Below, piece after piece: positions 1 through 32,000 of a DNA stretch of 32,000 bases. The notes below the pieces were generated by a model. It saw only the letters and a list, made by a program, of their open reading frames with translations, was not told the DNA's origin and made no database searches. The stretch's first letter is position 1; the number at the start of each line of letters is the position of its first letter. Origin of the DNA: Alkanindiges illinoisensis DSM 15370 (GTDB taxonomy: Bacteria; Pseudomonadota; Gammaproteobacteria; Pseudomonadales; Moraxellaceae). A program made the position numbers and the translations under genes. The DNA lies in contig NZ_JHUX01000004.1 of the NCBI RefSeq assembly GCF_000619845.1, forward strand, positions 325,190-357,189. Direction: 5' to 3'.

Positions 1-207
1 CGCCTGCCGGAACAGGAAAACCTCAGCTTTGGCTGCACGTGCTCGCGTGAGCGCTGTGAACAGGCTTTGCGTCAGGTGGGACAGGAAACCGTACAGGAAC
101 TGCTGGCTGAGCAAAATGAAATCAAGATGGACTGCCAGTTTTGCAATGCGCAGTACCGTTTTGGCCCGGAACAGGCGCTGGGCCTGTTTGGCATTCATGT
201 CAGCTAA
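1..207 (+). CDS. hslO: Hsp33 redox-regulated chaperone, C-terminal fragment (5' end outside window)
   Basis: Frame 1 is open from base 1 to TAA at 205-207 and reads ...SFGCTCSRERCEQALRQV...IKMDCQFCNAQYRFGPEQ... This is the CxC...CxxC zinc/redox switch of Hsp33. It is missing from the ORF track because it has no in-window start. Track ORF 29..214 is in the wrong frame. Confidence 0.85.
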   Translation, partial: RLPEQENLSFGCTCSRERCEQALRQVGQETVQELLAEQNEIKMDCQFCNAQYRFGPEQALGLFGIHVS

Positions 208-242
208 TAGTTGACCGCACCTGCCACCCTGTTTTTATCCAT

Positions 243-272
243 AAAAAAGCTCAGAACATTCTGAGCTTTTTA
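243..272. terminator. Bidirectional rho-independent terminator between convergent hslO and the DUF945 gene
   Basis: aaaaAGCTCAGaacattCTGAGCTtttt: a perfect stem flanked by an A-run and a T-run. Confidence 0.7.
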
Positions 273-287
273 CTTTTTAACAATCCA

Positions 288-1682
288 TTACTCGGCAGCA
301 GACAGCATGCTTTCTGATTTATGCGTTTCAGGTGCCGGAGTGGCTGAAAGCTCACCTTCTGCTGTGCGATTACCCAGTGGCTTGCCATTGATATTGGGCT
401 GTCCATCGCTTAAGGCAAAAGTGGCCTGATAGCCTGTCGCGGTTTTGGTAAAGTAACCTTGCTCCAGCATGCCCTGCATGAGCATTTGCACGGTTTGGGC
501 TGCTTCTGCCGGACTGATCGGCTGACCTTTGAGCTGGTTAACCTGCTCAAAAATACCGCTCAGTAACTGGTCAGAAACCTGCACTTTGCCATTGGCCATG
601 ACTTTTTTCAGAATATGCTGTGGTGACTGCTGGGATGCTGCTGCAATCGGCTGCATCACAATCAGTGCATTGGCTTGTGCCTTGCCCTTGAACAAATTCA
701 GGTCTGCCTGGCTTAAATTCACCTGAAAACCTTCCTTAAGCACAGGTTCAAGTGCCTTTAACATATCCTGAGCCGATGGATTGCACTGGCGTTGCAGGCG
801 GTTAAAGGCCACATAACTTTGCTGGGCAGCCTGTACCGGAATATGGCCCAGTGACAAATTGGCCTTAAAGTTGCCAATATTTTTCTCACCCAGCAGGATT
901 TTATCAATCTTGTAGCTGGCTTCTGCTGACAGCATATCCTTGTTGACCTGATTCTTGCTGCTCAGCTTAACATCACGCAAGCCCCATTGCTGCTGCGCCA
1001 GATTGGCCTGCATGCTGTCCAGTGAAAATGTGGTACTGCCCAGTGGCAATCTGGATTGCCCTGATTTTTGCTCGCCCTGATAACGCAGGTCATCAAAAGA
1101 AATACTGCCGCTATTGGAGGCCAGATTCTTAACCAGTAACTTGGGCGCCCTGATATCAAATTTTACTTTGTTGGATGGTGATAATTTAAGGCTGCCCTGC
1201 ATGCCCTGCCAGTTGACCTGAACTGTTTTGCCTTGCCATTGCGCTGCTGGACTGGTCAGCGTGGTAGTGATACTGCCCAGCACATTAACCCGTGAATGAA
1301 TGGTTAAGGGCTCCTGCCCCTTGAATACTTTGCGAATCTTGGCTTCTACACTATCAGGCCAGATAATATGGCTCTCAATACTGGCCCAGCCTAGCGACGG
1401 AATAAAACCATTGTGGATTTCATCATACCCAGTGAGCACCATGGCATTGTCAGGATGACAGGGATCAAGCGTCAGGCTAATTTCCCAGTTGGCGCGACTT
1501 TGTAAAAAGCCCTGCTTAAATGACGTGAGTTTAATACTGACCGGACTTAAGGTAGTGGCGTTAAATTTCTGGATAGTGTTCTGATAATAGGTTTCCATGT
1601 GCTGACTGCTATACCAGGTAGTTCCCAGCCAGCCTGCGCCTATGATCAGTACTGCACCTGCTACCGCGCTTGTTTTATTCAT
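288..1682 (-). CDS. YdgA-like / DUF945-family membrane-anchored protein
   Basis: 464 aa with a single N-terminal hydrophobic anchor (AVAGAVLIIGAGWLGTTWY) and a Q/N/K-rich extracytoplasmic body. The family was assigned from remembered architecture and was not searched. Confidence 0.5.
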   Translation of the reverse strand: MNKTSAVAGAVLIIGAGWLGTTWYSSQHMETYYQNTIQKFNATTLSPVSIKLTSFKQGFLQSRANWEISLTLDPCHPDNAMVLTGYDEIHNGFIPSLGWASIESHIIWPDSVEAKIRKVFKGQEPLTIHSRVNVLGSITTTLTSPAAQWQGKTVQVNWQGMQGSLKLSPSNKVKFDIRAPKLLVKNLASNSGSISFDDLRYQGEQKSGQSRLPLGSTTFSLDSMQANLAQQQWGLRDVKLSSKNQVNKDMLSAEASYKIDKILLGEKNIGNFKANLSLGHIPVQAAQQSYVAFNRLQRQCNPSAQDMLKALEPVLKEGFQVNLSQADLNLFKGKAQANALIVMQPIAAASQQSPQHILKKVMANGKVQVSDQLLSGIFEQVNQLKGQPISPAEAAQTVQMLMQGMLEQGYFTKTATGYQATFALSDGQPNINGKPLGNRTAEGELSATPAPETHKSESMLSAAE

Positions 1683-1817
1683 CGTTGCGAGATATCCGTA
1701 TTTAATCCTTTAGTTATGCGCAAATCATACCCAAGCTTTACGCTAAAAGCTGTAGCCGTCCGCAGTTCAGCTTAATTATTTTTCAAAATAAGCTGCTGAT
1801 TTACTGGCAGGTATATT

Positions 1818-2699
1818 TTAAAGCTTCTGGTCAATCAGGCTCACCAGATATTGTGCAGCCATGCCCAGCGTATGCTCACGTGACCATACCCAGTCTATGC
1901 ACAGGGGAAAACTATTGCTCAGGTTTTGTATTTCCAGAATATACAGTTGCCGGGTTTCCACATATGGTGCTACAAAACTGCGCGGTAAAATCGACCAGCC
2001 CAGACCTGTCAGGGTTAAATTCAATGCAGCAATATGGCTGTCCGTGCGCCAGTACACATGCGACCATAGCAAACGCGGTGCCTGATGGGGCTGCTCACGG
2101 CTGGCCACTACAATTTGCCGGGCAGTAACAAGCTGATCCAGATGAATCATCCCTTTTTGCTGCAATAAATCATGGCTGGGCGCAGCAACTGCTACCAGTT
2201 CCTCCTTAAAAACTTCCCGAAAACTTTCACGGCCATCAAACTCACTGCGCTCATACAACAAGGCCAGTTGCACCCGGCCCTCATGCAGCATTTGCATGGC
2301 ATCCTCATGTGGCGCGGTCATGATTTCAATATCCAACTCCGGAAAACGGGCTGCGACTGGCGCAATGTAATCCACCCAATGCATGGACAATAGTTCCGGT
2401 TCAATAGCAAGACTTAGCTTGCTTTCAAGTCCCTGTGATAGTGCCAATGCTTGCGCTTCCCACTGCTGCATTTGTTGTACCAGAAAGCGTGCCTGTGCGG
2501 CCAGAGCATGTGCCTGTGTAGTAGGAACAGGCTCACGCCCGCTACGCTCAAACAGATTCAGGTTAAGCTCTGCTTCCAGATTGGCAATTGCCATGCTTAC
2601 TGCCGAAGGAGCACGGTTTAAATAGCGCGCTGCGGCAGAAAATGAGCCTTTTTCCATAGCCGTTAAGAATACGGTTAACAGCTCCTTACTAACATTCAT
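1818..2699 (-). CDS. LysR-family transcriptional regulator (AceR-like by context)
   Basis: 293 aa. It has an N-terminal wHTH (SFSAAARYLNRAPSAVSMAIANLEAELNLNLFER) and a LysR substrate-binding domain. It is divergent from the PACE transporter gene. Confidence 0.85.
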   Translation of the reverse strand: MNVSKELLTVFLTAMEKGSFSAAARYLNRAPSAVSMAIANLEAELNLNLFERSGREPVPTTQAHALAAQARFLVQQMQQWEAQALALSQGLESKLSLAIEPELLSMHWVDYIAPVAARFPELDIEIMTAPHEDAMQMLHEGRVQLALLYERSEFDGRESFREVFKEELVAVAAPSHDLLQQKGMIHLDQLVTARQIVVASREQPHQAPRLLWSHVYWRTDSHIAALNLTLTGLGWSILPRSFVAPYVETRQLYILEIQNLSNSFPLCIDWVWSREHTLGMAAQYLVSLIDQKL

Positions 2700-2709
2700 G
2701 GGATCAACC

Positions 2710-2726
2710 TTTCAGCTTTTCTGAAA
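2710..2726. promoter_or_regulatory. Candidate LysR operator (T-N11-A type palindrome) in the divergent promoter region
   Basis: TTTCAG-ctttt-CTGAAA is a perfect 6-bp inverted repeat. It lies in the 94-bp spacer between the LysR gene and the PACE gene. Confidence 0.45.
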
Positions 2727-2793
2727 GTTAATCACTTTTTCTATCAAATAACACTATTTAAAATAGCACTTATGTTTTAACCATGAGGCAATT

Positions 2794-3243
2794 ATGCAAG
2801 GTCTAAAGCGGCGAGTGATTCAAGCCATCAGTTATGAAGCCATCTTGCTGAGCTTGTTTATTCCCATTGTGACACTGGTTTTTAAGCAAGCTGTCATGGA
2901 TAGCGCGGCGCTAGGTATGAGCCTGACTATCCTTGCCCTGCTGTGGAATATCATTTTTAACTATGGCTTTGAAAAATGGGAAGTACAGCAAGGCTGGTAT
3001 ACTCGGGGTCTTAAACAGCGTTTGCTACATGCTCTGGGTTTTGAGGGCGGCCTGCTGTTGCTGGGTGTGCCAGTCATTGCTTATTTTCTTGGGATCAGCC
3101 TGCTAAAGGCCATTATCGCCGACATTGGGTTTACTATAGTGATTATGATCTACACCTTTATATTTCAGTGGGCTTTTGACCGATTGTTTGGTGAACCCGA
3201 GCGCACATTTAGAAGGCCAAAATCACCACATCAACCAATATAA
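2794..3243 (+). CDS. PACE-family (AceI-like, bacterial transmembrane pair domain) efflux transporter
   Basis: 149 aa with four TM segments arranged as two BTP repeats. Each repeat starts with the family motif (RRVIQAISYEAILL and QRLLHALGFEGGLLL), including the TM1 glutamate. The protein is followed by FNYGFEKWE / FQWAFDRLF motifs. The divergent LysR neighbour matches the aceR-aceI arrangement. Confidence 0.8.
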   Translation: MQGLKRRVIQAISYEAILLSLFIPIVTLVFKQAVMDSAALGMSLTILALLWNIIFNYGFEKWEVQQGWYTRGLKQRLLHALGFEGGLLLLGVPVIAYFLGISLLKAIIADIGFTIVIMIYTFIFQWAFDRLFGEPERTFRRPKSPHQPI

Positions 3244-3423
3244 CTTTTATGTAGCCTGCCATCGGCATTGCCAGCGTTTTATGAATTGGACTGTTTTTGC
3301 TGTTTTAACTATATCCATGTAAATCGTCGTTTCCGGTACAGCATGCCATGAACCCTGCTGACTGATACGTTGATTATTCAAACAGACATAGCAGCCTGTC
3401 TGAATAAACCAGCTTTTTTTATG

Positions 3424-4683
3424 TTAACGCGTTGACCAGCCTGCGGGCGCATAACCCAGTCGAACCCGTTGCGGATGATTGCCCACTGGCACACTCAGCA
3501 TCTTGTTACCAGTCTCAAAATCGATGACGGTAACCACATCATTTGCACTCTCAGAAATCACACAGTACTTGCCATCCGGACTTTGGGTAGCCCAGTAGGG
3601 TTTTCCAGCACCAATAAGCTTGCCTGCCGTTAGCGTCTTACGGTCAACGATGGTGGCATAGTCATCCATGGTGCCTGCCACACATAGCTTTTCACCATTA
3701 CCACTAATGGATAAGCCATGATGGCGCGAATCATTCACCCACTTGCTGCGGTCAGATGGAATGGTGCTGCTACCCGGCAATTGCGCAATCCGCGTTACCT
3801 TATCCTGATTCAGATCGTACTCCACCAGCCCATTAAAAAATGAAACCTGTGCATACAGCTTGCTTTCATCTGGACTAAACACTACCGGCCGTACCGCATT
3901 GGACAAATCCTTGCGCCCTACTGCATCCAGTGCCGGACGAAAATCAATTTTTTTAATAATTTGATAGGTATTGGCATCGGCAATGGTAATAAAGCGCTTG
4001 CCCTTGGTGAAATCCTGCCAGGGCGCATCCAGTGAGGTTTCCACATTGCCAATTGCCGAATTCAAAATCCTGCTACCGCCATTAAAGAAAATGTTCTCAT
4101 GCGGCTTGTCGCCCGTGGCAAAACGACCCAGCTCCTTGCCCGTTTTAATGTCCAGAACCTGAACCACATTGCCGGATGAAGCAGACACTGCTACCCGCTT
4201 GCCATCAGGCGACACGGCCATATGATCAGCGCGGAAACCTTCTACTGGCGTGCGCCAGTTAATCTGCCCAGTCGCAATATTAATTGAAACCACATCGGCA
4301 AAACTGGGACGTGAGGCCACCACAGACTGGCCATCGGGTGTGGAATACATGTCATCAACCAGCTGGTCATTACCCTCGCCTGCTGTATTACGGATATATT
4401 GATAGGCAACCAGTTTGACCGGGTTTAGGTAGATTTCCCGCAACCGGGCTGTCCGGTCAGGCACCATATTAATGACGCCAATTCTGGCATAATCCTGAGA
4501 AGGACGAATCACCGTCACCGTGCCATCCCAGTTATTGCCCACAAAAAATACCTGCTGGCTATTGGGAGGTGTATTTAGATTAGAGGTAGCGGCCAAAGCA
4601 GCTTGACTACCCAGCAGTGCTAAGGCGCTTATGCCCAGCGTACTAATTAACTTGTTTTTTAAGCATGATTGATTGTATTTCAT
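3424..4683 (-). CDS. Secreted YncE/YVTN-type beta-propeller repeat protein
   Basis: Repeated SPDGK...V(A/I)... blades are present (SPDGKRVAVSASSGNVVQVLD, SPDESKLYAQV, SPDGKYCVISESANDVVTVID). I moved the start to ATG at 4681-4683 (MKYNQSCLKNKLISTLGISALALLGSQAALA), which gives a signal peptide. The track start at 4827 adds 48 implausible residues. Confidence 0.7.
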   Translation of the reverse strand: MKYNQSCLKNKLISTLGISALALLGSQAALAATSNLNTPPNSQQVFFVGNNWDGTVTVIRPSQDYARIGVINMVPDRTARLREIYLNPVKLVAYQYIRNTAGEGNDQLVDDMYSTPDGQSVVASRPSFADVVSINIATGQINWRTPVEGFRADHMAVSPDGKRVAVSASSGNVVQVLDIKTGKELGRFATGDKPHENIFFNGGSRILNSAIGNVETSLDAPWQDFTKGKRFITIADANTYQIIKKIDFRPALDAVGRKDLSNAVRPVVFSPDESKLYAQVSFFNGLVEYDLNQDKVTRIAQLPGSSTIPSDRSKWVNDSRHHGLSISGNGEKLCVAGTMDDYATIVDRKTLTAGKLIGAGKPYWATQSPDGKYCVISESANDVVTVIDFETGNKMLSVPVGNHPQRVRLGYAPAGWSTR

Positions 4684-5285
4684 ATAATTTTCCAGTTTCA
4701 GCTCCATGAAAACTGCCGAAAAATTATCATTAGGATATTTTTTAAACAATATACACTTGTCTAAAAAAGACTTTGGGTTACAAAAGCCAACACGTGAATT
4801 ATCAGAATTTTTAAAAGTTGTGATCATTGACGCCTTATGAGCAGCCTATAATCGTATAAGGTTTCTAAAGCAGCATAAGAAAATGATGTAAGTATGGGCG
4901 AATTATCTGGACGAGTTGAAAGCTGAACAAATCACTCAGCTTCCTAAAAAAGTAGGCAGCTTAGATGCCGAATTTTCCTGTTTGAATACATCTACTTCTT
5001 TAAACTGAGACAATCAAGTTGTTGACGCATTATAAAAATTATTTTTCTTATCAGGAAATTTTATTTGATTAAATTCTTAAATCCACTGATAACTACTAGT
5101 CTATTGTTATCCATATAAATAATGCTGTTTTTATTAACGATCTGACAGTACTAGTGTTAACGCTTGCAACCCTTGCACCGCAATGCTTTTGAAGTTGCCG
5201 CTGAAGGCTGCATGGTGTGTGAGCAATAAATATAGGCCGTGTGACCGTCCAACAGGAGCTGTACAGGGTGGTTACTACAGGGGAA

Positions 5286-5315
5286 TAAAAAGCTGGGCAA
5301 ATGCCCAGCTTTTTA
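5286..5315. terminator. Rho-independent terminator downstream of the MORN gene (bidirectional in form)
   Basis: aaaaAGCTGGGCAaatGCCCAGCTtttt: a 9-bp GC-rich stem with an A-run and a T-run. Confidence 0.75.
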
Positions 5316-5335
5316 TTCCCACCACACTACATAGG

Positions 5336-6109
5336 CTACCGTGAGTAATCAATAGAAGTAGGAATACCCTGCCAAGAAAGTTGAACATTAATAAGAGTAC
5401 CTTCTTCTGCAACCCTGCCATCTGGATAGATTACCTTACCTTGTGTTGTCATCTGCCCATTTACAAAATATCCTTCGTAAATTAACCCATCAGGTCGAGT
5501 ATATTTACCATATTTAGGACATTTATTTTCAAATGTACCTACGAAGAAGCTACCATCTGGCAGAATAACTTTTCCCTGTTGAAAATCACCCTCCTTAAAG
5601 AAGCCCTCATATCGAAATCCGTCAACTGTTACCAAAATACCTTCTCCTGTTGGAGCATTATCTAAAAAATCGCCTGTATAGACATCTCCATTTTTCAAAG
5701 TCAGCTTTCCTTTACTACTCTCTTTACTTATAGTGGTGTAGTTTTCATACATTGTTCCATCAACATCAATTATTTTTACAGGGTCTTTAAATTTATTATC
5801 TATGAACTCTGCAACAAATTTACTTCCATCAGATAACGTAATTATATTCTTTCCATTCATTTGACCTTTTGCAAAGCTCCCATTAACTAAGGCATACAAC
5901 TGCTCACCTTGATACCAAAGTAATATTCCACTTCCTGCTACATAACCATCTTTACAAGTTCCTGACCACTTCATCTCAGTAACTATAGAATCAATCTTTT
6001 TAGCTTTACAATTATTGCTACTATCAGCCAACCAACCCTCTTCAGCATACGCCTGTGTCATTATAATTAGATACAAAATAAAGCCCAAAATCCTTTTGAT
6101 ATCTTTCAT
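5336..6109 (-). CDS. Secreted MORN-repeat protein
   Basis: Signal peptide MKDIKRILGFILYLIIMTQAYA, then tandem Y-x-G-x-F-x-x-G-x-x-x-G-x-G MORN-like units (YTGDFLDNAPTGEGILV, YEGFFKEGDFQQGKVIL, FVGTFENKCPKYGKY, YEGYFVNGQMTTQGKVIY). The gene is AT-rich. Confidence 0.7.
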   Translation of the reverse strand: MKDIKRILGFILYLIIMTQAYAEEGWLADSSNNCKAKKIDSIVTEMKWSGTCKDGYVAGSGILLWYQGEQLYALVNGSFAKGQMNGKNIITLSDGSKFVAEFIDNKFKDPVKIIDVDGTMYENYTTISKESSKGKLTLKNGDVYTGDFLDNAPTGEGILVTVDGFRYEGFFKEGDFQQGKVILPDGSFFVGTFENKCPKYGKYTRPDGLIYEGYFVNGQMTTQGKVIYPDGRVAEEGTLINVQLSWQGIPTSIDYSR

Positions 6110-6412
6110 CTATGACTATTCCAATAATTGAATGCCTTATTAATCATGTCAGTTTTTTTATTAAATCCTGCTATAACCTTACCACAGACTCACAAATTAG
6201 TATTATGCTCAATAACCTCACAACAATAGGCTCATATGTGTTTTTTTACCTAATGTTGCCCTATAAGCTAACAATGGCACCTGTTTTGCTTCAAGGCTAC
6301 ACTTTTTAATTTTCTAATATTCCCTAAAAAAGCAGTAGGATATTCCTTTTATTGGTAAATTAAATTCCTTAAATTATTAATGGTATAAATAACTCGTGGC
6401 AATGAAGAGGCA

Positions 6413-6440
6413 TAAAAAAACCACGCTTTAACACGTGGTT
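6413..6440 (-). terminator. Rho-independent terminator downstream of the integrase remnant
   Basis: The minus strand reads AACCACGtgttaaagCGTGGTTTTTTTT. Confidence 0.6.
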
Positions 6441-6491
6441 CAGTTTCAGTCTAAAATACAATTCAGCCAATCTCACTCTACCGATATAGGC

Positions 6492-6853
6492 CTAACAAAG
6501 TAACTTGAGAGAATCCAGATAATCAGCCCAAGCCTGCATCATTTCTCGGCGCTTCACTAAATGCTTAGTGCAGTTATAGACATGGCCATGCATGTCTCGG
6601 ACTTGATGGACTAATTGCTGCTCAATGATTTCTATTGGGTATTTTAATACTTCTTCTAGGATGGTTCGGGCTGCGGCGCGAAAGCCATGACCACACACCT
6701 GCTCTGAGCTATACAGTCTAATCGCCATGTCTTGTTGTCCTGTGGATCAACTGATAAATATAAGCCACAACCATCAAAAAGTTTGATCGTTTTATCAGTT
6801 GCTTTGATGGTTCTAAGACGCGTATCAGTACGCGAGACAACGACTTTAAGCAT
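6492..6853 (-). pseudogene. Tyrosine recombinase (P4-type integrase) remnant with a large internal deletion
   Basis: Two overlapping ORFs lie in different frames. One holds the N-terminal DUF4102-like arm-binding segment (MLKVVVSRTDTRLRTIKATDKTIKLFDGCGLYLSVDPQDNKTWRL). The other holds the C-terminal catalytic end (HGFRAAARTILEE...QQLVHQVRDMHGHVYNCTKHLVKRREMMQAWADYLD, with the HxxR box and catalytic Tyr). About 280 aa of core are missing. The remnant lies next to the 3' end of tRNA-Arg. Confidence 0.8.
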
Positions 6854-7003
6854 TTTTACGATAAAAGCCTCATACCGCATCATATACTGCAAAAGAAGTT
6901 AGCTTACATTGGATAAGTTAGGTCAATATTAGACAATAAAGTTAAAAATTATTATATTTTTCAACGACTTTACTACCATTTTAGACTACTTTAGAAAAGT
7001 AGA

Positions 7004-7080
7004 TGGCGCGCCCAGAGAGATTCGAACTCCCGACCCCCAAGTTCGTAGCCTGGTGCTCTATCCAGCTGAGCTATGGGCGC
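7004..7080 (-). tRNA. tRNA-Arg (anticodon ACG)
   Basis: The reverse complement is GCGCCCATAGCTCAGCTGGATAGAGCACCAGGCTACGAACTTGGGGGTCGGGAGTTCGAATCTCTCTGGGCGCGCCA. It folds by eye into a full cloverleaf with loop CTACGAA and an encoded CCA. Confidence 0.9.
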
Positions 7081-7196
7081 GTCGTTTTGTGTCGCGCATT
7101 CTACAGTGCAGTTTGCGCCTCGTCAACTTCTTTTTAATTTTTGCTAACTATCTGTCGTTTTATTAAACACATCAAGTTTTGCAAACATTATAAAAG

Positions 7197-7287
7197 TGGC
7201 GGTGAGAGAGGGATTCGAACCCTCGATACCCATAACAGGTATGCGTCCTTAGCAGGGACGTGGTTTCAGCCACTCACCCATCTCACC
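7197..7287 (-). tRNA. tRNA-Ser (anticodon GCT), class II with a long variable arm
   Basis: The reverse complement is GGTGAGATGGGTGAGTGGCTGAAACCACGTCCCTGCTAAGGACGCATACCTGTTATGGGTATCGAGGGTTCGAATCCCTCTCTCACCGCCA. The anticodon loop is CTGCTAA. Confidence 0.9.
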
Positions 7288-7406
7288 GCAACGAGGTCGC
7301 CATATTACAAAAAGCTGGCCGCTTGAGCAAGCCCTCATTGATCAATATTCAGCCGCACTCAACATAAAACAATCATTAATGGCTAAATAAAGCACAACTT
7401 ATCGAT

Positions 7407-7655
7407 TTAAGGGGTAGTTTTGGCTTCCTGATTCACTTCATCCAGCAGCGCATCCGGATTTTCAACCTTAACGTCCTTATTTAAGCGCTCAATATATAGG
7501 TCATTTTCACTTTTATGTTTGTCACTAGCCTGTGCTTGCTGTACTGCAGGTGCATCGGTTGCCTTAATGGGTTCCTGTTTTTTATCACACCCTGTAAATG
7601 CCATGATTATAGTACCCACTAACAAACCCTGCCCTAAAATTTGCTTACTTATCAT
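7407..7655 (-). CDS. Small hypothetical lipoprotein
   Basis: 82 aa with a signal peptide and lipobox (LLVGTIIMAFTG-C). The mature part is acidic and lysine-rich. No family was recognised. Confidence 0.5.
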   Translation of the reverse strand: MISKQILGQGLLVGTIIMAFTGCDKKQEPIKATDAPAVQQAQASDKHKSENDLYIERLNKDVKVENPDALLDEVNQEAKTTP

Positions 7656-8161
7656 TTTTAAACCAACTCCATGAAAATTGAGATTGCATCTTGCAACATT
7701 ACCCTTATAAGCAGTTTTAGATCAGGCTAAACTGCTTGTTGACTATATCTTAACCTTGTTTGGGCAGACAGCTCAATTTTAAAACTACAAAAAATCACAA
7801 TTTAGTGAAGCACTTGGCAGAATTTCTTAGAAATATTGGCACATTTATCTATTGGGTGTATGCGTTTTTAATTGTCATCTTTTAAAGATAAATAACATGC
7901 TTATCACAAACACTTTATTGAGGCTGTATTAAGTAGCAATGATCTAAAAATATAATACTAAGCCTCACTGGCTTTTATTCAGCTTGGCCATAGGTTTAAT
8001 TTTTATCATTAACCAGCATAATTTTTTAATAAATAGGAATACTTAAGCCTCTAGCCTATAAATCGGTTATGCCTAAAATTGGCAGTAATAAACTTTGGCG
8101 CAACAAAAAAGCCTTGATGTATGGCATCAAGGCTTTTTGCAGATTCACTGGGAATCGAATT

Positions 8162-8246
8162 TGGTGCGGATGAGAGGACTTGAACCTCCACGTCTTGCGA
8201 CACTAATACCTGAAACTAGCGCGTCTACCAATTCCGCCACATCCGC
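8162..8246 (-). tRNA. tRNA-Leu (anticodon CAG)
   Basis: The reverse complement is GCGGATGTGGCGGAATTGGTAGACGCGCTAGTTTCAGGTATTAGTGTCGCAAGACGTGGAGGTTCAAGTCCTCTCATCCGCACCA. It is very close to the canonical gammaproteobacterial Leu-CAG. Confidence 0.9.
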
Positions 8247-8507
8247 ATGTAGTAGGTGCGTTATATTAGGAATAATTTAATGCATCGTCAAGTCACTCTG
8301 CTTAAAGCTTGAGCTAATAAGCAAGGGTTTGCCTTAAATTTAACCAAATCTTGCATTAAGAAGTTTAAACCCCATATAAAACCAGCTTGCACCTACAAAT
8401 TCAGCATGAATACAACAAACTGCAACTTGTCATCTTGAATTATCAATTTTAGTGTATGGTAGCAAGGTGAACTGATTTTCGTCATTAAAGCGTATAAAAG
8501 AGAACCT

Positions 8508-10871
8508 ATGAATTGGCAAGACCCTGATGCCGCACGCGAAGCTGAACGCTACGACTCCCCGATTCCCAGCCGCACCCTGATTCAAACTACGATTGAATCG
8601 CGCAAGGATGGCCTGACGCATGCAGAGCTGGTTGAAGAATACCAGCTAGACCAACCTGATGCCATTGAGGCATTAAGCCGCCGTCTGACCGCAATGGTGC
8701 GTGATGGACAATTGATTCGCTCGGCCGGTTATCCGCCACTTTATCGGGTGGCCACTGATGAAGACCTGCTGATTGGCCGTGTACAAACCAATGCCAAGGG
8801 TTTTGGCTTTGTGGTGCTGGAAGGCCAGATGGATATTTTCCTGCCAGAGCGTGAAATGCGACTGGTATTTAATGGCGATATTGTCAAGGTACGCCAGAAT
8901 GGTACTGATCGCCGTGGCCGTATGACTGGTTATATTGTCGAGGTGGTTGAACACCAGCAGCGTGAACTGATTGGTAAGGTAGTCGAACATGAGGGCGACT
9001 ACTTTGTGCAGCCTGCCCAGCCGAATGGTCACCAGCCCATTGCCCTGGAGCCGGAGCAAATTGCCAGTGCCGGGTTAAAGCCGGGTGATTCCACGCAGAT
9101 TGCCATTGATGAGTGGCCAACCCGTGAAGAATTTGCCAATGGTCATATTATTGCCAATCTGGCCGATAAAGCCGATAGCCAGCTCATTATTCCGGCAACC
9201 ATTCTGGATTTTGACCTGCCCTTTGAATTCAGTGATGAAGTTTTAGCTGAAACTGCAAAATTTAGTGAACCCGGCGCACGTGATCATAAGGATCGTGTTG
9301 ATTTACGGGATTTACCGCTGGTTACCATTGATGGCGAAGATGCGCGCGACTTTGATGATGCCGTGTATGCTGAAAAACGTCCCGGCGGTGGCTATCGGCT
9401 GGTCGTGGCGATTGCAGATGTCAGCCATTACGTCAAGATTGGGACGGCGCTGGATGATGAAGCACAGGATCGCGGTACATCGGTTTATTTTCCAAACCAT
9501 GTTATTCCGATGTTGCCTGAAGCACTTTCCAATGGTTTATGTTCATTAAAGCCAGAAGTTGACCGCCTGTGCATGGTCTGCGACATCAAGTTGTCACGAC
9601 AAGGTCGCGTCACTAGCTATGAGTTTTATCCGTCCGTCATGCATTCGCAGGCGCGCCTGACTTATAATCAGGTTGCATCATACTTAAATGGACAAACCGA
9701 TGCGGTGCCAGACAAGGCCGCAGTGCGCAAGTCACTGAATGTACTGTTTCAGCTGTTTCAAACCCTGCTTACCGTGCGTCAGGAACGGGGTGCCATGGAA
9801 TTTGAAACCATTGAAACTTACATGACTTTTGATGAGCTAGGTGCCATTCAGCAGATTCTGCCGCGTAGCCGCAATGATGCGCATCGCCTGATTGAAGAAT
9901 GCATGTTGCTGGCCAACGTTTGTGCCTCGGATTTTGCACTTAAAAATGACTTGCCGATCCTGTATCGCAACCATGAAGCCCCTGAAGCTACCCGTGTGCA
10001 AAAAGTACGGGATTATGTGCGCCTGCTAGGGTTTGATTTTCCTGAAAAACCAACCCAAAGCGACTATCAATACATCATTGAAAAAACCAAGGATCGCGTG
10101 GATGCCACCAGTATTCATGCCGTGCTGTTACGCTCCATGATGCAAGCCTATTATGGTCCTAAAAATTTGGGGCATTATGGCCTGGCCTATGATGCCTATA
10201 CGCACTTTACTTCGCCGATTCGCCGCTATCCGGATTTGCTGTTGCATCGTGCCATCAAGGCTTTTTTAAAGCAAAAGCCCAGTGAGCTGGAAGGTCAGGC
10301 TCTCTCAAATGCTGGTGAGCATTACTCGCAAACCGAGCGTCGTGCCGATGAAGCCTCACGCAGTGTGATGAGCTGGCTCAAGTGTCACTATATGGAACAA
10401 CATATTGGTGAAGAATTTGACGGCACCATTACCTCAGTGACCGACTTTGGTTTGTTTGTCACCCTCACTGAGCTATATGTTGACGGCATGCTGCACATTA
10501 GCCAGCTGGGTGATGACTATTTTGTTTATGATGCCATTAGCCAGAGTCTGGTTGGTCAGCAACATGGCCAGCGCTTTAATCTAGGTGATCAGGTGCGTAT
10601 TAAAGTCATGGCAGTGCATCTGGAAGAGCGCAAAATTGATTTTGGGCTGGTCAAACAGTTGACTGCTCAAGGTCGTGCCGTACGCCAGAAGGCGCCCCGT
10701 ACCCAAATTGCTGATGAGGTAACAACTTCTAGCACTAAAAAGAAACCCACAAGCAAGACGGCAAAGGGTGCCAAGCCGTCCAAGCTTGAGCCTGCTGAAA
10801 AGTCAAAGAAAACTAGAAAACCGCGGAAGAAACCCAAGAAATCCAACGCAAAACCTAAATCCAAAGAGTAA
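8508..10871 (+). CDS. rnr: Ribonuclease R (3'-5' exoribonuclease, RNB family) with a lysine-rich C-terminal tail
   Basis: 787 aa. The N-terminus is RNase R-like (REAERYDSPIPSR). RNB catalytic motifs are present (TIDGEDARDFDDAVY, HFTSPIRRYPDLLLHR). A C-terminal S1 domain (GEEFDGTITSVTDFGLFV) is followed by a K-rich tail. Confidence 0.95.
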   Translation: MNWQDPDAAREAERYDSPIPSRTLIQTTIESRKDGLTHAELVEEYQLDQPDAIEALSRRLTAMVRDGQLIRSAGYPPLYRVATDEDLLIGRVQTNAKGFGFVVLEGQMDIFLPEREMRLVFNGDIVKVRQNGTDRRGRMTGYIVEVVEHQQRELIGKVVEHEGDYFVQPAQPNGHQPIALEPEQIASAGLKPGDSTQIAIDEWPTREEFANGHIIANLADKADSQLIIPATILDFDLPFEFSDEVLAETAKFSEPGARDHKDRVDLRDLPLVTIDGEDARDFDDAVYAEKRPGGGYRLVVAIADVSHYVKIGTALDDEAQDRGTSVYFPNHVIPMLPEALSNGLCSLKPEVDRLCMVCDIKLSRQGRVTSYEFYPSVMHSQARLTYNQVASYLNGQTDAVPDKAAVRKSLNVLFQLFQTLLTVRQERGAMEFETIETYMTFDELGAIQQILPRSRNDAHRLIEECMLLANVCASDFALKNDLPILYRNHEAPEATRVQKVRDYVRLLGFDFPEKPTQSDYQYIIEKTKDRVDATSIHAVLLRSMMQAYYGPKNLGHYGLAYDAYTHFTSPIRRYPDLLLHRAIKAFLKQKPSELEGQALSNAGEHYSQTERRADEASRSVMSWLKCHYMEQHIGEEFDGTITSVTDFGLFVTLTELYVDGMLHISQLGDDYFVYDAISQSLVGQQHGQRFNLGDQVRIKVMAVHLEERKIDFGLVKQLTAQGRAVRQKAPRTQIADEVTTSSTKKKPTSKTAKGAKPSKLEPAEKSKKTRKPRKKPKKSNAKPKSKE

Positions 10872-10933
10872 GGGTTAAAGCCGCCATGTAATTTTAGATG
10901 GCGGCAACTTATCATTTAGTGAGTCGTTATCCC

Positions 10934-11635
10934 ATGCGCTTAAAATTTCGTGATTTATTTTTGGGGGTTTTACCTATTAGCCTAGGTCTCACTTTAAGTA
11001 GCTGTACTTCTCCTACCCAACCGGAACACCGTGTCATTGAACTGTAAGCTCAGGCATGGCATGAAGTGAATAATGATGAGGCCGTTGCCACTCTTTATAC
11101 ACAGCAACAGGCAGCCAATCCACAGCAACTCAATCAGCTGATTCAACAAAAATTAAATACCGGTTTTGCTATTGCCAAAAAATATCCAAGCGTAAAGATC
11201 AGTTCAGGTCAGCAAAATACCTCGCCCATTTATAATCAGAGGCAACGGATTACAGGATGGACGACTCATGCTGAAATCATTCTTAAAAGCACTGATTTAA
11301 AATCAGTCAGTGAGTTGCTGGGTATTTTGCAGGATCAACTCATGTTACAGTCCTTGCAATTTCAGGTTTCAACCCAACAGCGTAAGCAGGTTGAAAATCA
11401 ATTAATTACCGAAGTCTCTAAAACATTCCAGCAAAGAGCAACTATTGCTCAACAGGCTTGGCATTCATCTAACTATGAATTAGTCCGATTTAAAATTTTA
11501 AGTAATACGAAATCTACTCAACCCATTATCTATCAGTCCGCCATGGGTGACGCCGCCGCAACTGCTTCTGCGCCTATGCAGGCAGGACAAAGTCAAATTA
11601 TTGTTGAGGCAATTGGCAGCGTGCAACTGAATTAA
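10934..11635 (+). pseudogene. SIMPL/DUF541 (YggE-like) lipoprotein gene interrupted by an in-frame TAA
   Basis: ATG at 10934 opens MRLKFRDLFLGVLPISLGLTLSS-C (lipobox) ...EHRVIEL, then TAA at 11045-11047. The same frame continues AQAWHEVNNDEAVATLYTQ... into track ORF 11066..11635, which starts at GTG. The stop falls inside what reads as one continuous domain. Confidence 0.7.
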
Positions 11636-11637
11636 TC

Positions 11638-11666
11638 TTGAGTTAAATACGTATTAGTCGTATAAT
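11638..11666 (+). promoter_or_regulatory. Candidate sigma-70 promoter for rpoZ
   Basis: TTGAGT (11638-11643), a 17-nt spacer, then TATAAT (11661-11666). It lies about 45 nt upstream of the rpoZ ATG. Confidence 0.45.
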
Positions 11667-11712
11667 TTTCGGTCTTTCCAAATCCTTACCTTAATCGCAA
11701 GCGAGAACCATA

Positions 11713-11988
11713 ATGGCACGCGTAACTGTAGAAGACTGCCTGAGCGCAGTAGACAACCGTTTTGAACTGGTTCTGGTCGCTGCCAAACGTGCACGTCAAT
11801 TGGCACGTGGTATCAGTGAGCCAACCTTGCCTTGGGATAACGACAAGCCAACTGTTATGGCACTGCGTGAAATTGCTGAAGGTCATGTTAGCCGTGACAT
11901 CCTCAAGCAAAAAGATGACGCGCTACAACCTTCCAGCCTTGATCTGGCACTGGCTCCTGCCCTGAATCTGGACAACTTTAGCTTTTAA
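11713..11988 (+). CDS. rpoZ: DNA-directed RNA polymerase subunit omega
   Basis: [33 protein letters not shown] is the canonical RpoZ N-terminus. 91 aa. Confidence 0.95.
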
Positions 11989-12054
11989 AGCAGCGTTTAC
12001 TTTTAGCTTCTGATGTTCAGTGTTAACGTCAAGTGTAACTGCCTGCTATCATTG

Positions 12055-12088
12055 AAAAAGCCTGATTTGTTTCAAGTCAGGCTTTTTT
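12055..12088 (+). terminator. Rho-independent terminator after rpoZ
   Basis: aaaAGCCTGAtttgtttcaagTCAGGCTTTTTT. Confidence 0.7.
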
Positions 12089-12209
12089 AATTTTTATGCT
12101 GTCCTTAGCATAAAAAGCCAAATAATCAATTGACAAGACCTGCGTTTTGCTTTTCATTAGAGGGTTAACGTAGAGCTTATTTGTCCAGGCCCTTATTGAT
12201 TTAGGAATC

Positions 12210-14339
12210 ATGCCTATGCAAGGCGACGTTATTCGTCATGCCCAGCAACAACTTGCCAACATCCTGGCAGCCTATTTAAATGCTGAACAAATTCAGCAGA
12301 TCATTGCTGCCTGCGATTTTGCCAACGATGCCCATAACGGTGTTATTCGCAAAAGTGGCGAACCCTATATTCTGCATCCCATCGCGGTGGCCTGTATTCT
12401 GGGTAACATGCATCTGGACGCCGACAGCCTTATGGCAGCGTTACTGCATGATGTCATTGAAGATACGCCAATTAGTAAAACAGAAATTGCCAACCTGTTT
12501 GGTGCCAAGGTTGCAGAACTGGTCGATGGTGTCACCAAGCTCACCATTTCCAAAGATAAGCAGGACAATAAGGCCGCATCATTTCGTAAAATCCTGTTAG
12601 CCACCCTTCATGATCCACGGGTCATTATTATCAAACTGGCTGATCGCCTGCATAATATGTCAACGCTGGATGCCTTGCGCCCGGAAAAACGCCAGCGGAT
12701 TGCACAGGAAACCTATGATATTTTTGTGCCCATGGCGCGGCTGGTGGGCATGAATGATATTGCCGACCAGCTTGAATTGCTGTGTTATGAAAACCTTGAT
12801 CCTGCCCTGTTTAACCGCATCCAGACCGCCTTACAAACCACCCGAACCCAGCGTAGTACTTACCAGAAAGTCTGGGCAGAACGCCTTGATAAAACCATTA
12901 AAACCCTTGGCCTTAACGGCATACTTGAAGAAAAAGACAATAATATTCAACTTTTCCAGCGATTTTTTAAAAATAAAACCGATTTAAATTCACTCATTCA
13001 TATTCATGCTTTTGACATTGTGCTGGAAACTGTTGCAGCCTGTGATCAACTCGCTGCTTACCTCAAGCAGCACTACCATGTGCTGAAACTGGCAGATCAT
13101 ATCCGCAACCCCCTGCCCGGCGGCAATCAGGCGCTGGAGCTGTCATTACGCGGTGAAGTCACCACACTGGATTTAATGCTACAAACACCCCGCATGCGCG
13201 AAGCTGCGCGCCTTGGCGTAGTGCTGGGTGAATCCGCACCACAGGCCAGCCGCTCGGCCATTCAGGCGTCCTTAACCAACCTGAGCGAATTGATTGATCG
13301 CGACTGTGCCAAAACCACCTTAAACTCGTTGCTGGATTACTTGCATCGCGAAAAAATTCTGGTGTCCACACCGGATGGCGATATTCATGAGCTGCCACGC
13401 GGGGCAACTGCGGTTGATTTTGCCTATGCTGCCAGCTTGTTTCTGGGTAACCATGCTATTGGTGCCAAGATTGATGGCATTATCAAGCCCTTAAGCACAC
13501 CGCTTAATAGTGGTGAAGTGGTTGAAATTATTACTGATGTGCTGGCAACCCCTAATCCAGAATGGCTAAGCTTCGTCAATACCCAAAAAGCCCGCCGTTC
13601 CATTCAAAATATCTTGCGCGATCAGGATATCGAAGAACAGCGTCTGGTCGGCCAGCAAGCCCTGAATCGCGCGCTTAAGCTCTATCATCATAGTCTGAAT
13701 GACCTGAGCACTCAGGATTGGGAAAACTTGCTGACCTGGCGTCATGTCCACAGCAAAGAGCAGCTATTTGAGCAAATTGCTATTGGTGACCTGCTGCCCC
13801 AACTGGTTGCTTCGCGCCTGTTTGCCGACCAGAACCAGCAAGCATTATTAGCGTCTGGTCAGCTCATTCGTGGCACTGAAGGCATCGACGTGCGCTATGC
13901 CAATTGCTGCACACCCATTCTGGATGATCCGATTCGTGGCCATCTCACCCGTCGCGGCTTAATTGTTCACCGGGCACGCTGTAGCAACCTGCTGCATGAA
14001 AACCAGCAGCACCCGGAAAATATTATTCCCTTGAACTGGCAAGAATGTGACGAGGCTGATGCACGTTTTCCGGCCTATCTGTGCATAGATGAAAAACTGG
14101 ATGATGAGCAAACGACCGAAATTATCTATAAAATCCGGCAATTTCAGGCTGGCCTTGAGCAAATGACCAGCGATGATGAAAAAACCTATCTATCTTTGAT
14201 TGTCCGTGATCGTGACCATCTGGCACACCTGATCCGTGAATTACGTATTTTACTGGACTTTCCTAGCCTGACCCGTTTAGATAGTGCCTTTAATATTCGC
14301 GAACGTGAATACTCAGCCAAACAAGATTCTTTAGCTTGA
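12210..14339 (+). CDS. spoT: SpoT-type long RSH protein; HD hydrolase domain intact, synthetase-domain motifs degenerate
   Basis: 709 aa, downstream of rpoZ. The HD domain is present (YILHPIAVACILGNMHLDADSLMAALLHDVIEDT ... LADRLHNMSTL). TGS-like (HELPRGATAVDFAYA) and C-terminal regions are present. The positions of the synthetase signature motifs are substituted; see findings. Confidence 0.85.
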   Translation: MPMQGDVIRHAQQQLANILAAYLNAEQIQQIIAACDFANDAHNGVIRKSGEPYILHPIAVACILGNMHLDADSLMAALLHDVIEDTPISKTEIANLFGAKVAELVDGVTKLTISKDKQDNKAASFRKILLATLHDPRVIIIKLADRLHNMSTLDALRPEKRQRIAQETYDIFVPMARLVGMNDIADQLELLCYENLDPALFNRIQTALQTTRTQRSTYQKVWAERLDKTIKTLGLNGILEEKDNNIQLFQRFFKNKTDLNSLIHIHAFDIVLETVAACDQLAAYLKQHYHVLKLADHIRNPLPGGNQALELSLRGEVTTLDLMLQTPRMREAARLGVVLGESAPQASRSAIQASLTNLSELIDRDCAKTTLNSLLDYLHREKILVSTPDGDIHELPRGATAVDFAYAASLFLGNHAIGAKIDGIIKPLSTPLNSGEVVEIITDVLATPNPEWLSFVNTQKARRSIQNILRDQDIEEQRLVGQQALNRALKLYHHSLNDLSTQDWENLLTWRHVHSKEQLFEQIAIGDLLPQLVASRLFADQNQQALLASGQLIRGTEGIDVRYANCCTPILDDPIRGHLTRRGLIVHRARCSNLLHENQQHPENIIPLNWQECDEADARFPAYLCIDEKLDDEQTTEIIYKIRQFQAGLEQMTSDDEKTYLSLIVRDRDHLAHLIRELRILLDFPSLTRLDSAFNIREREYSAKQDSLA

Positions 14340-14390
14340 CTCATGAATTGGTTATTATCCTGAAAAATTTATACATGATTGGAGTCTTTC

Positions 14391-14774
14391 ATGACACGCA
14401 CTGTCATTCATAGTGAACAAGCACCAGCTGCTATTGGAACTTACTCACAAGCCATCAAGATTGACAACGTGGTGTATTTGTCAGGCCAGATTGGTCTTGA
14501 TCCTTATAGCATGGAACTGGTAGAAGGTATTGAGGCCCAGATCCGTCGTGTATTTGATAACCTTAAAGCAGTGTGTGAAGCAGCCGGTGGTTCCCTGGCG
14601 GATATTGCCAAGCTCAACATCTTTTTAACTGACCTGGGTAATTTCCAGCTGGTTAACCAGATTATGGGTGAATACTTTACCCAGCCCTACCCTGCCCGCG
14701 CAGCCCTAGGGATTAATACACTGCCGCGCAATGCCTTGGTTGAAATGGATGGTATTCTGGTTATCAATCAATGA
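14391..14774 (+). CDS. ridA: RidA/YjgF/RutC-family reactive enamine/imine deaminase
   Basis: [38 protein letters not shown]...[23 protein letters not shown] placed the start at ATG 14391, which is preceded by GGAG at 14381-14384. The track start at 14379 is a TTG inside the RBS. Confidence 0.9.
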
Positions 14775-14800
14775 TCCTTCACATCTTCTGCTAAATCATT

Positions 14801-14825
14801 AAGCCGCTTTGTGCGGCTTTTTTAT
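14801..14825 (+). terminator. Rho-independent terminator after ridA
   Basis: AAGCCGCtttgtGCGGCTTTTTTTATT. Confidence 0.75.
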
Positions 14826-14869
14826 TAACTATAATAATTTAATTTTTTTGTAAATAAGAATACGACAAC

Positions 14870-14899
14870 TTGACATTTGATAATAATTATCAATAATAT
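14870..14899 (+). promoter_or_regulatory. bfd promoter with an overlapping Fur box
   Basis: TTGACA lies at 14870-14875. GATAATAATTATCAATAAT at 14879-14897 matches the 19-bp Fur consensus GATAATGATAATCATTATC at 14/19 positions. A TAATAT -10 candidate lies at 14894-14899. Confidence 0.7.
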
Positions 14900-14941
14900 C
14901 TATTATCTTATTTGTACTTCCAACTACGGAAACAAAAGACC

Positions 14942-15136
14942 ATGTACGTTTGCCTATGCCGTGCTGTGACTGATCGCCAAATTCGGACTAGTGTTGAAAA
15001 TGGGGCATCCAGCTTCCGTGAAGTACGCGATGAGCTTGAAGTTGGCACCTGTTGTGGCCGCTGTGTGCCTGAAGCTCGTGAACTGATTGATCAAACCCTG
15101 TCTGAAATCGCTAGCCGTATTTCGGTCGCTGCCTGA
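14942..15136 (+). CDS. bfd: Bacterioferritin-associated ferredoxin ([2Fe-2S] BFD-like)
   Basis: MYVCLCRAVTDRQIR...VGTCCGRCVPEAREL carries the C-x-C...C-x-x-C cluster ligands. The start was moved to ATG 14942; the track start at 14912 adds 10 residues. Confidence 0.9.
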   Translation: MYVCLCRAVTDRQIRTSVENGASSFREVRDELEVGTCCGRCVPEARELIDQTLSEIASRISVAA

Positions 15137-15469
15137 TTTTAAAAGCTGCCTGACTCTAAAATAATTTTCTGTTTCTCCTCTCCCGCTCTCATGAAAGATC
15201 ATAATTCTGTAGCGGGATTTTTCTTTTTTAACCTGCAATTTTTATAATTTTAAAAAGCTTAGCTTTAATGTGATTGTCATTTTCATTTGCGGTTCCATAA
15301 ACTGCTCGAAAAATTCTGCTAATTTTTATAATCTATAAGCAATTTAAAAGACTAGCCAAACCATTTCTTGTTCTATCCTTAATACGTTTAACTAGGCCTT
15401 TGCTTTGTATTCAGCCCAACAAGAAACAGCGTTTTAGCTTTATCGATTCTTGTGCTTGAAGTGAATTGT

Positions 15470-15636
15470 CGCCTAGCGCTTAGAAAAGCAATGCCTCGTT
15501 TAATCTTCGGACGAAGCTCTTATCTTCTTGAGGAACATATTCCTCAGGGCGAAGCCTTAAAGCAGTGCTTTAAGTTCGCTTAATACTTTAACTTCGAGCA
15601 AAGCTCCTTGCAGAGCGGTGCTCTTCATACGCTCGG
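15470..15636. repeat. Cluster of short degenerate repeats and stacked hairpins in the long bfd-bfr spacer
   Basis: Four ...CG-N(2-5)-RAAGC units occur at 15477-15489, 15507-15517, 15542-15555 and 15594-15604. Hairpins lie at 15529-15546 (TGAGGAAcataTTCCTCA), 15549-15579 (GCGAAgcCTTAAAGCAgTGCTTTAAGTTCGC) and 15612-15624 (AGAGCggtGCTCT). Confidence 0.5.
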
Positions 15637-15657
15637 GCAATGATTATTAATCATTGC
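15637..15657. promoter_or_regulatory. Perfect 21-bp AT-rich palindrome just upstream of the bfr RBS (Fur-like or other operator candidate)
   Basis: GCAATGATTA-T-TAATCATTGC has 10-bp perfect arms. It ends 13 nt before AGGAGA (15671-15676). Confidence 0.4.
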
Positions 15658-15681
15658 TTAATCCTCGCTCAGGAGAAAGCC

Positions 15682-16146
15682 ATGAAAGGCGATCGTCAAG
15701 TTATCATTCATTTAAACAATGTGCTATATAATCAGCTTACGGCGATTAATCAGTACTTCCTTCATGCGCGTATGCTTAAAGACTGGGGGATTGAAAAGCT
15801 GGGCCAGCACATTTATAAAGAATCCATTCATCAAATGAAACATGCAGATAAAGTGATCGAACGCATTTTATTTTTAGAAGGCCTACCCAATTTACAGCAA
15901 CTGGGCAAATTGCATATTGGGGAAAATACCCAAGAAATTTTAGCGTGTGACTTGCGTATGGCCACTGATTCGCATGTTACCTTAAAAGCTGCTATTGCCT
16001 ATGCTGAGCAAGCGGCAGATTTCGTTACCCGTGACATGCTACGTGCAATTATGGCTGAGGAAGAAGAATATATTGACTGGACTGGCACCCAGCTTGCCTT
16101 GATTGAAAGTGTGACTTTGGAAAACTATATTCAATCTCAGCTCTAA
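15682..16146 (+). CDS. bfr: Bacterioferritin
   Basis: MKGDRQVIIHLNNVLYNQLTAINQYFLHARMLKDWG...ESIHQMKHADKVIERILFLEG is the canonical Bfr, including the heme-ligand Met region and ferroxidase residues. The start was moved to ATG 15682, after the AGGAGA RBS. Confidence 0.95.
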   Translation: MKGDRQVIIHLNNVLYNQLTAINQYFLHARMLKDWGIEKLGQHIYKESIHQMKHADKVIERILFLEGLPNLQQLGKLHIGENTQEILACDLRMATDSHVTLKAAIAYAEQAADFVTRDMLRAIMAEEEEYIDWTGTQLALIESVTLENYIQSQL

Positions 16147-16172
16147 GCATAAGTTTGAAGTGATAAAAAAGG

Positions 16173-16199
16173 TAAAAAAAAGCCCGCGGGGGGCGGGCT
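16173..16199 (-). terminator. GC-rich hairpin terminator whose T-run is on the minus strand
   Basis: The plus strand reads aaaaaaaaAGCCCGCgggggGCGGGCTgaag. Read on the minus strand the stem is followed by TTTTTTTT; on the plus strand it is followed by GAAGGGGG. Confidence 0.6.
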
Positions 16200-16335
16200 G
16201 AAGGGGGTCTTACTGTCTTGGGGACAGTATTAATAGTAGAGAAAATCTATGTATTTGTCTGTTAGACGAATGTAGAAAGGGTGTAACGAGAGGTAATTCT
16301 TTAACGTTTACTTGGCTCATTCTAAAACTTATTAT

Positions 16336-17345
16336 TAGGTGTTTAGTCCCACACTTTGATGGTGCAAAATTCTCACATGAATGGAAGGAGGCACTATGGG
16401 ACAAGTTTTACACGGCAGCGCCACAACGACACAGGCAATACGTCGAGCAATACAAAATAGTCAAGAAAGCTTAAGAGTCTTGGCCAAGCATTACAGCATC
16501 AATCAAAAAACAGTTGCAAAGTGGAAGAAGCGCACATCAGTCGTTGATAGAGCAACAGGGCCGAAGAATCCTCGCTCAAGTGTGTTATCGCCTGAAGATG
16601 AGGCAGCAATCGTTGCTTTTCGAAAACATACTTTGCTGCTGCTGAACGATTGCCTTTATGCGCTACAGCCGAGTATTCCTCATCTACCCGTTCCTCGCTA
16701 CACCGCTGCTTGCAACGGCATGACATCTCACAGTTGCCTGACGTCCATGGCGATCTTCCTGTCAAGAAGCGTTTCAAGAGCTACCCCATCGGCTACTTTC
16801 ATATCGACATCGCAGAGGTACAAACAGCACAGGGCAAGCTTTATCTCTTCGTCGCCATTGATCGCACGTCGAAGTTCGCATTCACCGAACTGCATGGCAA
16901 GGCTGGCAAGATGGCAGCCGCGCAGTTCCTGCGCAATCTGGTTGAGGCTGTACCCTACAGCATTCATACAGTACTGACGGATAACGGTATCCAGTTCACG
17001 AACCGCACCTGTGACCGCTATGCCTTTGAACACATATTTGACCGGGTTTGTGCTGAATATGGCATTAAACATCGGCTCACCAGGGTTAAGTATCCATGGA
17101 CCAACGGACAGGTTGAGCGCATGAACCGAACAATTAAGGAAGCCACCCTCAAACGGTACCATTACGATGACCACACTCAGCTACGCACTCACCTGACTGA
17201 ATTTATTAGCGCATACAACTTTGGCCGCAGGCTCAAAACACTAAAAGGGCTGACACCTTATGAATTCATCTGCAAACAGTGGACAGATGAACCTGAACGC
17301 TTCAAGATTGATCCGATCCATCAAATGCCGGGACTAAACACCTAG
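16336..17345 (+). mobile_element. IS481-family insertion sequence (about 1.0 kb) with a frameshifted transposase
   Basis: The terminal inverted repeats are TAGGTGTTTAGTCCC (16336-16350) and GGGACTAAACACCTA (17330-17344). They extend imperfectly to about 27 bp (..TTTGATGG shared). The interior encodes an IS481-type DDE transposase. Confidence 0.8.
16396..17345 (+). pseudogene. IS481-family DDE transposase split over two frames (-1 shift near 16684-16688)
   Basis: Frame A reads MGQVLHGSATTTQAIRRAIQNSQESLRVLAKHYSINQKTVAKWKKR...CLYALQPSIPHL. Frame B continues (T)RSSLHRCLQRHDISQLP...YPIGYFHIDIAEV...VLTDNGIQF...WTNGQVERMNRTIK (D, D, E). The junction is cat-cta-ccc-gtt. An AGGAGG RBS lies at 16386-16391. 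Confidence 0.8.
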
Positions 17346-17684
17346 ATATATTCTATGCTATTGAAATATATTTTATTTTAATAAGGTTTTACAATTACTC
17401 TTTTCCATCTTTAATATATTGCGAATAGTGAATCTTGGGATCATATCTAAGCCATGAAAAATATTAGTTTATTTTCAAAGTAATTCGTATACTTAATTTT
17501 TCTATAATCTTTTAATCTAGAACTAGTAATTTTAAATATATTTTTCTATAGTAAAATAAATATAACACCTCATCTTACTATAAGATTTAAGGCATTATAA
17601 CGACTTGCTAATTTACAGTTTTTTTAGAAAAATATTGTTAAACTAAAAAGAATCAAAAGATTCCTGCTGAGCTAGTTATTTTAC

Positions 17685-18854
17685 ATGTTTAAAACAATGC
17701 AAAAAAATTCCGATCTTAAGAGAGTTTTGATCATAACACGTAACTTACCACCTCTTATAGGCGGGATGGAACGCCTCAATTGGCACATGGCAGATGAACT
17801 CTCCAAATATTACTGTGTTAAAGTAATTGCTCCTACAGGCTCGGCTAACCTAAAACCAAAGCACTTAGATATGATTGAAGTACCTTTAGTGCCATTATGG
17901 CTATTTCTTATTCTTTCGCTCTGGGAAGCCATCAAAATTACACTACAATGGAAACCCGATATCATTCTTGCGGGTAGCGGATTAACTGCCTTAGCAGCAA
18001 AATTAAGCAGTATATTCTATACAAAGAGTAAATCCGTTGCTTATTTACATGGACTTGACATTACAGCAGATCATAGATTATATCGGCTAATATGGCTTCC
18101 CATATTGAGACAACTTGATCATGTCATTACAAATAGCAGTCCAACTTCACAACTGGTAAGCAATTTAGGTATTCCAGACACCCGTGTTAGTATTATTTTT
18201 CCAGGCGTTAACTTACCAAGAACAATCCAAACGCAAGCTCAAATAGAACAATTTCTACATAAATATCAATTACAAAATAAGCATATACTATTATCCGTAG
18301 GTCGACTGACCACTCGGAAAGGTATTCATGAATTTATTCAGTATGCTTTGCCTGATATTGTCAAAGCAATGCCAAATATAGTTCTTGTTATTATTGGAGA
18401 ATCACCAAAAAATGCCCTATTGGCTGAAACCCAAAGTAAAGAAAGTATTGAAGCAACTGTTTCGCAATTAGGCCTTCAAGAACATGTTAAATTCTTGGGA
18501 AAAATTGACGATCAATCTCTCTCGTATGCATATGAAAGCAGTCATGTACATGTATTTCCTGTACGCCATATTCCCAATGATCCTGAAGGCTTTGGTATGG
18601 TAGCTATTGAGGCCGCTGCTCATGGTTTACCTACCGTTGCATTTGCAACAGGAGGCGTGGTAGACGCTATTTCTGATGGGAAATCAGGATATTTAGTTCG
18701 CTCTGAAGATTATTTATTATTAACTCAAGCTGTGATCAAGGCGCTTGCCTTGAATAATTTTTGGAAAAAGTCTTGCCAAACATTTGCAAAAAATTTTACA
18801 TGGGAAAATTTTGGAAATGATATTAAAACAAAGTTAAATAATATTTTAAATTAA
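17685..18854 (+). CDS. GT4-family (GT-B fold, Glycos_transf_1) glycosyltransferase
   Basis: 389 aa. The C-terminal half carries the retaining GT4 E-x7-E region (PNDPEGFGMVAIEAAAHGLPTVAFATGGVVDAISDGKSGYLV). Confidence 0.8.
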   Translation: MFKTMQKNSDLKRVLIITRNLPPLIGGMERLNWHMADELSKYYCVKVIAPTGSANLKPKHLDMIEVPLVPLWLFLILSLWEAIKITLQWKPDIILAGSGLTALAAKLSSIFYTKSKSVAYLHGLDITADHRLYRLIWLPILRQLDHVITNSSPTSQLVSNLGIPDTRVSIIFPGVNLPRTIQTQAQIEQFLHKYQLQNKHILLSVGRLTTRKGIHEFIQYALPDIVKAMPNIVLVIIGESPKNALLAETQSKESIEATVSQLGLQEHVKFLGKIDDQSLSYAYESSHVHVFPVRHIPNDPEGFGMVAIEAAAHGLPTVAFATGGVVDAISDGKSGYLVRSEDYLLLTQAVIKALALNNFWKKSCQTFAKNFTWENFGNDIKTKLNNILN

Positions 18855-18877
18855 ATTCAAGTAGTGGAGCTTACTTT

Positions 18878-19846
18878 ATGATTGAAGATGAAAAAATTGG
18901 GGTAGCAATTATAACTTATAATAGACCAGATGGCTTAGAAAAATTATTTAATTCTTTACCACATGAATTTATTGACTGCTTTATCATTATAAATGATGGA
19001 AAACCAATAGTTTCTGATATTATTCCAGCTCAATATATATCCAACAACATTCATAATTTAGGTGTTGGAAAATCAAAAAATAAAGCTCTAAAATACTTAA
19101 TGGATAATCAGATGGATCATTACTTCATTTTTGAAGATGATGTTCATATAATAAACCAAGAGATATTTCATGCTTATATTCAAGCAAGTAAAACAACAGG
19201 AATTCATCATTTTAACTCTGCTTTACACGTAGCTGAAAATAAGAAGAGCAATGGTCAACCAAATCCTCTTATAAAAATTATATACCCGAACGATGTCAAA
19301 ATTTCATTTTATTTTACTTGCTGTGGTGTATTTTCATATTATTCAAAAAAATGTCTTCTTACTGTTGGATTAATGGATGAACAGTTTTTTAATGCAGCTG
19401 AACACATAGATCATACTCTAAGATGCTCTCAAATGAATATGCATTCTGACTTTTGGTATTTTGCAGATATATCAGATTCTTATATATATTTGAAAGATAC
19501 ATATAATCAAGAAAACTATCAATCAGTAATATTAGTAAATAGTGACTCATGTCAAGTAATCAAAAATGCTAAAATACGTTTTAACTTAAAATATCAAATT
19601 AATTCTGTTAAAGAAATAGAAATAAATAGTCTCTTTAAATTTATAAATAATTTAAATACTCTTTATAACAAAGAGAGAAAACAGAACGAAGAATTCAACC
19701 TAATAAAAAAAAACCTGAAGGAATTAATTAGAAAATTTCCTATTATATTTGGTTTTAAACTAATTCATGACTTAAATAGAATAATAATAAAGTGCTTTCA
19801 TGGATTAAAAAAAACTCTATTAAATATTAAGAAAACTCCACCCTAA
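18878..19846 (+). CDS. GT-A fold (GT2-like) glycosyltransferase, very AT-rich
   Basis: The N-terminus IGVAIITYNRPDGLEKLFNSL and the acidic motif YFIFEDDVHI (DxD-like) resemble GT2. The K/N/I-rich C-terminal third has no recognisable similarity. Confidence 0.5.
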   Translation: MIEDEKIGVAIITYNRPDGLEKLFNSLPHEFIDCFIIINDGKPIVSDIIPAQYISNNIHNLGVGKSKNKALKYLMDNQMDHYFIFEDDVHIINQEIFHAYIQASKTTGIHHFNSALHVAENKKSNGQPNPLIKIIYPNDVKISFYFTCCGVFSYYSKKCLLTVGLMDEQFFNAAEHIDHTLRCSQMNMHSDFWYFADISDSYIYLKDTYNQENYQSVILVNSDSCQVIKNAKIRFNLKYQINSVKEIEINSLFKFINNLNTLYNKERKQNEEFNLIKKNLKELIRKFPIIFGFKLIHDLNRIIIKCFHGLKKTLLNIKKTPP

Positions 19847-20718
19847 ATACCATCTTTTATTCCCAAAACTAACGATTTGATTTGTCCTAATTTATCCTTT
19901 TTCACTAGACAGATGATTATAAATTGATAAATTAGACCTAAAAAAAACTCTTTTGCTGCAAATATTTTTGGCACATAAGGCTCTTTTAATAGATACAATG
20001 TATTTCTAATTCGAAAATATCTTCTGAAAGCGGAGTGTATTGTAATGCTTTTACCGAACACTTGAATATTATAATCACCTATTCTATGCTTCATTGTAGC
20101 TTTATTTGAAATATAGCAATGTAATCCCTTGGCTTTTGCTCTAAAACACCATTCGATATCTACATAATCAATAAAATAGTTTGCTTTCATAAAGCCGATA
20201 CGTCTTAATACATTAACTTCAACGTACATTCCAGATGAAATAATCAAGCTAGCTCTTCGCGGCTGTTTAATATTAGAAACGTCAATAGTCTTGCGAAAAC
20301 CATATTTGTTAACAGATGTTATCTTATAAAAAAAACTATATTCCTTATCAAACAACCTTGGGCCTATGGCAGCGATATTTGCATCAATATAATTTCTTAC
20401 ATAAGTATAATCGCTAGCAATAAAATTAATAAAATTACGACTAATCATGCTATCTTGATCAAAGAAAACAATGTAACGAGCTCCTGATTGAATCGCCCTT
20501 TTTATACCGACATTCTGAGCATAAGCAATTCCCTTATTACTTTCCAAGTAAATAGTTTCAGCTTTTTTTATGCTATCTAACATACAGGCATTTTTTGAAG
20601 CATTATCAACCAAAATTACCCTGACACTTTGCTCAGATAGCTGTGTAATTAATGTAGATAGATTCTCATGTTTTGGATTGAACGACACAATCACTGCAAA
20701 AATATTCATTTCAATCAT
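19843..20718 (-). CDS. GT2 glycosyltransferase (WbbL/rhamnosyltransferase-like subfamily)
   Basis: IFAVIVSFNPKHENL...VILVDNASKN...IVFFDQDS show the typical GT2 Rossmann start and DxD region. The start overlaps the upstream gene's stop by 4 bp. Confidence 0.75.
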   Translation of the reverse strand: MIEMNIFAVIVSFNPKHENLSTLITQLSEQSVRVILVDNASKNACMLDSIKKAETIYLESNKGIAYAQNVGIKRAIQSGARYIVFFDQDSMISRNFINFIASDYTYVRNYIDANIAAIGPRLFDKEYSFFYKITSVNKYGFRKTIDVSNIKQPRRASLIISSGMYVEVNVLRRIGFMKANYFIDYVDIEWCFRAKAKGLHCYISNKATMKHRIGDYNIQVFGKSITIHSAFRRYFRIRNTLYLLKEPYVPKIFAAKEFFLGLIYQFIIICLVKKDKLGQIKSLVLGIKDGI

Positions 20719-21617
20719 TTTGGATATTTAAAAGCTGCTCCAGCGCCCTTTAACATACTCCTAGCCTGTGTTTTTCTATCTATAGAAAAGATTAAATAAA
20801 CTATAAAAGTAAGTATCAACTTAATGATTGCCCAAAATTTCCATGTCAAAGGAACATATTTTCTAAAGAGCAAAAGAATAGTATTTCTAAATAAATAAAA
20901 ATGCCTAAATGCAGAACGTATGGGCCAAACTTTCCAACCAAATAGCCAGAATTTTAAACTGCTTTCACCCATTTGATGATAAAATACAGCGGTTGGAATC
21001 CCATATAAATGATAACCAGCATTTAGTACTCTAAAAGACCATTCTGTATCAATATGATCAATAAAAAAGTCCTGATCTAGCGCACCCAATTGTGTAAATA
21101 AATTAGCACGCATGAATGTCCCACTACCATTTATATTTGTACACTTAACTGGCTGTATTGAGCCAGATTCTGGATAAATTCTACTCCATAATCCATTACG
21201 CATTTGATGAAAGCCATGCTGCTTCTGAGTTTTAAAATCTATTAATTTTGGACCAACACAACCAACTTTACTACCATTCTCCTCCAATTGATTGAAGTAT
21301 TTATAAAGCTGATTGATTGCATCAGTTGCTGGCACGCTATCCTGATCCAATAAAAGAATAAACTCTAAAGTTTTGTGCATCTTTATTGCATGATTGACGC
21401 CAATATTTAAAGCCGTTGCTAATCCAAGATTCTCATTATTATTAACTAAATAAATATTATTTCTTTTTTGGCTAATTTTGCTCAAGCGCGTAATATCTTG
21501 AGCATTAGATCCATTATCTACAATAATCCAGATAATTTCTCCTAAACTATGCATTTGTTGAGTTAATAATTCAAATGATGGATTATAGGTTACTGTAATC
21601 GCAGCAATATTATTCAT
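20715..21617 (-). CDS. GT2 glycosyltransferase (WbbL/rhamnosyltransferase-like subfamily), paralogous in architecture to the next gene
   Basis: IAAITVTYNPSFELL...IVDNGSN...LLLDQDS...IDHIDTEWSFR. It has 4-bp overlaps with both neighbours. Confidence 0.75.
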   Translation of the reverse strand: MNNIAAITVTYNPSFELLTQQMHSLGEIIWIIVDNGSNAQDITRLSKISQKRNNIYLVNNNENLGLATALNIGVNHAIKMHKTLEFILLLDQDSVPATDAINQLYKYFNQLEENGSKVGCVGPKLIDFKTQKQHGFHQMRNGLWSRIYPESGSIQPVKCTNINGSGTFMRANLFTQLGALDQDFFIDHIDTEWSFRVLNAGYHLYGIPTAVFYHQMGESSLKFWLFGWKVWPIRSAFRHFYLFRNTILLLFRKYVPLTWKFWAIIKLILTFIVYLIFSIDRKTQARSMLKGAGAAFKYPK

Positions 21618-23056
21618 AATACACGCCCATAGTCATCTTTCAACCGAACAATATCATCCTCACCTAAATAAGCACCTGACTGAATTTCTATCAGCTCCAA
21701 AGGAATACTTCCCGGATTTTCTAGACTATGAATTGTACCAATTGGAATATAGGTTGACTCATTCTCAGAAATAAAGTATTTCTCATCTCCTCTAGTTACT
21801 TTAGCTGTACCCTTTACTACGATCCAATGCTCTGCGCGATGATGATGTAACTGCAAAGATAGTTTTGACTTTGGATTAACAGTAATTCGCTTCACTTGAT
21901 AACGTTCACCTACATCAATTGAGTCATATTTGCCCCAAGGCCTTATGACTTCTCGGTGGATAGATAGCTCTGTCCTTTGATATCGGGTTAAGTCTTCTAC
22001 AATCTTCTTCATTAATTGTGATTCTGTTTTATTTGCTACCAGAATAGCATCTTTGGTTTCAACAACAATCAAATCATCTACGCCAAGCACTGTAACTAAC
22101 CGACTTGAAGCATGCACATAGTTATTTTGACCTTGCTCTATTAATACATCACCAAAAACCACATTCTGTTGCTCATCTTTGATACTGGACTCCCATAATG
22201 ACTCCCAAGATCCAAGATCATTCCAACCGGCCTCTAGGCGAACTACGGCACCAATTGTCGTGTGCTCCATCACAGCATAATCAATTGAATCCTCTGGACA
22301 ATCTTTAAAGGCTTCAGGATTTATACGTATAAAATCTAAATCTGCTTGGCACTGCATAAATGATTGCTTGCAGCTTGCCAGAATTTCTGGTTGATATTTT
22401 TTCACCTCATTGAGAAAGCTATTTGCCCCAAATAGAAACATACCGCTGTTCCATAAATACGACTGGCTCTCCAGATAATCTTTTGACGTTGCTAAGTCTG
22501 GCTTTTCCACAAAATGGGCTAACTGATAAGCCTTTCTATCCTCTAACATCTGACCCAATTTAATATAGCCATAGCCTGTATGCGCGCAATATGGTGTTAC
22601 TCCAAACACAACAAGCATACCCTGCTGCACAACAGTCAATGCAGATAAAATACTGCGATGAAATTGAGGGATATCTACAATATGATGATCTGATGCCAAA
22701 ACTAATAAGGCAGGATTTTTCTCTAAATATAATGCTTGTGCCTGCAATGCCGCTAATGTAATGGCTGGTGCAGTATTTTTACCTACAGGCTCTAGCAGAA
22801 TAGAAGCTTTTTCTATACCAATCTGTCGCAATTGCTCTGCAACAATAAATCGATGCTCCTCATTACAAATTATAATGGGTGAAGTCATCGGAATGTCCAG
22901 ATTGTCTAACCGTTTTAATGTTAATTGTAACATGGACCATTCTGGATCAATTAGCCGTAGAAACTGTTTGGGGTAGGATTTTCTAGACAATGGCCATAAG
23001 CGTGTACCGGAACCACCGGCCAATATAACGGGTGTAAGTATCCCTTTTTCATCCAT
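21614..23056 (-). CDS. manC: Bifunctional mannose-1-phosphate guanylyltransferase / mannose-6-phosphate isomerase (type II PMI-GMP)
   Basis: 480 aa. It has the N-terminal nucleotidyltransferase motif (PVILAGGSGTRLWPLSR.SYPKQF) and a C-terminal cupin PMI domain (RPWGKYDSIDVGERYQVKRITVNPKSKLSLQLHHHRAEHWIVVKGTA). Confidence 0.9.
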   Translation of the reverse strand: MDEKGILTPVILAGGSGTRLWPLSRKSYPKQFLRLIDPEWSMLQLTLKRLDNLDIPMTSPIIICNEEHRFIVAEQLRQIGIEKASILLEPVGKNTAPAITLAALQAQALYLEKNPALLVLASDHHIVDIPQFHRSILSALTVVQQGMLVVFGVTPYCAHTGYGYIKLGQMLEDRKAYQLAHFVEKPDLATSKDYLESQSYLWNSGMFLFGANSFLNEVKKYQPEILASCKQSFMQCQADLDFIRINPEAFKDCPEDSIDYAVMEHTTIGAVVRLEAGWNDLGSWESLWESSIKDEQQNVVFGDVLIEQGQNNYVHASSRLVTVLGVDDLIVVETKDAILVANKTESQLMKKIVEDLTRYQRTELSIHREVIRPWGKYDSIDVGERYQVKRITVNPKSKLSLQLHHHRAEHWIVVKGTAKVTRGDEKYFISENESTYIPIGTIHSLENPGSIPLELIEIQSGAYLGEDDIVRLKDDYGRVL

Positions 23057-23062
23057 GAAAAA

Positions 23063-24769
23063 TTATCCTAATGACAATATTTTATTACACCCGGCCACAG
23101 CAGACTCTCTATGTGCAATAATAATTAATGTCTTTTTACCATTTAACTCATTAATAGCTGCATTTACTGCCGCTTCCGTTTCTGCATCTAGTGCGCTGGT
23201 GGCTTCATCCATAAGCAATACAGGGGGATCACGGTATAGTGCACGTGCTATGCCAATCCGCTGACGTTGTCCCCCAGAAAGTAATACACCTCGTTCACCA
23301 ACAGTGGTGTAATAACCCTGATGTAATTCACTAATTATAAAATCATGTATTTGTGCAGCTTTAGCCGTTCTTACTACGGCATCCATATCAATATTTTCTT
23401 GGGGCACCCCAAAAGCAATATTTGCTGCTACACTGGCATCTGCTAGATAAATATGTTGTGGCACATATCCAATAGATTGCTGCCAACCAGTAACATTATC
23501 AGCAGTGATTGGAACATCATCAATTAATAATTGTCCCAGTTGTGGTGTTAATAAACCTAACAGAATATCCATTAATGTGCTTTTGCCAGAACCGCTTTTA
23601 CCCACTATTCCTAAGCTGCTATTGACCGGAATAGTTAAATTAACATGTTGTAGTATCTCTTTATGTTGACTACCAGGATAAGCATAGCTTACATCCATTA
23701 ACTGAATATCACGCTGTGGGATTAACGGTGCCATCTGATTAATCTTAGCCAACAAGGGTAATGAAAGATCACGATGAATATTTTGCAGTGTTGCCCCTGC
23801 AAAACGCATTCGAGCAAAAGCACGATAAATAATTTGGGCAGCTGGTAATATGCGATATGCTGCAAATCCGTATAAACCTAATACTGGCAATATATGTGCA
23901 ATATCATTACTTTGATGAATTAAAAGAAGTGCCAGTAAAATTAACCCAGTATATCCTGTTGCTTCAACAAGAAATAAAGGCACTTGACTTAATGTCTCAT
24001 TAGCTGCTAAATGCCTTGCAAAAATTCGAGAAGAACGATTAAACCGCTCCATATAAGCTGAAGCAGAATGAGTAATTTTTACGTCTTTAATGCCGCTTAG
24101 TGCTTCTTGGCAAGCTATAAACCGCTCTTTATTCGCTGTATGTAATTCTAAACCAATTTTGGTTAAATGCTTTCTTACTAGCCAATAAATTAGACCATAC
24201 AAGGAACCCACTATAAGCATTAAACTAAATGCCATAACCGGATTATATATAAACAGAAGTGCAAGCATTGCCAGAACAATAAATCCTTGACTCAGCATTT
24301 GCAAAAGCGGCTGCAACACATTGCCAAGCAAGTGGTCTACTTCCGATAAAATATTTTGGTTTAATTCTGCACTATTTCTCTGCAAGAAAAAAATATATGG
24401 CTGCTGAAGGTATACAGACAGAAGACGAAAACTAAAATAATAACGTTGTAAATTGGCAAAACGATTTAAGGTATGGATCGTAATGGATTTAAAGAGCGAT
24501 GAAAAAAGTACTATAAAGATAGAAAATATACCCAAAACCAAGATAAAGCTTTGTTTATTATTGAAAGAAAAGAAATTATAAATATAAGCCAGTATGGCAT
24601 TATCATGAATAACATCTGGCCTAGCAAGCACTGCAAGAAATGGCATAATAGAAACAACGCCAGCTGTTTCCATACCTGCCATGACTAATACCAAGATAAA
24701 TACAAGCAGTGCTTTTCTTTTCTCCATTGGTGTGAGTATGTGCCATAACTTTTTAAGTGATTCAAGCAT
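23063..24769 (-). CDS. Fused TMD-NBD ABC exporter (MsbA/PglK-like half transporter)
   Basis: 568 aa. A six-TM type I exporter domain is followed by an NBD with Walker A (GKSGSGKST), signature (LSGGQRQR) and Walker B (VLLMDEATSALD). Confidence 0.85.
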   Translation of the reverse strand: MLESLKKLWHILTPMEKRKALLVFILVLVMAGMETAGVVSIMPFLAVLARPDVIHDNAILAYIYNFFSFNNKQSFILVLGIFSIFIVLFSSLFKSITIHTLNRFANLQRYYFSFRLLSVYLQQPYIFFLQRNSAELNQNILSEVDHLLGNVLQPLLQMLSQGFIVLAMLALLFIYNPVMAFSLMLIVGSLYGLIYWLVRKHLTKIGLELHTANKERFIACQEALSGIKDVKITHSASAYMERFNRSSRIFARHLAANETLSQVPLFLVEATGYTGLILLALLLIHQSNDIAHILPVLGLYGFAAYRILPAAQIIYRAFARMRFAGATLQNIHRDLSLPLLAKINQMAPLIPQRDIQLMDVSYAYPGSQHKEILQHVNLTIPVNSSLGIVGKSGSGKSTLMDILLGLLTPQLGQLLIDDVPITADNVTGWQQSIGYVPQHIYLADASVAANIAFGVPQENIDMDAVVRTAKAAQIHDFIISELHQGYYTTVGERGVLLSGGQRQRIGIARALYRDPPVLLMDEATSALDAETEAAVNAAINELNGKKTLIIIAHRESAVAGCNKILSLG

Positions 24770-24778
24770 TGCAGCCCC

Positions 24779-25627
24779 TTACTCACCCTTATACATTAGT
24801 GCAGTTACTTGCTCTGAAATCAGTCCCATTAGAAAAATCATTACACTTCCTGTATAAAGCAATGCACTCATATTGGTAAAACGGTTGAACTCATAAAGAG
24901 TATAACCATACCAACTAGATGCCATCAAAAACAATATAGTGGCAATTGGCAAGAACATTTTAAGTGGAGAAAATAATGTTGCAATTTTAAAAATAATAAG
25001 AAAAAAACGAATGCTATCTTTTACTGGATGGATATGGCTCTTACCAATGCGTTTAGCTGCATGAATCGGCACATAAGCAACCGAATAACCCGCTCTAAAA
25101 AATGCCATTGTACTTGTTGTAGGATAGGAAAAACCATTCGGCAGTAAATACAGAAACTCTCTAAATTTATTAGCATTTACTGCTCTGAAACCAGAAGTTA
25201 AATCCTCTATAGGATGCTCGGTCATATAGGTTGCAAGCCTATTATACAATTGATTGGCTATACTCCGACCTATACTGGCTTGTGAACCTCTTTGCCGCGC
25301 TCCAACTACAAGGTCATATCCTTGGTTCATTTTCTCTAGTAAAAGAACAATATCTGCTGGATCATGTTGTCCATCGGCGTCCATAAATATAATGACCTCA
25401 CCAGTAGCTACTCTTGCTCCTGTTTTAATTGCTGCGCCATTGCCCTTAGGATAAGGATGAGACACCACATGTGCACCCGCTTGCTCAGCAAGCTGTAAAG
25501 TTTGGTCTCTAGAACCATCATTAATTACAATTATTTCTGCATCTGCATATATTTTTTTAATTTGTCTCACAGTTTGGCCAATTGCACCAGCTTCATTTTT
25601 CGCAGGTAAAACTATACTTAACTTCAT
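24779..25627 (-). CDS. Membrane-anchored GT2 polyprenol-phosphate glycosyltransferase (DPM1/GtrB/ArnC-like)
   Basis: 282 aa. The catalytic domain reads MKLSIVLPAKNEAGAI...IIVINDGSRDQT...IIFMDADGQHDP. Two C-terminal TM helices follow (FFLIIFKIATLFSPLKMFLPIATILFLMA, LLYTGSVMIFLMGLISEQV). Confidence 0.8.
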   Translation of the reverse strand: MKLSIVLPAKNEAGAIGQTVRQIKKIYADAEIIVINDGSRDQTLQLAEQAGAHVVSHPYPKGNGAAIKTGARVATGEVIIFMDADGQHDPADIVLLLEKMNQGYDLVVGARQRGSQASIGRSIANQLYNRLATYMTEHPIEDLTSGFRAVNANKFREFLYLLPNGFSYPTTSTMAFFRAGYSVAYVPIHAAKRIGKSHIHPVKDSIRFFLIIFKIATLFSPLKMFLPIATILFLMASSWYGYTLYEFNRFTNMSALLYTGSVMIFLMGLISEQVTALMYKGE

Positions 25628-25633
25628 TATGCT

Positions 25634-27559
25634 TTACTTATCCTTATGGTAAACATGCATTTTATCAGCCTCCATATCTGCTTGTATATTCTTCCTTAAA
25701 TCCTCTGCAATACGCTTGTACATTACCTCATCCTTTAACTGCTTTTGATAAATAAGCTCAATTTTTGTTAAAAGCTGTAAAGCTAATTTATAATAACCTT
25801 TATTTCCTAGATCAGCGACCATAGCTAATGCAGCACTAACATCTCGATATTGAACGGCTGCTCGCAAATAATTCTGATATGCTTTGTGTGGTAGCTCTAA
25901 TGCAGCAAATAATTGTGCTTGCAGATAATTCGATAATGCATAAAAATTAGGGTAATCTCTGTAAGATTTATTATATTTTATAAGATTAGTGAGAAGCTCA
26001 GTCATTTCTTGAGCATATAATCTAGTAAGTTTTTGATCCTTAATGATTTTATCAACCAAGCCACGTAATCCCCAAATAGCCGCACCATCAGCATTTTGTT
26101 TTAATATCTGGTGTTGAAGCCTTAAAAAATCTTGTTTACTAACCTTTCCGATATCTATTTTTTGTTTTAACAGTTGAATAAGTAAACTTGAATCAGGATG
26201 GCAAGCTATTGCTTGCTCTAACACTTGATTAGCTTCTTGAGATCGACCATGTTGCATCAATATTTCGGCTAATTTACTCTGAGCACGTACTGACTCAGGA
26301 TTATTCTGTGCCCAATAAACCTGCAGTTTTGTTGTATCTGACCATAAAATCACACGTTGCCATGTCATCCATGCTAATATTATTAATATTAGACAACTAA
26401 TGAAAATAACAGAACTCGATTTAGTTCTTTCAGATAAATTGTATAAACCTGCAGCTATAGGTAAAAATAAAAATATTGCTGCTACATAATTTCGGTGCTC
26501 AAAATATAACTCTAAACCAATGACACTTGATTCAATTAAGTGGGCTGCAAAAAAGAATAAAATTGCTAAACAAATTAGTGGATATTTTTTTCTAATAGCA
26601 AATGCAAAACCTAATAAAAAAATTATAAAGATAATCGATATTAATGTAGTAACTGGGTTTAACCACCCCTTAGAAATATAGTAACCATCTTGAAATAAAC
26701 CATAACCTTCTATACGTGGAATGAATAGCTGATATAAATAACTACAAATGATTCTTGCTTCGCTCCATAAACGCTCAGCCTGATTAAATGAACGATATGG
26801 CCAAGGATTTTCTGAAAAATCAATATAATGAAATAATAATGCTGCGATTACCGTTGATGGCATCCACAAACATATTGCACGCCAATACCAAATAGGTTTA
26901 TTAACCTTAGTAGGATTACAGAATTCTATAATTAAAATTAAAAGTGGTAATAAAGCACCATTTTCCTTGCTATAAGTTGCTAATATACTACTAATACTGA
27001 TGGATAAAGTCATTATAATATAAGCATGTAAGGGTCGTCTAGTTAATAAAGCTCTTCCTCTTAAATATCCAATCATACCTAACAGGCTAAATAATAACGG
27101 TAACTGTGCCATCCGTTGTATAACATATAACGTTGTAGAAACAAAGAAAGGATGTAACAACCAAAAGCCACATGATAAAAGTGCAATCCATGTTGCCTTT
27201 TTTTCTATGTATCCATAACTTAATAAAATTAAACGTATTGTCCAGTAGATTAAAATGCCACATGATAAATGAATAGCTAAATTGACTAATTTAAAAGGAT
27301 AAGCGCTTATTGGCCATGAATAAGCCTGAGGAATAAATGTGGCTAACGCAATGGGACGTCCTGTAGGTCCAGCAAAACCACTAGTTATAAATTGTTGGAT
27401 ATCTTTCCATTGTCCAGAATCCCTATAGTGAGCTAGACCCGCGAGATTAGATTGATCATCAAATAAAAACCCACCTTGAAGGCCTGGCCAATAAACTAAT
27501 CCAGTAAGTAAAATTAATATAAATAAACCAGTTGTTGGAATAATGCGAGTCATCAACAT
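25634..27559 (-). CDS. GT-C fold polytopic membrane glycosyltransferase with a C-terminal TPR domain (TfpW / TMTC / DUF1736-like); candidate pilin glycosyltransferase
   Basis: 641 aa. About 11-13 hydrophobic segments span residues 1-400. An FLFDD motif (D34-D35, codons at 27455-27460) lies in the first predicted periplasmic loop. LELYFEHRNY is present near the last TM segments. Residues from about 410 to 630 are helical TPR-like repeats. It is the first gene downstream of pilA. Confidence 0.65.
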   Translation of the reverse strand: MLMTRIIPTTGLFILILLTGLVYWPGLQGGFLFDDQSNLAGLAHYRDSGQWKDIQQFITSGFAGPTGRPIALATFIPQAYSWPISAYPFKLVNLAIHLSCGILIYWTIRLILLSYGYIEKKATWIALLSCGFWLLHPFFVSTTLYVIQRMAQLPLLFSLLGMIGYLRGRALLTRRPLHAYIIMTLSISISSILATYSKENGALLPLLILIIEFCNPTKVNKPIWYWRAICLWMPSTVIAALLFHYIDFSENPWPYRSFNQAERLWSEARIICSYLYQLFIPRIEGYGLFQDGYYISKGWLNPVTTLISIIFIIFLLGFAFAIRKKYPLICLAILFFFAAHLIESSVIGLELYFEHRNYVAAIFLFLPIAAGLYNLSERTKSSSVIFISCLILIILAWMTWQRVILWSDTTKLQVYWAQNNPESVRAQSKLAEILMQHGRSQEANQVLEQAIACHPDSSLLIQLLKQKIDIGKVSKQDFLRLQHQILKQNADGAAIWGLRGLVDKIIKDQKLTRLYAQEMTELLTNLIKYNKSYRDYPNFYALSNYLQAQLFAALELPHKAYQNYLRAAVQYRDVSAALAMVADLGNKGYYKLALQLLTKIELIYQKQLKDEVMYKRIAEDLRKNIQADMEADKMHVYHKDK

Positions 27560-27628
27560 ATATTTATAATCTTAAAATTTATAGAACAATCACTTTAAGT
27601 ACATTTTTTTCTTAAGATGATCTTAAAT

Positions 27629-27657
27629 AAGAAGAGGCTCCTATAGAGCCTCTTCTT
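27629..27657 (-). terminator. Hairpin (probable partial terminator/attenuator) between pilA and the glycosylation operon
   Basis: AAGAAGAGGCTCctataGAGCCTCTTCTT is a 12-bp perfect stem. The trailing minus-strand sequence ATTTAAG is only weakly U-rich, so read-through is plausible. Confidence 0.55.
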
Positions 27658-27684
27658 ATTTTATAGGTCGTTAATACTGATTAA

Positions 27685-28092
27685 TTACAGTACGCCTTTA
27701 GGTAAATATTTAGCAATACCACCATTACTAGTAACTTTTATTGAACCATTTCTATCTGTCTTAGCAACTACTTGTTTACTTTCAATTTGTTTAGCAACTC
27801 CAGAAGATGCATAGGTAATAGTAACAGTACATTCACCTGTAGCACTTGGAGCACCAGCTGTTACTTTTACACTTGCAGCATATTTACCGTGTGCACTGCT
27901 ACTACCACAATCTCCAGTTTGCAAGCTGTCGCCGATATCAGCTTTTAGGCCATCAGCTAATGCAAAACCTTCAGCAGCTTGTGATCGTGCAATATAATCT
28001 TGGTAAGCAGGAATCGCAAAAGCAGCCAGAATACCAATGATCGCTACAACGATCATCAATTCAATTAACGTAAAACCCTTTTGTGCGTTCAT
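27685..28092 (-). CDS. pilA: Type IVa major pilin
   Basis: [38 protein letters not shown] has the class III signal peptide, the prepilin peptidase site and Glu5. The start was set at ATG 28090-28092, preceded by AGGAGA. The track ORF start at 28176 adds 28 spurious residues. 135 aa precursor. Confidence 0.9.
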
Positions 28093-28170
28093 ATAAATTC
28101 TCCTAGGAATACAAAAATAGTAGTGTTGGCTTGTTGTTTTGACCAACGCTCTAACACACACGCTGTTATA

Positions 28171-28187
28171 TTGCATTTGTCATGCCA
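28171..28187 (-). promoter_or_regulatory. Sigma-54 (-24/-12) promoter of pilA
   Basis: The minus strand reads TGGCATGACAAATGCAA, against the consensus TGGCACG-N4-TTGCW with correct GG/GC spacing. It lies about 80 nt upstream of the pilA ATG. Confidence 0.7.
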
Positions 28188-28361
28188 AATCAATATCTGT
28201 GAATTGATAACGCTGCAAAAACAGGCAAATAAAGCCATTTTGTTAGTTAGAGCACATTTATATTTATTATTAAAAAGCAATTTAAGGAAATATTTGACAT
28301 TTTTTGTCACTTAGCCATAGCATCTACAAAAATAGTCAGTTTAATCAATAGCCTTAAATTG

Positions 28362-28922
28362 CTATAAAAATATAGCCTGATTGCTTAATTCATTACCTAA
28401 GTCTTTTATTTTGTTAGCATAAAATTGGTTGAGCACTTCGCCAATTTGCTCAATACCGCTAATTACCCCGGCACAATACTGTTTTTGCTTGAGCTGCGCA
28501 GTAATATTACTGCAAATTGTGTCCCAATTCTCGCTTGTAACAAAATGATTTATGCCGCGATCAGCCACAATTTCAACTTTGCGTTCACATAAGTTGATGT
28601 ATAGCAGCACACCGCTGTTATAGGCAGTGTCCCATACCCCATATTCAGCAAACAGCTGTTTTGCACGGGTTCTGGTATTAGTGCGCAATGCCATATCCAG
28701 TGGCAGATGTCCTTCAATAATCACCTGGATCTCACCTGCATGATTTTGTTCAGCCTGCGCGACGGCATTGCTAATCTGCTTTTGTACATCCGCATTAAAG
28801 CATCGACGCGTCTGCCACGGTAGATAAATAAAATTTCTAAACCAGCGGGGAAAATCCAGTTGTTTACAATCATCTGTTAGTTTTTGATGACTACTTATCA
28901 GGTCAGTATCATTATTTACCAT
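28362..28922 (-). CDS. TPM-domain (TLP18.3/Psb32/MOLO-1, DUF477) protein
   Basis: 186 aa, third gene of the lemA operon. The motif AGEIQVIIEGHLP...NSGVLLYINLCERKVEIVADRGI resembles the TPM phosphatase-like fold. The start overlaps the upstream stop. Confidence 0.6.
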   Translation of the reverse strand: MVNNDTDLISSHQKLTDDCKQLDFPRWFRNFIYLPWQTRRCFNADVQKQISNAVAQAEQNHAGEIQVIIEGHLPLDMALRTNTRTRAKQLFAEYGVWDTAYNSGVLLYINLCERKVEIVADRGINHFVTSENWDTICSNITAQLKQKQYCAGVISGIEQIGEVLNQFYANKIKDLGNELSNQAIFL

Positions 28923-30010
28923 GATCCAGAAGCTCCGCCGCCGCCAAATGAGCCACCGCCACCGCGATAGCCTCCGCCACCAAAACCGCCACCACCGCGT
29001 CCTCCACCAAACCCACCACCGTTTAGTACACCGGATAGAAGTAGCTGTGCAATTGAACTAATTAATAAAAAGAATACACCCCCACCTAGCATCAAACTGC
29101 TAATGAGACCAAGTCCACTGCTTAAGCCCCAGCCGATTCCTACTGCACCGGCAATACTGGCGCTTAGGGATTTTCCTATAAACAGTGCCGCAAACATACC
29201 GCCCAAGCAAAGAATGATCAGCATGGTCAAACTGCTTTGGGTACGGGCCTGTTGCTGGGCCTGAGCCGCCTGCTGTTGTTTGAGCTGATCCGCACTGTTT
29301 TTAGCAATTTCTGGATCAAGTTTTAAGATTTGGGCAATCTGGTTTAAGCCAGCAGTCAATCCAGCCGCATAATTGCCTTGTTTAAACTGGGGGGTAATTT
29401 GCTCTTCAATAATGCGCTTAAGTACAACATCGGGTAATACGCCTTCTAGTCCATAACCCGTTAAAATCTGGATACGGTGATCATTGACTGCAACCATGAT
29501 GAGCAAGCCATTATCTGTTTTTTCGTTACCCAGTTTCCATTGTTCAAAAGCACGGTTAGCGTAATCAAAAATGGCTTCCTGCCCGGTACTGGGCAAGATA
29601 ATAAGTCCGGTTTGTGCGCGTCCTGTCTGATAAATTTCTAGAATTTTTTGGCTAAGTTGCTGCTGTTGCTCACTGGTTAATAAGTTGGCCTGATCAATCA
29701 CCGGGCTGTTTAAATCTGGCAATGTGGCTTGAATGAGGTTGGGGTCAGCCTGTGCAGGTCTCTCTGCCGACGTTGAGGCGTCTATAGTGCTTTGATTATT
29801 GATGGGCGCACTGATGGGCGGAATAGCACTGTTCAGTACTGGCCCACCCGCCTGCTTGGCCTGATTTAGAACGATTGCCGCTTCTGCCACCTGGTCTGCT
29901 TGCGTCGCTGATTCTGCATGGGTTTGGACAGCAGTTAACAGCAATACCATCATTATAAAAATGATTAAATATTGATGGCATTTTTCCTGTAAAACTGCAA
30001 GTAGCGGCAT
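28916..30010 (-). CDS. YgcG-like TPM-domain membrane protein with a glycine-rich C-terminal tail
   Basis: It has a signal/anchor, a TPM domain (VIDQANLLTSEQQQQLSQKILEIYQTGRAQTGLIILPS...DNGLLIMVAVNDHRIQILTGYGLEG), TM segments, and a GGGFGGGRGGGGFGGGGYRGGGGSFGGGGASGSW tail. The exact start is uncertain (30010 or an internal Met). Confidence 0.65.
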   Translation of the reverse strand: MPLLAVLQEKCHQYLIIFIMMVLLLTAVQTHAESATQADQVAEAAIVLNQAKQAGGPVLNSAIPPISAPINNQSTIDASTSAERPAQADPNLIQATLPDLNSPVIDQANLLTSEQQQQLSQKILEIYQTGRAQTGLIILPSTGQEAIFDYANRAFEQWKLGNEKTDNGLLIMVAVNDHRIQILTGYGLEGVLPDVVLKRIIEEQITPQFKQGNYAAGLTAGLNQIAQILKLDPEIAKNSADQLKQQQAAQAQQQARTQSSLTMLIILCLGGMFAALFIGKSLSASIAGAVGIGWGLSSGLGLISSLMLGGGVFFLLISSIAQLLLSGVLNGGGFGGGRGGGGFGGGGYRGGGGSFGGGGASGSW

Positions 30011-30165
30011 GGCATTGTCTTCTGCTTTGGCCTTTTAACTGCGGATAATTTTTAGTTATCCAGCGTTACGGCATTAAAATCAGGTTTCTCACAAGCAAGT
30101 TATTTTCACAATATGGTTTTAAAAACATGATCCTAAGAACCTAATTTTACAACCATGAGCATTAA

Positions 30166-30807
30166 TCAGGGCTGTGCCACTGGTGGTGCTGATTGACCAG
30201 CGGGTGTTGCTGTATCAAAACTAACTGTCGGTGCGGTGGCAATGGCAGCTTCATTATTCACTGAAAAATTGGGGCGTGGCTGCATGCCAATCACTTTGGC
30301 TGTTAGCGACTGTGGCAACTGGCGTACATAGGTGTTGTAGTCCTGCACCGTCGTGATATAACGATTGCGTGCCACGGTAATGCGGTTTTCAGTGCCCTCC
30401 AGTTGTGCACTTAAATCACGGAATGAGGCATCTGCTTTAAGGTTTGGATAGTTCTCAGACACCACCAGCAAACGTGACAAAGCCCCGGTTAACTGGCTTT
30501 GGGCTTGCTGAAATTTCTGGAATGCAACCGGATCATTTACTAATTCAGGGGTGGCCTGAATCCCAGCCACCGATGCACGGGCACGGGTAACTTCGGTCAA
30601 TACCTGCTGTTCGTGGCTGGCATAGCCTTTGACGACATTGACCAGATTGGGTACCAAGTCGGCGCGACGCTGATACTGATTCAAAACTTCAGACCAACTG
30701 GCGTTTACCGCTTCATCTTTGGCCTGCAAGTTATTGTAGCCACAACCTGGCAAGCTGCTGGCCAGTACGCTTATTAGCAGTAATGCTGGTAATACCCGAC
30801 GTGTCAT
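30166..30807 (-). CDS. lemA: LemA-family lipoprotein
   Basis: The lipobox is LASSLPG-C. The LemA body reads YNNLQAKDEAVNASWSEVLNQYQRRADLVPNLVNVVKGYASHEQ...ENYPNLKA...LEGTENRITVARNRY. Confidence 0.85.
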   Translation of the reverse strand: MTRRVLPALLLISVLASSLPGCGYNNLQAKDEAVNASWSEVLNQYQRRADLVPNLVNVVKGYASHEQQVLTEVTRARASVAGIQATPELVNDPVAFQKFQQAQSQLTGALSRLLVVSENYPNLKADASFRDLSAQLEGTENRITVARNRYITTVQDYNTYVRQLPQSLTAKVIGMQPRPNFSVNNEAAIATAPTVSFDTATPAGQSAPPVAQP

Positions 30808-30995
30808 GTGTCTAACCTGTTTTTATCAATGTATATGATTGACATCATGCGGCAACGGACAAGTTTTTCCAGATTGAAATTGTGAATATTTTTAATGGCT
30901 TGTTACTGTTGGTGCTTCAAACAACTTTTAAATAGTTTAAAAAAAGCCCTGAAGTGACGATGGCAAATAACACTTATACTTAACAAGACAGCGTG

Positions 30996-31076
30996 GCTTT
31001 GCTAAGCGTACACTCAAGCATAGCTTTCATCTTGCGGTACGGCTAAGCGATGCTTTGCTAATCGTACCTCAGGGCG
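30996..31076. repeat. Local direct repeats in the lemA / hydrolase spacer
   Basis: GCTTTGCTAAGCGTAC (30996-31011) and GCTTTGCTAATCGTAC (31052-31067) are 15/16 identical. A related unit GCTTTCATCTTGCGGTAC lies at 31023-31040, and GCTAAGCG is repeated at 31042-31049. Confidence 0.55.
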
Positions 31077-31112
31077 GTAGGAGAACAACAAAAACTATTT
31101 AGGGGCCAATTA

Positions 31113-32000
31113 TTAGTGGATGGTCTTGGCAACTTCCATAAAACTTGCCACCTGATATTCATTCGCCAGTCGGTTTTTCCAGTAATTCAAAATCTTGGAA
31201 TGGTCAATTTCCGAAGGGTGAAAATCCTTTTTATAGTAGGAAAAATATTCAGGGGTGAGCTGAACCAGCATTTTTGCGACCAGATACAGTCCGCGAAGAT
31301 TGCCACCAACTTTTGGCAGACTTTTCCATTTGTCCTGCCAGAATAAACGCTGGGTGGCATACAGGGTCAAACTGGCAAAACTGGTGGTTACCGCCTGCAT
31401 GACCTGACGGCGCAATTTTAGGTCACCATACAGGGCTTGATAGGTGTCAAATGCCACACTGCGATGCTCGATTTCTTCAATGGCATGCCATACCCAGAGC
31501 TTTACCGCATCATCATCCAGCGTTTCCAGCAATTCAGGATGATTTAGAATATAACCGCCTAGCAAAGCCGTGAAATGTTCAAAGGCACTGGTAATTGCAA
31601 GCTGTACTTTATAAGGCGCATTTTTCAGGCGGTGATCGTGTTTGGCCAGCCAGGCCTGAAAGCTATCCAGTTGATAGTCATCACGTCGCCAGGCCTGATT
31701 AAACTCAGTATGCGCCTTGGAATGCATGGCTTCCTGACCGATAAACGCAGCAATTTCAGCTTGTAACTGCTCATCAGTAATCCGGTCACGAACATTACGG
31801 ACACTGTGCACAAAAAACTGTTCACCAATCGGAAAGGTAGAGGATAACGCGGTCAGCAGATGCGACATAACCGGTGAATTGGCAAAAAAATGACGCTTGA
31901 TGAGCTGAGGATTAAAATCCAGACGGCGCACTGTAATGCCATTGGCTTTACGGCGATTTAAATACTTCTTATCTGATATTGTATTGGCCACAGCAGTCAT
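31113..32000 (-). CDS. Predicted metal-dependent hydrolase (PF10118-like)
   Basis: 295 aa. His/Glu-rich helices are typical of this family (FIGQEAMHSKAHTEFN, FEHFTALLG, HAIEEIEHRSVAFD). The ATG sits exactly at the window edge, so the true start may lie further upstream. Confidence 0.6.
   Translation of the reverse strand: MTAVANTISDKKYLNRRKANGITVRRLDFNPQLIKRHFFANSPVMSHLLTALSSTFPIGEQFFVHSVRNVRDRITDEQLQAEIAAFIGQEAMHSKAHTEFNQAWRRDDYQLDSFQAWLAKHDHRLKNAPYKVQLAITSAFEHFTALLGGYILNHPELLETLDDDAVKLWVWHAIEEIEHRSVAFDTYQALYGDLKLRRQVMQAVTTSFASLTLYATQRLFWQDKWKSLPKVGGNLRGLYLVAKMLVQLTPEYFSYYKKDFHPSEIDHSKILNYWKNRLANEYQVASFMEVAKTIH

Follow-up and report, generated by a model that had tools for sequence, protein, structure and literature searches.

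Directly downstream of the type IV pilin gene pilA, the 32,000-nt stretch of DNA analysed here (the window) carries a 10-kb block of glycosylation-related genes, which raises the question of how the pilin of Alkanindiges illinoisensis would be modified and where the genes came from. An earlier note, made from the sequence alone, had proposed a horizontally acquired island that replaces a TfpO-type enzyme and glycosylates the pilin by a different mechanism. The coordinates and spacings in that note, together with its hairpin between pilA and the next gene, its low G+C and its IS481 boundary, were all correct on recheck; domains were assigned to the genes by profile searches, as described below.

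Organisation of the locus downstream of pilA

pilA (27685..28092, minus strand) encodes the major type IV prepilin, 135 aa long, with Pfam Pilin and N_methyl matches and a leader of 13 residues. The mature protein has a Ser58-Ser60 cluster directly before G-K-Y and ends in ...KYLPKGVL, without a C-terminal Ser. A sigma-54-type promoter-like site, TGGCATGACAAATGCA (28172..28187, minus strand; GG-N10-GC, read directly from the sequence), lies about 80 nt 5' of the start codon, and PilS/PilR-type sigma-54 activator genes are found upstream of pilA in several related loci. The 125-bp spacer between pilA and the following ORF holds a hairpin with a 17-bp stem and a 3-nt loop (27625..27661, minus strand), which has a folding energy of -26.5 kcal/mol (z = -5.53; 0 of 200 shuffles equally stable). 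A simple terminator scan did not pick it up because the U-tract sits within the stem. This hairpin is probably a terminator or attenuator that keeps accessory-gene expression below that of the pilin.

The first gene after the hairpin (25634..27559, minus strand) encodes a 641-aa GT-C/TPR membrane protein with 11 TM helices, the N terminus inside and the C terminus outside. Its first periplasmic loop carries a DD motif (D34-D35), and TPR repeats form a periplasmic C-terminal part at about residues 409 to 640. Pfam recovered only the TPR repeats, and the TM domain gave no sequence match in Pfam, NCBIfam or the PDB. The GT-C fold of this domain is supported at the level of predicted structure: in Foldseek searches, the TM part of the AF2 model (pLDDT 95.9) matched Pmt4 (9i5k_A; prob 1.00, TM-score 0.35 query-normalised and 0.43 target-normalised), and a first, poorer model matched STT3 chains (prob 1.00, TM-score 0.34-0.37), TM-scores for the domain being only 0.34-0.43 throughout. 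D34, R68, H97, P137, Q148, R149, K198 and R356 are invariant across all family alignments, D35, E343, H355 and Y358 are invariant or at least 90% conserved, and all of these residues are periplasmic, on loops or periplasmic helix ends.

The next two minus-strand genes follow at gaps of 6 and 9 bp. The first (24779..25627) encodes a 282-aa GT2 whose class, polyprenyl-phosphate sugar synthase (GtrB/ArnC/DPMS/AglJ-like), is clear from homology: its best PDB matches are ArnC, GtrB sll0501 and DPMS, it carries a Glycos_transf_2 domain, and in NCBIfam it scores best against AglJ, PpgS and dolichyl-P-hexose transferase, without reaching the cut-off of any of them. Two C-terminal TM helices show as hydropathy maxima around residues 208-237 and 252-271. 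The second (23063..24769) encodes a half-size ABC exporter of 568 aa, residues 5-566 of which align full length to residues 2-554 of PglK 5c73 (275 bits); PglK is also its best NCBIfam match, at 352 bits under a 1000-bit cut-off. This PglK-like protein is a candidate flippase for a lipid-linked sugar or oligosaccharide.

The distal part begins 6 bp further on with manC (21614..23056, minus strand), whose product matches TIGR01479, the GMP_PMI equivalog, at 701.7 bits against a cut-off of 373 and is predicted to be a bifunctional mannose-1-phosphate guanylyltransferase/mannose-6-phosphate isomerase, a source of GDP-mannose. Two GT2 genes of the TIGR01556 'rhamnosyltransferase' subfamily (cut-off 200.6 bits) follow on the same strand, joined to manC and to each other by 4-bp overlaps: one of 300 aa (20715..21617; 214 bits), with orthologues at 44-50% identity in Pseudomonas, Tepidiphilus and other loci (L020, L024, L044, L072, L076), and one of 291 aa (19843..20718; 246.5 bits; G+C 0.31), with only weak relatives elsewhere (23-36% identity). 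The latter converges, again with a 4-bp overlap, on a plus-strand ORF of 322 aa (18878..19846; G+C 0.25). Of the two plus-strand genes that had been taken for glycosyltransferases, only the other one, which encodes a 389-aa GT4 of GT-B fold (17685..18854; Glycos_transf_1 and Glyco_transf_4 matches), is confirmed as such. The 322-aa ORF has a sub-threshold Glycos_transf_2 match (E = 0.04, residues 9-85), no match in PDB, NCBIfam or PADLOC and no homologue in any of 80 related loci; possibly it is GT-A-like, with ...VAIITYNRP... in its N-terminal part and an FEDD motif. An IS481-family element (16336..17344, plus strand) on the bfr side of the locus has 27-nt imperfect inverted repeats (85% complementary) and a transposase divided between two frames, with NF033577 positions 2-119 in ORF 16381-16977 and 93-283 in ORF 16650-17345. 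Position 17346, at which the earlier note began its interval, is just beyond the right inverted repeat.

Conservation of the module in related genomes

We compared the locus with 80 related genome loci from Gamma- and Betaproteobacteria, among which the order pilA, GT-C/TPR and a very conserved ArnC/GtrB/DPMS-like GT2 recurs. In 60 of the 71 loci that could be evaluated, the first GT-C gene is preceded on its strand by a pilin gene that ends no more than 400 nt away, and this bears out the pilin linkage claimed for the window; about 11 of the 71 have no pilin directly upstream. A GT2 orthologue is present within 3 kb downstream in 61/76 loci. This GT2 is 77-81% identical in the Acinetobacter loci and 63-76% identical in those of Pseudomonas, Comamonas, Delftia and Tepidiphilus; the overall range (63-81%) represents stronger conservation than that of the flanking core genes. 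Directly after the GT2 gene, and often overlapping it, stands a glycan-related gene in 43 of 61 loci: a GT4 (17 loci), a PglK-like ABC orthologue (16), a methyltransferase (4), DegT (2), or Wzx, Gmd, a TIGR01556 GT2 or Ugd (1 each). Where at least 8 kb of downstream sequence was available (n = 55), extra cytoplasmic glycosyltransferases occurred in 44 loci and a Wzx or ABC protein in 37. Orthologues of the window's GT4 were found in at least 23 loci in Acinetobacter, Pseudomonas, Comamonas, Acidovorax and Tepidiphilus (298-441 bits, 42-56% identity), typically at the distal end of the module in convergent orientation. ManC was found in few related loci only, and mannose is therefore probably not the conserved first sugar.

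The linked pilins share features of their own. In an alignment of 60 of them, Ser/Thr is enriched in the four positions preceding I(T/K)G(N/K)(A/Y)V in the αβ-loop. Most end in ...CR and have no Ser/Thr at the C terminus, unlike the pilins of TfpO and TfpM.

A profile search found Wzy_C in no ORF of the window, in agreement with the earlier judgement by eye that no Wzy_C/PglL/TfpO-like protein is encoded here. The further claim that the block stands instead of TfpO holds for this window but not generally: several Acinetobacter relatives have a Wzy_C/PglL_A enzyme within the same locus, beside the GT-C module.

Proposed pathway and alternative readings

We propose, with a probability of about 0.7, that the locus encodes a pilin-dedicated, TfpW-like three-component system for periplasmic O-glycosylation, in which a lipid-sugar synthase works with a flippase and a GT-C transferase. 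pilA would be transcribed from the sigma-54-type promoter, and the strong hairpin would pass a fraction of transcripts into the accessory genes. At the cytoplasmic face, the 282-aa GT2 would, by the homology of its enzyme class, transfer a sugar onto undecaprenyl phosphate to give a monophosphate-linked Und-P-sugar, and GDP-mannose would come from ManC. Before export, the lipid-linked sugar might be extended by the GT4, both TIGR01556 GT2s and perhaps the 322-aa ORF, a step suggested by the operon structure to which we give slightly less than even odds; to our knowledge, no bacterium has been described that extends an Und-P-linked (monophosphate) sugar in the cytoplasm. The ABC exporter would flip the lipid-linked glycan, and the GT-C protein, with D34-D35 and the conserved polar residues in the periplasm, would transfer it to a pilin Ser/Thr while the pilin is membrane-anchored and docked by the TPR domain, before assembly. 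Within the pilin, Ser58-Ser60 would be the likeliest acceptor cluster; it lies in the αβ-loop, as do Thr64/Thr66 of the pilin that TfpW modifies. The pilin glycan is possibly a lipid-assembled oligosaccharide, of which the distal glycosyltransferase cassette would be the exchangeable, specificity-determining part. The pairing of a GT-C-fold enzyme with a polyprenyl-phosphate sugar synthase supports the earlier suggestion of a mechanism unlike that of a Wzy_C O-OTase.

The strongest alternative, which we consider possible although clearly less probable, is a single-sugar system in which GT2, ABC and GT-C put a lone hexose, or a homopolymer made by GT-C, on pilin Ser/Thr, as in PMT/Ppm1 or TfpW, while ManC, GT4, the TIGR01556 GT2s and the 322-aa ORF serve another pathway that happens to share the variable locus (LOS, capsule or general O-glycosylation). 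GT-C, GT2 and ABC, contiguous and conserved, correspond exactly to a three-component extracytoplasmic glycosylation system, TfpW itself acts from single lipid-linked sugars, and in Acinetobacter a PglL-type OTase adjoins the distal GT4. Moreover, cytoplasmic glycosyltransferases are missing from a distant subgroup in which pilA is accompanied by GT2 and one or two GT-C genes, which shows that a minimal system works with single sugars. Against a separate pathway, the GT4 start overlaps or lies within a few bases of the GT2 stop codon in many non-Acinetobacter loci, the GT4 orthologue accompanies the module in genera without an adjacent PglL, and the initiating phosphoglycosyltransferase, ligase and polymerase that such a pathway needs are not encoded in the clusters; initiating phosphoglycosyltransferase, Wzy and Wzz were absent from all recurrent clusters of the related loci.

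We regard as unlikely the earlier note's view that the entire 10-kb block arrived in Alkanindiges as a recent genomic island and took the place of a TfpO-type gene. Island genes have a G+C of 0.25-0.39 against 0.45-0.51 for lemA, TPM364, RNase R and SpoT, the IS481 element lies at one end, and distal genes lack orthologues in related loci. However, module G+C is below that of the flanks in most hosts and follows the host (0.33 to 0.66), a general trait of the cluster. The bfr-to-pilA comparison across Acinetobacter that the note had recommended also speaks against recent acquisition: the module occupies the same lemA…bfr position there, and about 14 Acinetobacter loci share the syntenic order lemA-TPM-TPM-pilA-GT-C-GT2-ABC. 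Identities of the island genes to Acinetobacter (PilA 75%, GT-C 63%, GT2 77%) match or exceed those of flanking genes (lemA 70%, TPM genes 47-52%), tblastn with PglL from a related locus found no Wzy_C gene remnant in the window, and neither a tRNA nor an integrase nor direct repeats are present at the edges of the block. Because of its shared position, the core (pilA, GT-C, GT2, ABC), syntenic in Acinetobacter and Alkanindiges, looks old and ancestral to Moraxellaceae. Only the distal part, made up of both TIGR01556 GT2 genes and the orphan ORF of 322 aa (G+C 0.25-0.32), looks like an exchanged cassette.

It is improbable that the GT-C/TPR protein is an STT3/PglB-like OTase that uses an Und-PP-oligosaccharide, primed by a phosphoglycosyltransferase whose gene lies elsewhere, with the Und-P-sugar of GT2 serving a periplasmic side-branch only. 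Structurally, its TM domain counts STT3 chains among its best matches, PglK, the closest half-transporter, flips an Und-PP-linked oligosaccharide, and the acceptors of TIGR01556 and GlfT1-like GT2s are typically polyprenyl-PP-linked; tandem GT-C paralogues, present in about 20 loci, could divide two roles. On the other side, no other partner of GT-C is as conserved or as tightly coupled to it as GT2, which argues for GT2 as the source of the main donor; the top GT-C match of the good model is Pmt4, an enzyme that uses a monophosphate donor; and recurrent clusters lack the priming enzyme.

Very improbable is a GT-C/TPR protein that does not act on pilin and modifies LPS core/lipid A (as ArnT does) or another protein, or is a TPR scaffold in pilus biogenesis, pilA adjacency being co-regulation only: glycans are a common target of GT-C enzymes that work with a GtrB-like partner, pilus assembly involves TPR proteins such as PilF (which is found among the structure and sequence matches of the TPR part), and the loci without an upstream pilin fit this, but same-strand pilin adjacency spans two proteobacterial classes, some GT-C genes follow arrays of up to seven pilin genes (L054), and TfpW, the only characterised protein of this architecture, glycosylates pilin.

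Comparison with known pilin glycosylation systems

TfpW, the GT-C pilin D-arabinofuranosyltransferase of P. aeruginosa, is a 646-aa, 11-TM protein with DDX and TPR motifs whose gene lies directly after pilA (2020 TfpW preprint). The 641-aa protein shares this length, TM number, N-in/C-out topology, periplasmic DD, C-terminal TPR and pilA adjacency; the TfpW proline motif YX6PFX7P is not exactly matched, and no D-Araf genes were seen in the module loci. We infer homology to TfpW by analogy of architecture and from the preprint, which reports TfpW homologues after pilA in Acinetobacter and lists one from Acinetobacter venetianus. With these precedents, the novelty claimed in the earlier note was overstated. 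What goes beyond the preprint is the recurrence of the pilA, GT-C/TPR, GT2 order in the 80 related genome loci, together with the genes that usually come straight after it, for a flippase (PglK-like ABC or Wzx) and for cytoplasmic GT4/GT2 enzymes. The pairing of GT-C/TPR protein and lipid-sugar synthase is a widespread, little-studied module. Its expected role is to mask the surface of pili against pilus-specific phages and antibodies; such protection against pilus-specific phages is described for TfpW/TfpO pilin glycosylation in 10.1101/150227. The pilA/GT-C/GT2 module shows more resemblance to the Pseudomonas TfpW pilin-arabinosylation system than to the usual Acinetobacter TfpO.

Layout of the pilA locus and its GT-C/TPR protein

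Domain and family searches assigned most genes of the block downstream of pilA. The pilA product (27685-28092, minus strand) matched Pilin and N_methyl in Pfam. The same strand then carries the gene of a 641-aa protein (25634-27559), a GT2 of 282 aa identified by domain search (24779-25627), an ABC exporter with PglK as its best family match (23063-24769), a bona fide ManC by family search (21614-23056), and two further GT2s of 300 aa (20715-21617) and 291 aa (19843-20718), both above the TIGR01556 cut-off. A 389-aa GT4, also assigned by domain search (17685-18854), and a 322-aa ORF (18878-19846) converge on them from the plus strand. The earlier note had identified the same genes by eye, and domain searches agreed for pilA, the GT2s, the ABC exporter, ManC and the GT4; the 322-aa ORF, which it had also called a glycosyltransferase, gave only a sub-threshold GT2 match (E = 0.04) and had no relative in the PDB or in 80 related loci.

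The architecture described earlier was reproduced throughout: the gene coordinates, the 125-bp spacer distal to pilA, the 6-9-bp gaps and 4-bp overlaps between genes, the hairpin downstream of pilA (27625-27661, 17-bp stem, z = -5.5), the low G+C of the block (0.25-0.39, against 0.45-0.51 for lemA/TPM, RNase R and SpoT on its flanks), and the IS481-family element at its boundary (16336-17344, 27-nt inverted repeats, transposase split over two frames). A sigma-54-type site, TGGCATGACAAATGCA, lies upstream of pilA. The reported absence of a Wzy_C enzyme was likewise borne out, with no Wzy_C (PF04932) match among the 19 window proteins scanned; the same search does detect Wzy_C and PglL_A in the related Acinetobacter locus L008. 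No PglL remnant was found in the window under or near the IS481 element. PADLOC returned no defence-system model fitting the GT-C, GT2 or GT4, and a phage origin was rejected because viral contigs held no relatives.

The gene directly downstream of pilA, co-oriented with it across the 125-bp spacer, encodes the 641-aa protein, which a 100% identical database entry annotates as a 'tetratricopeptide repeat protein'. Pfam matched it to TPR families only (TPR_14 and TPR_19), and a family profile also matched TPR structures. Its membrane domain had no sequence match in Pfam, NCBIfam or the PDB, even as a family profile: phmmer against the PDB and the full-length profile retrieved TPR proteins only, and a profile of the TM domain alone retrieved nothing. 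Among 67 diverse family members, Pfam matches were to TPR families, plus DUF6056 in two, and none of the 67 matched PMT, PMT_2 or DUF1736 (TMTC).

The protein was modelled with AlphaFold2 from a diverse 104-sequence alignment (pLDDT 95.9), replacing an earlier, poor model (pLDDT 75.8) built on a shallow alignment of 32 sequences more than 50% identical. Model helices, hydropathy and the positive-inside rule together gave a topology of 11 TM helices, N-in and C-out, with three long periplasmic loops (29-86, 245-302 and 340-365) and a periplasmic TPR solenoid at approximately residues 409-640. Foldseek matched the membrane part to Pmt4 (9i5k_A, prob 1.00, TM-score 0.35/0.43) and to STT3 chains (prob 1.00, TM-score 0.32-0.37); the scores are modest and the E-values of these GT-C matches weak (~1e-2) because TPR matches dominate the full-length search. 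As modelled, the membrane domain is structurally similar to solved GT-C enzymes.

Residue conservation pointed in the same direction. Periplasmic loop 1 holds an acidic motif, F-L-F-D34-D35-Q. D34, R68, H97, P137, Q148, R149, K198 and R356 were invariant across the family alignments, and D35, E343, H355 and Y358 were invariant or at least 90% conserved; two alignments showed D35 as invariant, the remaining two as conserved in 90% or more of the sequences. All conserved residues sit on the periplasmic side of the model, a placement consistent with an active site that faces the periplasm and has its acidic pair in loop 1. The family also has a nearly invariant Y274-X6-P281 and a consensus Y352-X7-P360-X6-P367, with A at position 360 in the window protein; this proline spacing is similar, not identical, to the YX6PFX7P motif described for a late periplasmic loop of TfpW.

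According to the TfpW preprint, TfpW of P. aeruginosa is a GT-C of 646 aa, predicted to span the membrane with 11 TM helices from an N-terminus in the cytoplasm; the DDX motif in its first periplasmic loop is essential, and a large TPR domain lies in the periplasm. Its gene lies directly downstream of pilA, and the enzyme adds α-1,5-D-Araf oligomers to pilin Ser/Thr, chiefly Thr64 and Thr66. The same preprint reports putative homologues after pilA in Acinetobacter venetianus, Teredinibacter, Azotobacter, P. indica and Kingella; a GT-C/TPR gene in this position is therefore of a known kind, already noticed in Acinetobacter. From shared architecture and gene context, we infer that the 641-aa protein is homologous to TfpW.

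The donor pathway appears to be different. The combination of GT2, ABC exporter, ManC and cytoplasmic GTs argues for a hexose-based, probably heteromeric glycan. No D-Araf donor genes (DPPR synthase, DprE1 or DprE2) were found in the window or in the examined neighbours of related loci. DprE1/E2 were also sought beside the GT2-less members L040, L060 and L054 and were absent, the neighbours there being instead an RNA ligase, Wzx, a deacetylase, a GT2, TRAP transporter parts, a DAO oxidoreductase and a methyltransferase. We read the locus as encoding TfpW-like GT-C pilin glycosylation that has a glycan cassette of its own and draws on another donor pathway, of hexose type.

Distribution and origin of the module

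The GT-C family is very large and essentially uncharacterised: a threshold of E<1e-3 gave 16,002 representative clusters, and one of E<1e-30 still gave 4,312 (50% identity clusters). Eighty loci were fetched, from Acinetobacter, Aquirhabdus, Moraxella, Pseudomonas and relatives, Comamonas, Delftia, Acidovorax, Rhodocyclaceae, Cellvibrio, Ectothiorhodospira, Halothiobacillus and others. A pilin gene on the same strand ended at most 400 nt upstream of the first GT-C gene in 60 of 71 evaluable loci, and an orthologue of the 282-aa GT2 lay within 3 kb downstream of the GT-C in 61 of 76. GT2 identity was 77-81% in Acinetobacter and 63-76% in Pseudomonas, Comamonas, Delftia and Tepidiphilus, above that of the flanking core gene lemA.

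What follows the GT2 is variable and mostly of glycan type (43 of 61 loci). The next gene, often overlapping the GT2, was a GT4 in 17 loci, a PglK-like ABC orthologue in 16, almost all of them from Acinetobacter, and another glycan gene in 10 (methyltransferase, DegT, Wzx, Gmd, Ugd or TIGR01556 GT2). Where at least 8 kb of downstream sequence was available, extra cytoplasmic GT4/GT2 genes were present in 44 of 55 loci and a Wzx or ABC flippase in 37 of 55. Recurrent neighbours of related loci included Glf (15 loci), Ugd, Gmd, DegT aminotransferases and methyltransferases; an initiating phosphoglycosyltransferase, Wzy and Wzz were not among them. Orthologues of the window GT4 (42-56% identity, in at least 23 loci) and of the 300-aa TIGR01556 GT2 (44-50% identity) accompany the module across genera. 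In a distant subgroup whose GT-C paralogues stand in tandem, cytoplasmic GTs are absent from the neighbourhood.

Further variations were seen among the fetched loci. About 20 of the 80 carry two tandem GT-C/TPR paralogues after pilA, in L004, L005 and L051-L078 (e.g. L004 3197-7056 and L074 7929-11926). Seven consecutive pilin genes precede the GT-C in an uncultured gammaproteobacterium (L054 4399-9890), and this array may represent pilin variants served by one glycosyltransferase. UDP-galactopyranose mutase (Glf) together with a GT4 recurs in 15 clusters (L003, L007, L022, L030, L049 and 10 others). This pairing points to galactofuranose in the glycans of those species, which would be a furanose like the D-Araf of TfpW.

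The earlier note had interpreted the block as a horizontally acquired glycosylation island of about 10 kb that replaces the Wzy_C enzyme after pilA. Its observation was confirmed and part of its interpretation is supported, namely a pilin-linked glycosylation system mechanistically different from Wzy_C; acquisition of the whole block is not. The order lemA-TPM-TPM-pilA-GT-C-GT2-ABC is syntenic in ~14 Acinetobacter loci, and the island genes are no more similar to their Acinetobacter counterparts than the flanking genes are. Cluster G+C is below that of the flanks in most hosts, yet tracks that of each host, and no tRNA, integrase or direct repeats flank the block. Taken together, these features make the core module look ancestral to the lineage; only a distal cassette looks to have been swapped in, comprising the 291-aa GT2, the 322-aa ORF and possibly ManC and the 300-aa GT2.

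At the far end of the Acinetobacter loci, a GT4 is often followed by a PglL-type Wzy_C gene and then bfr. The IS481 element, between bfr and the GT4, occupies in Alkanindiges the position of this Acinetobacter PglL-type Wzy_C O-OTase (L008 18795-20510). No target-site duplication of the element was evident, and pglL may have been lost in association with the IS. Some Acinetobacter loci (L010, L011, L013 and L016; e.g. L011 5739-9934) carry both systems back to back: one strand has bfr, the PglL-type Wzy_C gene and then another pilin-like gene, divergent from the first, while the opposite strand has pilA, GT-C, GT2 and ABC.

Elsewhere in the window, a second AT-rich stretch (4830-8300, G+C 0.33-0.42) contains the gene of a secreted MORN-repeat protein (5336-6109, minus strand) and two overlapping minus-strand fragments of a P4-type integrase (6492-6728 and 6656-6892) that abut tRNA-Arg(acg) (7004-7080); tRNA-Ser(gct) (7197-7287) and tRNA-Leu(cag) (8162-8246) come next. 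The stretch resembles the decayed remains of an integrative element at tRNA-Arg. An AceI/BTP-family chlorhexidine efflux homologue (2794-3243, plus strand) lies beside a divergent LysR regulator gene (1818-2699, minus strand), which is the arrangement of aceI/aceR in Acinetobacter.

Predicted pilin acceptor and proposed pathway

The window PilA ends in ...KYLPKGVL and lacks a C-terminal Ser/Thr acceptor. Most GT-C-linked pilins have an αβ-loop of the form '…NASAGLAxxTSITGNAV…' and end in '…KY(L/V)PSxCR'. The C-terminal residue of 60 such pilins was R in 33, S in 5 and T in 2, and the 33 ending in R are without the Ser/Thr C-terminal extension carried by TfpO and TfpM substrates. The αβ-loop of most GT-C-linked pilins resembles that of Neisseria PilE, which is glycosylated at Ser63. 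The window pilin is of a shorter Moraxellaceae subtype without the C-terminal disulfide loop, shared with L001-L004, L006-L009 and L022. The only two cysteines of this subtype (mature PilA 56 and 80) flank the αβ-loop/first-strand region (C-G-S-S-S ... G-E-C), and the KYLPK motif is kept.

In the pilin alignment, the enrichment in Ser/Thr fell exactly on the four residues preceding I(T/K)G(N/K)(A/Y)V, and the loop so enriched is the one that holds Thr64/Thr66 in the TfpW substrate. On the strength of this enrichment and correspondence, Ser58-60 of mature PilA are the predicted glycosylation sites. The glycan seen by cryo-EM on an Acinetobacter pilus was considered as a parallel and rejected, since it sits on the C-terminal Ser147 and is thus of the TfpO type.

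The 282-aa GT2, whose GT2 (GT-A) domain is N-terminal, matched ArnC (1.7e-15), GtrB sll0501 (8e-12, full length) and DPMS (5e-11) in the PDB, and its two hydrophobic C-terminal segments are TM helices. Every NCBIfam equivalog scored below its cut-off, the best being AglJ (128 vs 325 bits). By homology, the protein is a polyprenyl-phosphate glycosyl synthase. The ABC exporter aligned over its full length to PglK (275 bits), and PglK was its best NCBIfam match (352 bits, cut-off 1000). By homology or structure, then, the locus provides a lipid-phosphate sugar synthase, a PglK-like exporter, GDP-mannose supply, and a GT-C with a periplasmic catalytic face and TPR.

In the scheme that we propose, the 282-aa GT2 would make an Und-P-sugar, the ABC exporter would flip it, and the GT-C would transfer the sugar to pilin Ser/Thr, with the TPR docking the pilin. 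This would be the three-component logic of the GtrABC, ArnC/EF/T and pentofuranose systems, applied to pilin as in TfpW. The GT4 and GT2 enzymes may in addition extend the Und-P-sugar before export, so that a monophosphate carrier would deliver the oligosaccharide en bloc, in the manner of archaeal AglJ/AglB. Operon coupling and the lack of a phosphoglycosyltransferase favour such cytoplasmic extension; the distant subgroup without GTs calls for caution, as does the fact that we know of no bacterial precedent for extending an Und-P-linked sugar before export. We consider the extension a serious possibility, somewhat short of even odds.

More tentative, and to our judgement the less probable outcome, is a bacterial O-oligosaccharyltransferase pathway of a new class, in which the AglJ/GtrB-like GT2 would prime Und-P, the GT4/GT2s would build a mannose-containing hetero-oligosaccharide on this carrier while still in the cytoplasm, the PglK-like ABC exporter would flip it, and the GT-C/TPR protein, in place of a Wzy_C enzyme, would transfer it en bloc to the αβ-loop. 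If true, this pathway would be the equivalent, in bacteria, of the archaeal Dol-P/AglB route; it would be widespread beside pilA in both Gamma- and Betaproteobacteria, and its glycan cassettes could be exchanged.

Glycosylation of pilins affects susceptibility to phages, recognition by the immune system and the function of the pilus. In Acinetobacter and relatives, only Wzy_C enzymes (TfpO, TfpM, PglL and PglS) have been studied and exploited for bioconjugate vaccines, and TfpW, with its unusual pentofuranose donor, is the only characterised relative found. Many genomes of environmental Acinetobacter, Alkanindiges, Pseudomonas, Comamonas, Delftia and Cellvibrio encode a TfpW-like GT-C with its own lipid-sugar synthase and variable GT cassettes. 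A hexose-type member in a compact, self-contained operon would be a tractable model, which could reveal TPR-based recognition of a folded protein acceptor by GT-Cs and whether or not bacteria assemble oligosaccharides on a monophosphate carrier. It is also a possible new enzyme class for glycoengineering.

Comparison with known systems

One parallel is the Agl pathway of Haloferax volcanii, where AglJ primes dolichol phosphate, the glycan is extended in the cytoplasm and the GT-C AglB transfers it. AglJ is the best NCBIfam match of the 282-aa GT2, and the locus, which combines an Und-P glycosyl synthase with several cytoplasmic GTs, a flippase and a GT-C but encodes no phosphoglycosyltransferase, mirrors oligosaccharide assembly on a monophosphate carrier. 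The Agl pathway differs in being archaeal and N-linked with an S-layer protein target, and the lipid-linked extension is only presumed for the locus here.

The Wzy_C enzymes of Moraxellaceae (TfpO, TfpM, PglL and PglS) share the gene position directly after the pilin gene and periplasmic transfer from a lipid-linked glycan, and GT-C and Wzy_C types co-occur in some Acinetobacter loci. Here, however, there is no Wzy_C domain, and the pilin lacks a C-terminal Ser/Thr acceptor. The substrates of Wzy_C enzymes are Und-PP-linked units of capsule or O-antigen that are synthesised elsewhere; the present locus has its own lipid-sugar synthase.

Protein O-mannosyltransferases, comprising PMT/POMT (GT39), TMTC1-4 with TPR and actinobacterial Pmt with Ppm1, resemble the present system in GT-C fold, in the transfer, proposed here, from polyprenyl-P-sugar to protein Ser/Thr, and in an acidic pair in the first lumenal/periplasmic loop. 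TMTCs also have C-terminal TPRs, Pmt4 is the best GT-C structural match, and a DPMS-like partner and ManC are present here; one GT-C homologue carries the JGI label 'protein O-mannosyl-transferase'. In contrast to the PMTs, the protein lacks a MIR domain and the system appears dedicated to one adjacent substrate gene; conservation of ManC, moreover, does not extend to related loci.

The three-component systems GtrA/GtrB/GtrC, ArnC/ArnEF/ArnT and CsbB/GtcA/YfhO and the pentofuranose system of Citrobacter youngae likewise combine a GT2 polyprenyl-phosphate sugar synthase, a flippase and a periplasmic GT-C transferase. Their acceptors are glycans or lipid A, whereas the acceptor here is predicted to be a protein, the pilin. 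Their flippases are of GtrA, SMR or MATE type and the candidate here is a PglK-type ABC exporter; in addition, the GT-C here carries TPR, and the operon holds extra cytoplasmic GTs.

The closest counterpart is TfpW of P. aeruginosa group IV (Pa5196/PA7), with which the locus would share a polyprenyl-monophosphate sugar donor and Ser/Thr acceptors in the pilin αβ-loop region, as well as the gene position immediately after pilA. It departs from TfpW in that the window and examined related loci lack a GtrA-like protein and TfpX along with the D-Araf genes (DPPR synthase, DprE1/E2), and in that the pilin is a short variant with an αβ-loop disulfide in place of the C-terminal disulfide loop. The GT-C is instead tightly coupled to a GtrB/ArnC/DPMS-like GT2, a PglK-like ABC exporter, ManC and four or five cytoplasmic GTs.

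Follow-up and report, generated by a model that had tools for sequence, protein, structure and literature searches.

A putative pilin O-glycosylation island with a conserved polyprenol-phosphate sugar synthase and a PglK-like ABC transporter in Alkanindiges illinoisensis

We describe an island of a widespread, previously undescribed kind that lies beside the gene for the major pilus subunit, found in a 32,000-nt stretch of DNA (the window) from Alkanindiges illinoisensis. Comparison of 80 related loci points to a conserved core of pilA, a TfpW-like GT-C/TPR gene and a GT2 gene. We give even chances to a scheme, built on sequence comparison, in which the GT2 primes undecaprenyl monophosphate (Und-P), cytoplasmic glycosyltransferases (GTs) extend the lipid-linked sugar, a PglK-like ABC transporter flips the product and the GT-C enzyme transfers the glycan to pilin. 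A single-mannose pathway is probably too simple.

Island setting and conserved core

Between about 17 and 29 kb the GC content of the window drops from ~46% to 25-39%, and the distal border of this low-GC island is marked by an IS element remnant with an rve integrase (16381-17345, plus strand; PF00665 and PF13683). Three minus-strand genes are intact in the ORF listing, at exactly the coordinates given by a previous sequence-only reading: ManC (21614-23056, 480 aa), a fused ABC half-transporter (23063-24769, 568 aa) and a GT2 (24779-25627, 282 aa), with intergenic gaps of 6 and 9 nt. All three are strong HMM matches and not chance ORFs. pilA and the GT-C/TPR gene lie upstream of them in the same operon, and the assignment of the three genes to a pilin O-glycosylation island spanning ~17.7-28.1 kb appears to us about evenly balanced. 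Pfam searches with every island ORF and a motif scan returned no GtrA-, SMR-, Wzx-, Wzy-, Wzm/Wzt- or phosphoglycosyltransferase (PGT)-like gene in the island, as that reading had claimed, and the intergenic gaps are too small to hold an additional small flippase or PGT gene.

The presumed glycan acceptor is a PilA-like major type IV pilin (27685-28092, minus strand; PF00114 Pilin and PF07963 N_methyl), 135 aa from [13 protein letters not shown] by the public gene call; the mechanical ORF (27685-28176) begins too far upstream. Of 56 long related loci, 47 have a pilin gene directly 5' of the GT-C gene. A 17-bp perfect hairpin (27625-27661, minus strand) begins 24 nt past the pilin stop codon and has a minimum free energy of -39.1 kcal/mol (z -6.0; 0 of 200 shuffles were equally stable) and no clear U-tract. 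It is probably an attenuator or stabiliser that separates pilA from the glycosylation genes.

The presumed pilin transferase (25634-27559, minus strand) is a 641-aa GT-C-fold membrane glycosyltransferase with a C-terminal TPR domain detected by Pfam, an architecture resembling TfpW. Residues F33-D34-D35 are invariant among 24 homologues, and the family has the invariant motif Y-x6-P-x-[IVF]-E-G-x-G-L-[FY]-Q-D. Our AlphaFold models are of moderate confidence (pLDDT 73 and pTM 0.79 for the TM domain; loops 251-297 and 341-356 are below pLDDT 50). Top Foldseek matches of the membrane-domain model are Pmt4 (PDB ID 9i5k, E 2e-4, TMq 0.55), ArnT (5ezm) and STT3 (8agb). A GT-C/TPR enzyme adjoining pilA is thereby supported, its best fold match by predicted structure being a protein O-mannosyltransferase. 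To our knowledge, PMT/ArnT-type GT-Cs are known only as monosaccharide transferases, a point against our scheme.

The GT2 (24779-25627, minus strand) is the proposed initiating enzyme. It matches PF00535 (E 9e-31), ends in two C-terminal hydrophobic helices and has ArnC (9hwj), GtrB (5ekp) and Dol-P-Man synthase (DPMS; 5mlz) as closest solved structures. Among NCBIfam models, AglJ (128 bits, far below the cut-off of 325 bits) and PpgS (90 bits) rank highest, and all models score under their cut-offs. Together, HMM scores, PDB relatives and C-terminal helices uphold its earlier placement in the polyprenol-phosphate sugar synthase class (GtrB/ArnC/DPM1). Our set of 80 gamma- and betaproteobacterial loci, each anchored on the GT-C, contains the GT2 67 times (median identity 72%), with a GT2 start at most 400 nt from the end of the GT-C gene in 52. 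In 66 of 66 loci its conservation exceeds that of the GT-C (median identity 72% versus 43%), as expected of an enzyme making an invariant first lipid-linked sugar.

The exporter and the lipid carrier

The ABC gene (23063-24769, minus strand) encodes fused ABC_membrane and ABC_tran domains and would provide the lipid-linked-glycan flippase. Its assignment as a 568-aa half-transporter of the MsbA/PglK type stands, with PglK the best NCBIfam model (352 bits, the equivalog cut-off being 1000 bits) ahead of MsbA (242 bits); for the transmembrane domain (TMD) alone, the E-values are 9e-22 for PglK and only 4e-4 for MsbA. Walker A, signature and Walker B residues are invariant. Three PglK arginines are replaced (R86, R260 and R309 correspond to S90, L265 and I313), and only R302 is retained (R306). 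Arg-260 contacts pyrophosphate in PglK (PMC5395944). This position is Leu in 23 of 23 island ABCs and in L082, a P-R to P-L change flanked by conserved Pro and Glu, whereas 73 of 80 other PglK-like relatives have Arg or Lys.

We analyzed exporter content in the 50 loci in which the GT2 is present with 8 kb or more of sequence downstream. A PglK-like ABC is found in 19, a MOP/Wzx protein in 14, Wzm/Wzt in one or two and no recognisable exporter in 15. This last group, which speaks against our scheme, includes compact islands from Pseudomonas (L021, L023, L025) that carry three extra GTs. Two exporter types never occur together (0/50; for the absence of ABC/MOP overlap P is 2.8e-4, with no correction for phylogeny). 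A natural swap is seen between two A. lwoffii loci, which share five sugar genes and a GT2 with 90% identity, one encoding the ABC and the other a MOP flippase. That the ABC alternates with, and never joins, MOP or Wzm/Wzt supports its proposed role as the flippase of the cluster. Und-P-monosaccharide systems, too, use MOP-family flippases (GacK; the MATE protein ORF14, PMC11127046), and an oligosaccharide cargo is thus not proven by the swap of exporters alone.

The nature of the lipid carrier separates our scheme from one that we regard as unlikely, in which an unlinked housekeeping PGT starts the glycan as Und-PP-sugar for elongation by the island GTs, and the ABC acts as flippase as in Campylobacter or like Wzk of H. 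pylori, the glycan being attached by the GT-C or by a PglL-type enzyme from elsewhere and the GT2 making Und-P-sugar only for a periplasmic side-branch. Related PglK-like ABCs (31-46% identity) do occur in multi-GT glycan clusters, some of which bear PGT motifs, and STT3-type GT-Cs, which use PP-linked oligosaccharides, are among the structural matches of our GT-C. The initiating PGT is often encoded elsewhere for ABC-dependent O antigens, with WecA often unlinked (PMC11127046). The same regular expression that finds PGTs in four ABC-anchored metagenome clusters detects none in any related island, which is weak evidence because these four are the only positives among ~34 long ABC-anchored control clusters. 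Other observations speak against this Und-PP scheme: the island ABC clade has lost the basic residue at the Arg-260 position, the island contains no Wzy_C-type O-oligosaccharyltransferase, and most loci encode a single GT-C, for which a dual role as Und-PP-glycan oligosaccharyltransferase and Und-P-sugar transferase is implausible. The GT2, the most conserved gene of the island, would moreover be reduced to an accessory. Two loci (L015 and L019) encode a complete classical module of GtrA, a GtrB-like enzyme and a membrane protein besides GT2 and ABC, which argues that GT2 and ABC are not merely a Gtr-type side-branch module.

Additional glycosyltransferases and sugar supply

Four further cytoplasmic GTs are encoded in the island. 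Two are GT2s of the TIGR01556 'rhamnosyltransferase' subfamily and are proposed to act in elongation: a 300-aa protein (20715-21617, minus strand; 214 bits, cut-off 200.55) with a C-terminal hydrophobic segment and homologues at 42-52% identity in Pseudomonas and Tepidiphilus loci, and a 291-aa protein (19843-20718, minus strand; 246.5 bits, above the cut-off). Both are translationally coupled to ManC, the gene for the 300-aa protein overlapping by 4 nt with ManC on one side and with the 291-aa GT2 gene on the other. The third is an orphan of 322 aa (18878-19846, plus strand), a candidate divergent GT2-like (GT-A) glycosyltransferase that matches a GT2 N-domain HMM built from related loci with the orphan left out (24.7 bits, collinear over residues 1-186); it has no Pfam, NCBIfam or PDB match and no homologue among the 80 loci. 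The fourth is a GT4 of 389 aa (17685-18854, plus strand; PF00534 and PF13439), a distal conserved gene that has counterparts at 45% identity or more in 18 of 50 loci (Moraxellaceae, Pseudomonas, Comamonadaceae), typically convergent at the far end. Outside the core, island content is hypervariable and resembles that of O-antigen loci, with Glf, Gmd, DegT, methyltransferases, an AT3 acyltransferase, ATP-grasp, CDP-ribitol and TagF-like enzymes and PEP mutase in related islands. At least one extra cytoplasmic GT is present in 34 of 35 exporter-bearing loci (median 3; uncorrected for shared ancestry), and an exporter is absent from four of the five loci that lack extra GTs.

ManC (21614-23056, minus strand) is a bifunctional mannose-1-phosphate guanylyltransferase/mannose-6-phosphate isomerase with NTP_transferase, beta-helix and cupin PMI domains, and scores 701.7 bits against the curated NCBIfam equivalog TIGR01479 (cut-off 372.95). 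It is present in only 4 of the 50 loci (L002, L005, L006, L012), across which the GT2 keeps 54-81% identity; GT2s 77-81% identical to that of the window occur with or without ManC. In L002 and L005, ManC is accompanied by Gmd and a reductase-like gene, members of the variable set of sugar genes. ManC therefore represents variable sugar supply and not, as the sequence-only reading had it, part of the donor module, and mannose as the lipid-linked sugar, though conceivable, is left unsupported because ManC lies outside the conserved module.

These results bear on the simple three-component model, in which ManC supplies GDP-mannose, the GT2 makes Und-P-mannose, the ABC flips it and pilin is O-mannosylated by the GT-C/TPR enzyme, perhaps in the processive manner suggested for TfpW and arabinofuranose, while the other GTs serve something else. 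We consider this route quite improbable. It would suit the class of the GT2, the Pmt4 match of the GT-C and the contiguity of the ManC, ABC and GT2 genes, which nearly holds in the closest relatives (L005, L006). Minimal loci with GT-C and GT2 and without extra GTs (L034, L060, L063, L074) make a monosaccharide mode plausible for the family, and the TfpW donor is a polyprenyl-P monosaccharide (bioRxiv 10.1101/2020.04.19.049825). But the minimal loci that suit it have no exporters, which instead track the extra GTs; four cytoplasmic GTs, two of them in the ManC operon, are passed over and left without a role; and in L015 and L019 monosaccharide flipping has a GtrA-containing module of its own. 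An oligosaccharide assembled on the lipid ahead of flipping would fit the gene content better.

Very improbable is a surface polysaccharide or LOS locus unrelated to pilin, with pilA adjacency reflecting an integration hot spot and the ABC exporting polymer: low GC, the bordering IS element, the O-antigen-like variability and the Wzm/Wzt pair, typical of polymer export, in one or two related loci would agree with it, but the order pilA, GT-C, GT2 is conserved over several gamma- and betaproteobacterial families, the GT-C has a TPR protein-interaction domain and resembles the pilin glycosyltransferase TfpW in architecture, and the window shows no Wzy, WaaL-like ligase, Wza/Wzc or Kps export genes.

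Proposed mechanism and comparison with known systems

In the scheme that we favor, the GT2 would move one sugar to Und-P at the cytoplasmic face, its nucleotide-sugar donor probably being of the housekeeping kind and not necessarily GDP-mannose. The GT4, the two TIGR01556 GT2s and the orphan, as soluble or membrane-associated enzymes, would lengthen Und-P-sugar into a short oligosaccharide, with ManC providing GDP-mannose for one elongation step. The PglK-like ABC would then flip the Und-P-linked oligosaccharide into the periplasm, where the GT-C/TPR enzyme would hand it to Ser/Thr of pilin.

By analogy, this logic matches the lactococcal PSP pathway, with a protein acceptor and an ABC flippase instead. 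Experiments have established a GlcNAc-P-C55 primer, cytoplasmic elongation, a Wzx flippase and GT-C transfer in that pathway, a bacterial precedent for Und-P-primed oligosaccharides (PMC10821137). PSP (WpsA/WpsB, WpsC-F, WpsG, WpsJ; PMC10821137) and the island share a GT2-made sugar-P-C55, strain-variable cytoplasmic GTs, flipping, GT-C transfer, the absence of a PGT and hypervariable glycan genes around a conserved initiator, flippase and GT-C. PSP differs in its Gram-positive host, its rhamnan acceptor, its Wzx-type flippase and its polymerisation step (WpsH/WpsI), and WpsA has no TM helices and requires WpsB, whereas the island GT2 has two of its own.

TfpW of P. aeruginosa group IV (Pa5196/PA7) is a pilA-adjacent GT-C/TPR enzyme that glycosylates pilin from a polyprenyl-monophosphate donor, and homologues are reported to follow pilA in several genera, Acinetobacter among them (bioRxiv 10.1101/2020.04.19.049825). 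Compared by description, TfpW and the island GT-C are both multi-pass membrane proteins encoded directly after pilA; they share a first periplasmic loop bearing a DD motif, an ArnT-like GT-C fold, a C-terminal TPR and a polyprenyl-monophosphate-linked donor (here proposed), and the TfpW YX6PFX7P motif is only partly matched. The TfpW donor is polyprenyl-P-D-arabinofuranose, made via UbiA-like/DprE1/DprE2 enzymes and flipped by a GtrA-like protein, whereas island loci have a GT2 synthase, ABC or MOP exporters and several cytoplasmic GTs. Three-component systems (GtrA/GtrB/GtrV, ArnC/ArnEF/ArnT, GacI/GacK/GacL and pentofuranose systems; PMC11127046) likewise combine a polyprenol-P-sugar synthase (GT2 or other) with a GT-C and are resembled by the minimal family members L034 and L060; the window lacks a GtrA-, SMR- or MATE-type flippase but has an ABC and four extra cytoplasmic GTs.

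PglK from Campylobacter jejuni shares the half-transporter architecture, its TMD aligning end to end with that of the island ABC including the TM1-TM2 region, and the island ABC gene too lies inside a putative protein-glycosylation cluster. That cluster contains no PglC/PglB-type genes, the proposed cargo is monophosphate-linked and only one of four cavity arginines is kept. The H. pylori protein Wzk, an ABC flippase of lipid-linked oligosaccharides, has the same half-transporter architecture. In archaeal Dol-P N-glycosylation (Haloferax AglJ; Methanococcus AglK), a DPM1-like GT2 primes polyprenol monophosphate, followed by elongation and en bloc GT-C transfer. This system belongs to another domain of life and forms N-linkages via the STT3-type AglB, but among NCBIfam models AglJ scores best for the island GT2, if well under its cut-off.

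Layout of the proposed pilin glycosylation island

GC content in the window falls from ∼46% to 25–39% across ∼17.4–28.2 kb. A pilin gene lies here (27685–28092, minus strand; PF00114/PF07963), followed on the same strand by genes for a 641-aa GT-C/TPR protein (GT-C, 25634–27559), a 282-aa polyprenol-phosphate sugar synthase (GT2, 24779–25627), a 568-aa ABC half-transporter (ABC, 23063–24769), ManC (21614–23056) and two TIGR01556-type GT2s (20715–21617 and 19843–20718). Beyond the pilin this minus-strand array is tightly packed, with successive gaps of 6, 9 and 6 nt and then two 4-nt overlaps. A GT4 (17685–18854) and a 322-aa orphan (18878–19846) are encoded on the plus strand, convergent with the array. 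Searches of Pfam, NCBIfam and the PDB with the orphan return nothing, and none of 80 related loci encodes a homologue; its sole match, to a home-made HMM of the GT2 N-domain built from those loci, gives it a weak likeness to GT2 enzymes, and it may be a novel glycosyltransferase. GC content is down to 25.5% at 19000–20000, where the two convergent genes end, and the remnant of an IS element, an rve integrase in two overlapping ORFs, lies at the distal island border (16381–17345). The remnant and the GC drop are consistent with horizontal acquisition or with cassette exchange of the variable glycosyltransferase part. A promoter/terminator consensus scan performed no better than on shuffled sequences.

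The sequence-only reading had joined ManC, GT2 and ABC into a donor module for undecaprenyl monophosphate (Und-P) mannose. The three genes are complete, and the evidence for what they encode is strong: ManC scores 701.7 bits against TIGR01479 (equivalog cut-off 372.95) over residues 7–478 of 480 and combines an N-terminal nucleotidyltransferase (PF00483, PF22640) with a C-terminal cupin isomerase (PF01050/PF07883). That reading was also right about what is missing. The island contains no GtrA, SMR or MOP (Wzx-family) flippase gene, and its intergenic gaps are too short for one; domain and motif scans of the island likewise return no phosphoglycosyltransferase (PGT), Wzx, Wzy or Wzm/Wzt gene.

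The pilin is 135 aa long according to its mature-type leader and the public gene call; we rejected the longer mechanical ORF (27685–28176, minus strand), whose first codon lies 28 codons ahead of the true prepilin start. A perfect 17-bp hairpin (27625–27661, minus strand; z −6.0 versus shuffles) begins 24 nt past the pilin stop and lacks an obvious U-tract. As described for pilin accessory genes (PMC11841053), it may limit how much read-through reaches the glycosylation genes from pilA, which is highly expressed.

Upstream of pilA, LemA and two TPM-domain genes (28362–30807, minus strand) are syntenic with most Acinetobacter loci of our comparison (L002, L004, L007–L010, L015–L020, L024), which places the island at a chromosomal site that is conserved in Moraxellaceae. 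Elsewhere in the window, a LysR regulator is divergent from a BTP-family (AceI-like) chlorhexidine efflux gene (1818–3243), a pair that presumably resembles the Acinetobacter AceR/AceI system. A second low-GC stretch (3424–8246, 36–40%) encodes a beta-propeller protein and a MORN-repeat protein, adjoined by a tRNA-Arg/Ser/Leu cluster (7004–8246), and may be another acquired segment.

A conserved GT-C and GT2 among variable genes

A scan with a GT-C alignment, taking one genome per species and at most 10 kb of flank on each side, yielded 80 related loci (designated L0xx) from Acinetobacter, Moraxella, Pseudomonas, Comamonas, Delftia, Dechloromonas, Accumulibacter, Cellvibrio, methanotrophs and others. 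Of 8,000 scored candidates, at least 2,752 are GT-C homologues with E ≤ 0.001, and one NCBI protein of Alkanindiges illinoisensis (Moraxellaceae) is 100% identical to GT-C of the window. As in the window, where the gap is 125 nt, GT-C directly follows pilA in most of the long related loci. PDB sequence searches with the protein and its family profile returned TPR proteins only, and neither Pfam nor NCBIfam has a model for the membrane domain (faint DUF6056 matches occur in only 3 of 24 members). We modeled residues 1–410 alone, since a full-length Foldseek search was dominated by TPR matches. The AlphaFold model, built with 24 homologues, is of moderate confidence (pLDDT 73, pTM 0.79); its top Foldseek matches are Pmt4 (9i5k, E 2e-4, TMq 0.55), ArnT, STT3, Pmt1-Pmt2, AglB and AftA, which points to a GT-C fold.

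An F33-D34-D35 motif in the first loop is invariant, and TPR repeats form the C-terminus. Compared with the published description of TfpW, the pilin arabinosyltransferase of Pseudomonas aeruginosa, the protein shares four traits: the position after pilA, the DD loop, a predicted ArnT-like fold and a C-terminal TPR part (bioRxiv 10.1101/2020.04.19.049825). The TfpW motif YX6PFX7P is matched by half: in the GT-C family Y274-x6-P281 is invariant and is followed by R/Q-I-E-G-x-G-L-F-Q-D, not F-x7-P, and the strict motif occurs in none of the related loci. The TfpW preprint places tfpW homologues beside pilA in several genera, and the only neighbouring genes that it describes are those for D-arabinofuranose biosynthesis (bioRxiv 10.1101/2020.04.19.049825). 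No such donor genes (UbiA-like, DprE1, DprE2, GtrA-like) are present in the window; a GT2 synthase is linked instead. Several loci have GT-C/TPR paralogues in tandem behind a single pilin gene (L005 3197–7056, L006 430–4328, L058, L059, L063, L069, L074, L078), with an FAD oxidoreductase (PF01266) between them in L063 and L074. These may be two transferases differing in sites or donors.

The GT2 catalytic domain is of GT-A type (PF00535, E 9e-31) with its DXD motif in IIFMDADGQHD, and two hydrophobic segments at the C-terminus (208–237 and 252–271) correspond to the GtrB-type helix pair. This pair and the nearest solved relatives in a PDB search (ArnC 9hwj, 60.8 bits; GtrB 5ekp, over residues 2–274; DPMS 5mlz) bear out its earlier placement in the DPM1/GtrB/ArnC class. 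GT2 stays below every curated NCBIfam cut-off (AglJ 128/325, PpgS 90/370, PgfS 79/500, ArnC 67/529 bits), and no sugar can therefore be assigned to it. Counted by tblastn, a GT2 homologue is found in 67 of the 80 loci and starts at most 400 nt from the end of GT-C in 52. It is the most conserved island gene, with a median identity to the window protein of 72% versus 43% for GT-C, and is the more similar of the two in 66/66 loci. Among the 13 loci without GT2, six have less than 3 kb of downstream sequence and seven at least 6.5 kb. Four of these seven (L048, L050, L054, L057) have pilB/pilC directly after GT-C; we discarded them as candidate arabinofuranose-pathway loci, as GT-C is accompanied there by pilB/pilC/pilD and housekeeping genes and not by DprE1/DprE2/UbiA.

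Two Acinetobacter loci (L015 11926–14540 in A. chengduensis and L019 11926–14516 in a MAG) carry an extra module between GT-C and the conserved GT2 and ABC. It encodes a 430–441-aa membrane protein without Pfam match, a GtrB-like GT2 (24–27% identical to the window GT2) and GtrA (PF04138), and its probable contribution is a periplasmic side-branch on the pilin glycan. Since a complete classical Gtr module thus stands alongside GT2 and ABC, this pair is not simply a Gtr-type side-branch device.

Downstream of GT2 the loci are hypervariable in the manner of O-antigen loci. They contain GT2 and GT4 glycosyltransferases, UDP-galactopyranose mutase, GDP-mannose dehydratase (Gmd), DegT aminotransferases and methyltransferases, and also an AT3-SGNH acyltransferase, an ATP-grasp enzyme, CDP-ribitol synthase with TagF-like transferases, and PEP mutase. 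A CDP-ribitol synthase fusion (IspD+SDR) with TagF-like glycerol/ribitol-phosphotransferases is encoded in L028 (14933–19158), a similar set is indicated by BLAST clusters c35/c36 in A. towneri L017 (14486–18000), and L022 has a PEP mutase-cytidylyltransferase fusion (16882–18192). These enzymes hint at teichoic-acid-like or phosphonate-decorated pilin glycans. Fifty loci have GT2 and at least 8 kb of downstream sequence; 18 of them carry a homologue of the window GT4 (at least 45% identity) at the far, convergent end.

Only 4 of these 50 loci (L002, L005, L006, L012) have a linked ManC, and GT2 is equally conserved without it (in Moraxellaceae loci it is 77–81% identical to that of the window whether ManC is there or not), which speaks against ManC as a fixed part of a donor module. 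In L002 and L005 it occurs together with Gmd and a reductase-like gene. A true Gmd is present without linked ManC in L030 and L064, so GDP-mannose may come from elsewhere in the genome; we take the absence of ManC from an island to mean only that ManC is variable, because it is not proof of missing GDP-mannose. ManC is a member of a variable sugar-supply set.

Exporters of the island

ABC is a fused TMD-NBD exporter (PF00664 and PF00005) whose Walker A, signature and Walker B/H-loop residues do not vary among 14 members of its family. Its transmembrane domain alone matches PglK (5c73, E 9e-22, 81 bits, residues 5–335 on 2–331) far better than MsbA (E 4e-4), which narrows the earlier PglK/MsbA assignment to the PglK side; its score against the PglK equivalog NF050066 (351.8 bits) lies under the cut-off of 1000.

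Among the 50 loci, 19 encode a PglK-like ABC (52–60% identical to that of the window), 14 a MOP/Wzx-family flippase (PF01943/PF13440) and one or two a Wzm/Wzt pair; 15 have no recognized exporter. Divergent MOP flippases were called from Pfam-annotated blastp clusters, the tblastn thresholds being too strict for them. No locus carries two exporter types (without correction for phylogeny, an ABC/MOP overlap of zero has a probability of 2.8e-4). A natural exporter swap in A. lwoffii shows this most clearly: L011 and L014 share GT2 (90% identical) and five sugar-modification genes in the same order (72–86%), and ABC stands right after GT2 in L011 and is absent there in L014, which has a MOP flippase instead. 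This exclusivity and the swap lend good comparative support to the proposal of the sequence-only reading that ABC would act as the flippase of the island.

Three compact Pseudomonas islands between pilA and nadC (L021, L023, L025) combine GT-C and the conserved GT2 and GT4 with two more GT2s and a UDP-sugar dehydrogenase; they contain no recognizable flippase of any kind. Flipping must here presumably fall to a housekeeping flippase or to the GT-C itself, the latter as proposed for TfpW.

Metagenome contigs, scanned independently with the ABC family as anchor, hold relatives with 31–46% identity in multi-glycosyltransferase glycan clusters without pilin, GT-C or conserved GT2, some of these clusters with PGT motifs; the wider clade therefore appears to export lipid-linked glycans in general. 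In PglK, four arginines of the cavity (R86, R260, R302 and R309) are functionally relevant and are thought to touch the substrate pyrophosphate (PMC5395944). Their equivalents in the window protein are S90, L265, R306 and I313, and all 23 island ABCs invariantly have S, L, R and I/N/V at these positions. Among 80 metagenomic relatives, the R260 position is Arg/Lys in 73 and the R302 position is basic in all. The local alignment is unambiguous, and the change from Q-x-P-R-x-x-x-E to Q-x-P-L-x-x-x-E is confined to the pilin-island clade and its single close metagenomic member (L082). K94 and R316, near these positions, are family-invariant. The change of R260 to leucine might fit a monophosphate head-group, which we offer as a suggestion, not proof.

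Glycan assembly and comparison with known systems

Four further cytoplasmic glycosyltransferases are encoded in the same operons of the window island. They would have no role in a monosaccharide three-component model, which argues for an oligosaccharide cargo assembled in the cytoplasm rather than Und-P-mannose. At least one extra glycosyltransferase is present in 34 of the 35 exporter-bearing loci (median 3), and the exporter is absent in four of the five loci without an extra glycosyltransferase; these counts, too, are uncorrected for phylogeny.

Such an oligosaccharide could be built on undecaprenyl pyrophosphate (Und-PP) primed in trans by a PGT encoded elsewhere. A regular expression for the PGT motif finds none in any related island; it does detect PGTs in ABC-anchored control clusters, but in only 4 of ∼34, and PGTs are frequently unlinked (PMC11127046), so that their absence is weak evidence. 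Priming in trans would leave a merely accessory role for GT2, the most conserved gene, and would not explain the R260-to-leucine change, and we regard it as unlikely. The monosaccharide route of the sequence-only reading, in which GDP-mannose from ManC would lead through Und-P-mannose and ABC flipping to O-mannosylation of pilin by GT-C, is less probable still. The Pmt4-like fold of GT-C and the existence of minimal loci with GT-C and GT2 agree with it, but the extra glycosyltransferases and the rarity of ManC are then unexplained. Of the likeness to three-component systems the synthase and the GT-C transferase stand, whereas the small flippase is lacking and the four extra enzymes contradict a scheme without elongation. 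A polysaccharide unrelated to pilin is very improbable given the conserved adjacency to pilA.

The proposed scheme has a direct precedent in bacteria. In lactococcal PSP biosynthesis, WpsA/WpsB form GlcNAc-P-C55, strain-variable cytoplasmic glycosyltransferases elongate it, a Wzx-type flippase exports the product and a GT-C is the proposed transferase (PMC10821137). We consider, with roughly even confidence, that the island is a pilin-directed, Gram-negative counterpart of this pathway; each step in the island is inferred from sequence. GT2 would prime Und-P; GT4, the TIGR01556 GT2s and the orphan glycosyltransferase would elongate the primer, one step being fed by ManC; the PglK-like ABC would flip the product; and the TfpW-like GT-C/TPR protein would attach the glycan to pilin. 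The established chemistry of GT2-type and GT-C-type enzymes is inverting. The reducing sugar is thus predicted to be beta-linked to Und-P and alpha-linked to Ser/Thr. Several points weigh against this explanation: 15 of the 50 loci have no recognizable exporter, including the compact Pseudomonas islands with three extra glycosyltransferases; to our knowledge, PMT/ArnT-type enzymes transfer monosaccharides only; and MOP flippases also serve Und-P-monosaccharides.

If it is correct, many Acinetobacter, Moraxella, Pseudomonas, Comamonas and relatives decorate their pili by a different route, with a conserved core, variable glycosyltransferase sets and interchangeable exporters. This would bear on escape from pilus-specific phages and immune recognition, on competition over the undecaprenyl phosphate pool and on glycoengineering with a new transferase class that uses a monophosphate donor. 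The R260-to-leucine change offers a concrete way to test how PglK-type flippases recognize the lipid head-group. Full-text literature searches returned no description of islands combining pilA, GT-C, GT2 and an exporter.

The characterized Gram-negative protein O-oligosaccharyltransferases that we know of (PglL, TfpO and TfpM) are all of Wzy_C type and use Und-PP-linked glycans, and for TfpW, a GT-C pilin enzyme, we know of arabinofuranose only. We tentatively propose, somewhat short of even confidence, a third kind of bacterial protein O-oligosaccharyltransferase system, widespread beside pilA in Gamma- and Betaproteobacteria: a PMT/ArnT-like GT-C/TPR protein would move pre-assembled, hypervariable oligosaccharides from Und-P to pilin, GT2 would replace a PGT as initiator, and a dedicated PglK-clade ABC without the pyrophosphate-binding arginine (R260 to L) would fit the monophosphate head-group. 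The lactococcal and pilin clusters share a GT2 sugar-P-C55 synthase, variable cytoplasmic glycosyltransferases, a flippase and a GT-C in one cluster without a PGT, and differ in the flippase, which is Wzx-type in lactococci and an ABC transporter in the window island. New would be the combination of a TfpW-type pilin GT-C, Und-P-primed oligosaccharide assembly and a PglK-type flippase, each of a kind already known.

Follow-up and report, generated by a model that had tools for sequence, protein, structure and literature searches.

TfpW (AAM52060.1), encoded directly downstream of pilA in Pseudomonas aeruginosa/paraeruginosa group IV (Pa5196, PA7), is a protein of about 646 aa. Its N-terminus is cytoplasmic and is followed by 11 predicted transmembrane (TM) helices; periplasmic loop 1 carries a DDX motif that is essential, and the C-terminus is a TPR domain located in the periplasm. 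In modelling, its membrane part resembles ArnT and its C-terminus the TPR domain of OGT. Its loop 4 carries a proline-rich motif, YX6PFX7P. The sugar is D-arabinofuranose, provided by DprE1, DprE2 and a PRTase, whose genes lie elsewhere; a GtrA-like helper and, frequently, TfpX accompany it. A 2020 preprint describes pilA-linked TfpW homologues at 29.9-47.1% identity, including a putative one from Acinetobacter venetianus. In Moraxellaceae only Wzy_C-type pilin enzymes (TfpO, TfpM, PglS, PglL) have been characterised so far. They occupy the same niche downstream of the pilin gene with the same outcome, a glycosylated pilin, but form an unrelated class which uses Und-PP-linked O-antigen/capsule units and often targets a C-terminal serine. 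The eukaryotic protein O-mannosyltransferases TMTC1-4 also combine 11 TM helices with a C-terminal TPR region and have non-cytoplasmic catalytic loops; their motif M4, KE(T/Q), binds the donor phosphate and metal, and the arginine of motif M7, ERxxY, binds the donor phosphate. Finally, a synthase, a flippase and a periplasmic GT-C enzyme work together in three-component systems such as GtrA/B/C, ArnC/ArnEF/ArnT and the PPPRS/MATE/GT-C pentofuranose system (Kelly et al. 2024).

The DNA analysed here (the window, 32,000 nucleotides) belongs to Alkanindiges illinoisensis, a member of the Moraxellaceae, and not to an Acinetobacter as a first-pass annotation of the same sequence had taken it to be. 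The following features lie at and next to its pilA gene:

27685..28092, minus strand: pilA, type IVa major pilin, a 135-aa prepilin (Pfam Pilin and N_methyl).
27625..27661, minus strand: perfect 17-bp hairpin in the gap that separates pilA from the GT-C gene (RNA fold).
25634..27559, minus strand: GT-C + TPR membrane enzyme, 641 aa, candidate TfpW-like pilin O-glycosyltransferase.
26342..27559, minus strand: predicted catalytic N-terminal GT-C domain, residues 1-406, 11 TM helices (Foldseek on the domain alone; topology).
25637..26335, minus strand: periplasmic TPR domain, residues 409-641, proposed to recognise the pilin (Pfam, Foldseek, PDB profile, covariation).

The AF2 model of the 641-aa protein (mean pLDDT 83.9, pTM 0.76) contains 11 hydrophobic helices in residues 2-406, read as TM helices by the model and by hydropathy alike, and an all-helical repeat domain in residues 409-640. 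The latter matches Pfam TPR_14, the TPR protein PA4667 in PDB profile searches, and TPR structures in Foldseek at probability 1.0. Since the full-length Foldseek search was swamped by TPR proteins, residues 1-412 were modelled separately, which resolved the GT-C matches. The top 14 matches of the N-terminal domain alone are PglB, STT3, AglB, ArnT and Pmt4, all GT-C class A, with TMq from 0.36 (ArnT) to 0.54 (Pmt4) and probabilities of 0.98-1.0. The next folds (MFS transporters and similar) stay at probability <=0.21 and TMq <0.2. The GT-C matches reach only modest E-values (2e-3 to 5e-2). The N-terminal-only model averages a pLDDT of 70, its loops 1, 4 and 5 being of low confidence; loop 5 also has a low pLDDT in the full-length model, as expected of a mobile loop. 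At the level of the predicted structure, we regard the GT-C class A fold of the membrane domain as confirmed. A Wzy/WaaL-type enzyme or a transporter was rejected on the fold search, in which no WaaL or Wzy-type fold appears among the top 50 matches, together with the lack of a Pfam Wzy_C domain.

Sequence searches are less informative for this domain. Pfam and NCBIfam give nothing for the N-terminal part apart from DUF6056, which matches weakly in 5 of 16 family members, and PDB sequence and profile searches return only TPR proteins. PMT, PMT_2 and MIR are absent from the Pfam scan, Pmt4 being a structural neighbour only; the STT3 Pfam domain is likewise absent, as is a WWD motif from the sequence. 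Although STT3, PglB and AglB (GT66) are the nearest membrane-domain folds, the C-terminus of the 641-aa protein is an all-helical TPR domain and not a mixed alpha/beta one.

The short cytoplasmic loops contain 8 K/R and no D/E in 27 residues. By the positive-inside rule, this predicts an N-in topology, in which the DD motif and the TPR domain both lie on the periplasmic side. Four conserved motifs are found in the periplasmic loops:

27455..27460, minus strand: D34-D35 codons, invariant acidic pair of loop 1, putative catalytic/metal site.
26960..26968, minus strand: K198-E199-N200, short loop 3, within the invariant SKENGALLPL.
26717..26740, minus strand: Y274-x6-P281, loop 4 (TM7-TM8), invariant.
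26486..26512, minus strand: E350-L-Y-F-E354-H-R356-N-Y358, loop 5 (TM9-TM10), invariant.

The FLFDD segment comes right after TM1, with the acidic pair in the first extracytoplasmic loop as in GT-C class A. All of 34 homologues keep F33, D34 and D35, and FxxDD occurs in almost every full-length relative encoded at the 80 loci described below. In loop 4, Y274-x6-P281 is followed by E284, G287 and Q290-D291-G292, all invariant; the family sequence after Y-x6 reads P-[RQK]-[IV]-E-G-x-G-L-x-Q-D-G, here R-I-E-G-x-G-L-F-Q-D-G after P281. LELYFEHRNY (residues 349-358) is invariant among homologues. Altogether the invariant residues D34, D35, K198, E199, Y274, P281, E350, E354, H355, R356 and Y358 lie in those loops that carry functional motifs in TfpW and TMTC. 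The first-pass annotation had described, in a 641-aa product, a polytopic N-terminal domain of about 400 aa with a GT-C fold, FLFDD in its first extracytoplasmic loop, LELYFEHRNY near the last TM helices, and C-terminal periplasmic TPR repeats. Translation of the ORF, structure prediction, fold search and topology bear out this description, the LELYFEHRNY segment being located in the TM9-TM10 loop.

The resemblance to TfpW is extensive. The length of 641 aa, the 11 helices, the N-in orientation, the TPR region at 409-640 and D34-D35-Q36 (the equivalent of the TfpW DDX and of TMTC motif M1) all agree with the published description, and the two structures matched by the TfpW model, ArnT and the OGT TPR domain, are also among the Foldseek matches of the Alkanindiges protein. 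This likeness is taken from published features and not from an alignment, so that homology to TfpW is itself an inferred relationship. The comparison with TMTC proposed earlier holds for the 11 TM/TPR layout and, more tentatively, for several motifs. Matched by loop and position, the TMTC motifs DD (M1) and ..RP (M2, ..YRP) of loop 1, KE(T/Q) (M4) of loop 3 and ERxxY (M7) of loop 5 have putative counterparts in D34-D35, R68-P69, K198-E199-N200 and E354-H-R-N-Y358, respectively. The RxD (M3, loop 2) and DW (M5, loop 4) motifs are not evident. The comparison does not extend to family membership: Pfam DUF1736, which covers the TM7-TM8 loop, gives no match at E <= 10 in any of the 16 family members and the PMT models are likewise unmatched, so the comparison is architectural and motif-level only. 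The donor lipid, the acceptor (cadherins for TMTC, pilin proposed here) and the sugar differ or are not established.

As had been noted at first pass, the gene lies immediately after pilA, with a gap of 125 nt. The true start of pilA is the ATG at 28092, which is preceded by an AGGAG ribosome-binding site and opens the leader (13 letters, not shown), and not the start of the 163-aa ORF. PilA has two cysteines and the Ser/Thr-rich stretches GSSSAHG, APSATG and YASSG. It ends in ...KGVL, without a C-terminal serine; in this, and in the absence of Wzy_C from the 641-aa protein, the locus differs from the Wzy_C-type systems. The hairpin in the gap folds at -26.5 kcal/mol (z = -5.5), and none of 200 shuffles folds as well. 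A simple terminator scan missed it because it lacks a clean T-run, but folding shows it to be real. It is probably a pilA terminator/attenuator that lowers the expression of the downstream genes, and a similar element has been reported for other pilA-accessory gene pairs.

Downstream of the GT-C gene, the island continues with the following genes:

24779..25627, minus strand: GT2 with two C-terminal TM helices, polyprenyl-phosphate sugar synthase class (Pfam Glycos_transf_2).
23063..24769, minus strand: fused TMD-NBD ABC exporter, PglK-like, proposed flippase for a lipid-linked glycan.
21614..23056, minus strand: ManC, GDP-mannose pyrophosphorylase / PMI, GDP-mannose supply (TIGR01479, 701 bits, above cutoff).
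20715..21617, minus strand: GT2b, rhamnosyltransferase subfamily (TIGR01556, 214 bits against a cutoff of 200.55), 4-nt overlap with ManC.
19843..20718, minus strand: GT2c, rhamnosyltransferase subfamily (TIGR01556, 246 bits), 4-nt overlap with GT2b, last minus-strand operon gene.
18878..19846, plus strand: ORF322, 322-aa protein without Pfam or NCBIfam match.
17685..18854, plus strand: GT4 glycosyltransferase at the far end of the island (Pfam Glycos_transf_1, Glyco_transf_4).

The genes from GT-C through GT2c are tightly packed, with gaps of 6, 9 and 6 nt before the two overlaps, the GT2 beginning 6 nt past the GT-C stop. The best NCBIfam matches of this GT2 are AglJ (top), PpgS, Dol-P-hexose transferase, PgfS and ArnC, and its best PDB matches are ArnC, GtrB (full length) and DPMS. 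By sequence it belongs to the ArnC/GtrB/DPMS/AglJ-like class, its closest characterised relatives all being polyprenyl-phosphate glycosyltransferases. This context supports a lipid-phosphate-linked sugar as the donor of the GT-C enzyme. GT2 lipid-sugar synthases are likewise paired with GT-C enzymes in streptococcal GtrB/PgtC2 and PgfS/PgfM1, which O-glycosylate Ser/Thr of exported proteins, and in actinobacterial Ppm1/Pmt; those GT-Cs are, however, of YfhO or PMT type, lack TPR and target disordered Ser/Thr-rich regions of many proteins instead of a single neighbouring pilin. For the ABC exporter, the NCBIfam PglK model is the best match (352 bits, below its cutoff of 1000), and the full-length PDB match to PglK scores 275 bits against 173 for MsbA. 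The N-terminus of ORF322 (VAIITYNRP) looks GT-A-like by sequence, and the GT4 gene converges on the minus-strand operon. While the logic is that of the three-component systems, the proposed acceptor here is pilin instead of O-antigen or lipid A, flipping would fall to an ABC exporter or Wzx instead of GtrA, SMR or MATE, and the operon holds extra cytoplasmic glycosyltransferases. No initiating phosphoglycosyltransferase, Wzy_C ligase or separate oligosaccharyltransferase was found in such islands.

To compare gene order, we used the best 80 related loci from a genome scan, a set in which P. paraeruginosa is not included. In 48 of the 72 evaluable loci, the same strand carries a pilin gene with a class III signal no more than 1.2 kb upstream; these 48 come from Moraxellaceae, Pseudomonadaceae, Comamonadaceae, Rhodocyclales, Cellvibrionales and Methylococcales. 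In two of the loci (L032, L036) the GT-C gene sits between pilA and pilBCD. The remaining 24 have no directly upstream pilin; half of these (12) carry a pilin gene within 8 kb, and Woeseiaceae loci have pilins about 5 kb away on the opposite strand. A GT2 follows the GT-C gene directly in 43 of 74 loci, and it is more conserved across loci (54-81% identity) than the GT-C protein (33-64%). The flippase slot is filled by a PglK-like ABC exporter in Moraxellaceae and by a Wzx/MOP protein in Pseudomonas-type loci. The GT4 is kept at the same position, with 45-56% identity, in Acinetobacter and Pseudomonas-type loci. ManC, by comparison, is present in only 3 of about 17 Moraxellaceae loci besides the window. 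For this reason, a mannose-specific PMT/TMTC-like donor was not adopted, the GT2 being the constant element. The first-pass proposal of a TfpW/TMTC-like O-glycosyltransferase stands as to GT-C fold, TPR domain and pilin link, but O-mannosylation is not specifically indicated.

The divergence of the TPR domain tracks that of the pilin. With the catalytic domain controlled, pilin and TPR similarity are correlated (partial r = 0.33, Mantel p about 5e-4) and the reverse comparison gives r = -0.11 (p = 0.94), the control for shared ancestry being linear only. At least 571 species genomes contain a relative, and 5,393 clusters (50% identity) are found at E <= 1e-30; the family is annotated only as "TPR repeat protein". 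Plasmid and phage collections yielded no homologue. The GT-C gene is the core of a widespread three-gene module of pilin, GT-C and lipid-donor GT2, present in many Proteobacteria. What is new here is the genomic context, the pilA-GT-C-GT2 module being so far uncharacterised; our literature search on this arrangement returned only the 2020 TfpW preprint. Given the A. venetianus homologue listed there, the earlier statement that no such Acinetobacter system was described is too strong.

The 641-aa protein is most likely a TfpW-like, pilin-dedicated GT-C O-glycosyltransferase of the inner membrane that uses an undecaprenyl-phosphate-linked donor, and we consider it probable that the adjoining GT2 makes this donor. 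In the pathway that we infer, from donor to acceptor and at every catalytic step, the GT2 would move a sugar from a nucleotide sugar onto undecaprenyl phosphate at the cytoplasmic face. The PglK-like ABC exporter (in other lineages, the Wzx flippase) would flip the lipid-linked glycan to the periplasmic face. The GT-C active site, predicted to be built from the periplasmic loops by D34-D35 (loop 1), K198-E199 (loop 3), Y274...QDG (loop 4) and E354/R356/Y358 (loop 5), would then pass the glycan on to Ser/Thr residues of PilA that has not yet been assembled into pili, the pilin being recognised by the periplasmic TPR domain. As to the donor, we lean slightly towards a short oligosaccharide transferred en bloc and away from a single sugar. 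Extension of the Und-P-sugar would fall to GT2b and GT2c, and probably also to the GT4 and ORF322, with GDP-mannose derived from ManC among the donors used; the first sugar more likely comes from a housekeeping UDP-sugar than from GDP-mannose.

This leads to a reading that we put forward tentatively, as one that may well prove wrong: the pilA islands might be a new class of bacterial O-oligosaccharyltransferase system, in which the glycan is started on Und-P, extended in the cytoplasm, flipped and transferred en bloc to pilin. An AglJ/GtrB-like GT2 would start the glycan on undecaprenyl monophosphate, without a phosphoglycosyltransferase, lineage-specific cytoplasmic glycosyltransferases would extend it, a PglK-like ABC exporter or Wzx would flip it, and the GT-C/TPR protein would transfer it. 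Such a system would be the O-linking counterpart of PglB/AglB, whose membrane domains are the closest structural neighbours, and would be set apart from all known Wzy_C-type O-oligosaccharyltransferases. To our knowledge, undecaprenyl-monophosphate-linked oligosaccharides are not established in bacteria.

A variant of the main explanation, less probable but serious, is that the system resembles Gtr: the GT2 makes an Und-P-monosaccharide, the GT-C adds single sugars, possibly repeatedly, to Ser/Thr of pilin, and ManC and the other glycosyltransferases are merely co-located, serving another glycan. The characterised bacterial GT2 + GT-C pairs (Gtr, ArnC/ArnT, GtrB/PgtC2, PgfS/PgfM1) all transfer monosaccharides from Und-P-sugar, TfpW is thought to assemble oligomers in the periplasm, and Und-P-monosaccharides can be handled by MOP-family flippases. 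Three loci (L022, L023, L028) hold little beyond pilA-GT-C-GT2, several such contigs being short. On the other hand, ManC and the extra glycosyltransferases are translationally coupled to the GT-C, GT2 and ABC genes, and cytoplasmic glycosyltransferases join the triad in unrelated lineages with differing enzyme sets. Nor do the islands hold an initiating phosphoglycosyltransferase, Wzy_C ligase or oligosaccharyltransferase by which a separate pathway might run. Lastly, NCBIfam ranks AglJ first for the GT2, and AglJ primes a dolichol-phosphate-linked oligosaccharide.

It is unlikely that the acceptor is not pilin but lipooligosaccharide, capsule or other periplasmic proteins, with the pilA site acting as a hotspot for horizontally acquired glycan genes. 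The island does have a low GC content (0.26-0.39, compared with about 0.46) and an IS481 fragment at its end, GT-C enzymes paired with a GT2 mostly target glycans or lipid A, and in roughly one third of the related loci no pilin gene is directly adjacent. Same-strand adjacency to pilin in two thirds of the evaluable loci and in several orders, including loci without other glycan genes, and the covariation of TPR domain and pilin argue for the pilin as acceptor instead, and the sole characterised enzyme of the same architecture and position, TfpW, glycosylates pilin.

It is very improbable that the protein is also a functional orthologue of TfpW, supplied with polyprenyl-phosphate-arabinose from genes elsewhere in the genome and adding D-arabinofuranose. 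The layout is that published for TfpW in position, size, topology, DDX motif and TPR domain, its GT-C plus TPR part having been named at first pass, and the D-Araf genes of P. aeruginosa are unlinked to pilA as well. However, a dedicated GT2 donor synthase sits in the operon and is conserved family-wide, and no DprE1, DprE2, PRTase or UbiA-type gene is present among the window ORFs scanned against Pfam. The Alkanindiges operon has a GT2, a PglK-like exporter, ManC and further glycosyltransferases, and no tfpX. Loop 4 differs exactly at the PFX7P of TfpW: only the YX6P half is kept in this loop, and neither the query nor any of the 93 locus proteins or the top 150 representatives contains the literal YX6PFX7P. 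With a GT2 and a flippase in place of D-Araf pathway genes at the locus, the enzyme does not appear to be a functional equivalent of TfpW. Just as hard to credit are a non-catalytic role in pilin assembly or as another pilin accessory, activity as a Wzy/WaaL-type polymerase or ligase, and transport. The other pilA-adjacent accessory genes, TfpX, TfpY and TfpZ, are non-enzymatic and the N-terminal domain fits no curated family model, but the loops hold invariant acidic and basic residues of the kind found in GT-C active sites, GT-C enzymes come well ahead of transporters in the fold search, and Wzy_C, found in all known Moraxellaceae O-oligosaccharyltransferases, is missing.

Pilin glycosylation affects phage susceptibility, immune recognition and pilus function. 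The conserved pilA-GT-C-GT2 core, with its swappable flippases and variable glycosyltransferases, offers a concrete and testable pathway and a likely reason why pilin glycans vary among environmental and clinical Acinetobacter and Pseudomonas relatives, and it may provide a new enzyme class for glycoengineering. It would make TfpW one specialised branch of a much broader system. If the islands do form a new class of O-oligosaccharyltransferase system, their variable gene content would translate into a hypervariable surface pilin glycan, which may serve, for instance, in phage evasion.

The minus-strand ORF at position 25634 to 27559 translates, as claimed in the first-pass annotation, into a 641-aa protein. 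This product is 100% identical to an NCBI protein from Alkanindiges illinoisensis, named just "tetratricopeptide repeat protein"; the source organism is thus this member of the Moraxellaceae, not Acinetobacter as previously implied. The AlphaFold2 model of the protein (alignment of 34 homologues; mean pLDDT 83.9, pTM 0.76) exhibits eleven hydrophobic helices in residues 2 to 406 and an all-helical repeat domain in residues 409 to 640. The short loops predicted to be cytoplasmic contain eight lysine/arginine and no aspartate/glutamate residues out of 27; the remaining short loops contain 11 and 13, respectively, out of 157. This charge bias indicates an N-in topology, which puts both loop 1 with its D34-D35 pair and the C-terminal domain on the periplasmic side. 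The proposed location of the FLFDD motif in the first extracytoplasmic loop is therefore supported. F33, D34 and D35 are invariant, and FxxDD is present in nearly all full-length relatives among the 80 best loci of a scan of one genome per species. The segment LELYFEHRNY is also present, with E350-L-Y-F-E-H-R-N-Y358 invariant. The C-terminal domain matches Pfam TPR_14, the PDB profile of PA4667 and, by Foldseek, several TPR proteins including the OGT TPR domain (probability 1.0). These matches, together with the topology, agree with the expected TPR-like repeats facing the periplasm. Every element of the initial observation is present and strongly conserved.

The membrane domain has no match in Pfam and NCBIfam except a weak one to DUF6056 in five of 16 members, and PDB sequence searches with the GT-C protein returned TPR proteins only. 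Since TPR proteins also dominated the fold search with the full model, residues 1 to 412 were modelled alone (pLDDT 70, pTM 0.76). The top 14 Foldseek matches to this model are all GT-C class A enzymes, namely PglB, yeast and human STT3, AglB, ArnT and Pmt4, with TMq from 0.36 (ArnT) to 0.54 (Pmt4) and probability 0.98-1.0, though E-values are modest and the periplasmic loops of the model are of low confidence. Below them, scores drop abruptly to MFS transporters and similar folds (probability ≤0.21, TMq <0.2). A Wzy-type enzyme or a transporter is refuted by these exclusive top matches and the sharp drop beneath them. We assign the GT-C fold because the GT-C matches are exclusive and the motif geometry fits; structure prediction and fold search thus return the class of enzyme that had been predicted. 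The protein lacks the defining domains of the TMTC/DUF1736, PMT, STT3 and Wzy_C families, and is accordingly not a member of any of them.

According to its published description, TfpW, the pilin D-arabinofuranose transferase of P. aeruginosa group IV strains, is 646 aa long; its N-terminus is cytoplasmic, it has 11 TM helices, and the TPR domain at its C-terminus is periplasmic. Periplasmic loop 1 carries a DDX motif, which is essential, and loop 4 carries YX6PFX7P. The same number of TM helices and a TPR domain have been described for TMTC proteins, whose motifs are DD and SHKSYRP (loop 1), RxD (loop 2), KE(T/Q)xxT (loop 3), DW (loop 4) and ERxxY (loop 5). Invariant residues of the GT-C protein occupy the matching loops: loop 1 has D34-D35 and G67-R68-P69, loop 3 has K198-E199-N200, loop 4 has Y274-x6-P281 followed by E284, G287 and Q290-D291-G292, and loop 5 has E354-H-R356-N-Y358. 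However, only the YX6P half of the TfpW loop-4 motif is conserved in this family, the literal YX6PFX7P being absent from the query, from 93 locus proteins and from the 150 best cluster representatives. A tandem paralogue (29% identical) in one related locus, L057, has a more proline-rich loop 4, YLRLALLPRPIAFSPF, where the main family exhibits P-x-I-E-G-x-G-L-x-Q-D-G. This difference at the same site suggests that loop 4 is where the subfamilies diverge.

The GT-C gene immediately follows pilA, as first noted. The true start of pilA is the ATG at 28092, which is preceded by AGGAG and opens a reading frame encoding a prepilin leader. A 17-bp perfect hairpin (-26.5 kcal/mol, z = -5.5) lies between the two genes; similar elements reportedly adjust how strongly pilin accessory genes are expressed. 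The genes downstream of the GT-C gene are separated by gaps of 6, 9 and 6 nt, then by two 4-nt overlaps, and two ORFs on the opposite strand converge on this operon:

25634-27559, minus strand, GT-C enzyme
24779-25627, minus strand, 282-aa GT2 with two C-terminal TM helices
23063-24769, minus strand, fused ABC exporter
21614-23056, minus strand, ManC
20715-21617, minus strand, GT2 of the rhamnosyltransferase subfamily
19843-20718, minus strand, GT2 of the rhamnosyltransferase subfamily
18878-19846, plus strand, 322-aa GT-A-like ORF
17685-18854, plus strand, GT4

The first GT2 exhibits its best NCBIfam matches to AglJ, PpgS, a Dol-P-hexose transferase, PgfS and ArnC, and its best solved relatives are ArnC, GtrB (full length) and DPMS. 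Its nearest relatives in NCBIfam and PDB are all polyprenyl-phosphate glycosyltransferases. This ORF, earlier suggested for co-expression with pilA and the GT-C gene, is thereby identified as a GT2 of the polyprenyl-phosphate type. The ABC exporter aligns end to end with PglK (275 bits, versus 173 bits for MsbA).

The region from pilA to the GT4 gene forms a low-GC island (17.5-28.5 kb; GC 0.26-0.39 versus about 0.46 outside), which ends, right at the low-GC edge beside the GT4 gene, at an IS481 fragment. This IS481-family transposase (16381-17345, plus strand) is split into overlapping ORFs for the HTH (16381-16977) and DDE (16650-17345) parts, the latter scoring 218.9 bits where the cutoff is 224; the split points either to a remnant with a frameshift or to programmed frameshifting. 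The 322-aa ORF has no match in Pfam or NCBIfam. Its N-terminal sequence, KIGVAIITYNRPDGLEKL, is like that of a GT-A enzyme, and the ORF may represent a glycosyltransferase family for which no model exists. Elsewhere in the window, three minus-strand tRNA genes (Arg-ACG, 7004-7080; Ser-GCT, 7197-7287; Leu-CAG, 8162-8246) lie beside two short overlapping ORFs (6492-6892) that look like pieces of the N-terminus of a P4-type integrase. Together they may mark an integration site that has decayed, within a second low-GC stretch (4.5-8.5 kb). The genes for a LysR-type regulator (1818-2699, minus strand) and for a small protein carrying two BTP/chlorhexidine-efflux domains (2794-3243, plus strand) diverge from each other; we take this pair to be of the AceR/AceI type known from Acinetobacter.

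At least 571 genomes of the one-per-species scan contain a relative of the GT-C protein, and an exhaustive profile search with the catalytic domain collected 5,393 clusters at 50% identity (E ≤ 1e-30). Among the 80 best loci, with pilin genes recognised by the class III signal motif, 48 of 72 evaluable loci have a same-strand pilin gene no more than 1.2 kb upstream and 12 more have one within 8 kb, a GT2 directly follows the GT-C gene in 43 of 74, and the full triad of pilA, GT-C and GT2 is found in 36 of 67. The GT2 (54-81% identity across loci) is more conserved than the GT-C protein (33-64%). The Moraxellaceae island keeps the same flanks, LemA-TPM-TPM at one end and bfr-ridA-spoT at the other; gene content within the island varies among Acinetobacter species. 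In the window, LemA and two TPM-domain proteins (28362-30807, minus strand), one with a long Gly-rich C-terminal tail, are encoded directly upstream of pilA; many Acinetobacter loci keep this trio beside pilA, and in Tibeticola (L034) it likewise lies close to a pilin gene. The slot of the ABC exporter, after the GT2 gene, is taken by a Wzx/MOP flippase gene in Pseudomonas-type loci. Accessory sets differ by lineage and comprise GT4s, GT2s, a SAM-dependent methyltransferase (Phytopseudomonas argentinensis, L019, 15176-16540, minus strand) and the UDP-galactopyranose mutase Glf (Delftia acidovorans, L021, 15149-16261, minus strand); the last two hint at methylated and galactofuranose-containing pilin glycans in those loci. 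In two GC-rich gammaproteobacterial loci, the GT-C gene is flanked by pilA and pilBCD, and no further glycan gene is near. A second, divergent GT-C plus TPR paralogue occurs in tandem in nine of the 80 loci (L004, L037, L039, L051, L057, L064, L069, L070 and L077), at 27-33% identity in most and 53% in L004, sometimes beside two or three pilin genes. Another layout is conserved in L042, L046, L049, L050, L052, L056, L058, L059, L061, L068 and L072, most of them from Woeseiaceae: neither a pilin nor a GT2 gene adjoins the GT-C gene, and a pair of pilin genes is found on the other strand about 5 kb downstream, with spacing that hardly varies.

The reading with the best support is that of a three-component system for extracytoplasmic glycosylation whose acceptor is the pilin. 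The GT2 would put a sugar on undecaprenyl phosphate, the flippase would bring the lipid-linked glycan to the periplasmic side, and the GT-C enzyme would move it to a serine or threonine of PilA held by the TPR domain. The same logic is established for GtrABC, ArnC/ArnT and pentofuranose systems and, where the acceptor is a protein, in streptococci; for pilin as acceptor, the precedent is TfpW. With catalytic-domain similarity controlled, loci that are closer to each other in the pilin globular domain also tend to be closer in the TPR domain (47 loci; partial r = 0.33, Mantel p about 5e-4), and the converse comparison gives r = -0.11 (p = 0.94). This covariation fits acceptor recognition by the TPR domain; we regard it as suggestive, since the control for shared ancestry is a linear one only.

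Every GT2 synthase and GT-C pair characterised in bacteria transfers single sugars, which speaks for a single sugar as the transferred unit. We nevertheless lean slightly toward a short oligosaccharide, because translational coupling ties the cytoplasmic glycosyltransferases and ManC to the core genes, glycosyltransferases of this sort accompany the core in unrelated lineages, the flippase classes are known for flipping oligosaccharide-lipids, and the scanned window ORFs include no separate initiating enzyme or ligase. No initiating phosphoglycosyltransferase, Wzy_C enzyme or D-Araf pathway gene was found among these ORFs. GDP-mannose is an unlikely donor of the first sugar, since ManC is found in just three related Moraxellaceae loci besides the window while the GT2 is constant. 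The mannose or D-Araf chemistry implied at first thus needs correcting, given the rarity of ManC and the lack of D-Araf genes among the scanned ORFs.

The earlier remark knew of no described Acinetobacter system of this type. Putative TfpW homologues linked to pilA are, however, already listed for several genera in a 2020 preprint, with Acinetobacter venetianus among the species; the preprint mentions neither a GT2 partner nor an alternative donor. We found no description of the pilA-GT-C-GT2 module in the literature searched, and the enzymes known to glycosylate pilins in Moraxellaceae all belong to the Wzy_C type. We do not claim strict TfpW-family membership, because the loop-4 motif is half conserved and TfpW was compared by its published description. 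The first-pass annotation was largely right on fold, topology and probable role. Judged by the description of TfpW, the GT-C protein is very probably related to TfpW and would work like it.
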